From positions 54,353-118,352 of the forward strand of contig JASKLF010000001.1 in the NCBI GenBank assembly GCA_030153785.1: a DNA stretch of 64,000 nucleotides, given 5' to 3'. Position numbers and translations under genes: made by a program. The stretch is from a bacterium. GTDB lineage: Bacteria; Synergistota; GBS-1. Under the pieces are notes generated by a model. It saw nothing but the letters and a program-made list of their open reading frames with translations. It did not search any database and was not told where the DNA came from. Positions 1 through 64,000 of the stretch are shown piece after piece; positions within the stretch are counted from its first letter, which is position 1, and every line of letters starts with the position of its first letter.

Positions 1-384
1 CTCAGCCACAAAAGAAGCTGGTTTAGTAACCGCACTTTGATAAGCACCTAGGAGCGCTATAACCTTTTCCTGCGTGATTAACCTTTCTGCTTCAGCTTTC
101 CCAACATCCGGCTTTGCTTGACTGTCTGCAAACACAACCTCGATCTTGGCTCCTCCCAGATTTGGCAATCCTTCACTTTCCGCCAAGGGGATACCCGCAA
201 GCTCAGGATGCGCTTCATTAACTATCTTTAAAGCAACTTCTACAGCGTATTTACAGCGCAATCCAGTACTCGCTATCGGACCGGTTAAAGGATAGATAGC
301 TCCAACTTTAATTTTTTCAGCTGCCGCTGCTACTCCCGTTGCAAGTAAACACAACAACACCAAACCTACAGCAAGCTTCTTCAT
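1..384 (-). CDS. Periplasmic substrate-binding protein, LivJ-like branched-chain amino acid ABC type. N-terminal part only; the 3' end lies beyond the window start.
   Basis: The reverse-strand translation from the ATG at 384 reads MKKLAVGLVLLCLLATGVAAAAEKIKVGAIYPLTGPIASTG, a signal peptide followed by a type-1 periplasmic binding protein N-terminus. A GGGGGGTG RBS lies upstream. It is absent from the ORF track because it runs into the window edge. Confidence 0.6.
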   Translation of the reverse strand, partial: MKKLAVGLVLLCLLATGVAAAAEKIKVGAIYPLTGPIASTGLRCKYAVEVALKIVNEAHPELAGIPLAESEGLPNLGGAKIEVVFADSQAKPDVGKAEAERLITQEKVIALLGAYQSAVTKPASFVAE

Positions 385-447
385 CTTTACACCCCCCCTG
401 AAGAACTTTTCACTCCTTTTTCATTATAGCATATTATGCTATAATTT

Positions 448-1185
448 TTGAACATGAAAGAGGTCTTCTATTTCCCCGAGGAGGAATCACCTAACAAAAT
501 ATTGGCAATACTGGTAGCCATATTGGGAATATTCTCACTTATTCTTCCAATAAAAGTTTCTCTCTTAGTCGGAGCCTTTATGATGAATTATCCCCATATG
601 ATAATCCCTTATGGTAGCTTAGCATTGATTATAACCTCAGTTTTACTAAGCACCCTTACAGGAGTTTTACAGGTTTTTCTCTTTCTCTCCTGGAACAACG
701 CCATTAGAAAAAACATTGAAAATACAAAACTTCTCTTTCAACTTTCCTTAGAGACCATAAGCAATGATAAGAAAGAGAGTTTGAAAGCGTTCCTATCTCG
801 CCTTTCAGAACTGGAATTAGCCACATGGGCTTTCTGGGCATATACCGTGATCTACATTATAAGTCTAATAAGTGGAATAGGATTTAAAATAATCTTAAAC
901 GTCATTGCCTTTGTTTTTCTGGCAATATATTTACAATCTCTTTTCTCAATAAGCTCCGAGCTATCCATGCTTAAGAATACCGCATATAGTTACTTCCTTG
1001 AAAGACCAGCCTTATTACCAAAGGTAAAAGAAAGAAACATAATATTGGTCGCACTTTTTTCTGTAATAACGTTCACCTTATACTGGCTATATCTAATGGT
1101 GAAGCTAACCTATGAGCTCCATGATTTTATAGAGGAAGACAAGATATTAAGAAAACATGTTATAACGGTCCTAAAGAGAAAATAA
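448..1185 (+). CDS. Hypothetical polytopic membrane protein of about 6 TM segments. The ORF is AT-rich.
   Basis: 245-aa ORF with multiple hydrophobic segments and no recognisable motif. GC is clearly lower than in flanking genes. A TGcTATAAT extended -10 lies at about 435-443. Confidence 0.45.
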   Translation: MNMKEVFYFPEEESPNKILAILVAILGIFSLILPIKVSLLVGAFMMNYPHMIIPYGSLALIITSVLLSTLTGVLQVFLFLSWNNAIRKNIENTKLLFQLSLETISNDKKESLKAFLSRLSELELATWAFWAYTVIYIISLISGIGFKIILNVIAFVFLAIYLQSLFSISSELSMLKNTAYSYFLERPALLPKVKERNIILVALFSVITFTLYWLYLMVKLTYELHDFIEEDKILRKHVITVLKRK

Positions 1186-1189
1186 AAAA

Positions 1190-1214
1190 GGGCCACACGG
1201 TTAGCGTGTGGCCC
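1190..1214. terminator. GC-rich hairpin (GGGCCACAC..GTGTGGCCC) between convergent genes. Likely rho-independent terminator of the por operon, possibly bidirectional.
   Basis: 9-bp perfect stem with an A-run on the plus side, which becomes a T-run for the minus-strand transcript. It sits just after the porB stop. Confidence 0.6.
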
Positions 1215-1232
1215 TTCTAATCTATCTAAATA

Positions 1233-2162
1233 CTACACAGTTTCTCCGCACATCCTCAGAACGTAACTCCACTCTCTATCAACGTTCTTTTGTATTTCGT
1301 CTATAAGGTGACGGTTTTCAGGTTTAAATAGATGGCGGAATCTTCCTTGCGGCTTCAGGAACTCCTCGATAGGTTTCTTCTCCTTGGGCTTATAAGAAAG
1401 CTTCCATTCATCGTTTATAACCTCGAATACAGGCCAGAAGCAAGTATCAACAGCAAGCTTACAAATTTTAACCATATCAGCAGGGTTAACCCTCCAAAAC
1501 CTTACGCAAGGAGCAAGCACGTTGATGAAAGCAGGTCCCGGTGTTTCAATAGCCTTTCTAACCTTGTTAACCAGGTCAAGCGGGTTGTGCAAGGTCGTTT
1601 GAGCAACATAAGGAATATGATGGCCTGCAACTATAGCAGTAAGGTCTTTCCTCCACTGCATCTTACCAGGGATAACCTTACCAGCAGGAGCAGTAGTGGT
1701 ATCAGCACACATTGGAGTTCCTCCAGACCTCTGAGCACCTGTATTCATGTATCCCTCATTGTTATAGCATATATACACGAAATCGTGACCCCTCTCAAGA
1801 GCTCCAGAAAGAGCCTGAAAACCTATATCGTAAGTTCCACCATCTCCACCGAAAGCTATAAACTTCACCTCTTTATCTATCTTACCCTTCTTCTTCAAAG
1901 CCTTGTATGCAGCCTCAGCTCCTGATATTGTAGCTGCCGCATTTTCAAAAGCATTATGTATCCATGGTACCCTCCAAGCAGTGTAGGGATATATGGTCGT
2001 AGAAACCTCAAGACACCCCGTAGCACAAGAAACAACTACAGGCTCATTAACCGCAAGCATCACAAGTCTTGCAGTTAAGGCTGCACCACACCCAGGACAT
2101 AGCCTATGTCCATATGCAAGTCTCTCTTCCCTCTTAAGGAGATCTCTAACGGTTAAAGGCAT
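1233..2162 (-). CDS. porB: Pyruvate:ferredoxin (2-oxoacid) oxidoreductase, beta subunit (TPP-binding)
   Basis: The N-terminal Cys cluster (CPGCG...C...C) and the GDG...NN TPP motif are typical of the PorB family. It is the last gene of a G-D-A-B operon. Confidence 0.9.
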   Translation of the reverse strand: MPLTVRDLLKREERLAYGHRLCPGCGAALTARLVMLAVNEPVVVSCATGCLEVSTTIYPYTAWRVPWIHNAFENAAATISGAEAAYKALKKKGKIDKEVKFIAFGGDGGTYDIGFQALSGALERGHDFVYICYNNEGYMNTGAQRSGGTPMCADTTTAPAGKVIPGKMQWRKDLTAIVAGHHIPYVAQTTLHNPLDLVNKVRKAIETPGPAFINVLAPCVRFWRVNPADMVKICKLAVDTCFWPVFEVINDEWKLSYKPKEKKPIEEFLKPQGRFRHLFKPENRHLIDEIQKNVDREWSYVLRMCGETV

Positions 2163-2176
2163 CTAAGTACACCCCC

Positions 2177-3343
2177 TTATTCTCTAACTCCAAGGTACCT
2201 TTCTTCCTTGGAAATGTTACCACTCATAAGATCCTCGTACACGCTTCTTATAAGGGATGGAGGAACGTCTCTTCCGCCAAGGCCATAAATATAGGAAGCT
2301 AAGGCGGGTCTAGCTTTGGCATCATAGAGCGCCGATTTTACCTCACAGAATAGTGGAGCCTCTGCACCTATAGAATAGGCTCTATCCAATACCGCGACGG
2401 CCTTCTTGCCTTCTAACAGGCGAGCGATTTCCTCACCAGGAAATGGACGGAAAAGCCTTATCTTAAGCAAACCAACCTTCTTTCCCTGAGCCCTTAGTTC
2501 CTTGACCACATATTTGGTAGTCCCTGCGGTTGAAGACATAACAACTATTACATAATCCGCGTCGTCTAAATAGAAACCTTCTACCTTGGGATATTTTCTC
2601 CCCGTTAGTTTCGATAGCTCCTCAGCTACCTCATCATAAACACGTGGAACCTGTTTCATCGCTTCAAATTGTTGACGTTTATGCTCAAAGTAGTAATCGG
2701 TGAGAGCCAGAGGTCCATAAGTCTTAGGGTTATCGGTATCAAGCAACGGATACAAAGGCTTATATTCCCCAACAAACTTTTTAACTTCCTCATCATCCAA
2801 AACCTCAACAGACTCAACACCATGAGAGGTTATAAACCCATCCTGACAGACCATAACGGGCAAGCGAACGTCCTCGTGCTCTGCAAGCCTAATTGCTAAA
2901 AGAGCATGATCATATACTTCTTGAGCAGTTTCGCTATAAATTTGAATCCAGCCGGAGTCTCTCTCTGCCATAGCATCGGAATGGTCACAATGTATATTTA
3001 TGGGAGCAGAAAGAGCCCTGTTAACCACTCCCATAACTATGGGAAGCCTTGTGGAAGAAGCTATATAGACAATCTCATGCATGAGAGCCAACCCTTGCGA
3101 AGATGTGGCAGTCATAACACGTGCACCAGCTGCAGCAGCGCCAACACAAGCAGACATCGCAGAATGTTCGCTTTCAACCGTTACGAGTTCCGTATCCACA
3201 AGCCCATCGGCAACGAACTGGGCAAAAGTCATCATTATCTCCGTCTGGGGAGTTATAGGATAAGCAGCAACCACATCCGGATTTATCTGTCTCATAGCTT
3301 CAGCAAAAGCGGCATTTCCTGTTAAAGGAATTCTCTTCTTCAT
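2177..3343 (-). CDS. porA: Pyruvate:ferredoxin oxidoreductase, alpha subunit
   Basis: 388 aa with the PorA-family N-terminus and operon context between porD and porB. Confidence 0.9.
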   Translation of the reverse strand: MKKRIPLTGNAAFAEAMRQINPDVVAAYPITPQTEIMMTFAQFVADGLVDTELVTVESEHSAMSACVGAAAAGARVMTATSSQGLALMHEIVYIASSTRLPIVMGVVNRALSAPINIHCDHSDAMAERDSGWIQIYSETAQEVYDHALLAIRLAEHEDVRLPVMVCQDGFITSHGVESVEVLDDEEVKKFVGEYKPLYPLLDTDNPKTYGPLALTDYYFEHKRQQFEAMKQVPRVYDEVAEELSKLTGRKYPKVEGFYLDDADYVIVVMSSTAGTTKYVVKELRAQGKKVGLLKIRLFRPFPGEEIARLLEGKKAVAVLDRAYSIGAEAPLFCEVKSALYDAKARPALASYIYGLGGRDVPPSLIRSVYEDLMSGNISKEERYLGVRE

Positions 3344-3642
3344 TTCTCTTCACCTTCCTCAAAAAGCGATTCTGGCTTCATCTCTATCGCATTTTTGGGG
3401 CATATACTTGCACAAACGCCACAACCTTTACAATAGTCATAGTTTATGCCACTTACTCTGTTGTCAATAACAAGAATAGATGCATCTGGACAGTGAAGCC
3501 AGCACATGTAGCAATTTATACACTTGTCCTTGTCCCATACTGGCCTTATGCTTCTCCACGTTCCCGTTTTATAATTAACGCTATTTCCCGCCTCAAGCAC
3601 TATTCCTCCTGGCGGAATATCTCTCCATCCTTTAAGACTCAT
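3340..3642 (-). CDS. porD: Pyruvate:ferredoxin oxidoreductase, delta subunit (2x[4Fe-4S] ferredoxin)
   Basis: 100 aa with two CxxCxxCxxxCP motifs (CINCYMCWLHCP, CKGCGVCASICP). Confidence 0.9.
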   Translation of the reverse strand: MSLKGWRDIPPGGIVLEAGNSVNYKTGTWRSIRPVWDKDKCINCYMCWLHCPDASILVIDNRVSGINYDYCKGCGVCASICPKNAIEMKPESLFEEGEEK

Positions 3643-4220
3643 TCTCCTTGCACCTCCTCATAACCACGGCGCATAGCCCTCACATTGGCCTCCACCTTAT
3701 CGGGAGGAAGCTTCCCTTCGAACTTACTCTTAAAGTGTTCCTCAAAAGCTTCAAGAGGGATCTCTCCTATTATTTTGGCAAGTGCACCAAGCATAGGCGT
3801 GTTAGGGAAGTTTACCTTCATCTCTTCAAGCGCAATTTTCGTAGCATCAAGGGTATAGACCTTCTGAGTCTTAAGGCCAAGCTTCTTTTTAACCTCTGCA
3901 GGAGTATGGGGCGTGTTTACAAGAATAATCCCTTCATCCTTCAACCCCTCTGTAACATTTACCGCTGTGAGCAAAGTTGGGTCAACCACCACAACTATAT
4001 CAGGATTTTCTACTTGACAGTGGAGAAGAATCTCCTCCTTACTTAACCTATTGAAAGCCTTCATCGGCGCTCCTGACCTTTCCGCACCATACTCCGGAAA
4101 GGCCTGAATGTGATATCCTCGGTCAAAAAACACTTCGGCCAAGATTTGAGCTCCTGTCTTGGCTCCCTGGCCTCCTCTACCATGCCAACGTACTTCGATG
4201 AGTTTTTCCAAGACTTTCAC
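3639..4220 (-). CDS. porG: Pyruvate:ferredoxin oxidoreductase, gamma subunit
   Basis: 193-aa PorG-family protein. GTG start with an AGGAGGTG RBS. First gene of the operon. Confidence 0.85.
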   Translation of the reverse strand: MKVLEKLIEVRWHGRGGQGAKTGAQILAEVFFDRGYHIQAFPEYGAERSGAPMKAFNRLSKEEILLHCQVENPDIVVVVDPTLLTAVNVTEGLKDEGIILVNTPHTPAEVKKKLGLKTQKVYTLDATKIALEEMKVNFPNTPMLGALAKIIGEIPLEAFEEHFKSKFEGKLPPDKVEANVRAMRRGYEEVQGE

Positions 4221-4251
4221 CTCCTAATCTTACGCCAAATAAACCTTTAGT

Positions 4252-4280
4252 ATTATACACTTATAATCCCAACTTTTCAA
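4252..4280 (-). promoter_or_regulatory. Sigma70-type promoter of the por operon. On the minus strand it reads TTGAAA, a 17-nt spacer, then TATAAT.
   Basis: The reverse complement of 4252-4280 reads TTGAAAagttgggattataagtgTATAAT. This is a near-consensus -35/-10 pair about 30 nt upstream of the porG GTG. Confidence 0.7.
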
Positions 4281-4283
4281 TCT

Positions 4284-4916
4284 CTAAACCTCTTCTATAA
4301 CAAAATTGGACAAATGTTTGGTTTCATTAAGTAGAGTTAAAGTGAATCCTCTTTCCTTCCTATATTCAACAATGCTATAAGAGGCTGTATCGAAATGAAA
4401 CTTCCAGAAATATGGTTTTTTAATCTCAAACATGGCTGCAAAAAGAGGTTTTAAAACCGCTCTATGAGTAACGATAACAACCGTTTCCCCTCTGTGTTCT
4501 TCCAATATCCTTAACAATGCAGAATATGAACGCTCTTTCACATCGTCCACTTTTTCAGCTCCAGGAAGATTAAGATTTTCTGGAACCGTGACCCAAATTC
4601 CCCACTCGCGCGGATATTCTCTCTCTATTTCCTTTTTAACCCTTCCTTCCCATAAACCAAGATTTATGTTATTGAACCCTTCTTCAACTATGGGAGTTAA
4701 ACCATGAGGCTCTCCAACGATTTCAGCTGTTCTTAATGCTCTCGAAAGAGGACTAGAATAAACAACATCTAATTTAAATCTCTTTAGCTCATCCCTTAAA
4801 GCTTCCGCTTGCTTAATACCGTTTCCATTTAAAGGGAAATCTATTCTCCCTCTGAAAAGGCCTGCTCTGTTTCCCTCACATTCTCCATGCCTTATAAAGA
4901 TAAGAGTTGTTTTCAA
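4284..4916 (-). CDS. Histidine phosphatase superfamily protein (phosphoglycerate mutase / CobC-like)
   Basis: N-terminal RHG motif (IFIRHGECEGN) and a downstream SPLxRA motif. 210 aa. It is the distal gene of the lactate cluster transcription unit. Confidence 0.8.
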   Translation of the reverse strand: MKTTLIFIRHGECEGNRAGLFRGRIDFPLNGNGIKQAEALRDELKRFKLDVVYSSPLSRALRTAEIVGEPHGLTPIVEEGFNNINLGLWEGRVKKEIEREYPREWGIWVTVPENLNLPGAEKVDDVKERSYSALLRILEEHRGETVVIVTHRAVLKPLFAAMFEIKKPYFWKFHFDTASYSIVEYRKERGFTLTLLNETKHLSNFVIEEV

Positions 4917-4955
4917 CCTTTCACCTCCTCATTTGAAATCCTTTTTAAAATTATA

Positions 4956-6257
4956 TCAATTATCTTTTAAAATAGGTAGCAATTTATGTCCCTCTGGAAT
5001 AATATATGTAGAAGGATGCCTGCCAAGTATCGCTCTCGCCTTCATTATTCCTTCCTCTAAGCTCTTTATAGGCTCCATACCTGTTTTCCTGACTTCCTCA
5101 TCAGGTAAATTAGAAAGAAGGTAGACTTTAAATTTCTCAGCAATTAGCGACATGTGAAAAGCCATATGCCCTCCTATAGTATACTCCCTCCTCAAAGCTT
5201 TCTCTCTTTCTTCATTATTACTATAATCTGTAAAAGTTCTATAAAAGTCCTCGTTTCCTATCCCTTCCCTACACTCAGATAAGGCTATTATTACTCCTCC
5301 CTCCTTGGTAGCCCTCTCAGCATTATACAGAGTCTTGTAAGTCTGATATAGGTTGATATCTTCGGGATAGCCGCCACAGGAAACAATGGTAAGCTCAGCA
5401 AGCTCGTCTATTTCTACCCCGTGAAACTCGTTATAGACCTTGGTTCCTTCTTCATGGGCAGTTATATAGTCTCCAGCAACCACATGGGATATCTTTCTTC
5501 CGGGACCAACAATAACATTAAGTAGAAAATCTGGTTTCAAAAATTTAGCCACTTCAATGGCATCCTCGCTTACCCTATTACCCTGCATAACTCCCGCACA
5601 TACAGTGGGATCAAGCCCCCTGCCCGGCTCCGGGTGAAGTGCAAGCCCATGGTTCTTCATTATGGACCTTCGAGAAGAAATTCCAGGCATTATAGACTTC
5701 TTACCTCCACCGAAACCATACAAGAAATGGTAAACAATCCCACCGGTCAAGATGACCCTATCAGCTTCAAAAGCTTTTTTGTTAAGCTCCACAGGAGTTC
5801 CATAAGTGGTTTCACCAAGATAAACGAGCTCTCCTTCTTCTCGGGCATGATGATTGTATATTCTTCCCTTAAGAAACTCATAAGCTTTATCGCCCAAAAT
5901 TATTCTAAATTCATCTTCAGTTTGTTCCCTATGATCTCCATTGGCACAAAGCGCAAATATATCTTCATCCTCTATTCCAGCGCCTTTAAGTTCCTCTATA
6001 ATGAGAGGAACAAAAATGTTGTGCCTAACCCAGAGTCGAGTGATATCGCTAAAGATTATACAAATCCTTTCCCCCTTTCTTACCAACTCCCTAAGGGGAG
6101 GAGAATCTACCGGGTTAGCAAGAGCCCTAAGAATAATATCCTCCTCGCTAAAAGGTTCTGGCATCTCCTTAGGGCGGAGTATTCCCATAAGATCATCCAA
6201 CTCATACTCGAATTCTACAAAACCGCTACCAAAAGCCAATTTAAAAGTTTCCTTCAT
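4956..6257 (-). CDS. larA: LarA-family (DUF2088) nickel-pincer-cofactor-dependent 2-hydroxyacid racemase. Probable lactate racemase, LctF-like.
   Basis: 433 aa, the size of LarA. It has conserved His-containing segments (NHHARE, KNHGLALHPE) and a GGGKKS lysine segment matching the LarA cofactor-tethering region. It sits next to the LDH and Etf genes. Confidence 0.7.
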   Translation of the reverse strand: MKETFKLAFGSGFVEFEYELDDLMGILRPKEMPEPFSEEDIILRALANPVDSPPLRELVRKGERICIIFSDITRLWVRHNIFVPLIIEELKGAGIEDEDIFALCANGDHREQTEDEFRIILGDKAYEFLKGRIYNHHAREEGELVYLGETTYGTPVELNKKAFEADRVILTGGIVYHFLYGFGGGKKSIMPGISSRRSIMKNHGLALHPEPGRGLDPTVCAGVMQGNRVSEDAIEVAKFLKPDFLLNVIVGPGRKISHVVAGDYITAHEEGTKVYNEFHGVEIDELAELTIVSCGGYPEDINLYQTYKTLYNAERATKEGGVIIALSECREGIGNEDFYRTFTDYSNNEEREKALRREYTIGGHMAFHMSLIAEKFKVYLLSNLPDEEVRKTGMEPIKSLEEGIMKARAILGRHPSTYIIPEGHKLLPILKDN

Positions 6258-6269
6258 GCTTTTGCCCCC

Positions 6270-7688
6270 TCAGAATAACTTGCCGGGGTTCATTATGTTA
6301 TTAGGATCGAAAAGGTTTTTAACTTTCCTCATAAGCTCAATCTCCTGCCTTTTAGTTTCGCTTAAAACCCTCTTTTTAAGAAAGCCTATACCGTGCTCAC
6401 CGCTTACAGCACCACCAAGCTCTGCAGCCTTTAGAGCTATCTTATCAAGAATCTCCTCGGAAAGGTATCTCCAATCTTCTGGAGAAACGTTCGTCGGCTT
6501 TAAAGGGGCAGGATGGAGATTCCCATCGGCAGCATGGGCCGCAACGGGAATCTTAACATCATAAGTTCTTGAAAGCTCTTCTATAAAATTCATCATCTCA
6601 GGGATCTCGGAGGTAGGAACTACCACATCTCCCGTAGAAACATACGGATCCACTGCCCTAAGAGCTTCAAGCCATGTTCTTCTAACCTTCCATATATTCT
6701 CTGAAGCGCTTCTATTGTCCGCTATAAAAACATCAAAAGCTCCGTTATTTAAAAGGGCTTTGCCTACCCTTTCATAAACTTCTTCCAATTCCTTCCTGTT
6801 ATTTCCTTCAAGCTGGACTATTAAAAAGGCCTCAGCTTCATCATGAAAAGGAAGGGTCGTGTTATTATATTCGATTCCAAGCTCAACGGAAACTCTATCT
6901 ATAAACTCCAAGGCTGAAGGGAGCTCCTTGCTCTCCACCAAAACCAAGGGAACACTATCTATGGCATCTTCTACCCTTCTAAACGGCACTAATAAATCTA
7001 CAGTTTTTCCAGGCAAAGGTATCAAGTTCAAGAATATCTTAGAAAAGACGGCCAACGTACCCTCGGATCCCACAAAAAACTTAACGAAGCTATATCCACT
7101 GGAATCTTTCCTTCTTTTACCTCCAAACTCGATTATATCCCCATTAGGAAGAACGGCCTCTATGCCCAAAACGTGGTGTCCCGTATTCCCATACTTTATA
7201 ACTTTGCTTCCCCCTGCATTGGTTGCCACATTCCCTCCGATGAAGCTCGTTTCAACGCTCATAGGATAACCCGCATAATATAAACCCTCCTCCATCACCC
7301 TTTTACATAAATCATTAGTAACAACACCTGGTTCAACCACTGCAACAAGATTCTTTTTATCCACCTCTATTATTCTGTTCATCCTTTCCATAGAAATAAC
7401 TATACCACCAAACAAAGGAACACAACCGCCCGCAAGTCCGCTCCCCGCTCCTCTCGGCGTAACGGGAACTCTTTCCTCGTTAGCGAGTTTCAAGATCTTC
7501 GATATTTGATCAGAACTTTCAGGTTTAACAACCACATCAGGCATATGGGCATAATACTTCCCACCAGATTCATCGTGAGAATAAGCTTCAAGAGCTTCCT
7601 TATTTTCATAAATAACTCCTTTCTCCCCTACTATCCTACGAAGCTCTTTGACTAAAGAGGGAGTAACTTTACCAAACTCATTAACCAT
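6270..7688 (-). CDS. FAD-linked oxidase of the GlcD family. Probable FAD-dependent lactate dehydrogenase of the Etf-coupled Lct complex, LctD-like.
   Basis: 472 aa with an FAD-binding PCMH domain signature (PRGAGSGLAGG) and a C-terminal FAD-oxidase domain. Its start overlaps the etfA stop. Confidence 0.8.
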   Translation of the reverse strand: MVNEFGKVTPSLVKELRRIVGEKGVIYENKEALEAYSHDESGGKYYAHMPDVVVKPESSDQISKILKLANEERVPVTPRGAGSGLAGGCVPLFGGIVISMERMNRIIEVDKKNLVAVVEPGVVTNDLCKRVMEEGLYYAGYPMSVETSFIGGNVATNAGGSKVIKYGNTGHHVLGIEAVLPNGDIIEFGGKRRKDSSGYSFVKFFVGSEGTLAVFSKIFLNLIPLPGKTVDLLVPFRRVEDAIDSVPLVLVESKELPSALEFIDRVSVELGIEYNNTTLPFHDEAEAFLIVQLEGNNRKELEEVYERVGKALLNNGAFDVFIADNRSASENIWKVRRTWLEALRAVDPYVSTGDVVVPTSEIPEMMNFIEELSRTYDVKIPVAAHAADGNLHPAPLKPTNVSPEDWRYLSEEILDKIALKAAELGGAVSGEHGIGFLKKRVLSETKRQEIELMRKVKNLFDPNNIMNPGKLF

Positions 7689-8703
7689 TCTTTTTGCCCT
7701 CCTTGTATTCCCTAAGCCTCTCGATCAGTAAAGGAACTATTTCAAAGAGATCCCCCACGATGCCCAAATCACACACCTTAAATATATTAGCTTCCGGATC
7801 ACTGTTTATGGCAACAATCGTCTCAGAAGAAGACATGCCCGCAAGGTGTTGAACAGCACCAGAAATGCCTATTGCAAAATAAAGCTTAGGAGCAACGGTT
7901 TTCCCACTTAAACCAACCTGGTGAGGATAGGATATCCATCCCATATCAACAGCCGACCTTGAAGCCCCAACTGCCCCACCTAATAGCTGAGCAAGCTCAT
8001 GAATTAGTCTGAAGTTCCTTTCCCCCTTTAACCCCTTTCCCCCAGCTACCACAATATCGGCTTCTTGAAGAGGTGTTTGCGAGGTCTCATCTTTTACAAA
8101 ATCTAAGATCTTGAACTTAGAAAGGTAAAATTCCTCGGGGTATTCTTTTACAATCACCTCTCCTTTACGGGATGTATCCTTGGATAGAGGTTTCCTCGAC
8201 CTCGGCCTAACGGTTGCCATCTGAGGTTTATGTTTAGGAGTTTTTATTGTGGCCATTACATTTCCACCTATCGCAGGTCTCGTTTGAAGAAGAAGACCTG
8301 TCTCGGGCTCTATATCGAGGCCAGTACAATCAGCGGTAAGCCCGGTCCCTATCCTCGTAGCAAGTATGGGCATAATAGTTCTACCCATCGTAGTAGCGGA
8401 GGCTATAAATATCTCCGGACTAAACTCCTTAACCAAAGCCTCAAGAATTCTGGAATATACATCCGGCTTAAAGTGGACCAAAGAAGGGTGATCAACCACG
8501 TAAACCTTATCCGCTCCCCTATATATGAGCTCCTTCACTTTCTCCTTAAGGCCATAACCTATTATCACGCTCGAGAGCTCAACATTGAGCTTGTCTGCAA
8601 GTTCCCTCCCCCAACTTAAAAGTTCATAAGAAACCGAGCTTATCTCACCGTCTCTCTGTTCTCCAAGCGTCCAAACACCCTTGAAAACCTCTTTCCCAAT
8701 CAC
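7681..8703 (-). CDS. etfA: Electron transfer flavoprotein, alpha subunit
   Basis: 340 aa with the EtfA N-terminal domain and C-terminal FAD-binding signature. Directly downstream of etfB. Confidence 0.85.
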   Translation of the reverse strand: MIGKEVFKGVWTLGEQRDGEISSVSYELLSWGRELADKLNVELSSVIIGYGLKEKVKELIYRGADKVYVVDHPSLVHFKPDVYSRILEALVKEFSPEIFIASATTMGRTIMPILATRIGTGLTADCTGLDIEPETGLLLQTRPAIGGNVMATIKTPKHKPQMATVRPRSRKPLSKDTSRKGEVIVKEYPEEFYLSKFKILDFVKDETSQTPLQEADIVVAGGKGLKGERNFRLIHELAQLLGGAVGASRSAVDMGWISYPHQVGLSGKTVAPKLYFAIGISGAVQHLAGMSSSETIVAINSDPEANIFKVCDLGIVGDLFEIVPLLIERLREYKEGKKNG

Positions 8704-8715
8704 AGTGCATCACCC

Positions 8716-9510
8716 CTATAATATCCCTTTGCTTTCAAGAAAACTTATAAGCTCGTCAACTGCTTCCTCAGGATTCTTCCCAGAAATTATCTTCCCGTTC
8801 CTCGATAGCTTAGGATAAAAGATCTTTACAACCCTCGTGGGAGAACCTTCAAGCCCTACAAAACTTCTATTTAAGTTTAGGTCATCAACAGTTAACACAG
8901 GAATTTGCATCTCTTTAGCTCGAAGCTTACCAGCAAGGTTAGGCAATCTTGGCTCATTTATCTCCTTAACAACGCTTAAGAGAACGGGTAATTCTGTTTC
9001 AACTACTTCGTATCCACCTTCCACAGCTCGCCTTACCCTTATATACCTTTCCTCAAGACGTTCTATCTTGCTAACATAAGTTAAAGCGGGAATATTAAGC
9101 CAAGAAGCAACGCTTGGTCCAACCTGACCTGTCTCTCCATCGGTAGCCCTTTCACCACAAAATATGAGGTCGAATCCCCCAAGATATCTAATAGCTCCCG
9201 AAAGGGCATATGCAGTTGCCCAAGTGTCAGAACCAGCGAGAAGCTTGTCAGAAAGGAGATATCCTTCATCGCATCCCATTGAAATAGCATCTTTAACCGC
9301 ATCAACCGCCATAAGTGGCCCCATCGAGATCACCGTTATCCTTGCATTACCACCCAATCTTTCCTTTACACGAACCGCCTCCTCGACAGCATACATATCC
9401 AGCGGGTTTAACTCTGCCTCCATCTCGGTTCTTATCATTGTTCCGGTCTTTTCATCCATCTTTACCTTATCTGTAGCCGGAACCTGCTTAACCAAAACGC
9501 ATATCCTCAC
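8716..9510 (-). CDS. etfB: Electron transfer flavoprotein, beta subunit
   Basis: 264 aa whose N-terminus MRICVLVKQVP...NPLDMYAVEEA is the canonical EtfB start. It overlaps the gntR stop by 4 nt. Confidence 0.85.
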   Translation of the reverse strand: MRICVLVKQVPATDKVKMDEKTGTMIRTEMEAELNPLDMYAVEEAVRVKERLGGNARITVISMGPLMAVDAVKDAISMGCDEGYLLSDKLLAGSDTWATAYALSGAIRYLGGFDLIFCGERATDGETGQVGPSVASWLNIPALTYVSKIERLEERYIRVRRAVEGGYEVVETELPVLLSVVKEINEPRLPNLAGKLRAKEMQIPVLTVDDLNLNRSFVGLEGSPTRVVKIFYPKLSRNGKIISGKNPEEAVDELISFLESKGIL

Positions 9511-10238
9511 AGCTCCTCCCTCCCCATCTCAGAAATTCTCCAAAGAACACCTTCCACATGCAACCTCATCAATTCCTCCACCTCTTTAGCTTTCCTCTGG
9601 ATAATAAGCTCCAGTATTTTCTCATGATCCTCAAGAGACTTTTCCATCACTCCCGTAATATAAAGAGACCTGAGTCTGTATGTGTTGATGTAAGATACAA
9701 TGCTTTCCAACATCCTGGAAAGTCTCTCATTACCCGATGAAAACCATATGAAGCGATGAAACTCGGCATCAAGCTCCGAATAAGCAATTACATCCCTTTC
9801 TTCCGCAACCTTCTTCATTCTCTCAAGTTTTCTCTTGAGATTCTCTATCTCCTCTGCTCCACATCTTTTAGCAAAAAGTTTAACTGCAAGTCCTTCTAAA
9901 ACGCTCCTTATCTGAAAAACGTTCTCTATATCCTTTAAAGAAAATTTCGTCACAAAAGCTCCTTGATTAGGAATAAGCTCAACTAATCCTTCAACAGCAA
10001 GACGACGTATAGCCTCCCTCACAGGAGTCCTACTTGTGCCTAACTGAGAAGCAAGCTGGGTTTCAACCAGTCTACTACCACCCTCTAACTCCCCTTTAAG
10101 AATTGCCTCTTTAATAACCCTATAAACTTTCTGATTTAAAGGCTCATCTCTTTCAACTTTCCCTAACGAAATTCCCTCATCACCTCCTGTATACTGTATA
10201 CAGTATACCATAAGGGGAGCAAAATAAAAAGCTTTCAA
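9507..10238 (-). CDS. GntR/FadR-family transcriptional regulator, LldR/LctA-like
   Basis: Winged-HTH (LASQLGTSRTPVREAIRRLAVEGLV) followed by an FCD-type C-terminal domain. The ORF-track start is a TTG overlapping the upstream stop. The first in-frame ATG, at about 10211, is the more plausible start and gives about 234 aa. Confidence 0.8.
   Translation of the reverse strand: MKAFYFAPLMVYCIQYTGGDEGISLGKVERDEPLNQKVYRVIKEAILKGELEGGSRLVETQLASQLGTSRTPVREAIRRLAVEGLVELIPNQGAFVTKFSLKDIENVFQIRSVLEGLAVKLFAKRCGAEEIENLKRKLERMKKVAEERDVIAYSELDAEFHRFIWFSSGNERLSRMLESIVSYINTYRLRSLYITGVMEKSLEDHEKILELIIQRKAKEVEELMRLHVEGVLWRISEMGREEL
10189..10208. promoter_or_regulatory. Perfect 20-nt palindrome GTATAC-T-GTATAC-A-GTATAC. 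Candidate GntR-family operator, likely autoregulatory for the lct cluster.
   Basis: Three GTATAC hexamers spaced by single nucleotides form a perfect inverted repeat lying across codons 2-8 of the gntR ORF. FadR-subfamily operators are palindromes with GT..AC cores. An AGGAGGTG Shine-Dalgarno-like motif follows immediately. Confidence 0.6.
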
Positions 10239-11331
10239 CGCAACAAATGAATATTACCAAGAGAAACATTTTTTAAACCCGCATTAACAGCTATTTCATA
10301 ACACCTATATGCTTGTTCTTTAGAGGTTAAAGGCAGGTCCTTCATATAAAATTGGGGGTAAAAGGCAAGCAATCTGTAAGGAATATTTTCATTTATCTTA
10401 GCAATAAAGGTAGCTATTCCTTCCACTTCCCTCTCATCCACATACCCTGGGACAAGAAGGGTACTAGCGATAAGGAGGGGAACCTCTGGTCTTCTTACAA
10501 TGTATTGAGCTACAAAACCAAAGTTATCCAGAATCTTTTTGTTCGAAACCCCAGTTAAAGCGATATGAAGGGCTTCGTTCCAAGCCTTAAGATCAAACTT
10601 AATGCATCCCCCGGAAAACAATGAAAGCTCCACAACATCTTTTAAAAGCCCTCTATTCATTAATCCATTGGTCTCCCAGCATATTCTTAAAATTCTTCCT
10701 TTCGTCTTTTGAATAGCTTCCCTCGAAACTTTTATAGCAAAAGGAAGCTGAGGAGAAGGATCACCCCCAAAAAAACATATGCAAGAAACCTTCGAATCGA
10801 TGGAAGCTAAAATCTCTTCCACCCTTTTAGTTTCAGGACTAAGGGCGAGCTTCTTAAACTGCCAATTTTGACAGAAAAGGCAATTTAAGCTACACGCATG
10901 GAAAAATACCGCTAAGTTATAGTAGCCATATTCAGGCCCACGCGCATAAGCATAATCAGGGTATCCGCAACCCGTGCCTCCAGGGCAAACCCAGTCGGCA
11001 ACACAATTCGTAGGGAGAGGGTCTAAATACCACGAAACCTTTGCCTCCCCGTAGGAAGGCCCCTTCAAGTTCTTTCCTATATTCCTTCTTAAGCCACAAA
11101 AGCCATACTCATCTTCCGGCACTTGACATTCATTAGCACATAAATTACACTTAATTCCCACAGGGCTTCTGGGAATGGGGAAAGGAAGGTTAAAGTAGGC
11201 TTTTCTGCTTTCCTGGTGGGCCTTCATAACAAACGGTAAGGCCTCTTGAGGAAAGTCTCTAATACAATCAACACAGACTCCTAATAACTGTGAAATAATA
11301 GGAACTTTCCTTTTACATATTTGGCAAATCA
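10235..11331 (-). CDS. Radical SAM protein of the PflX / PFL-activating-enzyme-like family, with an N-terminal CxxC...CxxC zinc-ribbon
   Basis: CSLNCLFCQNW matches the CxxxCxxC radical-SAM motif. The N-terminus carries CQIC...CVDC. The ORF track extends to 11491, but the ATG at about 11331 (MICQICKRK) with a GGGGGT RBS avoids overlap with the divergent gene at 11376. Confidence 0.7.
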
Positions 11332-11375
11332 TATTTACCCCCAACAAGGATTTTATCATAAGGGAGTGAGAAACA

Positions 11376-12317
11376 TTGAGGCGTTGTAAAATTTGCCAAA
11401 AGGAAGCGGTTGTTTTCTTCAAGTCACATAGAATATCCCTATGTGAGGAACATCTTAAAAGTTTTGTAGAAAAGAGAGTTAAGGAAGCCATTAAATCTCA
11501 TAAAATGATAAACAGGGGAGAAAAGATCCTGATTGCTGTCTCTGGTGGAAAAGATAGCTTAAGCTTATGGCAAATATTGACAAATTTGGGATACGAAGCT
11601 GACGGCATGTTTATCGACCTTGGAATTCCAGGATTTTCTCAAGAATCGTGGGAAAAATGTGAAAAGCTCTCCCGAAGACTTTCAAGGAAGCTATTTAAAA
11701 CGAGCTTAGAGGAAATCTTTGGCATGAACCTGCTTGATATAGCCAAATTGGAAAGAAGAGTTCCTTGCGCTTCCTGCGGAATGATAAAAAGATATATAAT
11801 GAATAATTTTGCCCTAAAAAACGGATATAAGGTTATAGCCACAGGGCATCACCTTGATGACGAATGCTCTATCCTACTCGGAAATGTTCTCAATTGGCAA
11901 GTAGAATACTTAAGGAGGCAAGACCCATCTCTCAAAGAGGAAAATGGGTTTGTAAGGAAAATAAAGCCACTTGTTTTATGCAGCGAAGAGGAGATAGAAA
12001 ACTATGCAAGAGTTATGAATATAGACCACGTGGGGAAAGGATGCCCTCTCTCAAAAGGAGCAACGTCTCACTTTTACAAAAGCATAATGAACCAAATAGA
12101 GGAGAAAATGCCTGGAACAAAACTTCGGTTCTATAAAGGCTTTCTAAAAATAAAGAAAGATACCTTCGGGGATGAAAAACCAGCTGAGCTTAAACCTTGC
12201 ATTAGATGTGGCTATCCTACAACTGCTGAGATCTGTTCCTTTTGCAGACTTCACGAGAGGATCAAGACCAAAATTTCGCAACAAAATCCTGAAAAGATGG
12301 AGGAACCCTTATCCTAA
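11376..12317 (+). CDS. PP-loop ATPase of the TtuA/TtcA/NcsA family. Probable tRNA 2-thiolation enzyme with two zinc-fingers and a CxxC...C Fe-S site.
   Basis: SGGKDS PP-loop; N-terminal CKIC...C...H; internal CASCG and GHHLDD; C-terminal CIRCG...CSFC. TTG start with an AGGGAG RBS. Confidence 0.75.
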   Translation: MRRCKICQKEAVVFFKSHRISLCEEHLKSFVEKRVKEAIKSHKMINRGEKILIAVSGGKDSLSLWQILTNLGYEADGMFIDLGIPGFSQESWEKCEKLSRRLSRKLFKTSLEEIFGMNLLDIAKLERRVPCASCGMIKRYIMNNFALKNGYKVIATGHHLDDECSILLGNVLNWQVEYLRRQDPSLKEENGFVRKIKPLVLCSEEEIENYARVMNIDHVGKGCPLSKGATSHFYKSIMNQIEEKMPGTKLRFYKGFLKIKKDTFGDEKPAELKPCIRCGYPTTAEICSFCRLHERIKTKISQQNPEKMEEPLS

Positions 12318-13350
12318 CAAAGGAAGAACTCAAAGAAGCAAAGTTCCGACCGCTTACAGAGAGAATCCCTCTTTCCTTAAGAAAGGAGTAAAGGTCTTCT
12401 CCATCCTTCCAAAGAAGAAAAATGGGAACCTCAAGAGCCGTTTTGGAAAAGCTATAACCTTTATCATAAAGAAATTCTAAGATCTTCTTCTTTATCTCCC
12501 TTACACGAGCCTTGCTTTGTTCTAAAAAAGAGAGATCTTTCAATGCTCTTATGGCAATCTCTTCAGAAAACGAAGATATTTCGAAAGGCAGGTTTACCTT
12601 AGAATACAGTTCTCTCAGCTCCCTACCTCTTACAACAGCGTAACCCACCCTTAGGCCAGCTAAACCAAATCCTTTAGAAAAAGATCTAACAACTATCAGG
12701 TTAGGATAATTAAGGTTTATCGCAGAATTATTGTCTTCCATAAAATCGCCGTAAGCTTCATCTACCACTACCACCACTCCCAGTTTAAAAGCCTTATCTG
12801 TCAAAAGCTTTATAGCTTCAAGAGGAATCACTTGCCCCGTGGGATTATTAGGATTGTCTATATAAAGAACGGTATGTTTTTCAGAAAGCCTATCCATTAG
12901 CTCCTCGAATCGAAACTCAAACCCGTCTTCAGCCTTTAAAGCCACGCTCTCATATACTCCACCGCAAACTTTAACCTCCGTCACATATTCTGTAAACTGG
13001 GGAGAATACCCTAAAACTAAGGATCCTTCCTTAAGAAGCGCTTTATTTATCTTCTCTAAACACCCCATGGAGCCAGAACCAATGAACACATCGTTTTCTT
13101 CGAATAGGTTACCCCACCGCTCTACAATGGCCTTTCTTAAACGATGATAATAGGGATCTGGATAGTCACCCATGTTAATCCTTTCCAAGGTCAGCGATTC
13201 TAAGATACCGCGGGGAAAACCAAAGGGATTTTGCCCCAGGGAGCAATCAAGAAGATCGCTCCCTGGGGTTTCCTCTTCAACATAACTCTCCCTTTTTAAG
13301 GAAAGTAAGGATTTTCTAATCTTACTTTCGTAAAGCCTAAAGTTTACCAT
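12262..13350 (-). CDS. Class I/II PLP aminotransferase of the HisC/CobD family. Histidinol-phosphate aminotransferase-like, or threonine-phosphate decarboxylase-like.
   Basis: 362 aa with DEAYGDF and the [18 protein letters not shown]-lysine motif. Its start overlaps the stop of the upstream class III aminotransferase. Confidence 0.75.
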
Positions 13351-14735
13351 CCTCTTAAGAACCTCAAAACATCGTCAGAAACCTTCCCATCACGAACATC
13401 CTTCATAGATGACTTTATTATGTCCAGAGCTTTATCAAGCTCTTCCTCCTTTATAATTAAAGGAGGTGCTATCCTCAAAACGTTACCTCCCTTACCAAAG
13501 GTAACCAATATAAGTCCTCTCTCCCATGCTCTCCAACAAATCTTTAAAGCGGTATTCCTGTCAGGCTCCTTAGTCTCCCTATCTTTAACTATGTCTATCC
13601 CTATCAGAAAAGCTACCCCTCTGATATCGCCGATGAACTCGAACTCATCCTTCATCCTGCTAAATTCATCTAAAACCCTTTTGCCAAGCCTGTTTGCCCT
13701 TTCAAGAAGACCCTCTTCCTCAATGGCTTCAATCGTAGCCAAAGCAGCCCTTGCATTGACAGCATGTCCGCAGTGAGTAAAAACGAAAAGAGGTGGAGGA
13801 ACGCTTTCCATAATTTCTTCCTTACCAATAGTAGCCGAAATGGGCATTCCACCCCCCAAAGCTTTAGCGCTAACTATGATATCTGGAACAACCTCGAAAT
13901 TCTCTATTGCCCACCATTTACCAGTGCGACCCATACCAGTTTGTACCTCTTCATCAATCAATACAATGTTATATTTATCGGCTAAATCTCTTAGGCCCAC
14001 GATAAATTCCTTTGGAGGAATAACTACTCCCGCATCCCCCTGCATAGGCTCTAAAACGATACCAGCAACTTCTCCATCAAGTTCTTTAATTTTACTTTCC
14101 ACCTCTGCCAAGGCTTTAGAGCTCAAAGCGCTGGGGTCCCTATAACCATCGATCCCCCATTTATTCCTATATGGATCAGCGTATTCAACAAAGTGGACAT
14201 CGGGTATAGGAAAGACCTTGCCCCTCACCTCAGATTTAACGATCCCTGTTAGCGAGAGGGAACCGTAGGTTGTGCCATGATATGAATCCTTAAAAGCTAT
14301 AATATGTCTCCTACCCGTGTAAGCCCTTGCAGCCTTTATAGCAGAGTCAACCCCATCGGAACCGGAAAAGCCGAAAGTAACTTTTTTCTTAAAATTACCC
14401 GGTGTTATCTGGGTAAGCCTCTTTGCCAATTCTACAGGTGCTTCCTCATAAAGATAGGCAATCGTATAGTTTAAAACCTTTTCTATTTGGTCCCTTATAG
14501 CTGCTAAAACCTTAGGATGCCTATGACCTACATTGTAAACACAAGCGCTGGTTAAAAAGTCTATGTATTCATTCCCGTCCTTATCCCAAACCTTAGCCCC
14601 CTCAGCCCTTTCAACGCATAAGGGATAATACTTGAGCCCGGAAGCGGAAGCCACATATTCATCAGAATCTTTGACCCTCTTTAAGCTCTCATCAACCTTA
14701 AGAGAAACATATTTCTCTATATCCTCCCACCGCAT
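13344..14735 (-). CDS. Class III PLP aminotransferase of the GABA/ornithine/omega-amino acid transaminase family
   Basis: 463 aa with the typical class-III layout and a [15 protein letters not shown] motif at the PLP-binding region. Confidence 0.8.
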
Positions 14736-14757
14736 GAAAACACCTCCCCTTTTGTTT

Positions 14758-15903
14758 TTAAGCTTTTGACCAAAACTCTTTTTTCCAATCAGGATTTATT
14801 ATCCTTATAATTCCAACCGTAACAAGAGGGATAAAGTAAATGGCGAAGAAAACCCAAGCCAATATCCCATATCCCTTCGCCACAAGAGCTATTATTCCAT
14901 AGCGAGCAAAAAGTATAGAAATTATGGCTATTACAGTAGCAATTATTCCCTCCTGAGTTCTGGATAATCCAACCCCCTTTATCTCCTTAAGCTGAACCTC
15001 AACCCTTCTTACTATTGCATGAATCATGCCTGTTCCGGTTTCTATCAATGTCCAAAACACGGCAAGAACATAAAATCCTCGAAGCCAAAGCCCACCTATG
15101 GTTTTCATTATTTCATACCATGGAACCGGAGCATTAACAATCTCAGGTCTCGTGTAAAATCCAAGGAGGCATAACCACGTCAAAAAGAAAGCCATACTTA
15201 CGAGCAAAGAGGAAGTTAACCCCGCCATGAGGGAATCGCTTCTCCTTTCAAGTCTGTCAATGGTAAATAAAACAGCAGGTAAGGCAGGCATATTATAAGC
15301 GAAATACTTAATTCCAGCTATAGAAGCATCCCAAGGAGTCTCCGCGCTAAGCCCTTTCTCAAAAGCCATTCCGATGTCTCCCCAAGCATACTTAAGCGTA
15401 ATACCCCACAAAATAGCATACATAGCATAAAGAATAACAGTACCGATAACCTCAAACCATTCTATAGCAAACCTTCCGTAAAAATGAAGAATTCCTATAG
15501 CTCCTATGACCACCACCGCACTAAGCATATACGGGAGTTTAAGCATGTCTTTCATTATATTTGCAGCCGCAGAACCAACCACAGCTATAACTATGATTGC
15601 CAAAACAATAAATGCTATATCAAATACAGGCCAAAACTTCCATAGAAGACCTTTCACCCAGGTTCTGTAATCGAAAGTTTTATTTATCCTCGCAAGCTCA
15701 TAGGAAAGAAAGGCAGCAATGAAAAAACCAAGCGTTATAAAGACGATTGAGTATACACCATTAACCCCAAACCTACCCCCGAATTCCATTACCTCTCTTC
15801 CTGTCGTAAATCCCCCGCCCATATAAATAGACTGAAAGACTATGGCAGGAAGAAACCAACGGAAAAAAATACCATACTTTCCTTTGCTCTCCACTTTACT
15901 CAC
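14758..15903 (-). CDS. YkvI-family polytopic membrane transporter (amino acid / amine permease-like)
   Basis: 381 aa and about 11 TM segments. The N-terminal [13 protein letters not shown] motif is characteristic of the YkvI family. First gene of a 3-gene operon with two aminotransferases. Confidence 0.6.
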
Positions 15904-15921
15904 CTCTCCTCTTAAAATTCT

Positions 15922-15948
15922 GGGGAGAGAAAGCCTCTTTCTCTCCCC
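15922..15948 (-). terminator. Hairpin GGGGAGAGAAAG-cct-CTTTCTCTCCCC, likely terminator downstream of ilvD
   Basis: 12-bp perfect stem in the 57-bp gap between the ilvD stop and the start of the next operon. Confidence 0.55.
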
Positions 15949-15960
15949 GGATCAAATTCT

Positions 15961-17631
15961 TTATTCGCCAAGCAATATTGCACCCTTATTAGCCGAGGTA
16001 ACAAGCTTAGCATATCTGGCTAAATAGCCACTTTTGAACTTTGAGGGTGGTGGAGACCACTGAGCGAGTCTTCTTTTTATCTCCTCATCTGGCACGCGAA
16101 GGGTTAACTTCCTGTTAGGAATATCTATCTCTATCTCATCACCCTCTTCAACTATGGCTATAGGACCACCTCTTTGGGCTTCAGGAGAAACGTGCCCTAT
16201 AACGGCACCTCTACTTGCTCCGGAAAACCTACCATCGGTAATCAAAGCTACACTTCCATCAAGTCCCATGCCTGCAATTGCAGAAGTAGGACCGAGCATT
16301 TCTCTCATACCGGGACCACCTGCCGGCCCTTCGTACCTTATAACAACTACATCTCCCTCCCTAATCTTGCCACCATATATGGCCTCTATGGCCTCCTCCT
16401 CCGAGTTAAAAACTCTCGCCTTACCAACATGATAAAGCATTTCCTTCTTAACCGCAGACTCTTTAACGACAGCACCATCGGGAGCAAGGTTCCCCCAAAG
16501 AATAGCAAGCCCACCCCTTGGACTATAGGGGTCTTCAACGCTTCTTATCACATTTCTATCAAGAATTTCAACATCCTTAATAAGCTCCCCCATGGTCACC
16601 CCCATTACAGTCATGGCATCCAAGTGGAGAAGGCCGAGCCTTGAAAGCTCTTTCAAAACAGCAGGAATTCCTCCTGCCCTATTTAAGTCCTCTATGTGCT
16701 GCTTGCTGGCGGGGGACAATTTACATATGGTGGGAGTTTTTCGCGAAAGTTCATCAAATTTCGTTAACGGAAGCTCCACCCCAGCTTCATTAGCAATGGC
16801 AGTAAGGTGTAAAACTGAATTAGTAGAACCACCAAGGGCGAGATCCAAAACAATGGCATTCTCAAAGGCCTTTTCGGTCATTATATCTCTTGCCTTTATA
16901 CCCTGTTTCACCATTTCCACTACCCTAACCCCGGCTTTAAAAGCTATTCTCTTCCTTATACCATCAAAGCCAGCTGGAACCGTGCCATTGCCAGGAACCG
17001 CCATTCCTAAACCTTCGGACAAACAATTCATGGTATTTGCAGTGAACATCCCCGCACAGGAGCCACAACCGGGACAAGCAATCATTTCCAAGCCTTCAAG
17101 CTCCTTCTCTGTAATCTCCCCTTTTTTCTGCTTTCCAACCCATTCAAAAACGGTAGAGAGGTCAACACTCTCTCCTTTGTAAATAGAGGAAAACATTGGT
17201 CCTCCACTAACTATCACAGCAGGGATATTAAGGCGAGCAGCAGCCATAAGCATGCCCGGAATTATCTTGTCGCAATTAGTAATAAGTACAAGCCCATCAA
17301 ACTGATGAGCGTTAGTCATAAGCTCTATAGAATCGGCAATTACCTCTCTTGATGGGAGAGAACACCTCATTCCTTCGTGCCCCATCGCTATTCCATCGCA
17401 TATTCCTATTACGGGAAACTCTACTGGTGTCCCCCCAGCATGCATAACTCCTCTTTTTGCAGCATAGGCAATGAAGTCAAGGTGAACATGTCCAGGAATT
17501 ATTTCATTGGCAGCGTTAACAATACCTATTATGGGCTTTTTAAGCTCTTCCGGGGAATAACCTGCAGCATAAAAGAGAGATCTATGGGGAGCCCTTTCAG
17601 CTCCTTCTATAACCTTTCTGCTTCTTAACAT
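15961..17631 (-). CDS. ilvD: Dihydroxy-acid dehydratase
   Basis: 556 aa with a canonical IlvD/EDD N-terminus and Cys ligand region (CDGIAMGH). GGGGAGGTG RBS. Confidence 0.95.
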
Positions 17632-17663
17632 AAAAACACCTCCCCTTTAACATTAACAGAATA

Positions 17664-17688
17664 GCGGGGTGACTTTAAGTCACCCCGC
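17664..17688 (-). terminator. Hairpin GCGGGGTGAC-tttaa-GTCACCCCGC, terminator of the TRAP operon
   Basis: 10-bp GC-rich stem followed on the minus strand by a T-rich tract. It sits between the dctP stop and the ilvD start. Confidence 0.6.
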
Positions 17689-17731
17689 TAATAGCTTTTC
17701 CATAAATTATGCAAGACTCACAAGCCCAAGA

Positions 17732-18775
17732 TTAAGGCCTCTGCCAGGTCGACCTAAACTTCTCTCTAAAGCCATTGTAAGATTCCAAAACTTTGGCGGT
17801 AAACGGATCTTTCTTAGCCTGTTCGGCATAGTATTTATCGGCCTCAGCTATAAATGCGTCCTCTATCTCCTTGGGTAGCTGAAGCACCTGGACTCCCGCT
17901 TTACGGAACTTGTCCAGCGCCTCCAAGTCAGCCTTAATCGCCTTCGCATAGTATATGAAAGCCTCTTCTGTCCAAGCAGACTCTATGATCCTCTGCAAGT
18001 CTTTTGGAATTTGCTCCCACTTTTTCTTGTTAAAGAAGAACGGATTCCACTCATATGGATGTCTTACCGGAGAAAGATAAATATACTTTCCAGCTTCTTG
18101 AAGCCCCATCGTCCAGTTAACTGCAGGGCTTGCTGCCTCATAGGCGTCGATAACACCACGGTGCATAGCCTCAAAGACCTCACCCACTGGCATTAGAGTA
18201 CAAGCAGCTCCAAGTCTATCAAGAATTGCAGCACCGTCTCCTGCAGAACGAATTCTCATTCCCTTAAGGTCTGCCACGCTCTTAAGAGGTTTATTGGTCA
18301 CGAGGAAGATCTCCGGTGGAGCTAACTGACCAGCGCCCCTCAATATCTGAACGTTATAATCCTTTAACATCTCAACTATGAGCTCGTGACCTCCCCCTTC
18401 GAGAACCCAAAGCAATGCCTCAGAGGGAGACATCCCCGCAGGCTTCGCGGTAAATATGGGAGCTGCAGGCCATCTATCCCTGTAGTACATGTAACAGGTA
18501 TCAGCAAAGTCCAAAACCCCTCTGTGAACGCCATCAAGCTCCTTTGTCGCTGGGGATATTGCCCCTGCAGGATAAATTTTAAATACCAACCTCCCACCAC
18601 TTGCAGCTTCCGCATTTTTACAAGCCCTTACAAGCGATTCATAAAAAACATTGCCCGATGGCATACGAGACTGCCCTGTAAAGGTGTAAACCTTCTCCTG
18701 CGCATAGACCAAGCCTGTAGCAACAAGAAGCACCAACATACAAGCAAACACCATCAACCAGCCCTTTCTCCGCAT
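17732..18775 (-). CDS. dctP: TRAP transporter solute-binding subunit (DctP family)
   Basis: 347 aa with a signal peptide. Downstream of the dctQ and dctM permease genes. Confidence 0.8.
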   Translation of the reverse strand: MRRKGWLMVFACMLVLLVATGLVYAQEKVYTFTGQSRMPSGNVFYESLVRACKNAEAASGGRLVFKIYPAGAISPATKELDGVHRGVLDFADTCYMYYRDRWPAAPIFTAKPAGMSPSEALLWVLEGGGHELIVEMLKDYNVQILRGAGQLAPPEIFLVTNKPLKSVADLKGMRIRSAGDGAAILDRLGAACTLMPVGEVFEAMHRGVIDAYEAASPAVNWTMGLQEAGKYIYLSPVRHPYEWNPFFFNKKKWEQIPKDLQRIIESAWTEEAFIYYAKAIKADLEALDKFRKAGVQVLQLPKEIEDAFIAEADKYYAEQAKKDPFTAKVLESYNGFREKFRSTWQRP

Positions 18776-18812
18776 AATACACTACCTCCTTTCATTTTTT
18801 ATAATTTACCTT

Positions 18813-20147
18813 TTAAAACATCTTGCTTGGCAACCACAGAATTATCTGGGGAAATGCTATACATAAAGCTAAGCCAACCATTATCAAGATTATAAACGGG
18901 ATAACTCCCCGAATTATGTGACCTGTCTCTATGCCCAGCTCTGGTGGTGCCGTGCCTTTTAAGAAAAATATGGCATAAGCGAAGGGAGGAGTTAAAAAGG
19001 ACATCTGAAGGTTAATACAAACCATCATCGCAAACCAAATGGGGTCAAAACCTAACTTCGTAGCGATAGGAGTCACTATAGGGACAAGAAGAAGAACTAT
19101 GCCCAGCCAGTCTATAAACATCCCAAGAAAGAAAAGTATAGCCATTATTACAATAAAAGCCCCCCACTTCCCACCAGGAGATTTCATTATCACATTAGCC
19201 ACAACTTCACCACATCCAGCTCTCAGAAAAACACCCACGAAAGCAGAAGCCATAGCCAATATGAGGAAGACCATCCCGCTTAAACGCACAGTATCAATAG
19301 CCACGCTTTTCAAAACTTCCCAGCTAAATCTACGATAGACTATCGCTAAGATGGTGGCAGCGAATGCTCCAACAGCTGCCGCCTCCGTCGGAGCCGCTAT
19401 ACCAAAAAATATGCTACCAAGAACAGCTAAAATCAAAATGAGCGGAGGAAGCAAGGAAACGGAAAGCATCTTCATTTTCGTTGAAAAAGATATACCCGCT
19501 ATTTCCTCGGGAGGAACGGCCGGTCCCGCCTTCTTGTTTATCAAACAATAAATTAATATGTAAGCGCAATAAAGCAAAGATAAGAGGAAACCGGGGAAGA
19601 AAGCACCGAAAAAGAGCTTTCCTACGGAAACCCCAGCTGCAGGCCCATAGACTACGAGCATGATGCTTGGCGGAATCAGGATTCCCAAAGTTCCTGCGGC
19701 ACAAACGGTTCCACTCGCCAAAGCCTTATCATATCCCCTTTTAACCATGGGGCCAAGAGCAAGCAAAGCCAAAGCTGTAACAGAAGCAGCTATAACGCCC
19801 ACACAAGCAGCTAAAATAGTTCCCATCAACACGGTAGCTATGGCAAGTCCTCCGCGCAATCTGCCAAGCAAGATGTAAAGGGTCTCGAAGAGCTTCTCTG
19901 TTATCCCAGAACGCTCAAGCATGTTGCCCATAAACACAAAAAGAGGAACAGCAAGTAAGGTATAGTTGGTAATCTGAGCAAAAATGCGGCTATAATATAG
20001 CTCCATTGTACTTGGAAGACCGAAAACCAAGGTGCCGATAGCGAATCCCATAGTCCCTATTCCCAACGCAAAGGGAAAGCCTGTTAAAACCGAGAGAAAA
20101 ACCCCCGAAAACATTAAAACGGTAACAATTTCAGGCGTAAGATTCAT
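18813..20147 (-). CDS. dctM: TRAP transporter large permease (DctM)
   Basis: 444-aa polytopic membrane protein of the DctM family. Confidence 0.85.
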   Translation of the reverse strand: MNLTPEIVTVLMFSGVFLSVLTGFPFALGIGTMGFAIGTLVFGLPSTMELYYSRIFAQITNYTLLAVPLFVFMGNMLERSGITEKLFETLYILLGRLRGGLAIATVLMGTILAACVGVIAASVTALALLALGPMVKRGYDKALASGTVCAAGTLGILIPPSIMLVVYGPAAGVSVGKLFFGAFFPGFLLSLLYCAYILIYCLINKKAGPAVPPEEIAGISFSTKMKMLSVSLLPPLILILAVLGSIFFGIAAPTEAAAVGAFAATILAIVYRRFSWEVLKSVAIDTVRLSGMVFLILAMASAFVGVFLRAGCGEVVANVIMKSPGGKWGAFIVIMAILFFLGMFIDWLGIVLLLVPIVTPIATKLGFDPIWFAMMVCINLQMSFLTPPFAYAIFFLKGTAPPELGIETGHIIRGVIPFIILIMVGLALCIAFPQIILWLPSKMF

Positions 20148-20662
20148 AGGCGATCACCCTTTATCACATAGTAGACATTCCGAATAAAAAAGTTTACTCC
20201 TTGCAATAAAAACAGCAAGAAACCTATAAAAACGATGGTTCTTAAAGGATAGAGGGGAGGATAAACATAGGTTGTAGCAGAAGTCTCTTTAATAGAGATA
20301 GAAAAAAGCATCCACGAATAAGAAACACGAGTCATCGCCCCTATCAGAGGAAATAAAAATAAAAGAGCCCCAATTGCATCTATAAGAGCTCTACCGCGAG
20401 GAGAAAAACGACTATAAATAATGTCAACCCGCGTGTGAGCGTTATGAAGCAGAACATATCCCCACGAAAGAACATACATCGCTGCTCCTGTCATAACTAT
20501 AAGTTCATACTCCCATGCCGTCGACTGATGAAGCAGATACCTTCGAACAACTCCCACAACCCCAATTAACACCATTGCAACCGCTAACCATCTTGTCCAC
20601 ACACCCACCCGTTCATTCACAAGGTCAATTAGATTTAAAAGCTTAACCACAGAAAAAGCCAC
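20144..20662 (-). CDS. dctQ: TRAP transporter small permease (DctQ)
   Basis: 172 aa with 4 TM segments. Overlaps the dctM start by 4 nt. Confidence 0.8.
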   Translation of the reverse strand: MAFSVVKLLNLIDLVNERVGVWTRWLAVAMVLIGVVGVVRRYLLHQSTAWEYELIVMTGAAMYVLSWGYVLLHNAHTRVDIIYSRFSPRGRALIDAIGALLFLFPLIGAMTRVSYSWMLFSISIKETSATTYVYPPLYPLRTIVFIGFLLFLLQGVNFFIRNVYYVIKGDRL

Positions 20663-20780
20663 CCCCTCTTTCTAAAAGCCTGGCATACTTCGCTAATAAT
20701 AAAAGCCTTTCCACTTTTCATTATACACTTACAGAAAACATATAGTCAAGGTAAAACAAGCTTTGATGTAAAATCTTTTT

Positions 20781-20789
20781 TGCTATAAT
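20781..20789 (+). promoter_or_regulatory. Extended -10 promoter element (TGcTATAAT) for the KaiC-like gene
   Basis: TGnTATAAT lies about 22 nt upstream of the TTG start and GGGGAGGG RBS. A weak TTGATG -35 is present at a 15-nt spacing. A divergent TGTATAAT for dctQ is at about 20726-20735. Confidence 0.5.
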
Positions 20790-20811
20790 ATTAAATGGGG
20801 AGGGAATCGAA

Positions 20812-21669
20812 TTGAGAGAAAGCAAAGCCGTGGAAAAAGCAATATCCTTAATATCAGAACTTAAAGAAAAGGCACCAAAGTTATTTGGCATATCGACGGG
20901 GGTAGAAGGGCTGGACGATCTGTTCTTCACCGTAGAATTGAAAGACGGAAAAGCAATTAAAAAGCCCCTTGGAGGATATCCTTTTAGAGCAGTCATTAAC
21001 CTAACTGGAATGCCGGATACGGGAAAATCCTTGATGGCAGAACAATTCGCCGTAAAACAAGCGTCGTTAGGATATCCTTCCTGCTTTGTAACGGTTGAAA
21101 CCCCTGCTCCCTTTTTAATTCAGGGAATAAAAATGAGAGCTAACGCGATGGGAATAAAATGGGAGGAGATAGAAGAAAAAATTGTGGTCATAGATGCAGC
21201 TACATATGAAATATTGAGAGAAGATCTTCCAAGCCTTCTTAAGACAATTGAAAAAGCCATAGAAGACTATGAAGTTAAGTCAGTGATAATAGACTCCATA
21301 ACAGGACTTTATGAAGCAAGAGAGATGTTAGCTAGAACCATCGTAAGGGAAGTTTTCAACTTCCTTAAAACGCATGGGCAAACTGGACTGCTAATAAGCC
21401 AAAAGAGAAGTAGCCATGAAGCTGAATCAGCAGAGGCAGCAGGAGGCTATGCAGTAAGCCACATATGTGATGTCAACATGGTGACAGCGAAGAAGGTTAT
21501 CCAAACCCAAAGAGATGAAAAAATATTTAAGAAGCCGGTAGGAACCCTCGTTAGAACCTTTAGGATAGATGGTTCAAGGATGTGTGGTCACGATACAGAC
21601 ACGCACATCCTCGAAATAACGGAATTGGGTTTGGTTAAGATAGGTCCCAAGATTATGGAAATAGAATGA
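20812..21669 (+). CDS. KaiC/RadA-like RecA-superfamily ATPase (COG0467-type), single domain
   Basis: Walker A GMPDTGKS; the ISTGVEGLDDL motif typical of KaiC/RadA N-termini with a 13-aa insertion; Walker B-like VIIDSI. Confidence 0.75.
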   Translation: MRESKAVEKAISLISELKEKAPKLFGISTGVEGLDDLFFTVELKDGKAIKKPLGGYPFRAVINLTGMPDTGKSLMAEQFAVKQASLGYPSCFVTVETPAPFLIQGIKMRANAMGIKWEEIEEKIVVIDAATYEILREDLPSLLKTIEKAIEDYEVKSVIIDSITGLYEAREMLARTIVREVFNFLKTHGQTGLLISQKRSSHEAESAEAAGGYAVSHICDVNMVTAKKVIQTQRDEKIFKKPVGTLVRTFRIDGSRMCGHDTDTHILEITELGLVKIGPKIMEIE

Positions 21670-21685
21670 AAGGAGGGGGACCAAC

Positions 21686-22045
21686 GTGGTAGAGGTTATC
21701 AAACCCCACGAGGAAAATTATGATGAACTTGCCTTACTAACCTTTGCCAACGTTATAAAAGAGCTCGGCGGACCTAAGAAAATGATCCAGTATAGACAGT
21801 TAACGTGGCTTCCCAGTCTAATGGAGGCGTGTTATGTAATTGTCCTGCACGAGAAAGGGAAAAAGACGGCCGACGAGATTGCCTCTGCCTTAGGAATAAC
21901 AAAGGAAACAGTCAAAAGAATATTAGCCTCCGATCCAGAAGCGGTCAAGAAGAAAATCGAAGGGGAAGAAAAAGAAATAAGCGCCCATGTTGCAGGCGGG
22001 TTAGCAAAGCTCGCATGGGAAAACTTAAAAACTCAACGCCTGTAA
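21686..22045 (+). CDS. Small hypothetical protein with a predicted HTH, partner of the KaiC-like ATPase
   Basis: 119 aa, GTG start with a GGAGGGGG RBS 16 nt after the upstream stop. TADEIASALGITKETVKRIL resembles a helix-turn-helix. The 3' end overlaps the trkH stop. Confidence 0.5.
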   Translation: MVEVIKPHEENYDELALLTFANVIKELGGPKKMIQYRQLTWLPSLMEACYVIVLHEKGKKTADEIASALGITKETVKRILASDPEAVKKKIEGEEKEISAHVAGGLAKLAWENLKTQRL

Positions 22046-23475
22046 GTCTCGGGCAGAAGTATTAGCAGAATGGCATAAAGCTCCAACCTTCCAGCCACCA
22101 TACAAAAGCTCAGTACCCATTTTGCAAGAGGATTAAAGAATGCATAGTTTTCCACAGGTCCCACCCTTCCCAAACCGGGTCCTATACCTCCCAAAGTAGC
22201 TGCAACAGAAGCAATAGAGGTAATTATATCATATCCCATAGCAGATATTATAAGAGAAGCGAAAACGAAAATAATCATATAAATCATAAAGAAGTGCAAA
22301 ACTGAGCTAAGCAAAGAAGGATGAAGAGGCTTACCATTAAGTTTAATGGAAATAACTGCCTCAGGATGAACCAACCTATAAAGCTCTCTTTTCAAGGCTT
22401 TTATTAAAATGAGTATCCTGACATGTTTTATCGCACCACCAGTAGAGCCTGCACAACCCCCGATGAACATGAGAATGAGTAAAAAGTATTGGGCAAAAGG
22501 AGGCCACAAAGAGTAGTCGGTAGTAACATACCCCGTAGTCGTCAGTATAGAAACCACTTGAAATGAAGCATATCTAAGAGAGCTACCAAAGGATGGATAC
22601 GTACCTGCAAAAAATAGACACAGACTCACAAGGACAACCCCCATCATTACAAAAAAGGTGTAGAACTTAAACTCTTCATCCTTAAAGAAAGTCTTAACAT
22701 CCCCCTTTAAAGCACGGTAATGAAGAGCAAAATTTGCACCTGCTATAAACATGAAAACGATTATAACTATTTCGAAATAAAGATTATTATATTGCCCTAT
22801 ACTCTTGTTTAAAGGGGAAAAACCTCCAGTAGCAACCGTTCCAAAGGTATGACATAACGCCTCATACAAGCTCATGCCTCCTAAATAAAGCAAAATAGCC
22901 TCTACCGCCGAAACTATAAAGTAAACCTGCCATAATATTTTTGCCGTTTCTCTAATTCTGGGTTTGATCTTTTCAGCAACTACTCCGGGGACTTCCGCCT
23001 TAAAAAGGTGCATACCGCCAACCCCAAGAGCAGGAAGAATGGCTAAAGAAAGAACTATTATTCCCATACCCCCAAGCCAGTGGGTAAAATCGCGCCAAAA
23101 AAGTATCCCCTTTGGGAGAGACTCTATGTCCCTGAGAATACTCGCCCCCGTAGCTGTAAAACCTGACATAGCCTCAAAAAAGCAATCCACATAACTTTCA
23201 AAAAAACCGCTGAAGTAATAAGGAAGAGCTCCCAAAGCAGCACTACCTAACCAACCAAAAGCAACAACTCCAAATCCCTCTTTAGGAGTAAACTCTTCCC
23301 CCTTTTCCCCAATAAGGACAAAAAACTTACCTATGCCTATAGAAAACAGGATTGCTTTAATAAAAGGAAAAACACTTTCACCAAAATAATAAGCCCAGAA
23401 TAAAGAAGGGAACATTGATAATCCCAGAAAGAAGAAAAGCCAACCAATGGGATATGATATTACCCTAAAACGCAA
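22033..23475 (-). CDS. trkH: Trk/Ktr-type potassium uptake membrane subunit
   Basis: 480-aa polytopic protein of the TrkH/KtrB family. Immediately follows trkA. Confidence 0.85.
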   Translation of the reverse strand: MRFRVISYPIGWLFFFLGLSMFPSLFWAYYFGESVFPFIKAILFSIGIGKFFVLIGEKGEEFTPKEGFGVVAFGWLGSAALGALPYYFSGFFESYVDCFFEAMSGFTATGASILRDIESLPKGILFWRDFTHWLGGMGIIVLSLAILPALGVGGMHLFKAEVPGVVAEKIKPRIRETAKILWQVYFIVSAVEAILLYLGGMSLYEALCHTFGTVATGGFSPLNKSIGQYNNLYFEIVIIVFMFIAGANFALHYRALKGDVKTFFKDEEFKFYTFFVMMGVVLVSLCLFFAGTYPSFGSSLRYASFQVVSILTTTGYVTTDYSLWPPFAQYFLLILMFIGGCAGSTGGAIKHVRILILIKALKRELYRLVHPEAVISIKLNGKPLHPSLLSSVLHFFMIYMIIFVFASLIISAMGYDIITSIASVAATLGGIGPGLGRVGPVENYAFFNPLAKWVLSFCMVAGRLELYAILLILLPETYRR

Positions 23476-24834
23476 TTAGCCTCCCCCTTCAGCCGAAAAC
23501 CATTTAGGAATTTCCTTCAACATTTCTCCCATTAAGAAGACTATTGCCTCATCCCCTTCTTTAAGCTGTGTATCACCCCTAGGAATTATCACTTCCCCAT
23601 TTCTAACGATTGCGCCTACAAGAAAACCTTTGGGGAGTAGGAGGTCTCGCAACCTCCCTTCTGTAATCTTAGAACCTTTAGCAACCATAACATCAACTAC
23701 CCTTGCATTCGCTTCTTCTAATAGAGCTATTGACAGGATATCTTCTCGCCAGACGTGTTTAAGTATGGTACTTGCTGTTGCAAGTCTCGGATTAACCACG
23801 GCATCTACTTTTTCAAGGTAGTCTACAAGTTTGACATAATCGGATTTTTTAACCAATGCTATGCCTTTCTTGGCCCCCTGGCTCTTAGCAAGGAAAACCG
23901 AAAGTAGGTTCACCTCATCGTTCTGTGTTAGAGAGACAAAACCATCCACATCCGAAACTCCCTCTTTTTTAAGCAAAGCTAAGTCAGTTCCATCTCCTTG
24001 AATAACCAAGCTTGAAGAAAGTGAATCGGCAAGGACTCCACACCTTTCAGGACTTTTGCTTATTATCTTAATATTCGAAAAGCCAGCACCCTCAAGCATC
24101 TTAGCAAGCCAATAGGTAGTTTCTCCTCCACCCACAAGCATTATCTTTTTGGGCCTTCTCCATTCAGCTCCAAGGTATATAGAAAGTCTGTATAAGTCTT
24201 CCTTTTTACCCACAACAAACAGTTTATCACCTGCCTCGATTTTATCCTGGCCATAGGGCACAAAAGCAGCACTTCCACGAAGAATGCCCACGACCAAAAA
24301 GATACCGTCTATCTCTTTGGAAAGTTCCAGCAAACTTTTACCAACAGCAGGAGCATCGTTGGGAACTCTCAAGAGATAAACCATAACTTTTCCACCAGCG
24401 AATTCAATTACTCGAGAAGCAGGGGGAACTTGAAGGAGGTGAAATATTTCGGAAGCCACAACTCTTGTAGGATTTATAATCAAATCTATCCCTATTTTAC
24501 GAGCAACCATACCTGTAGGCTCATCGTACCCCAGGGTTTGAACCCGTGCCACAACCTTTTTAACCCCAAGATGCTTAGCTATAAGGCAAGCCACTATATT
24601 AGTTTCATCACTATCTGTAACAGCTATTAGCATGTCAGCATCATTAATCCCAGATTCCTCAAGAGCAGAAAGCTGAGAGCCACTTCCGTGAACAACCATA
24701 ACATCTAATCTATCCTGAATTTCGGATATCCTTCTCTCATCCTTTTCTATCACAACTACATCATGGCCCTCTCCGGCAAGCACTTTAGCAATATTAAAAC
24801 CTACCTCACCAGCTCCCACTACTATAACCTTCAT
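23476..24834 (-). CDS. trkA: Trk system K+ uptake regulatory protein (tandem RCK_N/RCK_C)
   Basis: 452 aa with two Rossmann GxGxxG segments (VVGAGEVG, LVGGGETT) each followed by an RCK_C. Overlaps the glmM stop. Confidence 0.85.
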   Translation of the reverse strand: MKVIVVGAGEVGFNIAKVLAGEGHDVVVIEKDERRISEIQDRLDVMVVHGSGSQLSALEESGINDADMLIAVTDSDETNIVACLIAKHLGVKKVVARVQTLGYDEPTGMVARKIGIDLIINPTRVVASEIFHLLQVPPASRVIEFAGGKVMVYLLRVPNDAPAVGKSLLELSKEIDGIFLVVGILRGSAAFVPYGQDKIEAGDKLFVVGKKEDLYRLSIYLGAEWRRPKKIMLVGGGETTYWLAKMLEGAGFSNIKIISKSPERCGVLADSLSSSLVIQGDGTDLALLKKEGVSDVDGFVSLTQNDEVNLLSVFLAKSQGAKKGIALVKKSDYVKLVDYLEKVDAVVNPRLATASTILKHVWREDILSIALLEEANARVVDVMVAKGSKITEGRLRDLLLPKGFLVGAIVRNGEVIIPRGDTQLKEGDEAIVFLMGEMLKEIPKWFSAEGGG

Positions 24835-26144
24835 TCAGATGCCTCCTCATCTATAGAAGAAATAAGTTGGACCAATCTTAAGCCTATTTTATCCACAAGC
24901 ATAGGGTCTTTCCCCTCTACCATAACCCTAAATATTGGTTCCGTACCAGAAGGTCTGACAATTATTCTAAGTGTTTTTTGCCAGCTTTCCGATATTTTTT
25001 CAACCTCCTCCCTCAGTACAGCTGAAGAAGCAACCTTATTTTTATCTTTGACCTTGATATTCCAAACCCTTTGAGGATAACGGGGGAAACTATCTATATA
25101 GTATTCAACGCTCTCTCCAAAGCTCAATACTTTCAAAGCTGTAACCAAGCCATCACCCGTACATACTTCAGGCCTAAAAATTATATGGCCAGAAGGCTCA
25201 CCTCCTAACGGAAGCTCCCTCTTTTTTAACTCTTCATAGACCCATTTATCCCCTACAGGAACCCTTACGAAACCTATTTTCAGGGAAGACAAAACTTCCT
25301 CTAAACCAAGATTACTCATCACCGTGCCCACTACCGCCTTGGGCTTTAGTTTAGAAGCAGCCAAGTAAAGTATAACATCTCCATCAGCTATCATTCCTCG
25401 AGAATCGGAAACAACCACCCTGTCACCATCTCCGTCAAAAGCAAATCCTATGTAAGCTTCTTCCCTAACTACGGCGGAAACCATTTCTCCTGGAGATGTA
25501 GAACCTACACCAGCATTTATATTTATTCCGTCAGGGTCACAACCCACCTTTATAACTTCAGCGCCAAGACTCTCAAAAACCAAAGGAGCTATTTCAAAAA
25601 GAGCACCATTAGCACCGTCAACAACTACTTTTAAGCCATCAAGTTTTACACCCTGCGCAATTTTCAGAAGAAAAGGTAGGTAATATTCCTTTGGATCGAG
25701 CTTATATAGCTTGCCAATATATATTCCCGTTGGCAAGTCCCTATATTCATCAATTTTGCCCTCTATAACCGCTTCTTCCTCAGAAGAAAGCTTTTCTCCA
25801 AATCTGTTAAAAAATTTTACACCGTTATACTCATAAGGGTTATGGGAAGCAGAAACAACCGCCCCTCCATCCGCCTTAAGCTCTCTGACCAACAGAGATA
25901 TCCCTGGGGTAGATAACACACCTACATCAACCACATCACACCCAGAAGAAAGTATACCAGCTATAAGCGCAGAAACTAAGCTGTAACCACTTAAACGCGT
26001 ATCCCTTCCCACAACAACCAAGGGTCTCTCCTTTTCCTCTTTTAACCAAAAACCATAAGCTCTTCCAACCTTTAAAACAACCTCTGGCCTCATGTTTCCA
26101 GAATTGGCTACATCTCTTACTCCATCAGTTCCAAAAAGGCTCAT
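24831..26144 (-). CDS. glmM: Phosphoglucosamine mutase
   Basis: FGTDGVRD N-terminus and the SASHNPYEYNG active-site phosphoserine motif. Confidence 0.9.
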   Translation of the reverse strand: MSLFGTDGVRDVANSGNMRPEVVLKVGRAYGFWLKEEKERPLVVVGRDTRLSGYSLVSALIAGILSSGCDVVDVGVLSTPGISLLVRELKADGGAVVSASHNPYEYNGVKFFNRFGEKLSSEEEAVIEGKIDEYRDLPTGIYIGKLYKLDPKEYYLPFLLKIAQGVKLDGLKVVVDGANGALFEIAPLVFESLGAEVIKVGCDPDGININAGVGSTSPGEMVSAVVREEAYIGFAFDGDGDRVVVSDSRGMIADGDVILYLAASKLKPKAVVGTVMSNLGLEEVLSSLKIGFVRVPVGDKWVYEELKKRELPLGGEPSGHIIFRPEVCTGDGLVTALKVLSFGESVEYYIDSFPRYPQRVWNIKVKDKNKVASSAVLREEVEKISESWQKTLRIIVRPSGTEPIFRVMVEGKDPMLVDKIGLRLVQLISSIDEEASE

Positions 26145-26156
26145 GTCTTATCCCCC

Positions 26157-27356
26157 TCACTTAGCTGTATAAACCTTTACCATACTAGGAGTAACAGAAA
26201 CTATCTCCAAACCGGGAGGAACTGAAACAGATACAGGAAGAATTGCTTCTTTCGTCTCCACCCCAGAAACATCTATGAAAACCCCAATATCTTGGATATT
26301 AAGGGAAGTTATCTTCGTATAAGGCCCCTTTAATCGAAGCTTGATTTGCTTTGGAGAAATATTCCACTTCAAAAACACGCTACTTCCACGAATAGTAACA
26401 GGAACAAGGAATTCTCTTTCAAGAACCTTTTCTTTAAGTTCCACTATAACTTTCACGTTAGAATTATCGACCAGTCTCACTCCTTCAGGAGGTTCAATTG
26501 AAAGTTCAAGAATGCTGGTTCGATCAAGCTCTGAAACATCAACTGGAGAAGTAACTATCTCATTTATTTTCTCTAATACAGACGAAGGCCCCATTATGGT
26601 AACATGAGAAGGAACCGCTTCAACGGAAATAAGATCAAAAGCTTCCTTGGGCTTTCCTTTTATATCAACCTTGACTTTAACGATCTTCGTAGGCCACCCA
26701 GGCTTTAAAGCGAGGGAAACTCTAACTCGCGAAGGAATTATGGTTATCTCGGGAAAAGATGTTTCCGAAATACCTTCCGCCCTTAGTTCCAAAGCAACAT
26801 TTACATCTTTATCAACACCTGCAACATTCAAAGTGGCAAAAACATAAGGGATTTTCTCAACCAAATCCTTGGGCCCTCTAACAACCGCCTTGTTCGGTAC
26901 TATTCTTATCTCGTCTATTAAAAAGCCTTCACTAGGGTTCCCCACAGTTAAAACTCTGACAGGAACTTCTTTATCCACAAGCTCTTCTATAGATATCGCC
27001 AAGAAAGAAGGTCTAACAGCTAAAACGTTAACTCCAGGCGGAACTAAAGTCTGAACCTTAAGTCTATAAACCCCCGGGTTTAACCCTTGAAGGTCTACGA
27101 ATGCTTCAACATCCTTAGATGTCAAACTACCTACCACGTTTTTACTACCTTTCAACCTCACCTCTACACTACTTTCATTATACTCAACCATAACCCTTTC
27201 GGGGGCGTTTTTCACTTTCACAGGGACTTCGATTATTCTTTCAACCACCTGAGGGCCTTCAAGCCAAACAGTATAGTACCAAAACACAATGGAAATCAAT
27301 AAAGACACAATCGCTAAGAAGAGCTTGCTTTCGAGTATTTTCCATATGACCCTCAC
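26157..27356 (-). CDS. cdaR: YbbR-domain protein, CdaA regulator
   Basis: 399 aa with an N-terminal TM then YbbR-like repeats. Conserved position between cdaA and glmM. Confidence 0.75.
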   Translation of the reverse strand: MRVIWKILESKLFLAIVSLLISIVFWYYTVWLEGPQVVERIIEVPVKVKNAPERVMVEYNESSVEVRLKGSKNVVGSLTSKDVEAFVDLQGLNPGVYRLKVQTLVPPGVNVLAVRPSFLAISIEELVDKEVPVRVLTVGNPSEGFLIDEIRIVPNKAVVRGPKDLVEKIPYVFATLNVAGVDKDVNVALELRAEGISETSFPEITIIPSRVRVSLALKPGWPTKIVKVKVDIKGKPKEAFDLISVEAVPSHVTIMGPSSVLEKINEIVTSPVDVSELDRTSILELSIEPPEGVRLVDNSNVKVIVELKEKVLEREFLVPVTIRGSSVFLKWNISPKQIKLRLKGPYTKITSLNIQDIGVFIDVSGVETKEAILPVSVSVPPGLEIVSVTPSMVKVYTAK

Positions 27357-27357
27357 T

Positions 27358-28146
27358 CTATTCCCCCCTCATCCAGCTTAACAATTTATTCATGAGACCG
27401 TTTTTCTGCCTGACGAAATAATACCTTTCTAAAACCCTTCTTAGCGCTTCTTCATTAAGGTCTCTCACTAATCTTCCGTTAACGGCAAAAGAAACTTCCC
27501 CTCTTTCCTCTGATACAACAATAACCCAAGCATCGGTTACCTCACTCAATCCAACAGCAGCCCTGTGTCTCGTCCCTAAACGTCTATCCATATCTCTATC
27601 GGAAAGCGGGAAAAAGCAACTTGCAGCCAAAATTTTATCCTCCTTGATGATAACGCCACCATCATGAAGCGGACTTTTAGGGTTAAATATCGACAAAATA
27701 AGTTCGGCAGAAACCTCGGCATTTAGCTTAACGCCCTTCTCTTGGAAATCCTTTAAACTACTTTTTCTTTCAAGAGCAATTATAGCACCGGTTTTAGTCT
27801 CTTTAAGAGAAGTTATCGCAACAAAGAGCTCGCTTACAATCTGTGCCCCCTTTTTGGAAGAAAGGACACCTCTTTCCCAGAAACCACCCCCCAATTCCTC
27901 AAGGCCTCTTCTAAGCTCTGGCTGAAAAACAATAGGAATGACAATGAAAGACAGATTTATAACTCTTTCAAGGAAATAACTTATAGCCTGAAGCCCTAAA
28001 AATTTGGCTAAACCATTTAGTAACAAAATTAAAAGCAATCCCTTCACAAGCTGAAAGGCCCTCGTCCCTCTAAGAAATAACAAAACCCTGTAGATAACGT
28101 AAGATATTATCAATATATCTGCAATATCTTGCCACCTAAGAATCAT
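27358..28146 (-). CDS. cdaA: Diadenylate cyclase (c-di-AMP synthase)
   Basis: N-terminal TM helices plus a DAC domain carrying the DGA and RHRAA motifs (HDGGVII, GTRHRAA). Confidence 0.9.
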   Translation of the reverse strand: MILRWQDIADILIISYVIYRVLLFLRGTRAFQLVKGLLLILLLNGLAKFLGLQAISYFLERVINLSFIVIPIVFQPELRRGLEELGGGFWERGVLSSKKGAQIVSELFVAITSLKETKTGAIIALERKSSLKDFQEKGVKLNAEVSAELILSIFNPKSPLHDGGVIIKEDKILAASCFFPLSDRDMDRRLGTRHRAAVGLSEVTDAWVIVVSEERGEVSFAVNGRLVRDLNEEALRRVLERYYFVRQKNGLMNKLLSWMRGE

Positions 28147-29638
28147 CTCTTTTCACCTTTCCTTCTATCTCCTCCAAAGCTTTTATAGCTTCCTCATCGT
28201 TAGGATGAACCTTAAGAACCTTCCTCCACTCTAATTCAGCTTCCCTAAGCATCCCCCTTCTCATGTACCCTCTCGCCAAAAGTCTATGAGCATCAACATG
28301 TTCAGGTTTAAACTTCGGCTCAAATTTCAACGTATAGGACTCCCCCTCAGAAAGTTTCTTTATAGAATCAAGGGCTTCCTCATCTTCAGGATCTATACTC
28401 AAGATATTTCTCCAGCAAGAGATGGCATCATCAAACCTCCCCTGCCTTTGATAAAGTTTTGCAAGCTCCCTTAAAATGTCAAGATTTTGCGGATCCTTAT
28501 GAGATAGTTCCTCTAAAATGGCAACAGCCCTACCAGACTCCCCTATTCTAAGATAACTCATAGAAAGCAAAAGCATTATTTCTTTGTCTTTAAACCCCTT
28601 TTTAAACGCCTCCTCAAAGACAACCTGTGCCTTTCTAAACCTTTCCATAAACATGTAACTCTTGCCCAGAATGTAGTAGAGCATTCTGTCTTCATAACCT
28701 CTTTCCTTTGCCTTCTCAAGAAACTCTATGGCTCTCTCATAATCGCTCTCTCTATAAAAATACTCCCCCAAAAGATAGTACGCATCCCCTTCATCTACAC
28801 CAAGCATCAAAGCCTTATTCGCCTCTTGAAAAACCATTTCCCAAGCATCTTCCTTAGCATAAGCGTGTGCCATACGTAAATGTATGTCTCCCCTTTCCGG
28901 GAGAAGGTCAGAAGCCTTCTTCCAACACATTAAGGCCTTAACCCATAATCCTTTAGAAGCATAGGAGTCTCCCAAAAATAGATAGGCATTTACATCTTGA
29001 GGGTTCAGCTTTATAACCTCTTGCCAAATTTCAATCGCGCGCGAATAGAATCCCTTTTCCATACACAACAAAGCCAAGTTTACTCTCGCACCGTAGTGGT
29101 TAGGGTCCACCCTAACAGCTTCCTCCAGCTTTTCCAAGGCCTCATCTACAAGACCTTGCTTCAAAAAGGCCACACCAAGGTCGTTATAAGCATCCGCATT
29201 ATTGGGGTTAACTTCTATAACCTTCCTATAGCAAGCTATCGCCTCATCAATTCTTCCCATTTCATCATAAACATATCCCATATTCCACCAAGCTTTATCG
29301 AAATTAGGGTCTAACTCCACTACCTTTTTGAACTCCCGCAGGGCTTCTTCTTTTCTTCCAAGCTTAAAAAGTATCTCTCCTAAAAGGTTTCTTGCCTCTA
29401 CATTGTAAGGATCTATAAAAACAGCTTTTTCCGCTTCTCTTTTGGCCTCATCAATGCTCCCTATCCGAAAAAAAGCCAGCCCCAATTTGTATCTATAATC
29501 ACTGCTTTTAGGGTCTATACGAACTAGCATTTTCCCAAAGGACACGGCTTTGCTCCATTCTCCCTTATCAACGGCGTCTTTAAATTCCTTTTCTAAAGCT
29601 TCTTTCTCTTCCAAAAGACTTCCCTCCATGCAAATCAA
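28136..29638 (-). CDS. Tetratricopeptide-repeat protein
   Basis: 500 aa of tandem 34-aa TPR units (repeated AxxxYxxAL..P patterns). Overlaps the cdaA start by 11 nt. Confidence 0.75.
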   Translation of the reverse strand: MICMEGSLLEEKEALEKEFKDAVDKGEWSKAVSFGKMLVRIDPKSSDYRYKLGLAFFRIGSIDEAKREAEKAVFIDPYNVEARNLLGEILFKLGRKEEALREFKKVVELDPNFDKAWWNMGYVYDEMGRIDEAIACYRKVIEVNPNNADAYNDLGVAFLKQGLVDEALEKLEEAVRVDPNHYGARVNLALLCMEKGFYSRAIEIWQEVIKLNPQDVNAYLFLGDSYASKGLWVKALMCWKKASDLLPERGDIHLRMAHAYAKEDAWEMVFQEANKALMLGVDEGDAYYLLGEYFYRESDYERAIEFLEKAKERGYEDRMLYYILGKSYMFMERFRKAQVVFEEAFKKGFKDKEIMLLLSMSYLRIGESGRAVAILEELSHKDPQNLDILRELAKLYQRQGRFDDAISCWRNILSIDPEDEEALDSIKKLSEGESYTLKFEPKFKPEHVDAHRLLARGYMRRGMLREAELEWRKVLKVHPNDEEAIKALEEIEGKVKRDDS

Positions 29639-29654
29639 AACTAACTGCGGAGGC

Positions 29655-29682
29655 TCTAAAGAGCCTCCGCAGTGTATACTCT
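29655..29682 (-). terminator. Hairpin CTGCGGAGGCTCT..AGAGCCTCCGCAG, terminator after the nhaC-family gene
   Basis: 12-13-bp GC-rich stem, followed on the minus strand by ttagttttgattt. Confidence 0.6.
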
Positions 29683-29688
29683 ATCCAA

Positions 29689-31296
29689 TCAACCGTTTAA
29701 AACTTTCTGGGAACTATCGATACCATCTAAACCGATATTATCTACAGGTTTACCTAAAACTCTAACCGCTATAAAAAGAAGGGCAAATAGAATCAATAAA
29801 GATAAGCCCGGATTCAGACCATAACCTGATGGTATATAACCCACAAAAACAGATATTATTGCCACAGTGATACTATAGGGAAGCTGAGTGCTAACATGAT
29901 CCATATGGTCACAAGCAGAAGCCATAGAAGACATTATAGTGGTATCTGAAATCGGAGAGCAGTGGTCTCCAAAAACAGAACCGGTAAGGACAGCACCAAT
30001 GGTTGCTATAAGTGGAGCACCTAAAGCATGAGCCAAAGGAATGGCAAGAGGCATAAGTATCCCCATGGTTCCCCAAGATGTTCCGGTGGCAAACGAAACA
30101 AACATCGCAACTATAAAAATAACTACGGGAACAAAATGCGGCGAAAGATGCCCCTTGGTTAAGGAAATCATATATTCGGCGGTCTTCATATCATCACAAA
30201 CTCCCTTTATAGCCCACGCGAGAGTCAAAATGATAAGAGCTATAAGCAAACTTTTTGCCCCATCTACCCAAGCTTCAAACGCTTGAGATAAGGTAAGTAT
30301 TCGTTGAGATACGGCGAGTATTATTGCTACCGCACTTGTTGTAAATGAAGACCATAACAAAACAATAGAAGCATCTGCATTTCCGACAGCTTCACGAATA
30401 CCTGTGAGAGTAAGTGGCTTTTCTAACCCACCACCGTTATACCAAAGACCAACAAAGGTTACTAATATCATCGTCAAAATGGGAATCCATGCGTTTATGG
30501 CCCTTAGTGGCTTGCCTTCAGGAACCTCAAACTTTGTCAATTCTGGAGAAGCAAGGGGTTTAGCATCGTCCCTTAAAACTTTACCTGTCCTTCTCGCCCT
30601 TAACTCCGCATGGTACATAGGGCCATATTCTCTCTGGAGCAATATCGTCAAAAGCACCATAAATACAGCTCCTAAAGAGTAAAACCTATAAGGGATGGTA
30701 TTTAGAAATACCAAATAAGCATTTTCCTGAAGACCTATTTTCTCAAAGGCTTGCTGAATTAGTCCCAGCTCATAACCTATCCATGTGGAAACAAGTGCCC
30801 AGCTTGCAACCGGAGAAGCGGTAGAATCAACTATGTAAGCGAGTTTCTCTCTTGAAACCCTCATTTTGTCTGTTAAGGGTCTCATGGTGTGTCCTACTAA
30901 AAGAGTATTTGCATAATCATCAAAAAAGACTATAAGCCCCATTAGCCATGAAAAAAACTGAGCTCCCCTTGGCGTCTTAGCCCTTTTAGATAAGTTCTGC
31001 ACAATGGCCAAGGTCCCTCCGCTCCTGCCCATTACTCCTACAGCCCCCGCAAGAGTCATAGAAAATATTATGACCGCCGCGTTCCAGGTTCCCCCATCTT
31101 TTGGAACCAAAGCCCTCAACACATAGTTATCAAAGGTCGAGAGAAAACCGCTCCACGGATTCCAACTTGCAAGGATGGTTGCCCCAACCCATATACCCAT
31201 AAATAGAGAGAAAAGTACCTCCTTCGTTAAAAAACACAGCAGAATAGCCAAAATTGGGGGCAATAAAGACAAAAAACCATAAGGATGAACCTCCAA
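29689..31296 (-). CDS. NhaC-family Na+/H+ antiporter-type membrane transporter
   Basis: 535-aa polytopic protein with NhaC-family organisation. Distal gene of a long operon. Confidence 0.7.
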   Translation of the reverse strand: MEVHPYGFLSLLPPILAILLCFLTKEVLFSLFMGIWVGATILASWNPWSGFLSTFDNYVLRALVPKDGGTWNAAVIIFSMTLAGAVGVMGRSGGTLAIVQNLSKRAKTPRGAQFFSWLMGLIVFFDDYANTLLVGHTMRPLTDKMRVSREKLAYIVDSTASPVASWALVSTWIGYELGLIQQAFEKIGLQENAYLVFLNTIPYRFYSLGAVFMVLLTILLQREYGPMYHAELRARRTGKVLRDDAKPLASPELTKFEVPEGKPLRAINAWIPILTMILVTFVGLWYNGGGLEKPLTLTGIREAVGNADASIVLLWSSFTTSAVAIILAVSQRILTLSQAFEAWVDGAKSLLIALIILTLAWAIKGVCDDMKTAEYMISLTKGHLSPHFVPVVIFIVAMFVSFATGTSWGTMGILMPLAIPLAHALGAPLIATIGAVLTGSVFGDHCSPISDTTIMSSMASACDHMDHVSTQLPYSITVAIISVFVGYIPSGYGLNPGLSLLILFALLFIAVRVLGKPVDNIGLDGIDSSQKVLNG

Positions 31297-31312
31297 AATG
31301 TCCTACCTCCCT

Positions 31313-32380
31313 TCAGCTAATAAAAACTTTTCTCACATAAGGAGAAGTAGAAGCCAAAAGCATGGCAGCATAACTTAACCTGAAGGTAAGAATATCTCCC
31401 ACTTTCAAAGGAGTAAAGCAATCGGTAACATCAAGAATAGTGTGATCGCTTGATCCACCTATTACCTCAATTCCATCAATTTGAGGAATTAGCCCCTCAG
31501 GTACAACATCCTGCCTGCCTAAAGCTACTATAGCTCTCTTTCTCACCCCCTTGTCTTGAAAATCACCACTACCTCCAAATGCATCTAAACCCCTCTCCCC
31601 TATCGGAAGAGAAGGTTTAAGTTTTAATTCTACTATCTCGGCCTTAAGCAAAAATCCGTCCTGTCTTAGATAAGGTATATCTCTCCCACGACTCGTATCC
31701 CTGCCTAAAAGTATTGCTTCACCAATTCTTATCTGATTCACCCCTTCAGGCATCTTCTCCTCTTCAAGAAGCTGCAAAGCAACTGTTCCACCCACAGAAA
31801 CAATAGGAATGTCAGACAGCGTGTATTCCCGAGCTAAAGATGCATAATTTATAAGCATAGACACAGACTCGGGCGTGGGAAGCACACCCCCAAAGCATCC
31901 AAAGTTTGCACCTATACCTAAAAGCTCAACATAGTTAAGGGACCTTATAGAATCCAAATAAGATAGAAGGTTTATAGGCCAAATCCCCTCTCTTAAGTCT
32001 CCCATATCAATCATTAAAATAACTTTAAAAAACTTGCCTAACCTCCTTGCCTCTTCATTTATGGCCTTAACAACGCTTATCTCGCTAACTAAAGCCATAT
32101 CAGCAAGTTCAACAAGCTCCCTTATCTCCGAAAGCATTGGGATTCTCAAAAGCATAAGGGGGCAGGCAACACCTGCCCTTCTGAGCTTCTTTATGTTATC
32201 GAGTCTTGAATCTCCGAGAATCTTGATCCCCGCTTCAAGTAAAACAAAGGCTACCTCAGGAAACGCCGAGCATCCCTTTGTCACTCCAACAACATCTATA
32301 CCTTTTCCTTCGCAAAGGCGAAGCACCTTTGACGCATTTTCTCCTATTATATCAAGGTGAACTTCAAGCAAGGGATACAT
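31313..32380 (-). CDS. Fold-type III PLP (alanine racemase-fold) amino acid racemase, YhfX/ornithine racemase-like
   Basis: 355 aa. Its N-terminus MYPLLEVHLDIIGENASKVLRLCE parallels YhfX/Orr-type racemases. It lacks the long Alr C-terminal domain organisation. Confidence 0.55.
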   Translation of the reverse strand: MYPLLEVHLDIIGENASKVLRLCEGKGIDVVGVTKGCSAFPEVAFVLLEAGIKILGDSRLDNIKKLRRAGVACPLMLLRIPMLSEIRELVELADMALVSEISVVKAINEEARRLGKFFKVILMIDMGDLREGIWPINLLSYLDSIRSLNYVELLGIGANFGCFGGVLPTPESVSMLINYASLAREYTLSDIPIVSVGGTVALQLLEEEKMPEGVNQIRIGEAILLGRDTSRGRDIPYLRQDGFLLKAEIVELKLKPSLPIGERGLDAFGGSGDFQDKGVRKRAIVALGRQDVVPEGLIPQIDGIEVIGGSSDHTILDVTDCFTPLKVGDILTFRLSYAAMLLASTSPYVRKVFIS

Positions 32381-32390
32381 CCCTTCAGAC

Positions 32391-33329
32391 CTAAATCACT
32401 ACCAAAGCTAAAATAGCCTTATGAGCATGTAACCTGTTTTCTGCCTCATCAAAAACCACAGAACGAGGGCCATCCATTACATCATCGGTAATTTCTTCTC
32501 CCCTGTGCGCAGGAAGACAATGCATAACTATTGCATCTTCCTTAGCCATGGAAACTAAAGCTGTGTCTACTCTATAGGGCTGGAAGATTTTCATCCTCGC
32601 TTCTTTCTCGGACTCCTGGCCCATACTCACCCACACATCGGTGTAGATAATATCGGCGCCTTTAACACCCTCCTTAGGATCAGTAATAATCTCAACCTTC
32701 GAACCGCTCCTTTTGGCAAACTCTCTTGCTTTTTCCAAAACATCCTTATCGGGATGATACCCTTGAGGAGAACATATGGTGATATCCATGCCCATTATGG
32801 TAGCGCCATAAAGGAGGGAGTGAGCCATATTATTTGCTCCATCACCTACATAAACCAGCTTAAGCCCTTCAAACTTCCCCTTTTTCTCCCATACGGTTAG
32901 AAGGTCACCCAAAACCTGAGTAGGATGATATTTATCAGAAAGGCCGTTTATTACCGGAACGCTGGAATACTTTGCAAGCTCCTCAACAGTGGAGTGGGAA
33001 TAGACCCTCGCCATTATACAATCTACATACCTTGACAAAACCCTTGCTGTATCAGCTATGGTCTCTCCTCTTCCAAGCTGAAGATCACTTTTGCTCAAAT
33101 AAAGAGCATAACCTCCAAGCTGATACATAGCAACCTCAAAAGAAACTCTTGTTCTTGTAGAAGGTTTCTCGAAAATCATTGCAAGACTTTTCCCCGAAAG
33201 AATGGGAGGGAACTCCCCTCTTTTTGCCTTCAGCTTCAAGTCCTTTGCCGTTTCCAAAAAGGTCTCTATTTCCTCTCTCGTAAAATCCGCGAGAGTCAAA
33301 AAATGCCTTCCCTTTAAATTACAAACCAT
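32391..33329 (-). CDS. argF: Ornithine carbamoyltransferase
   Basis: STRTR carbamoyl-phosphate motif, HCLP, and DxxxSMG-like segments. The true start is [13 protein letters not shown] with an AAGGAGGT RBS. The track's upstream ATG at 33347 lies inside that RBS. Anabolic versus catabolic role is undetermined. Confidence 0.9.
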
Positions 33330-33343
33330 TGAAGAAACCTCCT

Positions 33344-34549
33344 TCACGCCCCATATTTCTTAAGCCTCAGGGCATTAGCCAAAACCAGGGGCATCAGATC
33401 AACCGCTCTCATTATCCCTAAACTTCCTTTAAGACATTCACTTTCTCCAAATGATGAAACTTTACTGGGGAGAACATATAAAGACCATAGTAAAATGGGA
33501 ACCGGGTGCCAACTATGAGCCTTAAGTACAGAAGGCGTTGAGTGATCCCCCGTGATAACCAAAACATCCGGCTTAGCCTCAAGCAATACAGGAAGAGCTT
33601 TGTCTACCTTCTCGATCATCTCCACCTTTTTATCGAAAGCCCCATCCTCTCCATAGGAATCTGTCTTCTTAATATGGATATAGAAGAAATCATACCTATC
33701 CCTGTTCTCCTTAACCACATTAAAAGCATCTTCGGGTTCAGGCCCTGCTTCTAAGGGCTCCATTCCAAGAAGCTGGGCCAAGCCCCTATACATAGGGTAG
33801 TAGGCAACTGATGCACACCTAAGACCGTAAAGCTCTTCCATACTAGGAATATCTGGTGGTAAAGAAAATCCCCTTAAAAGAACGGTATTTGCTGGATGGT
33901 CATCTTTCAATATTTCGGTTGCCCTCTCTATGAACTTGTTAACCACTTCCTCCGCCCTTTTGGCATTGGGAGAAAGGGCTTTCGCCTTCTCAGGAGGAAG
34001 TCCATTCTTCTGAGGATCTGCATCTGTAAGATCGTCAGAAAGCCCTTCTCCTCTAAAAACAACTACAAACCTATGTTCCATTCCCGGGTAGAGGAAAACC
34101 TGAACACCATCTATTTCTTTAATTTCTTGAGCAAGTTTGGCTGTAAGCCTCCGATTAACCTCCGTAGGTATTCTCCCTGCCCTTCTATCCGTGATAACCC
34201 CATTCTCGAACGTGGCATAATTACCCCTACAAGTTAAATCTCCCTTCCTGACATCCGCTCCAACACCAAGAGCCTCTAATATTCCCCTGCCAATATCATA
34301 CTTAAGAGGATCATAGCCAAACAAAGACAAATGCCCTGCACCGCTTCCTGGAGTTAAACCCGGCAATACAGGGTGAAGAAGCCCACACGCCCCTTCATAT
34401 GCAAGCCTATCCATATTTGGAGTGGACGCAGTCTCAAGCTCCGTCTTACCGTTTACCGGCAATCCTCCAAGCCCGTCAATAACCAGAAAGAAAATCTTCG
34501 TCGGAGCCTCTCTTATAACAAGCTCCTTTAACAAGGCTTCCCTATCCAT
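33344..34549 (-). CDS. apgM: Cofactor-independent phosphoglycerate mutase, archaeal-type (ApgM family)
   Basis: 401 aa with the VIDGLGG metal-site motif and ApgM family size. Confidence 0.8.
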
Positions 34550-34575
34550 AAATAGCCCCCCTCAAAAAAACATGA

Positions 34576-36666
34576 TTATTTTTTCTCCTCTTCCTGTTCC
34601 CTTTGAGCCTCCTCAATTATCCTTTTAGCTATGTCAGGAGGAACCTCCTCATAATGAGAAAGATTCATTCTAAAGCTACCTCTACCGGAAGTAATGGAAC
34701 GAAGGGTGATTGCATACCTTGCCATCTCAGCCATGGGAACCAAAGCCTTCACAGTTTGAAGCCTACCTTTAGCTTCTATACCTAAGATTCTTCCGCGCCT
34801 ACTATTCAAGTCTCCCATAACATCACCAAGATATTCTTCAGGAACGGTAACTTCCACTTCCATTATGGGTTCAAGCAACACAGGATTGGCCTCTGCAATA
34901 CCCTTCTTGAAGGATAAAGATGCCGCTATCTTAAAGGCCATTTCAGAAGAATCTACCTCGTGATACTTCCCGTCATAGAGAATCGCTTTAAAATCTACAG
35001 TAGGATAGCCAGCTAAAATACCCTTTTGCATGGCCTCTCTCAAGCCTTTCTCAACAGCGGGTATGTACTGCTTAGGAACAACTCCTCCTACTATCCTATC
35101 TTCGAATTGAAAACCGCTTCCCCTTGGCAACGGTTCATACTCAATCCAAACCCATCCATACTGACCGCGACCGCCACTCTGCTTCACATACTTTCCTTCT
35201 GCCTTAGAGCGCCCCTTTATCGTCTCCCTATATGGTATCTTAGGCATTCTAACATTTAACTCAACATTATACCTGGACTTCATCTTCTCTATGGCGACAT
35301 CGAGATGAATATCCCCCATACCTGCTATAATGGTGTCACCTGTCTCGGTATTCTTATAAGCCTTGAATGTGGGATCAGCTTCCATAAGTCTTTGAAGCGC
35401 ATTGCTCAAACGGTCCTCATCCCCTTTACTCTTCGGCTCTATCGCAAGGAAATAGACAGGTTCTGGGAATGTAACACTTGGAAAAACTATAGGCGCGTCC
35501 TTAGAGCAAAGAGTGTCTCCAAAACCGCTCACCTTAGGTTTGGCTATAACCACGATATCTCCAGCTACGGCCTTCTCGGCCTTGACAAGCGATTTACCCA
35601 TGGGATAGGATAGGTTACTTAACCTCTCTTCATCCTTTTTACTTGAGTTAAGAACTGTAGCATCTGCTTCAACCTCTCCAGACCAAACCCTTAAGTAAAC
35701 AAGTTTACCCACATAGGGGTCCAAAGCAACCTTAAAGGCCCAAGCAGAAAATGGTTCGCCAACATCAGGTTTTCTCTCAAGCTCCTCTCCAGTTTCTGGA
35801 TGCGTCCCTTTTACGGGAGGTCTCTCAACAGGAGAGGGAAGAAGGTCAACTATATAATCCATAAGCTGTCTTATTCCTATATTTTCCACGGAGGAACCAC
35901 ACAAAACCGGAACCAGTTCTCCACTAAGCACCGCCTTTCTCATAGTGCTGATTATTTCATCTGATGAAATTTCTCCTCCCTCAAGGTACCTTTCCATCAG
36001 AGCCTCATCTGTCTCTACGATTTTTTCTATTAAAGCTTCCTTCATTTCAGCTACTTTATCCTTCATATCAGCGGGAATCTCTTCTTCCTTAAATTTTCCA
36101 CTTTTATCCTTTTCATAAATATAGGCCTTTCCCCTAAGAAGATCTACAACCCCCCTGAAATTCTGCTCCGCTCCCACTGGAAGAAGCAGAGGTATTGCGT
36201 CCTTAGATAGGTAGGATTTAACCATCTCATAAACCCTATAAAAGTCCGCTCTCTCCCTATCAAGCTTATTTATAAACACCATCTTGGGAAGATTAAGTTC
36301 GGTAGCATATTCCCAAGTTTTCTCGGTATTAACCTCAACGCCGGAAACAGCACAAACCACACTTATTACACTATCGCAAACCCTTATGGAAGCAAGCACC
36401 TCTCCTATGAAATCTGCATAACCCGGCATATCTACTACATTTATCCTTGTGCCCCTATAATCAACAAAAGCCACAGCCGAGCTGATAGAAATTTTTCTCT
36501 TGATCTCATCTGGATCAAAATCCATAACGGTATTTCCATCATCGACCCTTCCCAACCGTGTAATGGAGCCTCCATTAAAAAGAATTGCCTCAGCTAACGA
36601 AGTCTTACCGGCACCACCATGAGCTATCAATCCCACATTTCTAATCTCAGAAGAACTATACCCCAT
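34576..36666 (-). CDS. fusA: Elongation factor G paralog (EF-G2-like translational GTPase)
   Basis: 696 aa with G1 AHGGAGKTS, DxxG, NKLD and all EF-G domains. It is divergent from canonical FusA. Confidence 0.85.
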   Translation of the reverse strand: MGYSSSEIRNVGLIAHGGAGKTSLAEAILFNGGSITRLGRVDDGNTVMDFDPDEIKRKISISSAVAFVDYRGTRINVVDMPGYADFIGEVLASIRVCDSVISVVCAVSGVEVNTEKTWEYATELNLPKMVFINKLDRERADFYRVYEMVKSYLSKDAIPLLLPVGAEQNFRGVVDLLRGKAYIYEKDKSGKFKEEEIPADMKDKVAEMKEALIEKIVETDEALMERYLEGGEISSDEIISTMRKAVLSGELVPVLCGSSVENIGIRQLMDYIVDLLPSPVERPPVKGTHPETGEELERKPDVGEPFSAWAFKVALDPYVGKLVYLRVWSGEVEADATVLNSSKKDEERLSNLSYPMGKSLVKAEKAVAGDIVVIAKPKVSGFGDTLCSKDAPIVFPSVTFPEPVYFLAIEPKSKGDEDRLSNALQRLMEADPTFKAYKNTETGDTIIAGMGDIHLDVAIEKMKSRYNVELNVRMPKIPYRETIKGRSKAEGKYVKQSGGRGQYGWVWIEYEPLPRGSGFQFEDRIVGGVVPKQYIPAVEKGLREAMQKGILAGYPTVDFKAILYDGKYHEVDSSEMAFKIAASLSFKKGIAEANPVLLEPIMEVEVTVPEEYLGDVMGDLNSRRGRILGIEAKGRLQTVKALVPMAEMARYAITLRSITSGRGSFRMNLSHYEEVPPDIAKRIIEEAQREQEEEKK

Positions 36667-36670
36667 ATCC

Positions 36671-37891
36671 CTAACCTCCTCCTTTACGGAATATCCCGAT
36701 AGCCTCTATATGAGACGTTTGAGGAAACATATCAACCCATTTCAAGGCTACGAGCTCATAACCAATCTCACGCAAAAAACAAACATCCCTCGCCAATACG
36801 GGAGGGTAACAGGACACATATATTATCTTTTCTACGTTACTATTTTTTATGGCACCAATAACTTTCTTATCCATTCCCTCTCTCGGAGGATCTGCAACGA
36901 TGGCTTCAGCCTCAAATTCTGCTAATAGTGAAGGAAAAATCCTCTCCACATCACCCCTTATAACCTCAACCTTCCCCAAAAGACCATATTTACGAAGGTT
37001 TTCTTCCGCATCCTTAACCGCACAATCACTCGCCTCTATAAGCTTCACTTCCTTACCATCTAAAGCAAGGAGCATAGCTAATATTCCCACTCCACCATAA
37101 AGATACCACACCTTTTCGAAATCATTAAGCTCTTCCCTTATAAAAAAGTAAAGATCTTCCGCAACCATGGGATTCACCTGCGAGAAAGAATTGTAAGAGA
37201 ACCTTACTTCCAAATCACACCATCTTTCCAAAGTATATGGTCTCCCCCTTAAAAGTTTTTCGTTTTCGATCACCGAAAAAGGAAGTTCCCTCAGCCTTCT
37301 TCTAACACCTTTCCTCACTTTCCCTTTAATATGCGCAAGGACGTCATCACGCCCATAGGCACATCTCATTGATATCTCTGTTCCCCTTTCAAAGGCCCTA
37401 AGCTCCTCTAAATCCCTTTTCGCCTCATTTAGAGAGGGAACCAGAACAGGGCATGATCCTATCCATACCACCTCGTTGGTCCTCCCTCTGTAGAAACCAA
37501 GTCTACCCCTATGGTCGGAGTGAAAACGCGCCCTGTATCTATAGGCCCAAGGTTGACTTTTAGCAATTAGCTCTGGTTTAACTTCTACACCTCCTATCCT
37601 CCTAAAAGTATCTTCCAAAATTTGACCTTTCATATCTAACTGCCCTTCGTAAGAGATATATTGCCAATCACACCCACCACAAACTCCAAAGTGGGGACAA
37701 CGCGTGGGGATTCGCAAAGGAGACGGTTCTACTATATCACGAACATAGGCAAAAGAGTAATCCTTTTTCTTTTTATCTATTTCGGTCTCTACCACCTCAC
37801 CCGCAATGGCACCCTTAACAAATACATAACCATTTTCCGTTCGAGCCAATCCATGACCTCCGTACACCATTTTCTCCACAAAAACTCTCAT
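36671..37891 (-). CDS. rlmD: 23S rRNA (uracil-C5)-methyltransferase, RlmD/RumA family, with TRAM and Fe-S Cys cluster
   Basis: TRAM-like N-terminus, a Cys cluster (CPHFGVCGGC), and an ADPPREG SAM-MTase motif. Confidence 0.85.
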   Translation of the reverse strand: MRVFVEKMVYGGHGLARTENGYVFVKGAIAGEVVETEIDKKKKDYSFAYVRDIVEPSPLRIPTRCPHFGVCGGCDWQYISYEGQLDMKGQILEDTFRRIGGVEVKPELIAKSQPWAYRYRARFHSDHRGRLGFYRGRTNEVVWIGSCPVLVPSLNEAKRDLEELRAFERGTEISMRCAYGRDDVLAHIKGKVRKGVRRRLRELPFSVIENEKLLRGRPYTLERWCDLEVRFSYNSFSQVNPMVAEDLYFFIREELNDFEKVWYLYGGVGILAMLLALDGKEVKLIEASDCAVKDAEENLRKYGLLGKVEVIRGDVERIFPSLLAEFEAEAIVADPPREGMDKKVIGAIKNSNVEKIIYVSCYPPVLARDVCFLREIGYELVALKWVDMFPQTSHIEAIGIFRKGGG

Positions 37892-39354
37892 GAAAGGGAT
37901 TTAAGCTCCTCCTCTAACACTTTTCTTACCACCGATGGATTGGCTTTACCTTTTGTAGCCCTCATAACCTGCCCCAGCAGGAAATTGAAAGCCTTCTCCT
38001 TACCGCTTAGGTAAGACTGAACTGCATCCTGATTTTCCGACAAAACTGATTTTACTATGTCTCTTATCGCCGTTTCATCACTAACCTGCTCCAACCCCTT
38101 AGCTTTGACTATATCAAGAGGTTCTCTTCTGGTTTTCACCGCTTCTTCGAAGACGCTTTTCGCTACCTGATTGTTTACTACTCCCTTTTCTAAAAGCTCT
38201 ATCACTTCTTTAAGATAAGGTATCACAAAGTAGCTCTCCTCTATTCTTAACTTGCACTCGTCGGCAATCCTAAGAAATTCAACCTGTAACCAGTTAGAGA
38301 CCTCTTTGGGCTTCCCTATCTCCCTAACGCATGCATCAAAAAGATCCCCCAAGGCTTTAGAAGAGCTCAAGACCGAGACCTCATAATCCCCCAAACCATA
38401 GTCTCTTTTCCATCTCTCTCTTCGATCCTTTGGAAGCTCCGGCATTGTCCTTCTTATCTCCTCAACGAGTTCCCTATCTATGATTAAGGGGAGCAGGTCC
38501 GGTTCGGGAAAATAACGGTAATCATGAGCCTCCTCTTTCCCCCTTAAGGAAGTGGTTATCCCCTTGGAGTCATCCCAATGCCTCGTTTCCTGAACTACCT
38601 CTCCGCCCGAAAGAATAATCTCTGTCTGTCTTTTGATCTCATAAGCTAAAGCTCTCTCTATTGCTCTAAAAGAATTCATGTTCTTTATCTCCGTCTTCAC
38701 CCCTCGCTTACCATTCACGGAGATAGATATATTGGCGTCACATCTCAGGGATCCTTCCTCCATGTTACCATCGGAAACGCCTATATGTTGAACCAGGCTT
38801 CTAAGCTCCATAACAAAGGTTTTAGCCTCCTCTGGAGAAGAAAGGTCAGGCTCGGTCACTATTTCTATAAGGGGAACCCCACATCTATTAAAGTCAACCA
38901 AAGAATATTCGGCTCCCTCTATTCTTCCCGTCTTTGTTGGATGAACCAGCTTTCCAGCATCCTCTTCCATATGGACTCTCCTTATACCTATTCTCTTACC
39001 ATTAAGCTCAAGGTAACCATTGATTCCTAATGGAATATCATACTGAGATATCTGATAAGCTTTCGGCAAATCCGGATAAAAGTAATTCTTTCTGTGAAAT
39101 CTTGTTTTACTCAGAATCTCACAGTTTAAGGCCAAGGCAGTTCTTAAGGCAAGCTTCAACGCCTCCTTGTTAAGCACTGGAAGGGAACCAGGCAACCCCA
39201 AGCAAACAGGACAAACTATACTATTTGGCTCCCTTCCCACATAGTCGGTAGGACAAGAACAAAAAAGCTTGGTTTTGGTTAGAAGCTGGCAATGTATCTC
39301 AAGGCCAATAACAGGCTTAAGCTCCAAAAGACTCACCTCCCAAAAGGCCTGCAA
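37888..39354 (-). CDS. gatB: Asp/Glu-tRNA amidotransferase subunit B
   Basis: 488 aa with a GatB N-terminus ([10 protein letters not shown]...KLFCSC). Confidence 0.95.
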
Positions 39355-40793
39355 CCTTGCAACTCCGTCTCAGTTTCAAAAGCTGAAGCAATTTTCAAAA
39401 GTCCAAACTCATCCAAAGCTCTTCCTATTAGCTGAATTCCGATAGGCAAATTTTCCTTGGAAAAACCGCCATTTATCGAAATAGCACAAATTCCCGCTAA
39501 GTTAACCGGAACGGTAAAAACATCTGAAAGATACATAAGTATGGGGTCCTCAATCTTCTCACCTAACTTAAAGGCAGGAGTTGGAGATGTAGGCGTTAAA
39601 ATATAGTCCACTTCCTTAAAGGCTTCATCAAAATCCGCTTTAACAAGCCTTCGAACCTTAAGGGCTTTAAGATAGAAAGCATCATAATACCCTGCGCTTA
39701 AAACATATGTTCCTATCATTATCCTTCTTTTTACCTCATCGCCAAATCCCTTTGTTCTGGTCTCAAGGTACATATCCCTTAAAGACTTGCCTTTTACTCT
39801 TAATCCATATTGAACTCCATCATATCTTGCCAAGTTAGAGCTTGCTTCAGCGGGAGCAATGATGTAATAAGTGGGAAGAGCATACTCCGTGTGAGGCAGG
39901 GATATCTCCTTTACCGTAGCACCAAGCTTCTCAAAAACTCGCTTCGAATTCTCCATAACCTCCGCCACCGAAGGGTCTAAAGATTCGCTAATATACTCTC
40001 TTGGAATGCCTATTTTTATGCCACTTAAATCATGATGCCTACATGCCTCAAGATAGTTCGGTAAATCTACCTTCAAAGAGGTTGAATCTTTTTCGTCTTT
40101 CCCAGCTATAACCTGAAGTAAGAGGGCACAATCTCTCACATCCTTGGTCATGGGCCCTATCTGATCCAGTGAAGATGCATAGGCTATAAGCCCATATCTC
40201 GATACCAAGCCATAGGTTGGTTTCAACCCCACTATTCCACAAAAAGCTGCAGGTTGCCTTACAGAACCTCCTGTATCAGAACCCAAAGCAAGAATTGTCT
40301 CTCCAGCAGCAACGGCAGCAGCCGAACCTCCGCTTGAGCCGCCAGGAACACGCTCCCTATCCCACGGATTCCTTGTAGGGCCGAAAGCGGAATTTTCCGT
40401 TGAGGAACCCATAGCAAACTCGTCGAGATTGGTCTTCCCTATTATTATCGCTCCCGCTCTCTTTACTCTCTCCACTACAGTAGCATCATAGGGTGGGTAA
40501 AATCCCTTCAAGATTTTCGATGCACAGGTTGTCTCTATTCCCTTCGTACACAGGATATCCTTTATAGCAATGGGAATACCTCCTAAAGGAAGATCCTCTC
40601 CCTTCTGTAACCTTGCTTTAATCTCCTTTGCCTGGTTGTAAGCCTCCTCTTTCAAAATCGTTATATAAGAATTAAGATCACGCTCCACTTCCTCTATTCT
40701 CTCGAAGACGGAGTCTAAGATATCTTCCGGAGAGATATCTCCTTTTCTTATTAATTCTTTAAGTTTCCATGCAGGCATATCACATAGCTCCAA
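39333..40793 (-). CDS. gatA: Asp/Glu-tRNA amidotransferase subunit A (amidase)
   Basis: Amidase signature [12 protein letters not shown]. The real start may be the internal M at about 40778. Confidence 0.95.
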
Positions 40794-40805
40794 AGCTATC
40801 CCTCC

Positions 40806-41093
40806 CTATTCGACTATTTTCGGAACCTTTACATAGCCTCCCTCTTCTTCCGGAGCCATAGATAGCACATCCCTTTGAGAAAGCCCCTTTTTAACTTCAT
40901 CCTCTCTCAAAGGAGTTGATTCTTCAATAACATGACTCAAAGGCTCTATATTCGCAGTATCAAGCTCCTGCAACTTAGCAAAGTATTCAAGTATCCTGCT
41001 AAAGTGTTTCAACATTTTCTCCTCTTCCTCTCCCTTCAGGTCCAGATAGGCCAATTTCATTATATGCTTCACATCTTTAATCGTAACTCTCAT
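40806..41093 (-). CDS. gatC: Asp/Glu-tRNA amidotransferase subunit C
   Basis: 95 aa, GatC family, upstream of gatA. Confidence 0.85.
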   Translation of the reverse strand: MRVTIKDVKHIMKLAYLDLKGEEEEKMLKHFSRILEYFAKLQELDTANIEPLSHVIEESTPLREDEVKKGLSQRDVLSMAPEEEGGYVKVPKIVE

Positions 41094-41107
41094 AAATAGC
41101 TACCCCC

Positions 41108-44652
<3,545 letters not shown>

Positions 44653-44666
<14 letters not shown>

Positions 44667-45609
44667 CTTTACTCCCCCCTATCTTTGACCTTACGGAATT
44701 TAAGACATCTATTATACCTGCGAGACTATCGAGCCTAAGGAGATAACCCCTAAGCCACCCTGCCCCCCTCATTTCTCTTAAGACCCATGGAAGCAACGCC
44801 TTAACATATTTTGCGCCTTTCTCATCATTATAAATACCTCTAACTTTAGCACAAAATTTCAATAGCCACTCTATTTTATCCAAAGAAGTCTCTTTCCGAT
44901 AAAAACCTCTGCTCTCCAGTTCCCTTATCTGTCTAACGATAAATGGGTTCTTAAGCGCACCCGTTGCAAGCATAATACCATCGCACTTGGTATACTCAAA
45001 CATCCTAAGAGCATCCTCCGCCTTTTCCACTCCCCCATTTCCTATTATAGGAACTCCAACCTCTTCCTTTAAAAGCCTTATGCTTTCCCAGTCCGCCACT
45101 CCAGAATAACCATCCTCGACATACCTTGCATGAAGGGTTATCCAAGCAACCCCTTCTCTTTCAAGCTCCTTCGCCAATCTCAAGAAAACATCTTTTCCCT
45201 TCCAGCCTTTCCTAATCTTGGCACTCACTGGAATTGAAACCTTTTCCCTAACCCTACTGAAAATATTTATGGCCTTATTTATATCTAAAAGGAGTGCCGC
45301 TCCTCCACCGCTTTTTACGATCTTCCTCGCAGGACAGCCCATATTTATATCTATGCTGGAAGCCCCCCATTTCTCCGCTATTTTAGCACCTTCAGCCATT
45401 CTCTCCGGATCTCCACCTACAAGCTGAACGCCTACGAAACCTTCATCGCGACCGATATCTATCAAGCTTAACGCCTTAGCATCCTGACAGGTAAGCGCTA
45501 TTCCGCTTATCATTTCCGTATGCGCGTAATTAACGCCATCCTCCCAAAAAAGACTCCTAAAGGGATATTTCGTTATCCCAGCGATTGGAGCTAAAAATAG
45601 CCTTATCAT
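44653..45609 (-). CDS. tRNA-dihydrouridine synthase
   Basis: N-terminus LAPIAGITKYPFR, a TIM-barrel Dus family signature. Confidence 0.85.
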
Positions 45610-46370
45610 GCATTTCTCTCGTATATTATCCTAAGCCCCTCCAAGGTCAGCCATGGATTAACAAGATTTATTTCTTTAGACTCCTCGGCAACTAAGTCTA
45701 TCAAACCTCCCGTGGCCACGACAAAGCTGTGCTCTCCTATCTCTCTTTTAATTCTTCTAACCATACCATCTATCATAGAGGCATAGCCGTATATCAAACC
45801 TGACTGGATATTTTCCTCTGTGGTTTTTCCTATAGAGGACATGGGTTTCCTTAATTCCACCTTAGGGAGCAATGCCGTTTTGGAAAACAATGCTTCTGAA
45901 GCAATCTTAATCCCGGGGAAAATTGCTCCCCCAAGCCAGTTACCCTCTTCATCTATCGCACACCAGGTCAGCGCCGTTCCCATATCAACAACTATTACGG
46001 GAGCACCGTATAGAAAAAAAGCCCCCACAGCGTTAGCTATTCTATCAGCTCCAACGCTTGCAGGATTATCAACCGCAAGCTTTATCCCCAAATCAAGTTT
46101 ATAGGAAACCCATAAAATTCTATGAGCCAGCATTTCCTTAACTACCTTCGTTATAGGCTCCACCAACGGAGGAACAACGCTTGCCCCAACTACTCCATTT
46201 ATTTCGGTGGGATCTATCTTGGACATTCTCAATATGGAGTCTAATAAAATTGCATATTCATCCTTTGTTTTGTCCCTATCGGTAGCCAAGCGCCAAGCTC
46301 TTAAAAGCTCGCTATCTTTATAAAACCCAATAACAATATCAGTATTACCCACATCTAAAGTTAAAAGCAT
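45606..46370 (-). CDS. coaX: Type III pantothenate kinase
   Basis: MLLTLDVGNTDIVIG N-terminus. GGAGGG RBS before the ATG at about 46370. The track's 46424 start adds 18 unlikely residues. Confidence 0.85.
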   Translation of the reverse strand: MLLTLDVGNTDIVIGFYKDSELLRAWRLATDRDKTKDEYAILLDSILRMSKIDPTEINGVVGASVVPPLVEPITKVVKEMLAHRILWVSYKLDLGIKLAVDNPASVGADRIANAVGAFFLYGAPVIVVDMGTALTWCAIDEEGNWLGGAIFPGIKIASEALFSKTALLPKVELRKPMSSIGKTTEENIQSGLIYGYASMIDGMVRRIKREIGEHSFVVATGGLIDLVAEESKEINLVNPWLTLEGLRIIYERNA

Positions 46371-46556
46371 ATGCTTCCCTCCTTGTAGAAAAAAGCAATC
46401 TAAACTAAATTTTAGAGTTACCACTAAAATGTGTCAAGAAAATAAGCTAAAGATGGGATAATTACTTTTCAGAGCTTGACAAAACGAATCATAAAATGAT
46501 ACACTTGCCATGGGAATGTTGAAACATCATTTTGAAGGAAAGAGAGGTGACTTTTC

Positions 46557-47819
46557 TTGGGCAGGACGATAGTTGAAAAGATTCTTCAAGCGCACACAAA
46601 CGACGAAGTTAAACCTGACAGGCTCATTGAAGCAAAAGTAGACTTTGCCTTCGCAAATGATATTACAGCTCCCCTCGCCATAGAAGACTTTAAACTCATG
46701 GGGGCTAAAAAGGTCTTTGACCCGGAAAGAATAGCCCTAATTCCAGACCACTTTACGCCTAACAAGGATGTCAAGTCTGCCGAACAGGCAAAGATAATGA
46801 AGGAATTTGCAAAAGAATTTGGAATCAAATATTACTTTGAGATTGGACGAGGAGGAATAGAGCATGTTCTTCTACATGAAGAGGGGCTAACACTACCAGG
46901 TGACATCATTATAGGAGCAGACTCTCATACGTGCACCTATGGAGCCCTTGGATGCTTCGCTACCGGAGTTGGTAGCACTGATCTCGCAGCAGCCTGGGCT
47001 TTAGGAAAGCTTTGGTTTAAGGTTCCGCGAACGATAAAGTTTAATTACAAAGGTAAACTTAGAAAATGGGTAGGAGGAAAGGATCTCATACTTTTCACAA
47101 TAGGACAAATAGGTGTCGACGGGGCGCTATATAGAGCAATGGAGTTCTCGGGAGAAGTTATAAGGAACCTACCGATGGACGACCGCTTTACCATGTGTAA
47201 CATGGCAATTGAAGCTGGAGCAAAGTGCGGAATAATAGAACCTGATGAGAAAACAATAGAATATGTAAAAGGGAGGGCAAAAAGAGAATACAAGATCTTT
47301 AATAGCGACCCTGATGCAGAATATGAAAAGATATACGAGTGGGACGTAAGCGAGCTTGAACCTCAGGTTGCCTTACCCCATTTACCATCTAACGTCAAAG
47401 GAGTAAGCGGAGTCAAGGGCGTTAAAGTTGATCAAGTTGTTATAGGTTCATGCACCAACGGGAGGCTTAGAGATTTAGCTATAGCAGCAGAAATACTAAA
47501 AGGGAAGAAGGTCCATCCCGACGTTAGGGTAATAATTTTCCCTGGGACTCAAAAGGTTTACATGGAAGCGATGAAACTGGGATACATACAAACATTTATA
47601 GAAAGCGGAGCAGCAGTATCAACTCCTACATGCGGTCCCTGTTTAGGGGGACATATGGGAGTCTTAGCAAAGGGAGAAATCTGCGTATCCACCACCAATA
47701 GGAACTTTATCGGAAGGATGGGACACAAAGAGAGTTATGTTTACTTAGCCTCTCCAGCGGTAGCTGCTGCAAGCGCCATAGCCGGTGAAATAGTAAGTCC
47801 AGAAGAGGTGATGAAGTGA
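46557..47819 (+). CDS. leuC: 3-isopropylmalate (or homo/citramalate-type) dehydratase large subunit
   Basis: Aconitase-family protein with Cys ligands (CTNGRL, CGPCLG) and LeuC size. TTG start. Confidence 0.85.
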
Positions 47820-48313
47820 TGATCAAGGGTAAGGCGTGGAAGTTTGGAAATGATATAGATACGGACGTAATAATTCCCGCTGTATATCTTAACACAACGA
47901 ACCCTGAAGAACTTGCCATGCATTGCTTTGAACCCATACTTCCGAATTTCAAGGAAAAAGTAAATAAAGGGGATATCATCGTTGCAGGTAAAAACTTTGG
48001 ATGCGGAAGCTCCAGACAACATGCCCCTATCGCAATAAAAGCTTGTGGCATCTCATGTGTAATAGCTTCCTCTTTTGCAAGAATATTTTTCAGAAATGCA
48101 ATAAACATAGGATTACCAATATTAGAGTGTGAAGAAGCATCGGAAAAGACGGACAACGGAGATGAACTAGAGGTTGACCTGGAAAAAGGTATCATAAGAA
48201 ACCTAACGAAAGGGATAGAGTTTAAAGCAGAACCCCTTCCAGAATCGATACTTCAGATACTTTCAAGCGGTGGACTTGTAGAATATGTAAAGAAAAGGCT
48301 TGGAGGTGAATAA
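47816..48313 (+). CDS. leuD: 3-isopropylmalate dehydratase small subunit
   Basis: 165 aa, LeuD-type swivel domain. Its start overlaps the leuC stop. Confidence 0.85.
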
Positions 48314-48316
48314 AGG

Positions 48317-49444
48317 TTGTATAAGGTTGCTGTTATCCCGGGCGACGGCATAGGTGAAGAGGTAATAAAAGAAGGAGTAAAGGTGCTTGACGCTGCAGCG
48401 AGGAAATACGGATTTTCAATCGAATGGGTATGGTACCCATGGGGAGCAGACCACTACCTAAAAACCGGAGAGCTTCTACCTGATAGTGCCATCGAGGAAA
48501 TGAAGGAGATGGATGCCATATACCTTGGAGCAGTTGGAGATCCCAGGGTTCCCCCTGGCATTTTAGAAAAGGAAATCCTTCTTAAGCTCAGATTTGAGCT
48601 CGACCTTTATGTAAACCTGCGTCCAATAAAGCTTCTCCCGGGAGTGCCTACTCCTCTAAAGGACAAAGGACCCGAACACATAAACTTCTATGTGGTCAGA
48701 GAAAACACCGAAGATTTCTATGTGGGGCTTGGAGATCGTTGGAAAGGTTCAAGAAGAGAAACATCTTTTGATCTTAAGAGAAATCTTTATAGGGCCAAAA
48801 TAGATGTATCTGTAAACATAGAACCTGACGATGAATACGCATTCCAGATAGGCGTAAATTCAAGAAAGGGTTGTGAAAGAATAATAAGATACGCCTTCGA
48901 GCTCGCTAAGAAAAAAGGTTTAAACAAGGTAACCGCCGTAGACAAAGCAAATGTATTAACAAATGTATATTCCCTCTGGAGAGATGTTTTCGAAAAAGTG
49001 GGTAGCGAATACCCAGACATAGAAAAAGAATACGCCTTTGTAGACGCTATAACTATGTGGATGGTAAAAACCCCAGAAAACTACAGGGTTATAGTAACTC
49101 CCAATATGTTCGGTGACATAATAACCGATCTCGGAGCAATGATACAAGGTGGTCTTGGTTTAGCAGCTGGTGGAAACATAAACCCCGGTAACGTTTCCAT
49201 GTTTGAACCTATTCATGGCTCGGCTCCCAAGTATAAAGGAACTGGGAAGGCAAACCCCCTCGCTACGATAATGGCGGGGGCAATGCTTCTTGAACATATA
49301 GGCGAAGATGAAGCAGCGAAAGCCGTAGAAACTGCCGTAGGAAAGGCATTGGTTGAAGGAAGGATAAAAACTTACGATCTCGGCGGAGAAACAAAAACAT
49401 GGGAAGTAGGAGATATATTAGTTAAAATGATAGAGGAGGGCTAA
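48317..49444 (+). CDS. leuB: 3-isopropylmalate dehydrogenase (isocitrate/isopropylmalate dehydrogenase family)
   Basis: 375 aa with N-terminal [11 protein letters not shown] and an NLRP substrate-binding motif. Context with leuCD. Confidence 0.8.
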
Positions 49445-49974
49445 AAGGCCCTCCTCCTCTTAATCACGTAAAAAATAATTAAAATTCCTCCTAAAAGGGT
49501 TGCCCCTGCTCCAAACTCATGAGAATACCTTTGAATAAGCTCTCTATTATCCCCTACGTAGTAGCCAATAACAGCGAGAACAACAACCCAAAAACCCGCC
49601 CCCAAAATGGTATAGAAGGTGAAAGGCAGAGGCTTCATCTTGGCTACACCCGCAGGCAAAGAGATATACTGTCTCACCACGGGAACAAGCCTACCTATAA
49701 AGGTGCTTATCCCGCCATACTTATTAAAGAAAGCTTCTGCCTTTTTAAAACTATCCTCGGAGATCATCAAATATTTACCATATCTCACCAAGAAAGGCCT
49801 ACCAAGCTTATATCCCAAAAGGTAATTGAACCATGCACCTACAAGGCTACCCAAAGTTCCGGAAAGGATGACGAGTTTGAAATCCATCTTCCCCTGTGAA
49901 GCCAGATAAGCTGCAGGAGGAACTACTACTTCACTCGGAAAAGGAAAACATGAAGATTCCAAAGCCATCAACAA
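49441..49974 (-). CDS. DedA-family (SNARE-associated) membrane protein
   Basis: LMALESSCFPFPSEVVVPPAAYLASQGK...GRLVPVVRQYISLPAGVAKM matches the DedA core. TTG start. The N-terminus is uncertain. Confidence 0.8.
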   Translation of the reverse strand: MLMALESSCFPFPSEVVVPPAAYLASQGKMDFKLVILSGTLGSLVGAWFNYLLGYKLGRPFLVRYGKYLMISEDSFKKAEAFFNKYGGISTFIGRLVPVVRQYISLPAGVAKMKPLPFTFYTILGAGFWVVVLAVIGYYVGDNRELIQRYSHEFGAGATLLGGILIIFYVIKRRRAF

Positions 49975-50050
49975 AAAGACACCCCAATATCCCCATTCAT
50001 AAATTAACGAAGAAAATCTCTCCAGCAGGTTATAAAAAAGGTCTACTATA

Positions 50051-50923
50051 TTACCTTAAAGCCTCCTCCTTAGGGACTATAACTCTCAGATTAGTAAACT
50101 TCACCTTAAGGCTCCCCATTGCTATAATGCCTATGCCACCAGATGAAAGAGATGTATCTCTAACATCAAATATCTTTTTCTCTCCCTCTCCCGGCACGAG
50201 AACATAGCAAGATATCCTGTTGCCTTTGACAACTACCTTCATAGAGCTAAAGCTTAAAGGCCCCTGAGTCCAGTCCTTTATAACCCTCGGCTTGTCATTA
50301 TGCAAGACTTGAAGGGAAAAGGTACCATCTCCTCGATGAAGGAACATATAGAAGTTATTTAAATCTCTGACCCTGAAAAGCAAGCCGTAGATAAGCCAAG
50401 GTCCACTATAACCACTTTCTTTAACAGCTATATCAGCAACATAAGTATAGTCAGGATATCTTTCCATATAAGGCTGGACATTCGCTGGGATACATAAAGC
50501 AGTTAAATCTTTCCGCTCCATCTGAATATAAAGCCCATCATTTGCCACATAAATTTTCCTTTCATAGGTATCCACATGAGGCCATCCATTTCTATTATCG
50601 CTAAAGTCTTCATAAAGAAACTGAAGATCCGGTAATGACTCTATTTCTTCCTCAGTTATTTCACCATCCAAAGCCAAATTAAAAAACTTATGTTGAAGCT
50701 TTGGATCTACCTGAGCTATATAGTTTATATAAATCCTTTCAAGGTCATCAAGCTCTCTATCTTCGCCAAGCTTCTTAATAAAGGAAAATACCTCTGGATT
50801 CGGTTCTCTCTGACCGGCGAAAACACTCTGCGCGTAATTTAAAGCGGGATTTCCCACCGCCCAAGCGACTGAAAACAACACCAAAAGTGCACAAACCATT
50901 ACAAAAACCCTAATTCCCCGCAC
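50051..50923 (-). CDS. Hypothetical exported protein with signal peptide
   Basis: 290 aa with an N-terminal hydrophobic leader (VFVMVCALLVLFSVAWA). No recognisable domain. Confidence 0.5.
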   Translation of the reverse strand: MRGIRVFVMVCALLVLFSVAWAVGNPALNYAQSVFAGQREPNPEVFSFIKKLGEDRELDDLERIYINYIAQVDPKLQHKFFNLALDGEITEEEIESLPDLQFLYEDFSDNRNGWPHVDTYERKIYVANDGLYIQMERKDLTALCIPANVQPYMERYPDYTYVADIAVKESGYSGPWLIYGLLFRVRDLNNFYMFLHRGDGTFSLQVLHNDKPRVIKDWTQGPLSFSSMKVVVKGNRISCYVLVPGEGEKKIFDVRDTSLSSGGIGIIAMGSLKVKFTNLRVIVPKEEALR

Positions 50924-50996
50924 AACAACTACACCTCCTTTCTATGTGCTATTATAACATAAATTAACTTAAAATCTTCTCATAAAGGCATATCTG

Positions 50997-51005
50997 TGGT
51001 ATTAT
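50997..51005 (+). promoter_or_regulatory. Extended -10 element (TGgTATTAT) upstream of the thr-operon leader gene. A second TGcTATTAT lies at about 50948-50956.
   Basis: Two TGnTATTAT motifs in the 123-bp divergent intergenic region. An AAGGGGTG RBS precedes the ATG at 51047. Confidence 0.45.
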
Positions 51006-51046
51006 TTATTAAACGCAAATCTCCTTAAAAGGGGTGAATATCAAAG

Positions 51047-51778
51047 ATGAAAAAGGCTTTGTTTGTCTTAAAGTCACGGGAGGCTAAAAGGTTAATAGCA
51101 AAGGCTGTCGCAAATTTGCCTGAAGTTAAAAGGGCTCTTGAAGAAGGATACATAGTGATAAACCCCGGATCTACAAATGGATACGTAGCAGAAGAAATAC
51201 TGGGAAGGGAAATAGAAAAAGATCGATTCATGATTGGTTACATCGAAGACGGCAAACTTTGCATAAACCCGCCAGAAAGGAGATTACCACCTATTATACT
51301 TTACAAGGGCAAGGAAGTTGATGAACCTTATGATAGTGTTTTAGACAAGTTAGGGAAAAACGATGTAATGATAAAGGGAGCAAATGCCATAGATTTTGAA
51401 GGTAATGTGGGAATAATGCTTGGAAATAAAGTGGGAGGAACCATAGGGAAAATAATAGGTCCTGTAATCTCAAGAGGGGTAAAACTGATAATCCCAGTGA
51501 GCCTGGAAAAATTAATCCCATCAGTAAAGCTTGCATCATCCGTACTGGGGATAGAGGAGCTTGACTACTCAGACGGTCTTAAAATAGGACTTATGCCTGT
51601 GGCTTATGGAAAAGTTATCACCGAAATAGAAGCCTTCTTCATACTTGCAAACGTAGAGGCCTTCTTAGTAGCAAAAGGTGGAATTAACGACTCGCAAGGT
51701 GCTTCAACCATAGCCGTTTGGGGCGAAGATAAGGATGTAGAAAAGGCCATTGAGATAGTGAATAATCTAAAGGAGTAG
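51047..51778 (+). CDS. Conserved hypothetical soluble protein, Gly-rich, heading the threonine operon
   Basis: 243 aa with a strong RBS and no motif I can assign. There is a 9-nt gap to thrC. Confidence 0.6.
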   Translation: MKKALFVLKSREAKRLIAKAVANLPEVKRALEEGYIVINPGSTNGYVAEEILGREIEKDRFMIGYIEDGKLCINPPERRLPPIILYKGKEVDEPYDSVLDKLGKNDVMIKGANAIDFEGNVGIMLGNKVGGTIGKIIGPVISRGVKLIIPVSLEKLIPSVKLASSVLGIEELDYSDGLKIGLMPVAYGKVITEIEAFFILANVEAFLVAKGGINDSQGASTIAVWGEDKDVEKAIEIVNNLKE

Positions 51779-51787
51779 GGATAGACC

Positions 51788-52843
51788 ATGGACTCGGAAG
51801 GTGTGATGCGAAAGTGGCGTGATTTTCTGCCTATCACGGATAAAACGCCCATCATCACCTTAGGAGAAGGAAATACTCCACTAATAAGAGCAAGGAACAT
51901 TGAAAAAGAATACAATTTGAATTTCGAACTTTACCTAAAATACGAAGGGACAAACCCAACGGGTTCGTTTAAAGACAGAGGAATGGTAATGGCGGTAGCA
52001 AAAGCCTTAGAAGAGGAAGCAATTGCAGTAGCGTGCGCATCCACAGGTAATACGTCAGCTTCCGCAGCGGCCTATGCAGCGAGAACGGGGCTAAAATGTA
52101 TAGTTATAATCCCTAAAAACGCTATCGCATTAGGGAAACTGGCACAAGCTTTGGCAGCGGGAGCAACCGTAATAGCGATAGACGGCAACTTCGACGATGG
52201 ATTAAGGATAATAAGAGAGTTGACCCAGAGATACCCAATAACCCTTGTAAACTCGCTAAATCCATATAGACTTGAAGGACAAAAAACGGCCGCATTTGAA
52301 ATCTGCGAAACCTTAGGAGAAGCGCCAGACTACTTAGCAATACCGGTAGGTAATGCGGGAAATATTAGTGCCTATGGGATGGGCTTCAAGGAGTTTCAAA
52401 AAATAGGAAAGATAACGAAGACACCCAAACTGTTAGGATTCCAAGCAGAAGGAGCGGCTCCAATAGTTGAAAATAGGGTTATCAGGAATCCGGAGACCAT
52501 AGCAACAGCAATAAGGATAGGCAACCCAGCTCACTGGCAGAGAGCGGTAAACACGGTAAAAGAGCTGGGAGGAGGGTTTTATAAAGTATCGGATGAGGAA
52601 ATCTTAGAAGCCTATAAAATAGTCGTGAGAAGCGAAGGTATATTTGCCGAACCTGCTTCAGCGGCATCACTCGCGGGAGTTCTGAAGTTAAGCAAAGACA
52701 AGTTTTTCCCAGACGGTGCAAAAGTCGTAAGCGTTTTAACGGGACACGGGTTAAAAGACCCGAATATTGCAATAAATCTGGTGGGAGAACCACCTTCCTG
52801 CCCTCCTCTTCTGGAGGAGGTGATAAAGATAGCGAAGCTTTAG
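51788..52843 (+). CDS. thrC: Threonine synthase
   Basis: PLP fold-type II. The PLP lysine lies in [10 protein letters not shown]. Confidence 0.9.
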
Positions 52844-52859
52844 GAGGTGATACTTAGAG

Positions 52860-53768
52860 TTGATAAGAGTAAGGGTGCCAGCAACCTCTGCTAATTTAGG
52901 GCCAGGATTCGATATTATTGGGACAGCTTGGAATATTCACAACATATTCGAATGTGAGGAGATTGAAGAAGGTTTGGAAATCAATGTCGAGGGAACCTCA
53001 GACATAACGAAGGGAGAGGACAACGCTGTATATAAGGCCTTCAAAAAAGCCTTCGAATATAAGAAAGAAGAACCACCAAAAGGTATAAGAATAAACATAA
53101 AGGTGAATGTCCCCACAAAACGAGGGTTAGGGTCAAGCGCAACAGCCTATATAGGTGGATTGCTCTTAGCCAATAGGTTTTTAAGCAGACCGCTTAAAAG
53201 AAGGGAGCTCCTCTCCCTCGCGGTTGAACTTGAGGGGCATCCAGATAATGTTTATCCAGCATTCTTTGGAGGAATCACTTTGGCCTACAACAAGGAAAAT
53301 AATGTGGAGCCTTACAGGCTTCGAGTAAGAGGATTCCCCGCAGAAACCTTCGTCCTTGTTCCTCCTTTTGTGGTTCCCACAGAGGAAGCCAGAAAGGTCC
53401 TCCCCAAAAGCTATTCAAAAGAAGAGGTAATATTTAATATGCGTCAGGTCAGCCTACTAATTACGGCCCTTGAAGAAAGGGAACCCGAACTTTTAAGATG
53501 GGCCTTCGAAGATAGAATTCACCAACCATATAGAGCCCCTCTCGTCCCAGGGATGTATGAGCTCTTTGAAGAATCCATAAGGTTAGGTGCTTACGGAGGG
53601 GTTTTAAGCGGAGCAGGACCAAGTCTTCTATTCTTCACCCCCTTAGGGAAAGGAAGAAGTATAGCCTCAAAGTTAGCTGAAAAATGGAGCAATATCCTTA
53701 ATGATGAGGTAAAAATAATAATCACTGACATAGATTATAGAGGAGCAATTGTAATGGAGGTATCCTAA
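52860..53768 (+). CDS. thrB: Homoserine kinase (GHMP kinase)
   Basis: PATSANLGPGFD GHMP motif. TTG start. Confidence 0.9.
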   Translation: MIRVRVPATSANLGPGFDIIGTAWNIHNIFECEEIEEGLEINVEGTSDITKGEDNAVYKAFKKAFEYKKEEPPKGIRINIKVNVPTKRGLGSSATAYIGGLLLANRFLSRPLKRRELLSLAVELEGHPDNVYPAFFGGITLAYNKENNVEPYRLRVRGFPAETFVLVPPFVVPTEEARKVLPKSYSKEEVIFNMRQVSLLITALEEREPELLRWAFEDRIHQPYRAPLVPGMYELFEESIRLGAYGGVLSGAGPSLLFFTPLGKGRSIASKLAEKWSNILNDEVKIIITDIDYRGAIVMEVS

Positions 53769-53769
53769 G

Positions 53770-54984
53770 ATGCTTGTGGTTCAAAAATATGGAGGATCGT
53801 CAGTTGCAAACCTTGAATTGATAAAAAATGTGGCTCAAAGAGTCAAAAAAACAAAAGAAGAGGGACACGATGTAATAGTAGTCGTGTCTGCCATGGGGAA
53901 AACAACTGATGAGCTTTTAAAGATGGCCTATTCCCTCTCTCCATCCCCTCCAGAGAGAGAGCTTGACATGCTCGCATCTACTGGAGAGCAGATATCTATT
54001 GCTCTTCTCTCAATAGCTTTACACGAGCTCGGCTGTCCCTCCATATCCTTTACGGGGGCCCAAGCAGGGATAATCACTGATAGCTTTTTCACAAGGGCAA
54101 GGATTATCAGGATGGATACCTGGAAAATAAGTGAAGAACTAAGTAAAGGGAAAGTCGTCATCGTAGCCGGTTTTCAAGGAATGAACGAGAAAGGAGAAAT
54201 AACAACTCTTGGAAGAGGAGGATCTGATACTACCGCTGTAGCCTTAGCAGCTGCAATGAAAGCAGATGTATGTGAAATTTACACCGATGTAGATGGAGTT
54301 TATACAGCTGACCCAAGAATAGTTCCCGAAGCAAGACTTCTTAAGGAAATAACATACGACGAGATGTTAGAAATGGCCATAGCAGGAGCCAAAGTGCTTC
54401 AACACAGGGCTGTAGAGTTTGCCAAAAGGTTTTCTGTCCCCTTAAAGGTTAAGTCTTCATTCAATTATAATGAGGGGACCTGGGTAAAGGAGGAGATAAG
54501 CGTGGAAAGAAAAGGCGTAGTCACCGGCGTAACGGTTGACAAAAAAATAGCTAAAGTTACTTTACTTGGAGTCCCAGATATTCCTGGAATAGCGCATAAA
54601 TTCACAAAGGCCTTAGCAAACTCTGGAATAAACATAGATATGATAATTCAAAGTGAGCCAAGAGGAGGATATAATGACATCTCCTTCACCATACCAGAAG
54701 GAGACTTCGAAAAGGCGATAACAATACTTAAAGAGATGTCTGATGAAATAGGAGCAGAGGGAGTTACAGGAGATAAGGGCGTTGCCAAGGTATCCATAAT
54801 AGGAGCAGGTGTATGTTCAAACCCGGAAATACCTGCTACCATGTTTGGCACATTAGCCGAAAATAACATAAACATAGAGCTTATAAGCACATCGGAGGTA
54901 AGGATATCCTGTGTTATAAGAGAATCAAAAGCCGATACGGCTGTGAGAGCTCTTCATAAAGCCTTCAGGTTAGAGGAGGAATAG
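53770..54984 (+). CDS. lysC: Aspartate kinase, monofunctional, with C-terminal ACT domains
   Basis: KYGGSS N-terminal amino-acid-kinase motif and 404 aa. Confidence 0.9.
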   Translation: MLVVQKYGGSSVANLELIKNVAQRVKKTKEEGHDVIVVVSAMGKTTDELLKMAYSLSPSPPERELDMLASTGEQISIALLSIALHELGCPSISFTGAQAGIITDSFFTRARIIRMDTWKISEELSKGKVVIVAGFQGMNEKGEITTLGRGGSDTTAVALAAAMKADVCEIYTDVDGVYTADPRIVPEARLLKEITYDEMLEMAIAGAKVLQHRAVEFAKRFSVPLKVKSSFNYNEGTWVKEEISVERKGVVTGVTVDKKIAKVTLLGVPDIPGIAHKFTKALANSGINIDMIIQSEPRGGYNDISFTIPEGDFEKAITILKEMSDEIGAEGVTGDKGVAKVSIIGAGVCSNPEIPATMFGTLAENNINIELISTSEVRISCVIRESKADTAVRALHKAFRLEEE

Positions 54985-54986
54985 GA

Positions 54987-55988
54987 ATGTACAGCCTGTC
55001 TGTGGTAGGAGCAACCGGAGCTGTTGGAAGAGAGATACTCAAAGTTCTTGAGGAAAGAGAATTTCCCGTTGGGAAAATTTATCTTTTCGCATCAGAAAGG
55101 TCAGCAGGAACGGAGCTTGTCTTTAAAGGAGAAAGGATAAAAGTTATAAAGCTGTCTGAAGAGAATCTTAAAAGCGTAAAAACCGATTTTACCTTTTTCT
55201 CAGCAGGAACATCGATAAGTCAACAGTTTGCCCCTATAGCAGCTTCAACGGGAAGCATCGTCATAGACAACAGCAGAGCCTTTCGATACGAAGACTGGGT
55301 CCCGCTGGTAGTGCCGGAGGTTAACCCCCACGCTGCCTTCAAACACAAGGGTATAATAGCTAACCCAAATTGCTCAACCATCCAAATGGTAGTCGTGCTT
55401 AAACCGCTTCACGATTATGCACAGATAAAAAGAGTAGTTGTAACAACCTTCCAAGCTGTCTCCGGAGCCGGCTGGAGAGCAGTCCTGGAATTACAAAATC
55501 AGATTAAAAACCCACAAGAAGCCCCCTCCGTATTCCCTAAGAGAATAGCCTTCAACGTAATCCCACAAATAGATGTATTTCTTGAAGACCTTTACACGAG
55601 AGAAGAAGATAAGATGAGGAGAGAGACCGTAAAGATAATGGAGGACCCTAATATAAAGGTAACAGCTACGACGGTCAGAGTACCCGTTATAAGAGGGCAT
55701 TCTGAATCGGTCAATATAGAATTTGAAAAGGAAATAAGCCCAGAAAGGGCAAGGGAGCTCCTTAGAAATGCGCCAGGAATAGTGTTAATGGATGACCCAG
55801 TAAATGGTGTATACCCTACAGCTCTGGATGTCGATGGAAAGGACGAAGTCTTCGTTGGAAGAATACGGAAAGATAAAACTGTGGAGTATGGGCTTGACAT
55901 GTGGGTTGTAGCTGATAATCTAAGAAAGGGTGCAGCCACGAATGCAGTTCAAATAGCTCAGCTTCTAATAAGGGGGGGTAATTTCTAA
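54987..55988 (+). CDS. asd: Aspartate-semialdehyde dehydrogenase
   Basis: VVGATGAVG N-terminus and active-site Cys in NPNCSTIQMVV. Confidence 0.9.
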   Translation: MYSLSVVGATGAVGREILKVLEEREFPVGKIYLFASERSAGTELVFKGERIKVIKLSEENLKSVKTDFTFFSAGTSISQQFAPIAASTGSIVIDNSRAFRYEDWVPLVVPEVNPHAAFKHKGIIANPNCSTIQMVVVLKPLHDYAQIKRVVVTTFQAVSGAGWRAVLELQNQIKNPQEAPSVFPKRIAFNVIPQIDVFLEDLYTREEDKMRRETVKIMEDPNIKVTATTVRVPVIRGHSESVNIEFEKEISPERARELLRNAPGIVLMDDPVNGVYPTALDVDGKDEVFVGRIRKDKTVEYGLDMWVVADNLRKGAATNAVQIAQLLIRGGNF

Positions 55989-55989
55989 A

Positions 55990-57192
55990 ATGGACTGGGA
56001 AAGCAGATTCACAGCGTTAGCAAGGGATCGGGTCAAGCCTTCGGGCATCGAGAAGATGCTGAAGCTCATGAGAGCACCGGGAACCATATCTTTGGCGCCG
56101 GGAGAACCTGATCCCAAACTTTATCCTACAGAAGAATTCAAAGAAGCAATTGCCGAAGTAATCGACGAACAGGGCCCTCACGCTTTAAGATATACCATAG
56201 CGGGAGGGTTACCCGAGCTCAAAACCTTTACAATGAACTGGTTCAAAGAATGGGGAATAATAAACAAAAACCTCAATGAGGAGAATATCGTATTCACCCT
56301 CGGCTCCCAGCAGGCACTCGAGATATTAGCTCAGACCTTCCTCGAAAAGGGAGATAAAATAGCGGTTGAAGCTCCTACTTATGCGGAGGCAATGTTAATC
56401 TTCAAGAAATACGAAGCCAGTTTTGTCTCCATTCCCATGGACAAAAACGGCCTCATAGTAGAGGAACTTGAAAAGGCGCTTCAAAAGGAGAGAATAAAGT
56501 TTCTCTACACCATAACCAATTTTCATAACCCCGCTGGGGTGACCCTCGCATGGGAAAGAAGAGAGAGATTGGTTGAGCTCGCGAAAAAGTATGACTTCTT
56601 CATTGTCGAAGATGACCCCTATCACTTCATGAGCTATGAAAGCGATGCCCTACCTTCGATAAACACGATAGATACGGAAAGAGTTCTATCTTTGGGAAGC
56701 TTTTCCAAAGTCATAGTTCCAGGCCTAAGAATAGGATGGATCATGGGACCCAAAGAGGTTGTGGAAAAAACCACACTTGTCAAATACTCCATGGAACTAT
56801 GTCCTCCAATGGTCTTACAAAGTGCACTACATAAAATTCTCTTGAAGAAGAACCTTAAGGAACATGTTAACAGGCTCAGAAGCGTATATAGAGAAAAAAG
56901 AGACGCTCTGGCTAAAGGATTAAACGAGCATCTCAAGCCACTTGGAACAGAGTATGTGATACCCCAAGGTGGATTCTTCTTCTGGGTTAAGCTTCCCGAG
57001 AAGGTCGATTCGGAAGAGTTAACCCTTAAGGCAGTCCAAGAATACAAGGTAGGAATCGTTCCCGGAACAGGTTTCTTCGTAGAACCTGAAAAAGGGAAAA
57101 ATTACATCCGTTTAGCATTTTCCTTACTCGAACCTGAAACACTAATGGAAGGAAGCGCAAGACTTGGAAAAGCTTTAAAAAGCATGCTTTAA
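55990..57192 (+). CDS. Class I/II PLP aminotransferase of the LysN / 2-aminoadipate-aromatic / aspartate aminotransferase family
   Basis: 400 aa with SFSKVIVPGLRIGW (PLP lysine). No HTH. Last gene of the thr cluster. Confidence 0.75.
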   Translation: MDWESRFTALARDRVKPSGIEKMLKLMRAPGTISLAPGEPDPKLYPTEEFKEAIAEVIDEQGPHALRYTIAGGLPELKTFTMNWFKEWGIINKNLNEENIVFTLGSQQALEILAQTFLEKGDKIAVEAPTYAEAMLIFKKYEASFVSIPMDKNGLIVEELEKALQKERIKFLYTITNFHNPAGVTLAWERRERLVELAKKYDFFIVEDDPYHFMSYESDALPSINTIDTERVLSLGSFSKVIVPGLRIGWIMGPKEVVEKTTLVKYSMELCPPMVLQSALHKILLKKNLKEHVNRLRSVYREKRDALAKGLNEHLKPLGTEYVIPQGGFFFWVKLPEKVDSEELTLKAVQEYKVGIVPGTGFFVEPEKGKNYIRLAFSLLEPETLMEGSARLGKALKSML

Positions 57193-57194
57193 AA

Positions 57195-57240
57195 CAAAAA
57201 AGGGCTACCCCTTCCGAGTTTTAGGGTAGCCCTTTTTTCT
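57195..57240. terminator. Bidirectional rho-independent terminator (AAAAAAGGGCTACCC...GGGTAGCCCTTTTTT)
   Basis: 9-bp GC stem flanked by an A-run on one side and a T-run on the other. It sits between convergent gene ends. Confidence 0.75.
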
Positions 57241-57253
57241 TCCTTTAATTCTC

Positions 57254-58747
57254 CTACTTTTTAAGGGCTATCCTCTTTTCCTCTCCACCAGAAAGTTTTT
57301 CCAATATACCGCCTAACATGCTTACCAATTGCTGAGACAATCTCTCTGCTTCCTCATAGTGTTTTAATGCCGAACCTTTATCCTTCCTTTTAATGGCATC
57401 AATAACCTTCTTGCCAGCTTCATGAAGCTTCCTATGGGGCTCCTCTATGGCCCTCCAATCAGAAGATACAGCTTCGATAGTCACCGGCACGGCATAATAA
57501 AAGTGCCCAAAGGCACATCTCGTATGATCTACCTGAAGGGGAAGGAGCTCCCCTTTATCTACTATATCCCTGAGAGTCTTAATCCAATTTTTATGAGCTG
57601 ACAAAGCCTTATTGATAACACCTATAATCTCCTCCTTAGAAACGGTATAATACCCTTCTTTCAAACTCTCAAAGAGCTCCTTCATAACTTCAGAAAATAT
57701 ATTATCAAGTTCGTAAATGCGTCTTGACTGCTCCAACAGGTCTTGAGAAACCTTTTCTATGGTTTCGGCAAGCGCGCTCAAATGCTCGGAATCCTTAGCC
57801 AAGGAATCCATGGCAGCTTTGACTTCCTCAGATGAGGCGGTAATAGTTTCTGCCGATTGGCTTATTTCCTCTATGCTGGTTGAAATATCATGGAACATTT
57901 CTATGTTCTTCCTTATAGTCCCGTTGATAACATCTATTTTCTCGCTCATTCTGGAAGTAGCCTCGCTTGTTGCACGAAGGCTCTTTTCACTTTCTCCCGC
58001 CTTCTCTTGAATAGTCTTAGTAAATTGACGCATCTCATTGAGGTTATTCCTCGTGCTTTCAGCAAGCTTCCTTATCTCCTCAGCAACCACAGCAAAGCCC
58101 CTTCCTGCCTCCCCCGCTCTGGCCGCTTCTATGGCAGCGTTAAGAGCGAGAAGGTTCGTTTGCTCTGCAATCTGCTCAACACTTCCAACGATATTTTCAA
58201 CCTTCCTTATAAGCCCTATAAGCTCCCCCATCGTATTTGCCATGACCTCAGTTTGAGAAACGAGAACCTCTTTCAAGGAGTTTACTTCGGCAAGAAGCTT
58301 TATGCTCTCATCATTCTTCTGCTGGAGAAGCTCAGCACCTTCCCTTACGCTACCGAGCTTATCGGTAATAACTTGAATAGAGCGAGTAACTTCGTCCATG
58401 CCCGCTGTGGTTTCCTCAACGACCGCCAAATTAGACTGGCTTAAGGAGGCCATCTCATCAACGAGCTCCTTGAGGCGACTGGATATGTGGCTTATTTCCA
58501 CATCAAATCTGCTCATATCAGTAACGGTATCAAGAAGCCTTCGAGCCACCTCCCCAGCCTTAGCCTCAACATCAAATATGGATTCAAAGATCTTTAAAAG
58601 TCGCTCGTGCGGCCCATAAGCTGCTTTAGGTTTTTCCTTTATCTTGCCCTTCCTCATTGCATCCACATAATCCATTATTGTCAAAGCTTCTTTACAGCGT
58701 GAAGAAAAACCCCCAAAGCTTAGCTTCCCAAACATTCCCTTAAACAC
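57254..58747 (-). CDS. Soluble (no TM) methyl-accepting chemotaxis protein with a C-terminal chemoreceptor zinc-binding (CZB) domain
   Basis: MCP signalling domain ([32 protein letters not shown]). No hydrophobic N-terminal segments. C-terminal HKNWIKTLR...[11 protein letters not shown] fits the CZB H-x3-W...C-x-F-G pattern. Confidence 0.8.
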
Positions 58748-58751
58748 CTCC

Positions 58752-59675
58752 TTAATATTCCCTTTCCTCCCTTGAATAGGGCTTCATTAAAGCAACAGGA
58801 GCCCCAATTCTTCTTCTCACACCCTCGCTGGATATGAAGGAAAGAACCGCTATGGTCAAGGCATAAGGGAGCATCATGAGGAGGTGGGGAGAAATAGCAG
58901 AACCCATAGCCTGAATCCTAAGTTGCAAGGAGGCAACTCCTCCAAAGAGATAAGAAGCCAATAAAGCCCTCAATGGGTCCCATGCAGAGAAGATAACGAG
59001 AGCTACAGCGATCCATCCCCTTCCCGCGCTCATATTCTCTATCCACATGGACGTATAAGCCAATGAGAGATATGCTCCTCCCAAAGAAGTTAACATCCCT
59101 CCAAAGGTAACGTAAATATATCTCGTTTTAAAAACATTTATTCCAACGGCATCGGCAGCTTTAGGGTCTTCACCAACCGCCCTTAAATTCATACCGAACC
59201 TCGTTTTGAATATATAAAACCAGGAGAGAGGGACAAGAATATAAGCCAGATAGACCAAGGGATCGTGATAAAAAAGGACATCTCCAACAAAAGGAATCTT
59301 GCTCAAAAGAGGAACTGGAACGGGTGAAAACTGGGGAGCCGTTTTTCCTATAAAGGATTGGCCATAATAACCGCTCAAGCCCATACCAAGCATGGTCAAA
59401 GCCAATCCAGCTACCACTTGATTAACCCTCAAAGTCACGGTTAAGAAGGCATAAAGAAAAGCTAACATTCCACCAACTAAAAGAGCTAACAATACGCCAA
59501 ACCATACCGAAGAGGTAACATAGGAGCCAACAAAACCCGCCAAAGCCCCAACAAGCATCAGTCCCTCTAAGCCGAGATTAAGAACTCCCGACCTTTCAGC
59601 AAAGATTTCTCCTAACGTGGCATAAAGAAGTGGAGTCCCCGCTCTAATCGCAGCCGTAAAGATGGCTTCAAGCAA
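58752..59675 (-). CDS. ABC transporter permease (BMP/nucleoside-sugar type)
   Basis: 307-aa polytopic protein. Its operon position matches the second permease of CUT2-like nucleoside transporters. Confidence 0.8.
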
Positions 59676-59681
59676 TAGCGC

Positions 59682-60737
59682 TCACCTCACAACCCTTACT
59701 TTATACCTTATCAGAACATCTCCAATTAAAACGCAAATAAACAAGATAGCTTGAAAAATATATACTACGGAAATGGGAAGCTTCATGACTATCTGGAGAA
59801 TTTCACAACCCACGAATATGCCCCCTAAGAAGAAAGAAACGAGAAGCGCGGCTACAGGATGTAGCCTAGAAAGCCAAGCTACTATTATAGCGGTATAACC
59901 ATAACCCGGCGAAAAACCATGCTGTAACCGATGCTGAACCCCCATAACATAGAGCGCTCCCGAAAGACCGGCAATACCACCGCTAATCATCAGCGTTAGA
60001 ATTATGTTCTTCCTAATATTCATGCCAGCACAGGAAGCCGCATCTGGATTGTCCCCTATAACCTTTATCTCAAACCCCCACCTGGTGCGCTCTAAAATCA
60101 CTCTCAACACAAGAGCCAAGGCTATAGGAACCAATATTCCCATGTGGACCTTTCCCCATATATAAGGAAGTTTTGCACTATCAGGGAAAATGGGTGTCAT
60201 GGGGAAACCGAAGCTTCCAGGGTCCTTCCACGCTCCATAAACCAGATAGTCAGTCCAAAGTATAGCTATATAGTTAAGCATTAAAGTTACAACTATTTCA
60301 TCTGCACCAAGGAAGGCCTTCATCAAACCGGGGAGAAAAGCCCATATACTACCACCAATGAAACCACCTAAGGCTAAAAGAGGAATAAGAAGGGCTGAAT
60401 GCAAAGATGGTAGAAAGAACAAGGCTAAGAAGGTTGTAAACATGGCTCCCACATAAAACTGACCCTCCCCTCCTATGTTCCAAACCTTCATCTTAAAGGC
60501 TAATATCAATCCGAGTGCTATCAATGAAAGGGTGGAGAACTTTATTAAAGTTCCCTCTAAACCAACCTTCCGCATAAAGGCCCAAATGAACATCGTTTTA
60601 TAAGCCCCCACAGGGTCCCTACCCGTAAAGAACATGAACAAAGTGAAAATCAAAAAGGCCAAACCCACAGAGAGAAGCATCATCGAAATTTCGAAAAGTT
60701 TGCTGCTTTCAACCCTAGGTTCAAAACTCAATCTCAT
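59682..60737 (-). CDS. ABC transporter permease
   Basis: 351-aa polytopic protein, first permease of the operon. Confidence 0.8.
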   Translation of the reverse strand: MRLSFEPRVESSKLFEISMMLLSVGLAFLIFTLFMFFTGRDPVGAYKTMFIWAFMRKVGLEGTLIKFSTLSLIALGLILAFKMKVWNIGGEGQFYVGAMFTTFLALFFLPSLHSALLIPLLALGGFIGGSIWAFLPGLMKAFLGADEIVVTLMLNYIAILWTDYLVYGAWKDPGSFGFPMTPIFPDSAKLPYIWGKVHMGILVPIALALVLRVILERTRWGFEIKVIGDNPDAASCAGMNIRKNIILTLMISGGIAGLSGALYVMGVQHRLQHGFSPGYGYTAIIVAWLSRLHPVAALLVSFFLGGIFVGCEILQIVMKLPISVVYIFQAILFICVLIGDVLIRYKVRVVR

Positions 60738-62283
60738 CCCAATTCTCCCCCATTCCCGCCATTAGCATGCCAATTTCGTGAAGGTACTCTTCCTTCGGAG
60801 GAAAATCACCATAGAGCTTTCCCTCATATATAACCTTGACTCTATCCGAGAGAGCAAAAATCTCCTCTAAATCACCAGCTATAAGTAAAACCGCTGTCCC
60901 TTTGGATGCAGCCTCAAGGATTCTTCCATATACGAATTCCATTGCACCAATATCAAGCCCCCATGTGGGATGAAAAGCGATAAGTAGCTTCTTCTTCCCT
61001 TCAAGTTCCCTTGCAAGAATCAGCCTTTGAAGATTTCCTCCGGAAAGAAGTTTTACGGGCATATTCTTTCCCGAAATTTTTATATCGTATTTATCAATCA
61101 GAGAATCAGCAACCCTATCCATATACTCCAAATTCAAAAAGGGTCCCCTCGAAAAGGGAGGAACCCTATAGCTTTTAAGAAAGAGATTCTCAACCACCGT
61201 AAGGTTAGGAGCTATGCCATATTTTCTTCTATCTTCGGGGATAAATCCCCCACCCTTATCTATAAAAAACCTCGCTCCCTTATTCGTTATATCTTCCCCA
61301 TCCAAAAAGACCTTACCGTTCGAAGCTTTCCTCAAACCTACCAAGACTTCCGCAAGTTCCCTTTGGCCATTACCAGCAACACCAGCTATACCAAGGATTT
61401 CTCCCTCTCTTATGGAAAAGGAAATACCCTTCAAGGCTTTTATTCCTTTATCATTATAGGCCTCAAGGTTTTCTACCTTAAAAACAACATCCCCTATAGT
61501 CTTAGTCGTCTTTTCCATCTTAAAAAGCACTTCCCTACCAACCATCATCTTGGCAAGCTCAGCAGGAGAGGTCTTATCCTTATCTACAGTGTTTACAACA
61601 ACTCCCTTTCGCATCACCGTTATCCTGTCAGATATCTCCATAACCTCATTAAGCTTGTGAGATATGAAAACTATTGCCTTTCCTTCCTCTTTAAACCTCC
61701 TCAAAGTACCAAAAAGAGCTTGAATTTCCTGAGGGGTTAAAACGGAAGTAGGCTCATCGAGTATTAAAATGTCCACATCCCGCATAAGAAGCTTCAGTAT
61801 CTCAACCTTTTGCATTTCTCCAGCAGAAAGCTGCCAAACTTTCGCGTAGGGGTCAACCGTAAAACCATATTCCTTAGATATCCTTTCAAATTTTAAAGCT
61901 AATTCCTTAAGGGAGACTCCCTCAATCCCTAAAGATACATTCTCAAGAACAGAAAGAGAGGGAACCAAAGTGAAGCTCTGCTGGACCATGCCTATACCTA
62001 AAGAGAGGGCTTTCGCAGGAGAAGTTATCTTTTCCCTCCTCCCCCTTATCCAAATCTCTCCCTCATCAGGCTGATAGAGGCCATAAAGAATATTAACCAG
62101 AGTGGTTTTGCCTGCCCCATTCTCTCCCAAAAGGGCATGCACTTCACCAAATTTCAGATCGAAATTTACCCTTTCATTAGCAACAACCCCTGGAAATCTT
62201 TTGACTATTCCCCTTAATTGGACTGCGAAACCATCAGGGGAAGGAAGGGAAAACCCCCCTTCCCCGTTACCATGTATCTCCAT
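60721..62283 (-). CDS. ABC transporter ATP-binding protein with duplicated NBD (CUT2 family)
   Basis: Two Walker A motifs (GENGAGKTT and GVAGNGQRE) and two LSGG signatures. Confidence 0.9.
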   Translation of the reverse strand: MEIHGNGEGGFSLPSPDGFAVQLRGIVKRFPGVVANERVNFDLKFGEVHALLGENGAGKTTLVNILYGLYQPDEGEIWIRGRREKITSPAKALSLGIGMVQQSFTLVPSLSVLENVSLGIEGVSLKELALKFERISKEYGFTVDPYAKVWQLSAGEMQKVEILKLLMRDVDILILDEPTSVLTPQEIQALFGTLRRFKEEGKAIVFISHKLNEVMEISDRITVMRKGVVVNTVDKDKTSPAELAKMMVGREVLFKMEKTTKTIGDVVFKVENLEAYNDKGIKALKGISFSIREGEILGIAGVAGNGQRELAEVLVGLRKASNGKVFLDGEDITNKGARFFIDKGGGFIPEDRRKYGIAPNLTVVENLFLKSYRVPPFSRGPFLNLEYMDRVADSLIDKYDIKISGKNMPVKLLSGGNLQRLILARELEGKKKLLIAFHPTWGLDIGAMEFVYGRILEAASKGTAVLLIAGDLEEIFALSDRVKVIYEGKLYGDFPPKEEYLHEIGMLMAGMGENWDEIEF

Positions 62284-63362
62284 TATTTCTGAGGAATTTT
62301 CCCCACTACACCTTCTACAAAGTAGCTCATCTCACGGAGTTCGGCGTCTGTAGCAACCTTACCATCGGGAATCCTTAATTTGCCCTCCTGATCCAATATG
62401 GGTCCAGTGAAAGGATGGAATTTACCAGAAACTATAAGCTCTTTATACTTCTCCACTTCCTTTCTAACATCTTCGGGAACCATTGGTCCAAAGGGAGCCA
62501 AATCGACCACTCCCTTATCCATACCCCACCATATGTCCTCGCTTTTCCAAGTACCATCTAAAACATTCTTGACAACATAAGCATATATTACTCCCCAATT
62601 CCATATAGGAGCCGTAAGATGCGCCTTTGGAGCAAAACTACTCATGTCCGAGTTATATCCTATAGAATAAACACCTTTTTCCTGCGCCGCTTGCTGAGGA
62701 GCTGGAGAATCCTGATGCTGAGCTATAACATCACAGCCGGCCTCGATCAGACTCAAAGCTGCCTCCTTTTCAGTAGCAGGGTCGTACCAAGTATTGCTCC
62801 ATACCACATGAACCGTAGCCTTTGGGTTAACCTTCCTAACCCCAAGAGTAAAAGCATTAATACCCCTTATAACCTCGGGGATAGGATGTGCCGCTACATA
62901 CCCAATTTTATTGCTCTTCGTCATCCTGCCAGCTACTATGCCACTCAAGAATCGAGCCTCATACATCCTACCAAAATAAATCCCAACGTTTTTGGCCATC
63001 TTAAATCCGGAGCAATGCATAAAAACCACATTCGGATACTTCTTCGCCACTTCAATGGTAGGGTCCATAAATCCATAGCTGGTAGTAAATACCACCTTAC
63101 ACCCCATAGCTACAAGATGTTCTATGGCTCTTGCCGCTTCAGCTCCTTCGGGAACCGACTCAAGATAGATGGTTTCGATATTAGGAAATTGCTTCTCGAG
63201 ATACTTCCTGCCCTGGTCGTGGGCATAAGTCCAACCAGCATCTCCAACGGGACCGACGTAGATAAAACCTACCTTAAACTTTTCTTCAGCGGCAAAAGCA
63301 GATATACCGAAAGCCCCTAAAAAGATCGAAAAAACTACCAACCCTACTAATGCCTTCCTCAA
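62283..63362 (-). CDS. BMP-family (PnrA/Med-like) ABC substrate-binding lipoprotein. Probable purine nucleoside receptor.
   Basis: Signal peptide then KFKVGFIYVGPVGDAGWTYAHDQG, the BMP family hallmark N-terminus. Confidence 0.85.
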   Translation of the reverse strand: MRKALVGLVVFSIFLGAFGISAFAAEEKFKVGFIYVGPVGDAGWTYAHDQGRKYLEKQFPNIETIYLESVPEGAEAARAIEHLVAMGCKVVFTTSYGFMDPTIEVAKKYPNVVFMHCSGFKMAKNVGIYFGRMYEARFLSGIVAGRMTKSNKIGYVAAHPIPEVIRGINAFTLGVRKVNPKATVHVVWSNTWYDPATEKEAALSLIEAGCDVIAQHQDSPAPQQAAQEKGVYSIGYNSDMSSFAPKAHLTAPIWNWGVIYAYVVKNVLDGTWKSEDIWWGMDKGVVDLAPFGPMVPEDVRKEVEKYKELIVSGKFHPFTGPILDQEGKLRIPDGKVATDAELREMSYFVEGVVGKIPQK

Positions 63363-63377
63363 GAGAGAAACACCTCC

Positions 63378-64000
63378 CTATTCTATTATTTCAAGATTTA
63401 ACAAATACTTCCTCTGGTCATCGCTTAGCCTAATATTGTGTTCTCTTTCTGGAATTTGGACATCCTTTTCAATACCAAAAAGGGGCGTAGAGAAATACCT
63501 AAGACCATTATCGTTTATAAAGGTAACTATTCTTTTAAATTCCGGATACCGCTTGGAAAGTTTAACGGCAGCCGCCACATTATGCCCAGAAGATATGCCA
63601 CAAAGAATTCCCTCGAGACGGGCCAACTTCCTTGCCATCTCAATAGCCTCGTCAGATGTGGTAAGTATAACACCATCTATGAGAGAAAGGTCAAGATTGG
63701 GAGGAATAAAACCATCACCTATCCCTTCTATCTTGTGAGACCCCCATTGCCCTTTAGACAAAAAGGGAGCTTCTTGAGGTTCGGCTGTATAAACCTTTAC
63801 CGAAGGGTCCTGCTCTTTCAAATAACGAGCTACCCCTGAGACGGTTCCTCCCGTTCCCTGGGTTTGGACTAAGGCATCCAGTTTCCCTTCCATCTGTTCC
63901 CAGATTTCAGGCCCAGTAGTGTAATAGTGAGCCAAGGGGTTATTGGGATTATCGTATTGAGAAACCACAAAATACTTATCAGGATCCTGGGAAACGATTT
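63378..64000 (-). CDS. cysK: Cysteine synthase (O-acetylserine sulfhydrylase), C-terminal part. The gene continues beyond the window end.
   Basis: GTGGTVSGV glycine loop and the fold-type II C-terminal region. No start codon in the window. Confidence 0.8.
   Translation of the reverse strand, partial: IVSQDPDKYFVVSQYDNPNNPLAHYYTTGPEIWEQMEGKLDALVQTQGTGGTVSGVARYLKEQDPSVKVYTAEPQEAPFLSKGQWGSHKIEGIGDGFIPPNLDLSLIDGVILTTSDEAIEMARKLARLEGILCGISSGHNVAAAVKLSKRYPEFKRIVTFINDNGLRYFSTPLFGIEKDVQIPEREHNIRLSDDQRKYLLNLEIIE

Follow-up and report, generated by a model that had tools for sequence, protein, structure and literature searches.

The window, that is, the whole 64-kb stretch of DNA analyzed, carries on its minus strand six consecutive genes which overlap or are spaced by 8–39 nt, and their coordinates and Pfam domains agree with those of an earlier note on this DNA (table 1). 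As was also proposed there, the domains and gene order, i.e., regulator, EtfB, EtfA, GlcD-like lactate dehydrogenase (LDH) and LarA-superfamily racemase, are those of an lct-type module. On the contrary, position 4284, where that note ended the cluster, is not its limit: the same-strand genes porCDAB (1233–4220), which it did not describe, follow directly downstream. The domain scan covered the ORFs judged to be genes, namely all large minus-strand ORFs within 1233–20662 plus, past 20 kb, the principal ORFs with a length of 100 aa or more. Among these, no Lactate_perm, LarB, LarC or LarE domain was found, in accordance with the earlier claims that the operon has no lactate permease and that larB/C/E are not in the window. 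An operon without a lactate transporter and 64 kb without larBCE are both points against a lactate pathway.

Table 1. Genes and sequence features of the locus and of the TRAP transporter in the same window
Feature	Position	Strand	Domains or location
GntR/FCD regulator (LctA-like)	9507-10238	-	Pfam GntR 67 bits, FCD 98.7 bits
EtfB, bifurcating type, 264 aa	8716-9510	-	Pfam ETF
EtfA, 340 aa	7681-8703	-	Pfam ETF + ETF_alpha
GlcD-type FAD-dependent D-2-hydroxyacid (D-lactate) dehydrogenase, LctD-like, 472 aa	6270-7688	-	FAD_binding_4 + FAD-oxidase_C
LarA-superfamily (nickel-pincer-dependent) 2-hydroxyacid racemase, 433 aa	4956-6257	-	Lar_N (227 bits) + LarA_C
Histidine phosphatase (branch 1), 210 aa	4284-4916	-	His_Phos_1 191 bits
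porC	3639-4220	-	four-subunit pyruvate:ferredoxin oxidoreductase (POR)
porD	3340-3642	-	four-subunit POR
porA	2177-3343	-	four-subunit POR
porB	1233-2162	-	four-subunit POR
DctQ/DctM/DctP TRAP transporter	17732-20662	-	Pfam DctQ, DctM, DctP
Perfect 20-nt palindrome GTATACTGTATACAGTATAC	10189-10208		just 5′ of regulator gene
Extended -10-like motif TGATATAAT	4950-4958	-	overlaps racemase stop codon
Sigma-70-like promoter TTGAAA-17-TATAAT	4252-4280	-	5′ of porC
Strong intrinsic terminator	1186-1218	-	3′ of porB

The top PDB match of the dehydrogenase is LctD of Acetobacterium woodii (7qh2_C, 364 bits, ~40% identity). It keeps L80, R328, L332, D346, H377, H384, E422, and H423 of the LctD pocket, including the metal ligands (H377/H384/E422), the base H423, and R328; the changes E344T and Y386A concern two of the ten pocket residues. 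The same T344/A386 pair is found in the dehydrogenases of two other loci (L021 and L023), both of which adjoin lactate permeases.

The racemase retains all NPN-binding and catalytic residues (D72, R75, H108, H174, K184, H200, Y294, Q295, and K298) and has F-L, Y297, and G-H-M at its specificity positions. The earlier note had taken it for an A. woodii-like LarA. Its membership of the superfamily stands, but it is of a different kind, showing 33% identity to A. woodii LctF (group 1 of Desguin) and 38–42% to groups 9, 10, and 11, next to which it forms a separate clade. The NCBIfam scores are 476.7 for LarAH10 (cut-off 540), 392.8 for MAR-LarAH6, and 312 for LarA (cut-off 460). Group 1, to which it does not belong, is the only LarA group tied to Etf-LDH clusters with efficient lactate racemization; this exclusion counts against a lactate racemase, as does the finding that the closest curated model is LarAH10, a family of hydrophobic 2-hydroxyacid racemases (PMC11770544), whose cut-off is not reached either.

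The gene neighborhoods of the clade point to lactate. In its 26 metagenomic loci, an LctD-like dehydrogenase is encoded in 20, a lactate permease in 10 and Etf in six, compared with three, one, and one, respectively, of 54 loci whose LarA homologues are more distant. For instance, L021, with a LarAH 68% and a dehydrogenase 81% identical to those of the window, has the full A. woodii order GntR-EtfB-EtfA-LDH-lactate permease-LarAH. The same genes are found in L009 (LarAH 59% identical), with the Lactate_perm gene 3′ of the dehydrogenase, and in L015 GntR and Lactate_perm genes adjoin LarAH and the dehydrogenase. Lactate is the best substrate call because the racemase clade adjoins LctD-like dehydrogenases, lactate permeases, and Etf genes, and from these sequence relationships we infer that the enzyme is a lactate racemase of a non-canonical clade.

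It is unlikely that the module acts instead on another small or hydrophobic 2-hydroxyacid of amino-acid fermentation (2-hydroxybutyrate, 2-hydroxyisovalerate, or phenyllactate), with the oxidoreductase taking the matching 2-oxoacid. LarAH10, the NCBIfam model scoring highest and well above LarA, represents hydrophobic 2-hydroxyacid racemases (PMC11770544), and the higher identity to groups 9, 10, and 11 than to group 1, together with the two pocket changes of the dehydrogenase, suits such a substrate. Aminotransferase, ilvD, and branched-chain amino-acid transporter genes also lie nearby, but in separate gene strings. Lactate permeases directly adjoin both members of the clade and dehydrogenases that share these pocket residues, and the POR subunits fit pyruvate models over Vor models (PorA_Arch 552.5, above its cut-off of 550; PorB 376.5 vs. 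VorB 295.8; VorA-type model 374.5). The family of Megasphaera elsdenii LarAH10, LarAH52, and LarAH66 shares with the window racemase a Leu at the LarA F176 position and identical catalytic/NPN residues (PMC11770544, PMC7583248). Nevertheless, the window enzyme is 36–42% identical to this family, its score remains under the family cut-off, and its clade has Y297 and G-H-M where the family has P-F/Y-V. Its clade is also associated with genes for lactate permease and Etf-LDH, which was not reported for group 10 in the LarAH10 study.

If lactate is the substrate, the electrons would pass to an Etf which the earlier note rightly called bifurcating in type. The best solved relatives of EtfB are CarD (206 bits) and LctB (193 bits), with human ETF-beta at 78–80 bits, and those of EtfA are CarE and T. 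maritima EtfA (312 bits), with human ETF-alpha at 164 bits; for both subunits, the scores for bifurcating Etfs are roughly double those for canonical ones. The beta-FAD motif, D122-G-D124-T125-A-Q127-V128-G-P130 in A. woodii EtfB (PMC9232219), reads D-G-E-T-G-Q-V-G-P in the window, and the SPT anchor is also kept. In EtfA, domain scan and alignment revealed the alpha-FAD domain but no N-terminal [4Fe-4S] ferredoxin domain, and the alignment begins at residue 66–67 of CarE and LctC, past their Fe-S domains. This absence was missed by the earlier note and counts against a confurcation model.

In A. woodii LctC, removal of the ferredoxin domain abolishes confurcation (PMC9232219), and the D-lactate dehydrogenase-ETF pair of Fusobacterium nucleatum was demonstrated to be non-bifurcating (PMC12630350). 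Both cases would suit an Etf without confurcation, which hands the electrons of the dehydrogenase either to a different acceptor, in the manner of Ldh-ETF-Bcd in F. nucleatum, or to an oxidoreductase of the membrane. Such an Etf is quite improbable here: bifurcation proceeds without the ferredoxin domain in Bcd-Etf complexes (PMC9232219), EtfB has its beta-FAD motif and SPT anchor intact, the two subunits lie much nearer to the bifurcating Etfs, and the scanned window ORFs include neither Bcd nor an Etf-quinone oxidoreductase. In F. nucleatum, similarly to the window, a GlcD-type D-lactate dehydrogenase feeds an adjacently encoded Etf. That Etf, however, is canonical, its beta subunit carrying AMP, and delivers to Bcd (PMC12630350), whereas EtfB of the window bears the beta-FAD motif and has no bcd gene in its vicinity.

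The por genes encode POR, Fer4, POR_N + PFOR_II, and TPP_enzyme_C domains, and their products are 82–94% identical to those of the syntenic GBS-1 locus (L006). The terminator behind porB, with a 14-bp stem of which eight pairs are G-C followed by a T-run, is the only convincing one downstream of the regulator gene. Since porCDAB lies directly downstream and the sole strong terminator follows porB, the locus would encode the route from lactate through pyruvate to acetyl-CoA. This linkage of lct and por was seen only in the window lineage and in GBS-1, which counts against the combined pathway. The porC promoter matches 11 of 12 consensus positions, and in GBS-1 both of its hexamers are kept and the spacer has diverged. 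Because por and the phosphatase gene each have a conserved promoter-like motif, lct and por may be transcribed separately.

The histidine phosphatase between the two modules shows the RHG, SPLxRAxxTA, and THR motifs and stays below the cut-offs for PspA (152 of 350) and CobC (141.6 of 162.9). The earlier note regarded it as a co-transcribed distal part of the cluster. This view is not borne out: orthologues 55–61% identical are found in other phyla within unrelated neighborhoods, its adjacency to the racemase is restricted to the window lineage and GBS-1, and the gene is absent from the other Etf-LDH-LarAH loci examined (L007, L009, L014, L021, and L022). The 9-mer TGATATAAT, identical at the same position in GBS-1 with diverged flanking spacer, is a candidate promoter of the gene itself. 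Probably, this is a housekeeping gene of broad conservation that sits between two operons and has no role in the pathway. A working part in the system, i.e., dephosphorylating phospholactate or phosphoglycolate or processing a nucleotide-type cofactor (nickel-pincer nucleotide or flavin), is very unlikely. It would be in line with the larAH-porC position kept in GBS-1 (79% identity), with the absence of a terminator on either side, and with the weak CobC likeness, CobC being a ribotide phosphatase. Nevertheless, besides the distribution of the gene and its conserved extended -10 motif, known Lct/Lar biochemistry has no step requiring a phosphatase.

At the other end of the cluster, the regulator stop overlaps the EtfB start, and the protein is 60% identical to its GBS-1 counterpart. 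Its start codon is uncertain; read from TTG at 10238 the protein has 243 aa, ATG at 10211 is chosen by gene callers, and the homologues of L006 and L021 begin further downstream, so that translation probably starts at 10211 or 3′ of it. The palindrome is present in a single copy in the window, where chance alone would give 0 matches. GBS-1 and L021 retain its core, ACTGTATACA, at the corresponding position, so that it is conserved in three lineages including that of the window, and in L021 it lies 3′ of a TTGACT-17-TATAAT promoter. The palindrome resembles known GntR-family operators and is a candidate operator of the GntR/FCD regulator, which would act as a repressor of gntR-etfB-etfA-ldh-larAH, probably through this site.

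The earlier note also suggested the DctPQM transporter as the source of lactate uptake. The transporter is present, and the nearest solved relative of its DctP is the lactate-binding TTHA0766 of T. thermophilus (131 bits), followed by the unnamed family-7 binding protein 4pet (127), 5cm6 (112), and the ketoacid-binding 7ug8 (109). However, the TRAP genes form a separate string, directly adjoining ilvD and a pair of aminotransferase genes and separated from the lct cluster by an opposite-strand gene, and in GBS-1 no DctP homologue occurs within 9 kb of the cluster. The transporter is possibly an importer of lactate or 2-oxoacids outside the lct transcription unit.

Taken together, the locus is likely an ordinary Etf-dependent cluster of an uncultured Synergistetes, converting DL-lactate to acetyl-CoA. 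The racemase would turn L-lactate into D-lactate, with a nickel-pincer cofactor whose biosynthesis would be encoded elsewhere in the genome, and the dehydrogenase would oxidize D-lactate to pyruvate, delivering the electrons to the two-FAD EtfAB. Following the A. woodii model, EtfAB would reduce two NAD+ while co-oxidizing reduced ferredoxin, which POR would regenerate in converting pyruvate to acetyl-CoA and CO2. Ferredoxin would therefore cycle, with the net reaction lactate + CoA + 2 NAD+ → acetyl-CoA + CO2 + 2 NADH. The reductive direction, from pyruvate to lactate with bifurcating reduction of ferredoxin by NADH as a redox sink in amino-acid fermentation, is most improbable: reversibility is known in vitro for the A. 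woodii enzyme (PMC9232219) and the operon has no importer, but the reverse rate is ten-fold lower (PMC9232219), the racemase and the lactate permease of relatives under a GntR/FCD regulator suit catabolism, and the adjoining POR suits consumption of pyruvate.

The lactate-oxidizing reading agrees with the lctABCDEF genes of A. woodii (electron-confurcating lactate dehydrogenase Ldh-EtfAB, permease LctE, racemase LctF, structure 7QH2), which likewise have a GntR-type regulator, EtfB, EtfA, and a GlcD-like dehydrogenase in this order, then a LarA-superfamily racemase. The window differs by having no permease, an EtfA devoid of the [4Fe-4S] ferredoxin domain, a racemase from another LarA clade, and appended porCDAB and phosphatase genes. 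The DVU3025-3033 region of Desulfovibrio vulgaris reportedly has lactate dehydrogenases of another type and no Etf, a single-polypeptide POR, and a permease and pta/ack without a racemase. As far as its published accounts describe it, it shares with the window the presence of lactate dehydrogenase and pyruvate:ferredoxin oxidoreductase genes in one locus for lactate conversion to acetyl-CoA (PMC4481167, PMC6456213). Permease-less Etf-LDH-LarA operons have already been reported in cultured Synergistetes. For instance, Aminiphilus circumscriptus of the same phylum has, according to the published description, GlcD, EtfAB, and LarA genes together and no LldP (PMC5910564).

The six close-packed minus-strand ORFs described in the earlier note as a lactate utilization cluster were all found where it placed them, and their Pfam domains (see the table) agree with the proteins it named. 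Their proteins are identical to deposited entries from uncultured bacteria ("Synergistetes bacterium" and "bacterium 42_11"). The match to the lct system of Acetobacterium woodii holds for the regulator, EtfB, EtfA, the LctD-like dehydrogenase (DH) and the presence of a LarA-superfamily racemase (LarAH), but not for the clade of that racemase nor for the domain make-up of EtfA, which is without a ferredoxin domain. The cluster also differs from the A. woodii one in having no LctE permease. Lct clusters are widespread and well described (PMC8914356, PMC5910564), and an operon with GlcD, EtfAB and LarA but no permease is on record from Aminiphilus of the Synergistetes (PMC5910564). The general understanding of the Lct-type system is unchanged by the window locus, whose peculiarities are three and modest: the uncharacterized racemase clade, the ferredoxin-domain-less EtfA and the por genes directly downstream.

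Features of the lactate cluster and its flanks (window coordinates; domains of the six cluster proteins from Pfam)
Feature	Position	Strand	Description
Radical-SAM protein	10235-11491, probably 10235-11332	minus	Cys-rich N-terminus; immediately upstream of the regulator gene
Palindrome GTATACTGTATACAGTATAC	10189-10208		perfect, 20 nt; after the stop codon of the radical-SAM gene and before the regulator coding region
Regulator	9507-10238	minus	GntR + FCD
EtfB	8716-9510	minus	264 aa; ETF
EtfA	7681-8703	minus	340 aa; ETF + ETF_alpha
DH	6270-7688	minus	472 aa; FAD_binding_4 + FAD-oxidase_C
Racemase	4956-6257	minus	433 aa; Lar_N + LarA_C
Extended -10-like motif TGATATAAT	4958-4950	minus	9 nt; overlaps the racemase stop codon
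Histidine phosphatase	4284-4916	minus	210 aa; His_Phos_1
Promoter-like site TTGAAA-17-TATAAT	4280-4252	minus	before porC; conserved in GBS-1, spacer diverged
porC	3639-4220	minus	downstream of the phosphatase gene
porD	3340-3642	minus	
porA	2177-3343	minus	
porB	1233-2162	minus	
Intrinsic terminator	1218-1186	minus	sole strong one downstream; none between the cluster and porC

The claim of a LarA-type racemase stands as far as the two Lar domains and the residues that bind the nickel-pincer nucleotide or take part in catalysis are concerned. All of these are retained, namely D72, R75, H108, H174, K184, H200, Q295 and K298, which are conserved across the whole racemase clade, and Y294. However, the protein is not of the A. 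woodii LctF kind: LctF (Awo_c08750) belongs to group 1 and is 33% identical, and the canonical LarA model (NF033504) gives 312 bits, under its cut-off of 460. The cut-offs of LarAH10, the family of hydrophobic 2-hydroxyacid racemases and the best-scoring NCBIfam model (NF052525, 476.7 bits against 540), and of the malate racemase LarAH6 (392.8 bits) were not reached either. Compared with references drawn from the Desguin 2020 dataset, the window racemase shows 38-42% identity to groups 9, 10 and 11 and 33% to the group 1 reference. In a neighbor-joining distance tree, which carries no support values, it forms a clade of its own with homologues down to ~45% identity, placed beside groups 9, 10 and 11 and far from group 1.

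At the specificity positions the window racemase has F175-L176, Y297 and G-H-M, and thus does not match the canonical LarA signature F175-F176 ... V297 ... D356-W358-(T/E/Q)359. The respective positions are F-F, V and D-W-T/E/Q in lactate racemases, G-H-K in malate racemases and P-F/Y-V in racemases of hydrophobic 2-hydroxyacids (PMC11770544). Primer-derived ends of LarAH52 and LarAH66 hint at a likeness to the C-terminus of the window racemase and are not counted as evidence.

Homologous loci were collected by a metagenome scan with the alignment as query (80 loci) and a single-protein scan of genome contigs (three loci). The racemase-clade set comprises 26 loci whose racemases share 48% identity or more with that of the window; the clade signature is present in all 25 loci with a script-readable motif. 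An LctD-like DH is encoded in 20 of the 26, a lactate permease in 10 and Etf genes in 6, against 3, 1 and 1, respectively, of 54 loci with more distant LarA homologues of other signatures; these counts are rough, owing to redundancy among some of the loci and to short contigs in many cases.

The GBS-1 locus (L006/L019, racemase 70% identical) matches the window in gene order from the radical-SAM gene to porCDAB, with the phosphatase gene in place. Locus L021 (68%) follows the A. woodii order, GntR-EtfB-EtfA-DH-lactate permease-LarAH, and L009 (59%) carries the GntR-EtfB-EtfA-DH-LarAH gene set with a Lactate_perm gene after DH. Only EtfB-EtfA-DH-LarAH is found in L007/L022 (63%), and L015 (47%) has GntR and Lactate_perm next to LarAH and DH. 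In L014/L027 (50%), the order is LarAH-EtfB-EtfA-DH, with a ferredoxin domain in EtfA. This last module (metagenome Ga0209121_10001506) encodes a 394-aa EtfA with an N-terminal Fer4 and a more distant DH (37%), is preceded by sugar-acid-type genes (FGGY kinase, 2-Hacid_dh) and may act on a different substrate.

In the Desguin 2020 study, association with Etf, COG0277 dehydrogenases and lactate permease is confined to group 1. The racemases studied here form a coherent LarA-superfamily clade with a distinctive specificity signature, and their neighborhoods argue strongly, through guilt by association, for lactate as the physiological substrate despite the position in the family tree. The clade may take a wider range of small 2-hydroxyacids, a reading kept in play by the promiscuity of its nearest characterized relatives. 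We give an even chance to the fuller proposal that the clade is a second physiological lactate-racemase lineage apart from canonical LarA (F175-L176, Y297 and G-H/Q/Y/F-M replacing D-W-T), which was recruited into Etf-LDH/lactate-permease clusters from the hydrophobic 2-hydroxyacid/2-hydroxyglutarate racemase branch and is paired here with a ferredoxin-domain-less EtfA and an adjacent pyruvate:ferredoxin oxidoreductase (POR) in ferredoxin cycling. As the clade falls under the curated cut-offs of every named LarA family, characterizing a single member would help to predict functions throughout the superfamily.

In soda-lake sediment metagenomes (L036, L038-L042 and L044), a DH-LarAH-lactate permease trio recurs with no Etf genes nearby, and the racemase signature there is GG-Y/F-M. 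These Etf-less trios suggest that the same clade also serves Etf-independent D-lactate dehydrogenases.

The best solved relative of the window DH is A. woodii LctD (7qh2_C; 364 bits, ~40% identity). Retained from LctD are the metal ligands H377, H384 and E422, the catalytic H423 and the carboxylate-binding R328, as well as L80, L332 and D346, while E344 is replaced by T and Y386 by A. The DHs of L021 and L023, each directly followed by a lactate permease gene, carry this T/A pair as well, and the two substitutions are thus compatible with lactate.

The Etf pair does not group with non-bifurcating Etfs, in agreement with the bifurcating type that had been proposed. Both subunits score about twice as many bits against bifurcating Etfs (CarDE, Thermotoga maritima, Acidaminococcus fermentans, Clostridioides difficile and LctBC) as against human or Paracoccus ETF. 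The beta-FAD motif of EtfB, with residues as defined in PMC9232219, is D-G-E-T-G-Q-V-G-P, where A. woodii has D122-G-D124-T-A-Q127-V128-G-P130, and it departs from the recognition motif D-x-D-T-x-Q-V-x-P by a single conservative D to E change. EtfB further has the SPT anchor; in the A. woodii enzyme, mutation of this anchor causes uncoupling (PMC9232219).

A true difference lies in EtfA, which has no N-terminal [4Fe-4S] ferredoxin domain and the alignment of which to LctC and CarE begins at their residue 66-67. Bifurcation by Bcd-Etf complexes does not depend on a domain of this kind; weighing this against its absence here and against a non-bifurcating Ldh-ETF pair in Fusobacterium, we grade confurcation by the window Ldh-EtfAB, as predicted from sequence, only as likely. 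The Fusobacterium pair is described in PMC12630350, and the A. woodii enzyme no longer confurcates once its ferredoxin domain is removed (PMC9232219). The window enzyme offers a natural test of whether confurcation generally needs that domain.

Downstream of the phosphatase gene, and overlooked in the earlier note, porCDAB encodes a four-subunit POR (alpha, beta, gamma and delta) for which pyruvate-specific models beat those of Vor, Kor and Ior. PorA_Arch is passed with 552.5 (NCBIfam cut-off 550), PorB gives 376.5 against 295.8 for VorB, and PorC and PorD fall slightly short at the equivalog level while passing the models for the subfamilies. With pyruvate-type por genes directly downstream, the locus encodes the route from lactate through pyruvate to acetyl-CoA. 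Linkage of por with lactate dehydrogenase genes is known from Desulfovibrio (PMC4481167). By the A. woodii mechanism, each lactate costs Ldh-EtfAB one reduced ferredoxin (PMC9232219). POR would yield one reduced ferredoxin per pyruvate and the adjacent Ldh-EtfAB would spend one, closing a ferredoxin loop, and we infer such a coupling between the two enzymes. This uncultured, probably thermophilic Synergistetes lineage is likely able to oxidize both lactate isomers to acetyl-CoA via the low-energy Etf route, which bears on how lactate is turned over syntrophically in digesters, hot springs and oil reservoirs.

A Pfam scan of the ORFs judged to be genes in the 64-kb window gave no match to Lactate_perm, LarB, LarC or LarE, in agreement with the earlier note on the lack of a permease in the operon and of larBCE in the window; a permease is present in the orthologous loci L009, L015 and L021. 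The PP-loop gene at 11376-12317 was considered as a LarE-like sulfur transferase and rejected, since it matches the TtuA/NcsA tRNA thiolases (290 bits) and none of the LarE models.

The suggestion that the TRAP system imports lactate is plausible but weak. The best solved relative of its DctP is the lactate-binding TTHA0766 (131 bits), but other family-7 binding proteins score only somewhat lower, including a ketoacid binder (109 bits). A divergent gene separates the TRAP genes from the cluster, and their adjacency was not seen in GBS-1. DctQ-DctM-DctP belong to an unbroken minus-strand gene string (12262-20662) with IlvD (dihydroxy-acid dehydratase, 829 bits), a 381-aa protein (14758-15903) with no Pfam or NCBIfam match and two aminotransferases, one of class III (best match PRK08360/leucine-methionine racemase-like) and one HisC/CobD-like of class I/II. 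The string may be an uptake-and-transamination operon for 2-oxoacids or dihydroxyacids. Divergent from it on the plus strand (20812-22045) are a KaiC-domain protein (thermo_KaiC_2, 398 bits) and a 119-aa ORF with no family match.

The palindrome GTATACTGTATACAGTATAC occurs once in the window, where no chance match is expected, and a second copy was sought before porC, the phosphatase gene and the TRAP genes and across the window, without success. Two other lineages, GBS-1 and L021, share its core, which in the latter lies downstream of a clear sigma-70 promoter. The palindrome is a likely operator, and its resemblance to operators of the GntR family makes autoregulation of the operon likely.

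The start of the regulator is uncertain. The longest ORF begins at a TTG within the stop region of the upstream gene, gene callers choose the ATG at 10211, at the palindrome, and a strong ribosome-binding site (AGGAGGTG) has no in-frame start candidate after it other than an ATT codon, an out-of-frame ATG opening a 5-codon ORF. The radical-SAM gene (weakly AmmeMemoRadiSam/PflA-activase-like, 85 bits, cut-off 220) is syntenic in GBS-1 with 71% identity. It was rejected as the head of the operon and is treated as a separate gene, because the conserved palindrome, with the promoter in L021, lies between it and the regulator.

The histidine phosphatase does occupy the distal end of the cluster; its co-transcription, which had been asserted, is no more than possible. 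The -10-like motif TGATATAAT is identical in GBS-1 despite a differing surrounding spacer. The simplest reading is that lct, the phosphatase gene and por are three adjacent units, with read-through possible between them. Membership of the phosphatase in branch 1 is clear (His_Phos_1, 191 bits, RHG motif present), but none of the equivalogs tested (PspA, CobC, GpmA/B) was reached, PspA giving 152 (cut-off 350) and CobC 141.6 (cut-off 162.9). Unrelated phyla (Calditrichia, WOR-3 and Aminicenantes) commonly have orthologues of 55-61% identity, which lie in unrelated neighborhoods in all three loci inspected, and among Etf-LDH-LarAH loci the gene is found in the window lineage and GBS-1 only. Most likely, it is an incidental housekeeping passenger.

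With a cofactor-independent phosphoglycerate-mutase-like protein (PhosphMutase/Metalloenzyme) encoded in the window, the histidine phosphatase is not needed as a phosphoglycerate mutase. The gene of that protein belongs to a minus-strand group (29689-34549), together with those of an NhaC/DcuC-like transporter, an alanine-racemase-N-domain protein and an ornithine/aspartate carbamoyltransferase.

Elsewhere in the window, a DisA_N diadenylate cyclase, a YbbR-domain protein and a phosphoglucosamine-type mutase (24831-28146, minus) form the classic cdaA-cdaR-glmM arrangement, with a TPR protein upstream on the same strand and TrkA/TrkH downstream. Two divergent ORFs with no Pfam match (290 aa minus and 243 aa plus; 50051-51778) are directly followed by a threonine/aspartate-pathway operon (51788-57192) that encodes a PALP enzyme, a GHMP kinase, an aspartokinase, ASD and an aminotransferase.

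What the first reader, a model, noticed from the sequence alone, without database searches (positions are those of the whole stretch)
10189..10208. Perfect triple-GTATAC 20-nt palindrome at the start of the lactate-cluster GntR regulator gene
GTATAC-T-GTATAC-A-GTATAC is a perfect inverted repeat. It sits exactly where the GntR/FadR-family regulator begins (codons 2-8 from the ATG at about 10211), and the first gene of the Etf-LDH-racemase cluster follows. FadR-type operators are GT..AC-core palindromes, so this is the most likely autoregulatory, lactate-responsive operator of the cluster. The regulator start overlaps the stop of the upstream radical SAM gene, which implies an internal promoter (candidate TGgTAATAT at about 10258-10266 on the minus strand) rather than co-transcription with that gene. 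Nothing else in the window resembles this repeat.
Basis: seen in the sequence. Interest (0 to 1): 0.6.

Follow-up and report, generated by a model that had tools for sequence, protein, structure and literature searches.

The report
Conserved operator of lactate-cluster GntR regulator
A perfect 20-base palindrome of three GTATAC units lies just upstream of, not inside, a GntR-family regulator gene that heads a lactate-oxidation gene cluster; it is almost certainly that repressor's own binding site, an ordinary kind of switch with a somewhat unusual repeat layout.

Summary
The palindrome GTATACTGTATACAGTATAC is at 10189-10208 and is unique in the window. No shuffle gave a match, even with 3 mismatches.

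It is conserved where little else is. Seven related loci were aligned, representing the window plus six orthologue groups at 59-71% protein identity. All seven share an invariant 13-nt core, TATACTGTATACA. Five keep the full 20-mer. The site travels with the GntR/FCD gene even where the upstream radical-SAM gene is absent.

No change is compensatory, so an RNA hairpin is unlikely. FCD-type GntR regulators are known experimentally to bind GTATAC cores (DipR; Atu1419, ATGTATACAT). More distant homologues carry TGTATACA or 7-bp-phased GTATAC arrays at their own promoters.

Best reading: an autoregulatory operator of an lct-like operon (regulator, EtfBA, LDH, LarA).

Orthologues have in-frame stop codons between the palindrome and the conserved N-terminus, so the palindrome is non-coding. 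The real start is probably ATT at 10172, behind the Shine-Dalgarno sequence (SD) AGGAGGTGAT. The proposed TGGTAATAT promoter is not conserved. TGGTATACT, formed by the left arm, is the better -10 candidate.

This is a new member of a known kind, of modest interest.

The parts
10189..10208 (.). 20-nt perfect palindrome GTATAC-T-GTATAC-A-GTATAC; proposed operator of the GntR/FCD regulator
   Evidence: Sequence read directly. Unique in the window, 0/100 shuffles. Identical 20-mer in L001-L003, L004/L185, L005 and L010.
10195..10207 (-). Invariant 13-nt core TATACTGTATACA (left and central hexamers, gene orientation)
   Evidence: Invariant columns in alignment A3 of 7 loci, with no comparably long invariant run elsewhere in it. 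In L009 and L006 only the right hexamer (and one base of the left in L006) is degenerate.
10202..10210 (-). TGGTATACT, an extended -10-like motif (TGnTATAAT) formed by the left arm of the palindrome; candidate promoter element (inferred)
   Evidence: TGG precedes the palindrome in all six radical-SAM-linked or contig-cut loci. L005 and L009 have TTGCAC and TTGAGT exactly 17 nt upstream. The simple sigma-70 scan found no canonical minus-strand promoter here.
10179..10188 (-). Shine-Dalgarno sequence AGGAGGTGAT, 1 nt downstream of the palindrome
   Evidence: GG.GG.G is conserved in all 7 loci. It matches the SD form and spacing seen at many other genes of the window.
10170..10172 (-). ATT, probable non-canonical start codon of the regulator (gives 221 aa)
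   Evidence: It lies 6 nt after the SD. The homologous codon is ATA (L001, L004/L185, L005, L010), ATC (L009), or ATT preceded by GTG (L006). The record for GCA_025060595.1 starts the orthologue at this ATA (P0122, L185 1501). L004 and L010 have a stop codon immediately before it and no canonical start before the wHTH.
9507..10172 (-). GntR (wHTH) + FCD regulator gene, LctA-like by context
   Evidence: Pfam PF00392 (2.2e-18) and PF07729 (3.6e-28). Orthologues P0002-P0007 at 59-71% identity. Among the closest solved structures is Atu1419, 6Z74.
10209..10211 (-). ATG used by the public annotation (234 aa); judged not the real start
   Evidence: No SD upstream. It adds 13 residues that orthologues lack. 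Orthologues have stops in this stretch.
10235..11491 (-). Upstream radical-SAM gene (activase-like). The true start is probably near 11332. Its stop TGA is at 10237-10235, 26 nt before the palindrome.
   Evidence: Pfam PF04055. Orthologues are 364 aa. The gene is absent upstream of the regulator in L006/L007, where the operator is still present.
8716..9510 (-). EtfB; its GTG start overlaps the regulator's stop (GTGA)
   Evidence: Pfam PF01012; sequence.
7681..8703 (-). EtfA
   Evidence: Pfam PF01012 and PF00766.
6270..7688 (-). GlcD-type FAD-linked 2-hydroxyacid (lactate) dehydrogenase
   Evidence: Pfam PF01565 and PF02913; TIGR00387 below its cutoff.
4956..6257 (-). LarA-family nickel-pincer 2-hydroxyacid racemase
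   Evidence: Pfam PF09861 and PF21113. Best NCBIfam match is the LarAH10 family, below its cutoff.

Best explanation
The palindrome is the DNA operator of the GntR/FCD repressor encoded immediately downstream. It sits in the non-coding 5' region of an operon that runs regulator, etfB, etfA, LDH, larA. It lies 1 nt upstream of the regulator's SD, and its left arm forms the likely extended -10 element (TGGTATACT). Without effector, the regulator dimer(s) bind the GTATAC units and block initiation or early elongation. That represses both the regulator and the lactate-oxidation enzymes. Binding of lactate, or a related 2-hydroxyacid, at the metal site of the FCD domain releases the protein and the operon is transcribed. 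The central T-GTATAC-A and the left hexamer are the essential units. The third hexamer adds affinity or a further binding register. Shown here: the sequence, its uniqueness, its conservation, its non-coding position and its association with this regulator clade. Inferred: binding, effector identity, promoter position and stoichiometry.
For: 1. Conservation. The 20-mer is identical in five aligned loci (window, L001, L004/L185, L005, L010). The 13-nt core is invariant in all seven aligned loci, although the regulators are only 59-71% identical and the flanks diverge.
2. The site follows the regulator, not the radical-SAM gene. L006/L007 lack that gene. There the site lies 12 nt downstream of a canonical TTGACT-17-TATAAT promoter and just upstream of the SD.
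3. It is non-coding. There are in-frame stops in L001, L004/L185 and L010, orthologues are shorter, and an SD lies between the site and the start.
4. Precedent. DipR, a GntR/FadR-family regulator, binds GTATAC by EMSA, footprinting and mutagenesis (PMC11472048). Atu1419 (FCD) was crystallised on ATGTATACAT, and its palindromes overlap -10 boxes (PMC7797058). Atu1419 (6Z74) is the fourth-best PDB match (E 2.4e-20). Its DNA-contact residues Glu34, Ser44, Arg45, Thr46 and Arg49 align with E37, S47, R48, T49 and R52 here.
5. Same operator class in distant relatives. TGTATACA lies in promoter-like sequence upstream of homologues at 28-42% identity (L021, L023, L024, L186), including 7-bp-phased repeats. 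In a metagenome scan for GTATAC-N-GTATAC-N-GTATAC, all six GntR/FCD genes present in the hit loci lie within 42 nt of the array. L046 and L146 carry the identical 20-mer in a GC-rich divergent intergenic region.
6. No compensatory change across the stem.
7. The lct cluster type is known to be lactate-induced and repressed by a GntR-family LctA (PMC8914356; PMC12910521).
Against: There are no binding data for this protein. No canonical -35 element is present in the window (TTTTTA), and the simple promoter scan found nothing on the minus strand. The promoter position, and whether the operon is also read through from the radical-SAM gene, are therefore open. Only six orthologue groups beyond the window were available, all from one lineage (Synergistota class GBS-1-like MAGs). 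The A. woodii LctA operator is a different sequence, TGGT(CTG)ACCA, at a different place, so function cannot be transferred by orthology. GTATACN heptamer arrays are also common as plain tandem repeats unrelated to GntR genes. The motif alone is therefore not diagnostic.
Confidence: 0.8

Rival explanations
1. The palindrome acts as RNA. An 8-bp, 4-nt-loop hairpin in the 5' leader, directly next to the SD, would modulate translation, mRNA stability or processing between the radical-SAM and regulator cistrons.
For: The hairpin forms in the predicted fold. In the window the flanking CCUU can pair with part of the SD. The site abuts the SD in all loci.
Against: The leader fold is not better than shuffles (z -1.45, 19/200). 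All five departures from pairing in orthologues are uncompensated, with 0 compensatory pairs. The stem is AU-rich, which is weak for what appears, from my own recollection, to be a hot-environment lineage. There is no Rfam match. The same motif occurs between divergent genes and inside -35/-10 regions of distant homologues, where it would not be in the regulator's transcript.
Confidence: 0.07
2. The site is an operator, but for a different transcription factor encoded elsewhere, such as a HutC-type GntR or a global regulator, and not for the adjacent FCD protein.
For: No binding data exist. Several GntR subfamilies recognise GT-Nx-AC palindromes.
Against: The site co-occurs strictly with this regulator gene in every locus, including those with different neighbours. 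Distant FCD homologues carry the same core at their own genes. There is a single copy in 64 kb.
Confidence: 0.07
3. The palindrome is coding sequence, as in the public annotation. It would encode VYCIQYT in an N-terminal extension, with conservation reflecting the protein.
For: ATG 10211 is in frame with no stop before the wHTH. GenBank KUK14315.1 uses it.
Against: The palindrome has no stop codon in any frame, so an open frame means nothing. Orthologues have in-frame TGA or TAA after the same palindrome. There is no SD before the ATG, but a 10-nt SD after the palindrome. DNA identity is 100% where synonymous change would be expected.
Confidence: 0.03
4. It is a chance or generic heptamer repeat (GTATACN)n with no function, like the arrays common in metagenomes and viral contigs.
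For: At least 120 metagenome loci and 32 viral loci carry triple GTATAC arrays. Most are plain tandem repeats with no GntR gene nearby.
Against: 0/100 shuffles. The position and sequence are conserved across orthologue groups.
Confidence: 0.01

Closest known systems
Atu1419 (Agrobacterium fabrum GntR/FCD repressor) and its ATGTATACAT operators (PMC7797058; PDB 6Z74, 6ZA3, 6ZAB)
   Same: It is an FCD-type GntR. The operator core TGTATACA is identical to the central 8-mer here. Its palindromes overlap the -10 box. The contact residues Glu, Ser-Arg-Thr and Arg are conserved in the window protein.
   Different: Atu1419 uses separate single 10-mers, not three hexamers in 7-bp phase. It is a tetramer that responds to a hydroxycinnamate-pathway intermediate. 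The wing tip differs (Gly66 aligns with Asn69 here). The match is an alignment E-value of 2.4e-20, not orthology.
DipR (Alcaligenes faecalis GntR/FadR-family repressor of dipicolinate catabolism) and its GWATAC sites (PMC11472048)
   Same: The GTATAC hexamer is the essential recognition unit. It is an autoregulated repressor released by a carboxylate effector. The motif is conserved across orthologous clusters.
   Different: It has one hexamer per about 23-bp footprint, at six separate promoters. The effector and pathway differ. No sequence comparison with DipR was made here.
LctA and the lctABCDEF cluster of Acetobacterium woodii and gut Firmicutes
   Same: A GntR-family regulator is linked to EtfB, EtfA, a FAD-dependent LDH and a lactate racemase. 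In those organisms the system is lactate-inducible, with LctA a repressor released by lactate.
   Different: The A. woodii operator is TGGT(CTG)ACCA, in the lctA-lctB intergenic region. Here the regulator stop overlaps the etfB start. The only operator is upstream of the regulator and is of the GTATAC type. Identity to A. woodii LctA was not measured.
MetJ met-box arrays (recalled from general knowledge, not tested)
   Same: Short self-symmetric units repeat head to tail in a tight phase (8 bp for MetJ, 7 bp here), with 2-5 units per operator.
   Different: MetJ has a ribbon-helix-helix fold and is a different protein family. Multi-dimer occupancy here is speculation.

Membership tests
GntR/FadR(FCD)-family operator | Palindrome with a GT-Nx-AC core | tested here: met
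   Three GT-AT-AC units. The central T-GTATAC-A equals the Atu1419 core.
GntR/FadR(FCD)-family operator | Lies in the non-coding promoter or 5' region of the regulated or regulator gene | tested here: met
   It is upstream of the SD and of the conserved N-terminus, with stops in orthologues. In L006 it is 12 nt downstream of TTGACT-17-TATAAT.
GntR/FadR(FCD)-family operator | Conserved at orthologous loci while the flanks diverge | tested here: met
   Alignment A3: 13 invariant nt in 7 loci, with the full 20-mer in 5.
GntR/FadR(FCD)-family operator | Bound by the cognate regulator and released by its effector | not testable with these tools
   Needs EMSA or footprinting.
GntR family, FCD subfamily (the protein) | N-terminal GntR wHTH plus C-terminal FCD domain with conserved His residues | tested here: met
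   PF00392 and PF07729 are above their cutoffs. H161, H205 and H227 are invariant and D149 nearly invariant in A1. That these are the FCD metal ligands rests on general knowledge of the domain.
lct (LctA-type) lactate utilisation operon | GntR regulator with EtfB, EtfA, FAD-LDH and lactate racemase or permease in one cluster | tested here: met
   Pfam. The same order is found in L001, L004, L005 and L009. L006 has a lactate permease instead of LarA.
lct (LctA-type) lactate utilisation operon | Operator TGGT(N3)ACCA between lctA and lctB, as in A. woodii | tested here: not met
   The regulator stop overlaps the etfB start. The operator is of the GTATAC type and lies upstream of the regulator (for the A. 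woodii site).
lct (LctA-type) lactate utilisation operon | Induction by lactate | not testable with these tools
   Context only. The LarA homologue scores best against the LarAH10 2-hydroxyacid racemase model and below the LarA cutoff, so another 2-hydroxyacid is possible.
Structured RNA element or intrinsic terminator | Pairing maintained by compensatory changes; for a terminator, a GC-rich stem followed by a T-run | tested here: not met
   0 compensatory pairs and 5 unpaired departures. The fold z-score is -1.45. The stem is AU-rich and is followed by AGGAGG. The terminator scan did not list it. No Rfam family matched.
Sigma-70 promoter with extended -10 | TGnTATAAT-like element with a -35 at 16-18 nt, or none required | tested here: inconclusive
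   TGGTATACT is conserved in 6 loci. L005 and L009 have TTGNNN at 17 nt, while the window and L004 have only TTTTTA and TTTATT. The consensus scan was negative.

The most novel reading that the evidence does not exclude
The three GTATAC hexamers in strict 7-bp phase may not be one dimer site with decorated flanks. They may be an array that loads two or three FCD dimers around the helix, MetJ-like, which would be an operator architecture not described for the GntR family. The same phased arrays, with 3-5 units and spacers that are palindromic or direct, recur next to unrelated GntR/FCD genes (L015, L024, L044, L046, L048, L049, L126). In this lineage the array is paired with a conserved non-canonical AUU/AUA/AUC start codon. 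That codon would throttle translation of the regulator, the first cistron, relative to the enzymes behind it.
Probability: 0.2. Interest if true: 0.5.

Novelty: new member of a known kind. Interest (0 to 1): 0.3.

Why it matters
The result gives a concrete, testable operator for an uncultured thermophilic Synergistota-like lineage that oxidises lactate by the Etf/LDH route. It corrects the public gene model of the regulator, placing the start 39 nt downstream at a non-canonical codon. It shows that lct-type clusters do not share one operator: this one is GTATAC-type, whereas A. woodii uses TGGT-N3-ACCA. It also suggests that phased GTATAC arrays are a recurrent operator design in one clade of FCD regulators. 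That could help regulon prediction and the design of lactate-inducible switches. None of this changes how GntR repressors are understood to work.

Tried and rejected
- Regulon search in the window. The 20-mer with 3 mismatches, the 13-mer and the two-hexamer pattern with 2 mismatches gave only one weak site (29674-29687), next to a terminator-like hairpin. It was judged chance.
It is not conserved.
- Consensus sigma-70 and terminator scan. Nothing fell on the minus strand at the site.
- Rfam. Only a sub-threshold snoRNA hit, which is noise.
- Genome-collection scan with the regulator alignment. Only one close orthologue was found (bacterium GBS-1). The rest were paralogous FCD regulators at 37% identity or less.
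- Metagenome scan for the degenerate triple hexamer. No orthologous lct locus was among the rows, so the regulon of the source genome could not be explored.
- Next-closest homologues (P0014, P0017, P0027). They sit in unrelated contexts: fumarase/malic enzyme, and an ispE/ispD-like neighbourhood. The lct-linked orthologue group is therefore small.
- A uORF or frameshift as an alternative to the AUH start. An out-of-frame ATG lies inside the SD (GGAGGTGATG) in four loci, but only 2 nt after GGAGG, and it is absent from L005, L006 and L009. I rejected it as the less parsimonious reading.

Full report
**1. Observation**

The + strand reads GTATACTGTATACAGTATAC at 10189-10208. This is three GTATAC hexamers separated by T and A, and it is a perfect 20-nt inverted repeat. 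It is the only match in the 64-kb window even with 3 mismatches. No match arose in 100 dinucleotide-preserving shuffles. The window holds ten GTATAC hexamers in all, against 6.2 expected, and three of them are here. The central TGTATACA is unique.

**2. Gene context**

All genes below are on the minus strand (Pfam, NCBIfam):

| Gene | Coordinates |
|---|---|
| Radical-SAM activase-like gene | 10235-11491 |
| GntR wHTH + FCD regulator | 9507 onward |
| EtfB (start overlaps the regulator stop) | 8716-9510 |
| EtfA | 7681-8703 |
| GlcD-type FAD dehydrogenase | 6270-7688 |
| LarA-family racemase | 4956-6257 |

This is the lct-type lactate-utilisation layout known from Acetobacterium woodii and gut Firmicutes. 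The regulator protein is identical to KUK14315.1 of 'bacterium 42_11'. Other records label it a Synergistota MAG.

**3. The palindrome is not coding**

The mechanical ORF starts at TTG 10238, and the public annotation starts at ATG 10211. With either start the palindrome would be translated. Five lines of evidence argue against this.

- The six orthologue groups (P0002-P0007, 59-71% identity) are 187-224 aa. Their N-termini align with residue 14 of the 234-aa model, at ISL(G/R)KVE.
- Orthologous loci carry the same palindrome followed by an in-frame stop before that N-terminus: TGA in L001, TAA in L004/L185 and TGA in L010.
- A 10-nt SD, AGGAGGTGAT (10188-10179), follows the palindrome by one base. 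An equivalent purine-rich SD sits at this position in all loci. It has the form and spacing seen at many other genes of the window. No SD precedes ATG 10211.
- Five or six nt after the SD every locus has an AUH codon: ATT in the window, ATA in L001, L004, L005 and L010, and ATC in L009. L006 has GTG-ATT. L004 and L010 have no canonical start between that codon and the middle of the wHTH, so gene callers there produced CTG-started or truncated models of 210 and 187 aa.
- The record of GCA_025060595.1 starts the orthologue exactly at this ATA (P0122, 221 aa).

The palindrome contains no stop codon in any frame, so the open frame in the window carries no weight. I place the start at ATT 10172-10170, which gives 221 aa. 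The radical-SAM stop (10237-10235) is then 26 nt from the palindrome and about 62 nt from the regulator start. The two genes do not overlap.

**4. Conservation**

Alignment A3 covers seven loci: the window plus six orthologue groups.

- TATACTGTATACA is invariant in all seven (window 10207-10195, gene orientation).
- The whole 20-mer is identical in five.
- No other invariant run in the alignment is comparably long.
- L009 has GTCCAC as its right hexamer. L006 has ATATAC on the left and ATCTAC on the right.
- In L004/L185 the symmetry extends to 28 nt (TGTGGTATAC...GTATACCACA).
- L006/L007 have no radical-SAM gene upstream. Their site lies 12 nt downstream of a canonical TTGACT-17-TATAAT promoter, in a 220-nt divergent intergenic region.

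The element therefore belongs to the regulator gene. It is not part of the radical-SAM 3' end.

**5. DNA site or RNA structure**

The 8-bp hairpin forms trivially. The leader as a whole folds no better than shuffles (z -1.45). Across A3 the stem shows 0 compensatory changes and 5 uncompensated departures. Rfam has nothing here. The stem is AU-rich and is followed by the SD, with no T-run after it, so it is not an intrinsic terminator. Sequence is conserved and pairing is not selected for. The sample is small, but this pattern points to protein recognition of DNA.

**6. Link to the regulator family**

- DipR, a GntR/FadR-family repressor, needs GTATAC for binding. This was shown by EMSA, footprinting and mutagenesis (PMC11472048).
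- Atu1419, an FCD-type GntR, was crystallised on ATGTATACAT. Its palindromes overlap -10 boxes (PMC7797058).
- Atu1419 (6Z74) is the fourth-best PDB match of the window protein (E 2.4e-20). Its contact residues Glu34, Ser44, Arg45, Thr46 and Arg49 align with E37, S47, R48, T49 and R52. The wing Gly66 aligns with Asn69. These residues are widely conserved in the family, so this shows compatibility and does not show specificity.
- Among 21 distant FCD homologues from a genome scan (L012-L032), three have TGTATACA within 300 nt upstream of the gene, four copies in all. My own estimate is about 0.1 copies expected by chance. Further copies sit at neighbouring genes. In L021 and L023 the layout is TTGACA-N11-TGTATACA. 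In L024 it is TGTATACAGAATACA, twice.
- L186 (42% identity, a fumarase/malic-enzyme cluster) has ATGTATAATGTATACAT after a TTGACT-16-TATATT promoter.
- A metagenome scan for GTATAC-N-GTATAC-N-GTATAC returned at least 120 loci. Most are plain heptamer repeats. The hit loci contain six GntR/FCD genes, and all six lie within 42 nt of the array (L044, L046, L048, L049, L126, L146).
- L046 and L146 carry the identical 20-mer in a GC-rich divergent intergenic region. L049 has TTGACA-N7-(GGTATAC)x4 directly before the start codon.

Phased GTATAC arrays are therefore a recurring operator design for this clade of FCD regulators.

**7. Promoter**

It reads AGGAAATAT, AGGAAACGT and GGGAAACGT in orthologues, so it is not supported.

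The left arm plus the preceding TG gives TGGTATACT, an extended -10 form. It is conserved in six loci. L005 and L009 add TTGCAC and TTGAGT at exactly 17 nt. The window and L004 have only T-rich sequence there. A strict consensus scan finds no minus-strand promoter.

I regard an operator-overlapped extended -10 promoter as the most likely arrangement. Read-through from the radical-SAM gene with the operator as a roadblock remains possible. This step is inferred.

**8. Mechanism proposed**

This is negative autoregulation. Apo-regulator binds the hexamer array and blocks transcription of regulator-etfBA-LDH-larA. A 2-hydroxyacid binds at the FCD metal site and releases it. The conserved residues there are His161, His205 and His227, with Asp149 nearly invariant (243-aa numbering).

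Lactate is the obvious candidate effector by analogy with LctA. However, the LarA homologue scores best against the LarAH10 2-hydroxyacid racemase model, so the effector is not settled.

A weak AUU start would keep the first-cistron regulator scarce relative to the enzymes. This is my inference.

Stoichiometry is unknown. It could be one dimer on the central unit with flanking contacts, or two to three dimers in 7-bp phase.

**9. Comparison and novelty**

It works like the DipR and Atu1419 operators and like the LctA switch. It is not the A. woodii operator, which is TGGT(CTG)ACCA between lctA and lctB. I rate it a new member of a known kind. The phased triple array and the conserved non-canonical start codon are the only mildly unusual aspects.

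**10. Verdict**

- The operator interpretation is well supported, at 0.8.
- The coding-overlap, start/stop-overlap and promoter claims are not supported.
- Interest is 0.3.

Noticed in passing
window 10170-10172 (minus strand); L185 1501-1503; L004 3968-3970; L010 42-44; L001 42-44; L005 4010-4012; L009 4010-4012: The regulator appears to start at a non-canonical AUH codon: ATT in the window, ATA in four orthologue groups and ATC in one. The codon lies 4-6 nt (5-6 in most loci) after a strong SD. L004 and L010 have a stop codon immediately before it and no ATG, GTG or TTG before the middle of the wHTH. One NCBI record annotates the ATA start. Public models of this gene are inconsistent (187, 201, 210, 219, 221, 224, 234 and 243 aa).
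   Followed up: partly
L001, L002, L003, L010, position 1: Four independent Logan assemblies have contigs that end exactly at the first base of TGGTATACTGTATACAGTATACCA. The palindrome, or variation just upstream of it, seems to break the assembly graphs.
   Followed up: no
window 10235-11491 (minus strand): The radical-SAM ORF is 418 aa, but orthologues are 364 aa. The real start is probably the Met near 11332. That start would remove the apparent overlap with the divergent TtuA-like gene (11376-12317, + strand).
   Followed up: partly
window 4956-6257 (minus strand): The LarA homologue scores highest against the NCBIfam LarAH10 '2-hydroxyacid racemase' model (476.7 bits, cutoff 540). It scores lower against the lactate racemase model (312.1, cutoff 460). 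The substrate of the cluster may be broader than lactate.
   Followed up: no
window 1233-4916 (minus strand): Directly downstream on the same strand lie a histidine-phosphatase-family gene and what look, from reading the ORF translations, like 2-oxoacid:ferredoxin oxidoreductase subunits. If so, they would take the pyruvate made by the LDH. They may belong to the same transcription unit.
   Followed up: no
window 29645-29687: A perfect 13-bp-stem hairpin, CTGCGGAGGCTCT-AA-AGAGCCTCCGCAG, lies in a 50-nt gap between two minus-strand genes. It is followed by GTATACTCTATCCA, the only other weak match to the operator core (2 mismatches). It is probably a terminator plus a chance match.
   Followed up: no
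L015 6412-6435: The Sedimenticola hydrogenitrophicus locus carries TGTATACAATATACCGTATACAAT, three hexamers in 7-bp phase, about 2.7 kb downstream of a distant FCD homologue. The target gene was not identified.
   Followed up: no
L085, L113, L118, L078, L165, L184 and others: Long direct (GTATACN)n heptamer tandem arrays are common in metagenome and viral contigs with no GntR gene nearby. Several viral hits share the flank GGGGCGCATGAC/T, which suggests a repeated phage element.
   Followed up: no
L004 3925-3952; L185 1458-1485: In this orthologue the symmetry extends to a perfect 28-nt palindrome, TGTGGTATACTGTATACAGTATACCACA. In the window it stops at 20 nt.
   Followed up: no

Follow-up and report, generated by a model that had tools for sequence, protein, structure and literature searches.

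A single-domain KaiC-family ATPase and its small putative helix-turn-helix neighbor: a bacterial member of the TIGR03878/TIGR03879 pair

In Pyrococcus furiosus, the gene pair PF1931/PF1932, which encodes a KaiC-like ATPase and a neighbor, is reported to be strongly induced by heat shock and to carry a Phr operator motif, and a proteasome-assembly chaperone is among the new Phr-regulon genes reported with it (PMC10746257). The archaellum protein ArlH (FlaH), a single-domain KaiC-like ATPase, autophosphorylates and acts as a hexamer, with its phosphorylation state gating partner binding (bioRxiv 10.1101/2021.03.19.436134), and the aRadC group consists of hexamer-forming, DNA-stimulated ATPases that affect DNA-damage responses in Sulfolobus (PMC4080772). 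More generally, KaiC-like ATPases have been proposed to be archaeal signal-transduction hubs (Makarova et al. 2017, as cited in PMC5847659). The two families to which the genes studied here belong, TIGR03878 and TIGR03879, are defined by sequence and neighborhood only. Their pairing is already curated knowledge: NCBIfam has models for both, that of the partner taking its name from its location beside KaiC homologs. We found no experimental study of any TIGR03878 or TIGR03879 member in the searchable literature, and searches with COG1318, DUF505, AF_0795, and the TIGR03878/TIGR03879 accessions retrieved nothing relevant. The initial annotation of this locus called bacterial single-domain KaiC homologs outside clock systems functionally undescribed, which holds for their biochemical function only, as the pair itself is a known entity.

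We analyzed one such pair in a 64-kb stretch of DNA, hereafter the window, which contains no second copy of either family. As first annotated, the two genes lie on the plus strand between two minus-strand operons, namely a TRAP transporter operon upstream (DctP/DctM/DctQ) and a cdaA-cdaR-glmM-trkA-trkH operon downstream (TrkH, TrkA, GlmM, YbbR/CdaR, and CdaA); a gene for a TPR protein is also among those flanking the pair. Both open reading frames, and the 16-nt gap that couples them, proved to be as originally called. The first has a TTG start and the second a GTG start, and each has its own Shine-Dalgarno site. The features of the locus are as follows.

20720..20749, minus strand: divergent sigma-70-like promoter, TTGACT-18-TATAAT, scoring 11/12 in the promoter scan
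20763..20789, plus strand: putative promoter of the pair read from the sequence, with a -35-like TTGATG (20763-20768), a 15-nt spacer, and an extended -10 TGcTATAAT (20781-20789)
20797..20804, plus strand: Shine-Dalgarno site GGGGAGGG of the ATPase gene, read from the sequence, 7 nt before the TTG start
20812..21669, plus strand: single-domain KaiC-family (RecA-fold) ATPase, 285 aa, TIGR03878 by NCBIfam profile
20923..20967, plus strand: hairpin insertion FFTVELKDGKAIKKP, residues 38-52, between the G-L-D-D-L and G-G-Y-P motifs (AF2 and alignment)
21007..21030, plus strand: Walker A/P-loop GMPDTGKS, residues 66-73, with G66, T70, G71, and K72 invariant
21097..21099, plus strand: invariant catalytic-type Glu E96 (VTVE-T-P), from the alignment
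21283..21297, plus strand: Walker B strand VIIDS, residues 158-162, with D161 and S162 invariant
21409..21450, plus strand: conserved, disordered loop SHEAESAEAAGGYA, residues 200-213 (AF2 and alignment)
21671..21676, plus strand: Shine-Dalgarno site AGGAGG of the partner gene, within the 16-nt intergenic gap
21686..22045, plus strand: partner protein of 119 aa, small, all-helical, and of the HTH type (TIGR03879, short form)
21800..21820, plus strand: near-invariant motif LTWLPSL, residues 39-45, outside the HTH (partner alignment)
21869..21925, plus strand: helix-turn-helix ADEIASALGITKETVKRIL, helices 62-69 and 73-80 (Pfam hits and AF2 helices)
21986..22015, plus strand: C-terminal motif HvAGGLAKLA, residues 101-110 (partner alignment)
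22033..22045, no strand assigned: 13 nt over which the partner gene and the minus-strand trkH, running convergently, overlap at their 3' ends

Homologs match the ATPase with E values down to 1e-167 and the partner with values down to 1e-69; judged in this way, both open reading frames are far beyond chance. Comparison with two relatives gave pN values of 0.06-0.10 and pS values of 0.77-0.86 for the two genes, indicative of strong purifying selection on both. A scan of the 16-nt gap found no terminator-like site, so the genes are probably cotranscribed as a two-gene operon. The GGAGGG of the ATPase Shine-Dalgarno site is conserved in bacterium GBS-1, the closest genome, whose ATPase gene has ATG in place of TTG as its start codon there, and the overlap geometry at the 3' end of the partner gene is repeated in three relatives (loci L060-L062).

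The initial annotation gave the pair its own extended -10 promoter. The box is present, and its TTGCTATAA is kept in GBS-1 while the remaining intergenic region has diverged; it is nonetheless a plausible promoter only, since it was missing from the consensus promoter scan because its -35-like TTGATG stands at 15-nt spacing. The same intergenic region contains the sigma-70-like promoter that faces the TRAP dctQMP operon, both hexamers of which are largely conserved in GBS-1, and the alignment of the region between the two genomes shows conservation of the two promoters and the Shine-Dalgarno site only. Among 46 nonredundant regions upstream of ATPase genes, no k-mer was enriched above shuffled controls as a shared operator would be. 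We also found no palindrome conserved between the window and GBS-1 and, allowing up to 3 mismatches, no match to the CIRCE heat-shock operator in the window. With no shared operator, no conserved palindrome, and no CIRCE, no link between the pair and a heat-shock regulon was found in this bacterium.

The ATPase is, as originally proposed, a single-domain KaiC-like member of the RecA superfamily. It scored 398.2 bits against NCBIfam TIGR03878 (thermo_KaiC_2; cutoff, 232.2), with residues 24-281 aligned to positions 1-258 of the 259 in the model, and matched Pfam KaiC (PF06745) at 1e-51. Its AF2 model has a pLDDT of 90.8, and the best Foldseek matches of that model were PH0284 (2dr3) and KaiC CI (4tlc), at E values of about 1e-16; these two closest solved structures are hexameric. 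The annotated Walker A motif was borne out, and K72, D161, and E96 are invariant in an alignment of 78 sequences. In PH0284 and KaiC, the residue aligned with E96 is the first of two consecutive Glu residues (the EE pair); the role of this aligned Glu in KaiC and ArlH has been described (bioRxiv 10.1101/2021.03.19.436134). The second position of the pair is Thr or Ser across TIGR03878 homologs and Thr in the window ATPase, a replacement that counts against the mechanism proposed below. The loop at residues 200-213, equivalent to the RecA L2 or KaiC pore-side loop, is 5 residues longer than in PH0284 and has AF2 pLDDT values below 50, yet its E208-A-A-G-G212 is invariant. Across Bacteria and Archaea, ATPase identity is 55-65%.

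An insertion of 13 amino acids ahead of Walker A had been singled out in this gene. The insertion is real and does precede Walker A, but the segment FTVELKDGKAIKKP is 14 residues long and corresponds to a 15-column gap against the PH0284/PF1931 family. AF2 models it as a confident beta-hairpin (strands E38-44 and E47-52; pLDDT of the block, 93-98). Because it is carried by 78/78 aligned homologs and falls inside the TIGR03878 model without an indel, it is a hallmark of the whole family and not a peculiarity of the window gene. Both the hairpin, which in this family falls between the motifs GLDxLF and GG(I/Y)P, and an N-terminal helix are present in the window ATPase and in all aligned homologs, and both are absent from the PH0284/PF1931 (TIGR03877) family.

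The partner scored 109 bits against TIGR03879 (near_KaiC_dom, probable regulatory domain; cutoff, 65.1), with residues 27-116 aligned to positions 3-90 of the 91 in the model. The putative HTH of the initial annotation is supported by weak Pfam matches covering residues 49-82 (HTH_7 at 1.3e-5, Sigma70_r4 at 1.5e-4, and also TrmB) and by the AF2 model with its HTH-like fold, suggesting that the partner may bind DNA or have another regulatory activity. Conservation of the partner is highest outside the HTH. In LTWLPSL, L42 is at least 90% conserved and the other positions are invariant; in HvAGGLAKLA, the second position is variable, whereas 5 of the nine others are invariant and the rest are at least 90% conserved. 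Such a peak outside the HTH would be expected if the partner had a protein-protein interface facing the ATPase, which is 55-65% identical across domains, and LTWLPSL is a candidate ATPase-contact surface. The window has the short form of about 120 aa; many archaeal, WOR-3, and Thermotogota members have about 200 aa with a C-terminal extension. Clustered at 50% identity, the partner forms only about 92 clusters in a set of 1.84 billion representative proteins. Some partner proteins are duplicated in tandem (L021 and P0330-P0333), which suggests that the working unit is a dimer. No ATPase-partner fusions were found; the long matches in the representative search proved to be either partners duplicated in tandem or fusions of an unrelated kind.

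The two genes also occur together in other genomes, a point that the initial annotation had put up for checking. In 36/48 testable loci, from many phyla of both domains, the partner lies downstream of the ATPase gene on the same strand, and in 29/48 it is directly adjacent (within 150 nt). The remaining 12/48 loci have no nearby partner, and the ATPase can therefore work without an adjacent one, which counts against the mechanism proposed below. TIGR03878 is presumably a family of thermophiles, in line with its TIGRFAMs description. Every named homolog came from a thermophile or from a hydrothermal or hot-spring sample, and the closest relatives of the window organism are bacterium GBS-1 and metagenome-assembled genomes from hot-spring or hydrothermal sources.

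Measured against TIGR03878 and TIGR03879, both window proteins pass the curated cutoffs over their full length, the gene order is that of most genomes, and the hairpin insertion, Walker motifs, and partner motifs are all family-wide. There is no substantive difference, and the window pair is an ordinary member of a known family pair.

The comparison with P. furiosus is less direct. PF1931 is a TIGR03877 protein (475 bits) and is followed after 16 nt by PF1932, which carries TIGR03879 (85.7 bits), so the two-gene layout, the 16-nt gap, and the partner domain are like those of the window pair; the fold of PF1931, a PH0284-family ATPase, is likewise that of the window ATPase, and PH0284 is the top Foldseek match. 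However, the window ATPase scored only 66 bits against TIGR03877 (cutoff, 307) and thus belongs to a different, paralogous family. Relative to PH0284, it has gained the N-terminal helix, the 15-column hairpin insertion, 5 residues in the L2-like loop, and 12 residues inserted near position 230; conversely, PH0284 has a segment of 12 residues and a second catalytic Glu that are missing from the window protein. PF1932, at 269 aa, ends in a long coiled coil, unlike the window partner. Heat-shock induction has been reported for the Pyrococcus pair only, and it counts against a heat-shock link that the evidence comes from a paralogous TIGR03877 ATPase and a partner with a different C-terminus.

Other KaiC-like and RadA-like proteins are more distant. 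With the cyanobacterial circadian KaiC, the window ATPase has in common the RecA-type KaiC fold, Walker A and B, the catalytic Glu, and the C-terminal R-x-x-x-G-x-x-H motif, but it has one domain instead of the two tandem ones (about 500 aa) of KaiC, 21-24% identity, and no CII phosphosites. ArlH is likewise KaiC-like and has a single domain; it belongs to the archaellum, whereas the window organism is a bacterium. The ATPase scored 32.7 bits against the ArlH model (cutoff, 215), and no archaellum genes were found among the genes flanking the pair. Bacterial RadA/Sms, which combines a zinc finger, a RecA-like domain with KNRFG, and a Lon-like C-terminal domain, has only the RecA-like core in common with it. 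The possibility that it is simply a RadA/Sms-type paralog was ruled out, with a score of 18.3 bits against TIGR00416 (cutoff, 403) and a length of only 285 aa, which therefore leaves no room for the zinc finger or the Lon-like C-terminal domain, both of which are absent. Scores against the archaeal RadA and RadB models were 16.9-26 bits (cutoffs, 172-361).

A signaling role is the most plausible for the pair. We put at about 50% the probability that it consists of a KaiC-family signaling ATPase (TIGR03878) gating a dedicated dimeric HTH partner (TIGR03879), with a stress input. The ATPase would assemble as a RecA-type hexameric ring and bind ATP at the subunit interfaces via K72, D161, and E96. 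Hydrolysis would be slow and, by analogy with other single-domain KaiC-like proteins, would probably be accompanied by autophosphorylation, and the nucleotide or phosphorylation state of the ring would control the binding or release of the partner. The latter, probably a dimer, would contact the ATPase through the LTWLPSL and HxAGGLAKLA motifs that lie outside the HTH, while its HTH would switch the transcription of target genes. Given the thermophilic sources of TIGR03878 homologs and the reported heat-shock induction of the paralogous P. furiosus pair, thermal stress or a related energy or proteotoxic stress is the likeliest input. A far broader version of this reading would make the TIGR03878/TIGR03879 and TIGR03877/TIGR03879 pairs one thermophile-restricted, KaiC-based heat-stress switch, in which the ring would sense through its ATPase cycle and the small HTH protein would serve as a portable output compatible with the transcription machinery of Bacteria as well as Archaea; as a determinant of high-temperature life, the module would have passed horizontally between inhabitants of hot environments in the two domains. 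We regard this version as speculative and rather unlikely.

Other functions were weighed against the signaling reading. The pair could be a DNA repair or recombination accessory, in which an aRadC-type RadA paralog would bind single-stranded DNA via the L2-like loop and modulate recombination, with the HTH partner as the DNA-targeting subunit. Like the window ATPase, aRadC proteins such as Sso2452 (2w0m), a group marked by DNA-stimulated ATPase activity and an effect on RadA strand exchange, are single-domain RecA-superfamily ATPases; they come from thermophiles and form hexamers, as the window protein probably does, and the invariant flexible loop at residues 200-213 is located where the L2 DNA-binding loop of RecA lies. 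However, the resemblance to Sso2452 is distant (E of 1.9e-7 with a single sequence and 2.6e-15 with a profile), no HTH partner of aRadC has been described, and the window has no repair context; across 56 loci, genes for repair or recombination do not turn up repeatedly beside the pair. The RadA, RadB, and Sms models stay far below their cutoffs and the nearest curated relatives are of the KaiC type, while the partner carries a regulatory-domain annotation and the sister pair in P. furiosus responds to heat shock under Phr, which together make a repair function improbable. We consider a minimal KaiC-type timer or oscillator hardly conceivable. The ATPase is homologous to the CI and CII domains of KaiC, but it has a single domain and scored only 38 bits against TIGR02655 (cutoff, 546) and 45 bits against PRK09302 (cutoff, 408). 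Neither KaiA nor KaiB genes were found among the genes flanking the pair, no such neighbor recurs at related loci, and the CII phosphorylation sites that the oscillator requires are missing from short KaiC homologs (PMC5520375).

Two readings come from the neighbors seen in other genomes. At nine WOR-3/Hydrothermota loci, the ATPase and partner genes are followed on one strand by DUF505 (PF04458) and an SDH-type ClpP-like protease (PF01972), and at several other loci AIM24 (PF01987), or in L038 the protease itself, lies between the two genes. This arrangement, and the proteasome-assembly chaperone among the new Phr-regulon genes reported beside PF1931/PF1932, would suit a protein quality-control or proteolysis module in which the RecA-type ring works with these neighbors and the HTH protein is an adaptor or regulator. 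Such a module is very unlikely, as the neighbors occur in no more than one or two related lineages, and therefore represent few independent events, and are absent from most other phyla; the 64-kb window has no DUF505, SDH-protease, or AIM24 homologs, and we know of no unfoldase activity in KaiC-family rings. Slightly less probable still is regulation by the ATPase of sugar-phosphate or nucleotide-sugar metabolism, for the cell envelope or the synthesis of compatible solutes. A codirectional phosphohexomutase and/or nucleotidyltransferase gene adjoins the ATPase gene or lies two small ORFs off in Nanoarchaeota (L003), Thermodesulfobacteriota (L010 and L012), Desulfurobacteriaceae (L026 and L030), and WOR-3 (L008 and L045), mostly at loci without the HTH partner, and glmM is three genes away in the window. 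However, these are four or five lineages out of about 25, genes for such enzymes are common, the glmM of the window belongs to a different, convergent operon (cdaA-cdaR-glmM-trkAH), and we know of no mechanistic precedent.

The initial annotation had also left room for a defense role, on the argument, made without tool support, that an ATPase and a small partner on their own strand form a common defense layout. Of its proposal of a signaling or defense module, signaling stands as the most plausible reading, but an anti-phage defense or other mobile accessory module on a strand-switched island was already disfavored and has next to no probability. PADLOC returned no match for the ATPase and one nonsignificant match of the partner to a CARF model (E of 0.0014), and no effector domain, of the nuclease or any other type, is present in either protein. 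Unlike fast-evolving defense genes, the two show extreme conservation between Bacteria and Archaea. The locus is collinear with bacterium GBS-1 over about 12.7 kb at 72-76% nucleotide identity; the gene order is the same in a third relative and, over the loci compared (L001 and L060-62), collinear in three diverged relatives. Its GC content of 0.423 is close to the 0.427 of the window, and no integrase, tRNA or other RNA genes, or notable repeats were found flanking the pair. The weak PADLOC match, the collinearity, and the average GC content thus lend nothing to a variable or defense-type island; a mobile or variable one was rejected on the same synteny and GC content and on the lack of repeats and RNA genes.

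Thermophilic archaea and bacteria have many single-domain KaiC-like ATPases, hardly any of which has an established input or output. The window locus represents no new kind of system; it contributes a clear-cut bacterial case, with the short form of the partner and a stable chromosomal position, to a TIGR03878/TIGR03879 pair that is compact, conserved to an extreme degree in both domains, and apparently limited to hot environments. To understand one member would be to account for a thermophile-specific regulatory module that recurs.

We found the pair in the window to be a further member of two already curated families. The ATPase matched the Pfam KaiC model (PF06745) at 1e-51 and the NCBIfam model TIGR03878, "thermo_KaiC_2," with 398 bits (cutoff, 232), its residues 24-281 aligning to model positions 1-258 of 259, which bears out the single-domain KaiC-like protein of the initial annotation. 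Because the other KaiC-type, RadA/RadB/Sms, and ArlH models scored far below their cutoffs, it is not a circadian KaiC, an ArlH, or the RadA/Sms paralog that had been raised as an alternative. The partner scored 109 bits (cutoff, 65) against TIGR03879, "near_KaiC_dom, probable regulatory domain," described as a domain common to two protein families, each adjoining its own KaiC-like partner. Since this curated model is named for its KaiC-adjacent position, the ATPase-partner pairing is already recorded knowledge. To our knowledge, the TIGR03878 entry is described as thermophile-only.

The two ORFs lie on the plus strand between minus-strand TRAP and cdaA-trk operons, located as the initial annotation had claimed, with the following features.

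Upstream of the pair, minus strand: TRAP transporter operon DctP, DctM, DctQ
149-nt intergenic region, minus strand: TRAP-facing promoter candidate, near-consensus, TTGACT-18-TATAAT
20781-20789, plus strand: pair-facing promoter candidate, extended -10 box, TGcTATAAT
20797-20804, plus strand: strong Shine-Dalgarno sequence of the ATPase gene, GGGGAGGG
20812..21669, plus strand: ATPase ORF, 285 aa, TTG start
21671-21676, plus strand: strong Shine-Dalgarno sequence of the partner gene, AGGAGG
21686..22045, plus strand: partner ORF, 119 aa, GTG start
22033-22045, both strands: 13-nt convergent 3' overlap of the partner gene and trkH, also at 4221-4233 of L060, a relative
Downstream of the pair, minus strand: tightly packed cdaA-cdaR(YbbR)-glmM-trkA-trkH operon

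Co-directional ORFs, a 16-nt gap, and the lack of any terminator-like site between them are most naturally read as a bicistronic operon. The TTG start of the ATPase is supported by an ATG at the same position in bacterium GBS-1, the closest genome, and in a second relative. The 149-nt intergenic region 5' of the pair carries two divergent promoter candidates, and the only blocks kept there relative to GBS-1 are both -10 boxes, the TRAP-facing -35 hexamer, and the Shine-Dalgarno sequence; the pair's own extended -10 promoter stands as a candidate. A direct repeat, TAAAAGCCT, occurs in the same region at 20673-20681 and 20700-20708, 27 nt apart, is not kept in GBS-1, and is probably due to chance. 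At the other end, the overlap with trkH is retained in L060 despite only ~75% nucleotide identity, and there is no room for a terminator-like site between the partner and trkH operons. The neighboring cdaA (DAC domain), cdaR (YbbR), glmM, trkA, and trkH genes form one co-directional, tightly packed string (22033-28146, minus strand), directly joining a c-di-AMP synthase operon to the Trk potassium-uptake system; this arrangement fits the control of K+ transport by c-di-AMP. No Rfam family (tRNA, rRNA, or riboswitch) reached its gathering score in the whole 64-kb window.

The canonical G-L-D-x-L ... G-G-x-P motif of the ATPase is split by FTVELKDGKAIKKP. The initial annotation had described this insertion as 13 residues long; it is real and interrupts the motif, with 14 residues, but is not unique, as it falls within the TIGR03878 model and was present in 78/78 aligned homologs, with KKPLGG conserved. 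In the AlphaFold2 model (pLDDT 90.8, pTM 0.89), this region is a confident beta-hairpin (strands 38-44 and 47-52). K72, D161, and E96 are invariant among the aligned homologs, leaving the catalytic core intact. The loop at 200-213 contains an invariant EAAGG, yet is disordered in the model, a pattern typical of a functional loop. The closest Foldseek matches were PH0284 (2dr3) and KaiC CI (4tlc), with E values of about 1e-16, target-normalized TM-scores of 0.82-0.86, and 21-24% identity.

The HTH suspected in the partner corresponds to weak matches to HTH_7, Sigma70_r4, and TrmB at residues 49-82. Conservation peaks outside it, at LTWLPSL (residues 39-45) and HxAGGLAKLA (residues 101-110), which may form an interface with another protein, the ATPase being the simplest candidate. 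The family is small: searching 1.84 billion representative proteins exhaustively with an HMM gave 92 clusters at E<=1e-10, and no ATPase-partner fusion was found among the matches. Several matches carry the domain tandemly duplicated in one polypeptide (proteins P0330-P0333 and locus L021, 6862-7590), one of them with a ~150-residue low-complexity linker; these duplications suggest that the working unit is a dimer.

Surveyed at one genome per species, ATPase relatives with 52-86% identity turned up at 56 loci, all from hydrothermal or hot-spring assemblies. Their hosts were bacterial (Aquificota, Thermodesulfobacteriota, Thermotogota, WOR-3/Hydrothermota, Chloroflexota, Bacteroidota, and Calditrichota) and archaeal (Thermoproteota, Nanoarchaeota, Nitrososphaeria, and Thermoplasmata), and these results agree with the TIGR03878 and TIGR03879 descriptions given above. 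When the partner-family HMM was run against six-frame ORFs of the 48 loci with enough downstream sequence, the partner lay on the same strand within 150 nt of the ATPase in 29, 0.3-1.4 kb downstream on the same strand in 7, and was absent downstream in 12. The pair therefore travels together, as had been proposed, in a linkage that is strong but not obligatory. The intervening gene in five of the seven more distant cases was AIM24 (L031, L044, and, judged by spacing, L022) or an SDH-protease (L038 and, by spacing, L052). The AIM24-family insert (PF01987, about 224 aa) in L031 and L044 accompanies an ATPase-partner spacing of about 700 nt, the same as in L022, and in L032 an AIM24-family gene follows the ATPase and the contig stops before any partner is visible.

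The locus is fixed within its own lineage. Positions 14948-27640 align collinearly with GBS-1 (72-76% nucleotide identity), and a third relative (ATPase 91% identical) keeps the order DctPQM-ATPase-partner-TrkH-TrkA together with the 16-nt gap and the overlap with trkH. Both genes show pN of 0.06-0.10 and pS of 0.77-0.86 against these relatives. The GC content of the pair is 0.423, versus 0.427 for the window, and in PADLOC the ATPase matched no defence system, while the sole match of the partner was non-significant. The "island" therefore amounts to no more than a strand switch, siting in a variable region is contradicted, and nothing supports mobility or a defence role. The other half of the earlier suggestion fares better, a signalling role being probable for the ATPase and its co-conserved HTH partner.

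A full-text literature search found one experimental observation on a hyperthermophile KaiC-plus-regulator pair: Pyrococcus furiosus PF1931 and its downstream gene are reported to be induced by heat shock and to have a Phr motif (PMC10746257). The PH0284 sequence, taken from a PDB alignment, led to "UPF0273 protein PF1931" (96% identity). PF1931 scored 475 bits against TIGR03877, and the 269-aa protein encoded exactly 16 nt downstream, as in the window, scored 85.7 bits (cutoff, 65.1) against TIGR03879, followed by a long coiled coil (L057 4001-5569, CP003685.1). The Pyrococcus operon is therefore a paralogous version of the window module, with the same partner domain and a sister ATPase family, and the heat-shock lead would reach the window pair by paralogy only. 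Compared with the sister family, that of the window ATPase carries an N-terminal helix (about 25 residues) and 12 residues inserted near residue 230, lacks a 12-residue segment, has an L2-like loop longer by 5 residues, and replaces the second Glu of the KaiC EE pair with Thr; in the alignment with the PH0284/PF1931 family, the FTVELKDGKAIKKP segment appears as a 15-column gap. The window contained neither a CIRCE element nor a recognizable shared operator. Sister-family members (P0210-P0329) are extraordinarily conserved, with 86-100% identity across Pyrococcus, Thermococcus, and Palaeococcus; identity is 92% for bacterial Pseudothermotoga thermarum and 97% for a Thermotogae-labelled MAG, values that point to recent archaea-to-bacteria transfer or, in the MAG, contamination.

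We propose that the ATPase would act as an ATP-driven ring, probably autophosphorylating, that controls the partner as a dimeric HTH output protein, with thermal or related stress as its most likely input. The proposal draws on homology to hexameric PH0284 and KaiC, the conserved catalytic residues, the precedent of ArlH, which autophosphorylates and whose phospho-state gates partner binding (bioRxiv 10.1101/2021.03.19.436134), and the proposal, as cited in PMC5847659, that KaiC-like ATPases are archaeal signalling hubs (Makarova et al. 2017). We put such a regulatory module at roughly even odds (about 0.5), and its heat-stress specification at about half of that.

Among the rivals, ranked by confidence, the pair might be an aRadC-like recombination accessory, which we consider unlikely. 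A proteolysis-linked module, rather less probable, would fit eight WOR-3/Hydrothermota loci (L009, L011, L013-L016, L041, and L042) in which DUF505 (PF04458, about 575 aa) and an SDH-type ClpP-like serine protease (PF01972) follow the pair on the same strand, at about 7480-10100 in full-flank loci and lower coordinates in L013; DUF505 also adjoins the pair in Thermoproteota locus L004 (4063-5787), and neither gene is present in the window. Slightly more doubtful still is a tie to sugar-phosphate or nucleotide-sugar metabolism, to which the neighbors of loci without the partner point. In four unrelated lineages, a co-directional phosphohexomutase and/or NDP-sugar pyrophosphorylase gene adjoins the ATPase or lies two small ORFs away (L003 3288-5488; L008 2284-4815; L010 354-3295; L026 222-1604; L030 4579-5961; L045 7987-10524), the two domains being fused (~845 aa) in WOR-3 loci L008 and L045; a nearby HTH partner is missing in all of these except L003. 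A defence system and a clock both seem very improbable.

By itself, the window locus contributes little more than a clean bacterial example to the question, real and testable, of what such thermophile-restricted KaiC/HTH modules sense and control.

Follow-up and report, generated by a model that had tools for sequence, protein, structure and literature searches.

A soluble CZB-domain chemoreceptor gene ends a predicted purine-base importer operon in a narrow clade of uncultured thermophilic anaerobes

Soluble chemoreceptors with a C-terminal CZB domain are not new: they represent the commonest CZB architecture, and homologues of H. pylori TlpD are common in Clostridia (bioRxiv 10.64898/2026.01.16.699579). 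The mechanism of zinc and redox sensing by the CZB domain has been described for this receptor class (PMC6715182, PMC8262984, bioRxiv 10.64898/2026.07.03.735341). [quoted passage not shown] Among transporters, nucleoside ABC importers of the PnrA (TmpC), BmpD and NupN type combine a Bmp binding protein with a fused double-NBD ATPase and a pair of BPD_transp_2 permeases. In Halobacterium, the transducer genes of the BasT/BasB and CosT/CosB pairs are located in an operon or cluster with an ABC-type binding-protein gene (PMC7289035). Both transducers, BasT and CosT, sit in the membrane and are contacted from outside the cell by the binding protein once it has taken up its ligand; a full importer is not part of these systems.

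The locus described here lies in a 64-kb stretch of DNA (the window, positions 1 to 64000) and combines a soluble CZB chemoreceptor with a Bmp-family importer. The gene row given in an initial annotation (cysK, a substrate-binding protein, a double-NBD ATPase, two permeases and an MCP) was recovered in full, with all genes on the minus strand. The 3' part of cysK runs from 63378 to beyond 64000, where it is cut by the window end (PALP domain, E=7e-36). In the same organism, a full-length copy of 351 aa (L091) reaches 371 bits against TIGR01139 cysK, for which the cut-off is 351; cysK is the O-acetylserine sulfhydrylase gene. It is followed by bmp2, encoding a Bmp-family substrate-binding protein (62283-63362; Pfam Bmp, E=6e-75), and by the ATPase gene with two ABC_tran stretches (60721-62283; E=1e-48), with a 1-nt overlap between its start and the bmp2 stop (gap -1). 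Permease 1 (59682-60737; BPD_transp_2, E=4e-44) shares 17 nt with the ATPase gene (gap -17) and is separated by 6 nt from permease 2 (58752-59675; BPD_transp_2, E=5e-38), the final transporter gene, which ends with a TAA at 58752-58754. The chemoreceptor gene, encoding a soluble MCP of 493 aa, occupies 57254-58735 (MCPsignal, E=4e-33; CZB, E=1e-12).

The earlier statement that cysK directly precedes the transporter holds in that cysK adjoins bmp2, but the operon starts further upstream, with a PnrA/BmpD-like Bmp gene (bmp1) located past the window end on the same organism's contig. cysK thus sits between two Bmp binding-protein genes, and the order in the operon is bmp1, cysK, bmp2, ATPase, permease, permease, chemoreceptor. 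With a Bmp binding protein, a double-NBD ATPase and a pair of BPD_transp_2 permeases encoded in one predicted operon, the transporter matches the architecture of the PnrA, BmpD and NupN importers. In contrast with these, the operon here encodes two binding proteins, and cysK is embedded in it.

Structure matches point to the type of substrate recognized by bmp2. Over ~333 residues, bmp2 is 52% identical to AtzT of Pseudomonas sp. ADP (PDB 6pi5, E=2e-116) and 50% identical to the Brucella melitensis Bmp lipoprotein (PDB 3s99, E=2e-109), both of which are Bmp-family proteins that bind purine bases, and PnrA was absent among its structure matches at E<=1e-5. On this basis, we predict that bmp2 binds purine bases (adenine/guanine type) rather than nucleosides in the manner of PnrA. 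Of the site in AtzT and 3s99, bmp2 retains the aromatic sandwich as well as the Ser and Glu residues. Eight of the nine putative binding-site positions are as in adenine-bound 3s99, and the ninth is contacted via the backbone (residues from PMC6834077); agreement with adenine-bound 3s99 includes the His/Asp pair as well as the Arg/Gly positions. Where AtzT has Asn218/Asn220, bmp2 has His216/Asp218, so its base preference may differ from that of AtzT (guanine over adenine). The N-terminus of bmp2 is hydrophobic, as a signal or anchor segment would be. The out-of-window bmp1, for its part, matches BmpD, BmpA and PnrA. The nearest orthologues of the transporter outside the clade (permease 72%, binding protein 75% identical) are found in xanthine-dehydrogenase/amidohydrolase clusters, and a bmp2 orthologue with identical site residues lies within such a cluster. 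Matches of all transporter parts to the NCBIfam 'putative B6 ABC transporter' models were far below the cut-offs, and a vitamin B6 transporter was rejected. Of the initial assignment to a PnrA-type nucleoside ABC transporter, the Bmp-family importer architecture can be kept, but the binding protein in the window appears to be of the purine-base type. The transporter is therefore better annotated as a putative purine-base/nucleoside importer.

The chemoreceptor has the same sequence as an NCBI protein of 493 aa annotated as 'CZB domain-containing protein'. Its layout consists of a short N-terminal helix, a coiled-coil hairpin of ~44 heptads and a C-terminal CZB domain. Over 19-residue stretches, its Kyte-Doolittle mean peaks at 0.92, compared with 2.4-2.6 for the permeases. 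The AlphaFold model (pLDDT 86.5; helices 12-28, 41-206, 208-358 and 367-482) is an all-helical hairpin with a CZB bundle and has no periplasmic ligand-binding domain. Hydropathy and model thus agree with the previous description of a transmembrane-less MCP, and a search for a cryptic transmembrane region or ligand-binding domain found neither. The idea that residues 1-60 form a hidden ligand-binding domain was rejected, as the model places a single short helix there (12-28), and no purine-binding domain was found among the Pfam domains or in the model. The best fold matches were the MCP cytoplasmic domains of B. subtilis McpB/YvaQ and T. maritima TM1143, and the MA hairpin aligns end to end with TM1143 and McpB. 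The MCPsignal core (PF00015, residues 169-318, 57782-58231) includes the hairpin tip, whose residues are invariant in 99 family members, and methylation-site-like motifs are present at residues 104 and 300.

The C-terminal CZB domain reported earlier was borne out by a PF13682 match above the cut-off (57389-57595) and by a complete 3His/1Cys motif. The published pattern Hxx[WFYL]x21-28Cx[LFMVI]Gx[WFLVI]x18-27HxxxH matches residues 381-438, and none of the putative ligands H381, C407, H434 and H438 varies among 99 homologues. A family search returned >7000 matches, with same-length members in Clostridia and Atribacterota. By its domains and predicted fold, the chemoreceptor is a member of the widespread and already described TlpD/McpA-like soluble CZB class: like TlpD and McpA it has no membrane segment and carries an MA hairpin followed by the CZB domain, and it shares with them the complete motif and the conserved kinase-interface tip residues. 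Points of difference are the lack of a PAS domain, in place of which it has the short N-terminal helix with a family-conserved signature (C14/E16/G30/H43), and the location of its gene within an ABC importer operon. The hairpin is about twice as long as that of TlpD, and methylation-site-like motifs are present, whereas TlpD has no canonical methylation sites. With a GC content of 0.44 and a GC3 of 0.46, the gene is similar to its neighbours and shows no sign of having been inserted recently by horizontal transfer.

The start of the chemoreceptor gene determines how closely it follows the transporter. The longest open reading frame begins with GTG at 58747, which yields the 4-nt gap of the initial annotation. 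However, this GTG falls within AAGGAGGTG, the putative ribosome-binding site read from the sequence (58745-58753, minus strand), which overlaps the permease 2 stop codon and is followed, 9 nt on, by an ATG at 58735. Because the GTG is inside the ribosome-binding site and the ATG yields a protein exactly as long as the NCBI model (493 aa), the ATG is likely the true start, and the gap to the permease stop likely 16 nt. The same layout of stop, ribosome-binding site and start is seen in two relative loci (L001 and L003). Downstream of the chemoreceptor, we found a predicted intrinsic terminator by folding and terminator scan (57191-57243, minus strand; 16-bp main stem). Its minimum free energy is -28.7 kcal/mol (z -4.75), and 0/200 shuffles fold as well. 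As the stem is flanked by an A-run and a U-run, it can act both ways, ending the operon and also serving a convergent aminotransferase gene. An Rfam scan of the window and three relatives' loci at the gathering threshold revealed no riboswitch or leader. The only Rfam matches were tRNA genes in the relatives' loci, each of which carries one shortly upstream of bmp1.

The arrangement is real and rare, and is confined to one narrow clade. The initial annotation had suggested checking whether the linkage between MCP and ABC transporter is conserved in relatives; it is present in four diverged lineages (chemoreceptor identity 69-75%), but only where the entire 20-kb neighbourhood is syntenic. These lineages form a narrow group of uncultured thermophilic anaerobes, which NCBI labels 'Synergistetes bacterium' or 'bacterium 42_11'. 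The linkage is missing in five members of the chemoreceptor family at 37-47% identity, and family members of the same length and architecture have other, unrelated neighbours in Thermatribacter, Caldatribacterium, Fusibacter and two other genomes. The nearest transporter orthologues beyond the clade have no chemoreceptor gene beside them. A Bmp transporter was near 0/80 sampled generic chemoreceptor loci, and a chemoreceptor near 0/80 sampled Bmp-transporter loci, making 160 loci in which the linkage is not seen. The generic chemoreceptor loci came from a contig search with the family alignment, in which the patterns were universal hairpin-tip peptides, and were reused as background; the only true family member in that search was the Fusibacter one (L007). 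A metagenome search with the single chemoreceptor sequence returned no relatives.

Synonymous divergence between the four lineages has reached saturation (dS >2), and the neighbourhood upstream has changed among them: cysK lies between the two Bmp genes in L003 and is missing from that place in L001 and L002, and a glycosyltransferase has been inserted. Retention of the junction despite this divergence could thus reflect selection for co-expression and not mere inertia. The best reading of the linkage is a lineage-specific gene-order event.

Taken together, we consider it reasonably probable that this is an ordinary TlpD/McpA-like zinc/redox chemoreceptor placed under a purine-salvage promoter, with shared expression as its sole link to the importer. 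In one lineage, the chemoreceptor gene would have come to lie at the end of an ABC importer operon for purine salvage. Read-through from the transporter promoter would supply its transcript, and its translation would start from a ribosome-binding site of its own. The CZB four-helix bundle would hold Zn2+ through three His and one Cys, and the receptor, as has been shown for H. pylori TlpD and Salmonella McpA, would sense cytoplasmic Zn2+ availability or oxidants via this domain and signal to CheA/CheW. Zinc/redox sensing, which had been offered as an alternative in the initial annotation, agrees with the literature on this receptor class, and both zinc binding and a CheA response are predicted by analogy. 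The transporter would import purine bases through bmp2 and probably nucleosides through bmp1. Importer and chemoreceptor would be tied through their expression, with no physical or ligand coupling between them.

The adjacency could instead be accidental, the chemoreceptor having its own promoter (e.g. for a motility sigma factor) in the 3' end of permease 2 and being regulated with the flagellar/chemotaxis regulon rather than with the transporter. In many bacteria, sigma-28/SigD promoters drive chemoreceptor genes. A sigma-70-like match is present within permease 2 at 59236-59209, and our scans used known consensus sequences, which may not be those of the uncultured lineage; permease 2 may contain a weak or non-sigma-70 promoter. 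However, promoter-like matches in the sigma-70 scan were at chance level (11 versus 10.1 expected), with none credible between permease 2 and the chemoreceptor. No sigma-28-type site (TAAA-N14-17-CCGATA) was found near the junction, the sole match in the window being at 31601, and a three-lineage alignment upstream of the chemoreceptor start contained no conserved third-position block except the ribosome-binding site. No terminator was found between the two genes either, as scan matches were no more numerous than in shuffled sequence, so read-through would occur anyway. An independent promoter and terminator, named at the outset as what would split the MCP from the transporter, were thus not detected at the junction, and we regard accidental adjacency as unlikely. 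The sequence signs of an operon are present (genes on one strand, short gaps, neither terminator nor promoter detected internally, a terminator at the end). With no terminator or credible promoter at the junction and a strong terminator after the chemoreceptor, co-transcription of importer and chemoreceptor is plausible.

A closer relation has also been proposed, as transport-coupled or metabolism-dependent taxis, for which we found no evidence: the receptor family and the transporter orthologues occur apart, and the linkage is seen only in full synteny. By analogy with PTS-dependent taxis, the chemoreceptor might read transporter activity or imported purines, e.g. by docking on the cytoplasmic face of the ATPase or permease, and mediate purine taxis. 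The tight junction kept in four lineages despite saturated synonymous divergence speaks for such coupling, as does the rarity of the linkage elsewhere, which is hence no trivial recurrent neighbourhood. The clade's chemoreceptors also carry a short extra glycine-rich N-terminal stretch that is not found in other family members. Yet apart from the 17-residue N-terminal helix, the sole sensor module is the CZB domain, whose ligands are Zn2+ and oxidants, and the protein contains no domain for purines. Family members of the same architecture work in genomes without an adjacent Bmp transporter, transporter orthologues work without a chemoreceptor, and the linkage is restricted to wholly syntenic neighbourhoods. 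We therefore consider functional coupling very improbable. The clustering of a chemoreceptor gene with an ABC-type binding-protein gene does recall BasT and CosT, but those are membrane-bound transducers with an extracellular part, whereas neither hydropathy nor the AlphaFold model gave a membrane segment here; being cytoplasmic, the chemoreceptor cannot touch an extracytoplasmic binding protein. A different possibility is that the chemoreceptor does not serve swimming, and has another chemosensory output (c-di-GMP, biofilm) or is a remnant in a non-motile organism. CZB domains regulate c-di-GMP enzymes too (PMC8262984), an HD-GYP protein gene lies 16 nt after the Thermatribacter velox homologue, and no che or flagellar genes were found in the window, although 64 kb is too small to judge their absence. 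This alternative appears quite improbable in light of the strong purifying selection on the gene (dN/dS ~0.06 versus relatives, a rough value as dS is saturated), and the invariant CheA/CheW-binding hairpin tip and the methylation-site-like motifs speak for a functional receptor within a canonical Che array.

On present evidence, the locus is mainly of corrective value: the receptor is of a known class, the importer annotation is refined and the gene order is clade-specific. The chances are slim that entry of the chemoreceptor into the purine-salvage regulon served a purpose, with redox/zinc taxis on only during purine scavenging or with docking on the importer reporting flux. To our knowledge, an ABC-transporter counterpart of PTS-dependent taxis has not been described, and functional coupling, if true, would be a new route from uptake into chemotaxis. 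The locus also offers a thermophilic CZB receptor with a long (~44-heptad) hairpin, which may be useful for structural and biochemical work on CZB signalling.

The minus strand of the window carries a compact gene row (57254-64000), and domain matches bore out its described composition: a PALP-domain enzyme (cysK; 63378 onward, truncated by the window end), a Bmp-family substrate-binding protein (bmp2; 62283-63362), a double-NBD ATPase with two ABC_tran domains (60721-62283), two BPD_transp_2 permeases (permease 1, 59682-60737; permease 2, 58752-59675) and a CZB chemoreceptor (57254..58735; MCPsignal at residues 169-318, CZB at 385-449). The intergenic gaps from cysK through the chemoreceptor are, in order, 15, -1, -17, 6 and 16 nt. 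The 4-nt gap first reported before the chemoreceptor holds for its longest ORF, which starts at GTG 58747, 4 nt past the permease 2 stop. This GTG falls within the ribosome-binding site AAGGAGGTG, immediately 3' of the permease 2 TAA stop. ATG 58735, 9 nt 3' of that site, leaves a gap of 16 nt and gives a 493-aa protein, the same length as an identical sequence that NCBI lists as 'CZB domain-containing protein [Synergistetes bacterium]' and, in addition, under 'bacterium 42_11'. The stop, ribosome-binding site and start are laid out unchanged in two diverged relatives. These results confirm the initial annotation as an observation, with its start codon, substrate class and operon extent corrected.

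The importer had been called a PnrA-type nucleoside transporter, which did not hold for bmp2: its matches are AtzT (6pi5, E=2e-116; 52% identity) and the Brucella 'basic membrane lipoprotein' 3s99 (E=2e-109; 50%), and PnrA is absent from them at E<=1e-5. Guanine co-purifies with AtzT (Kd 110 nM), which binds adenine at 2.5 uM, and the deposited 3s99 structure contains adenine (PMC6834077). When nine AtzT positions were compared across bmp2 and 3s99, bmp2 agreed with 3s99 at eight of the nine, including a His/Asp pair in place of AtzT Asn218/Asn220; the ninth, Phe98 in AtzT and Tyr in bmp2, contacts the ligand via its backbone. Outside the clade, the transporter's nearest orthologues (permease 72% and binding protein 75% identical, site residues identical) sit directly 3' of xanthine-dehydrogenase-family subunits, two amidohydrolases and a dihydroorotate-dehydrogenase-like gene, a purine-catabolism cluster. 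At these loci (L094, L096, L097; 1-9921), the Bmp transporter orthologues and purine genes form one cluster, which resembles a locus for anaerobic purine degradation equipped with an importer of its own. The PnrA assignment does fit a second Bmp gene, bmp1, with which the operon begins outside the window on a contig of the same organism and which matches BmpD, BmpA and PnrA. From the bmp2 matches and site residues, the orthologue cluster and the bmp1 matches, the importer is best described as a predicted purine-base plus probable nucleoside salvage system. The cysK gene, a true cysK by TIGR01139, does directly precede bmp2 (15 nt) as reported, and is not the operon start, bmp1 lying upstream. 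It lies between the two binding-protein genes here (63378-64000) and in the related lineage L003 (4293-5345); relatives L001/L002 have a 235-nt gap there instead (L001 5131-5366).

Scans of 56900-64000 returned 11 promoter-like matches against 10.1 in shuffles (the host promoter consensus may differ) and six terminator-like matches against 8.2, neither more frequent than in shuffles; no such signal above chance separates permease 2 from the chemoreceptor. Their 16-nt gap contains no hairpin, nor room for one, and no sigma-28-type site was found near the junction, with the same proviso on the host lineage's promoter consensus. Immediately 3' of the chemoreceptor lies a very stable A-run/U-run hairpin (-28.7 kcal/mol, z -4.75). 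The sequence is consistent with co-transcription of chemoreceptor and importer, which is plausible. To the right of the window end (L090 3090-3290), bmp1 is preceded by a tRNA gene whose promoter is a perfect TTGACA-17-TATAAT; a terminator-like hairpin follows the tRNA gene, and bmp1 starts only ~25 nt past the U-run of this hairpin. Because no evident promoter for the importer operon can be seen upstream of bmp1 in L090, transcription of the operon may rely on read-through of the hairpin.

Elsewhere in the window, a minus-strand row at 4956-10238 (LarA-like lactate racemase, FAD-linked oxidase, EtfA/EtfB, GntR/FCD regulator) resembles the electron-bifurcating lactate dehydrogenase/Etf clusters of anaerobes. 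Another at 24831-28146 (-) shows the classical cdaA-cdaR-glmM arrangement (DAC-domain di-adenylate cyclase, YbbR-domain protein, phosphoglucosamine-mutase-like gene), with a 500-aa TPR protein just upstream. Three ORFs had no Pfam match at E<=1e-5 (448-1185 (+), 245 aa; 14758-15903 (-), 381 aa; 50051-50923 (-), 290 aa), the last of which keeps its position in relatives (L001 17801-18673).

The chemoreceptor was described as soluble and CZB-bearing, and this stood. Hydropathy revealed no cryptic membrane region (top 19-residue mean 0.92, against 2.4-2.6 in the permeases). The AlphaFold model (99 homologues as input, mean pLDDT 86.5) predicts a short helix at residues 12-28, then a coiled-coil hairpin with arms 41-206 and 208-358, and lastly a helical CZB bundle spanning 367-482; this fold leaves no space where a ligand-binding domain could be hidden. 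The best fold matches to the chemoreceptor are B. subtilis McpB/YvaQ and T. maritima TM1143, the latter alignable to the hairpin end to end. Since both arms measure ~22 heptads from the tip Glu209, we infer that the hairpin belongs to the long, roughly 44-heptad class. It carries two methylation-site-consensus motifs, AVVEETTA (residue 104) and ASSEEVKA (residue 300). The published CZB motif was found at residues 381-438; both the predicted zinc ligands (H381, C407, H434 and H438) and the kinase-interface tip are invariant across the 99 homologues. Outside the Pfam domains, an N-terminal signature (residues 1-43, window 58606-58735) is common to the ~490-aa soluble CZB chemoreceptor family, with E16 invariant across 99 sequences and C14, G30 and H43 kept in 90% or more of them; it may form a further metal or redox site, or pack against the CZB domain.

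This receptor type is already known. More than 7000 database proteins match it at E<=1e-10, and of the best 120, which come from Clostridia, Atribacterota and others, nearly all are 480-500 aa long and share both domains. Chemoreceptors that carry the CZB at their C-terminus account for about half of all CZB proteins; Clostridia commonly encode TlpD homologues, and the N-terminal region varies, often taking the form of a helix extension (TlpD structure preprint, bioRxiv 10.64898/2026.01.16.699579). In the mechanism proposed for the class, oxidants or bioavailable Zn2+ are sensed at a Cys-His3 zinc site, and CheA activity shifts in response (PMC6715182, PMC8262984, bioRxiv 10.64898/2026.07.03.735341).

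The permease-chemoreceptor junction recurs, with a gap of 15-18 nt, in four lineages of one clade: the window organism (L090-L093), L001/L002 (chemoreceptor 75% identical), L003 (69%) and L180 (75%, on a contig of only 3.1 kb). Synonymous sites are saturated among them and chemoreceptor dN/dS is about 0.06, so the gene is under strong purifying selection. The whole 20 kb, including convergent aminotransferase-asd-aspartokinase genes downstream and NikR-desulfoferrodoxin genes upstream, is syntenic in the three lineages with enough flank (the L180 contig being too short), and the linkage itself is therefore not distinguishable as selected. Outside the clade it was absent: five chemoreceptor-family members at 37-47% identity (Thermatribacter velox, a Caldatribacterium MAG, genomes P0015 and P0020, and Fusibacter) lie in unrelated contexts, and neither the 72% transporter orthologues nor a Mesotoga orthologue has a chemoreceptor nearby. 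Across 80 generic chemoreceptor loci taken from species-representative genomes, no Bmp binding protein or permease lay within 10 kb, and no chemoreceptor lay within 6 kb at any of 80 metagenomic Bmp-permease loci (permease identity 47-62%; 60 of them with 1.5 kb or more of sequence downstream). As had been suspected, the arrangement is rare. At L004 10001-12833, the T. velox homologue, at 47% the closest outside the clade, has an HD/HD-GYP protein 16 nt 3' of it, as do L005 and L006, a hint that CZB chemoreceptors may be tied to c-di-GMP turnover in Atribacterota.

The initial interpretation is supported in part: the linkage is rare and co-transcription plausible, but functional coupling is unsupported and the receptor class already known. 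Chemoreceptor genes are paired with ABC-type binding proteins in Halobacterium (BasT/BasB, CosT/CosB), but those transducers are membrane-bound (PMC7289035), whereas the window chemoreceptor is cytoplasmic, and they are no model for this locus. Binding proteins act outside the cytoplasmic membrane, out of a cytoplasmic receptor's reach, and the family keeps the same architecture, with CZB as its sensor, in every context where it is found. A physical or flux-sensing link between chemoreceptor and importer is unlikely, and nothing supports it. Rarity and confinement to one syntenic clade point to a single gene-order event rather than a conserved functional module. The locus puts a member of a known receptor class in an unusual, clade-specific position, and the only consequence would most likely be that receptor expression follows the purine-salvage promoter.
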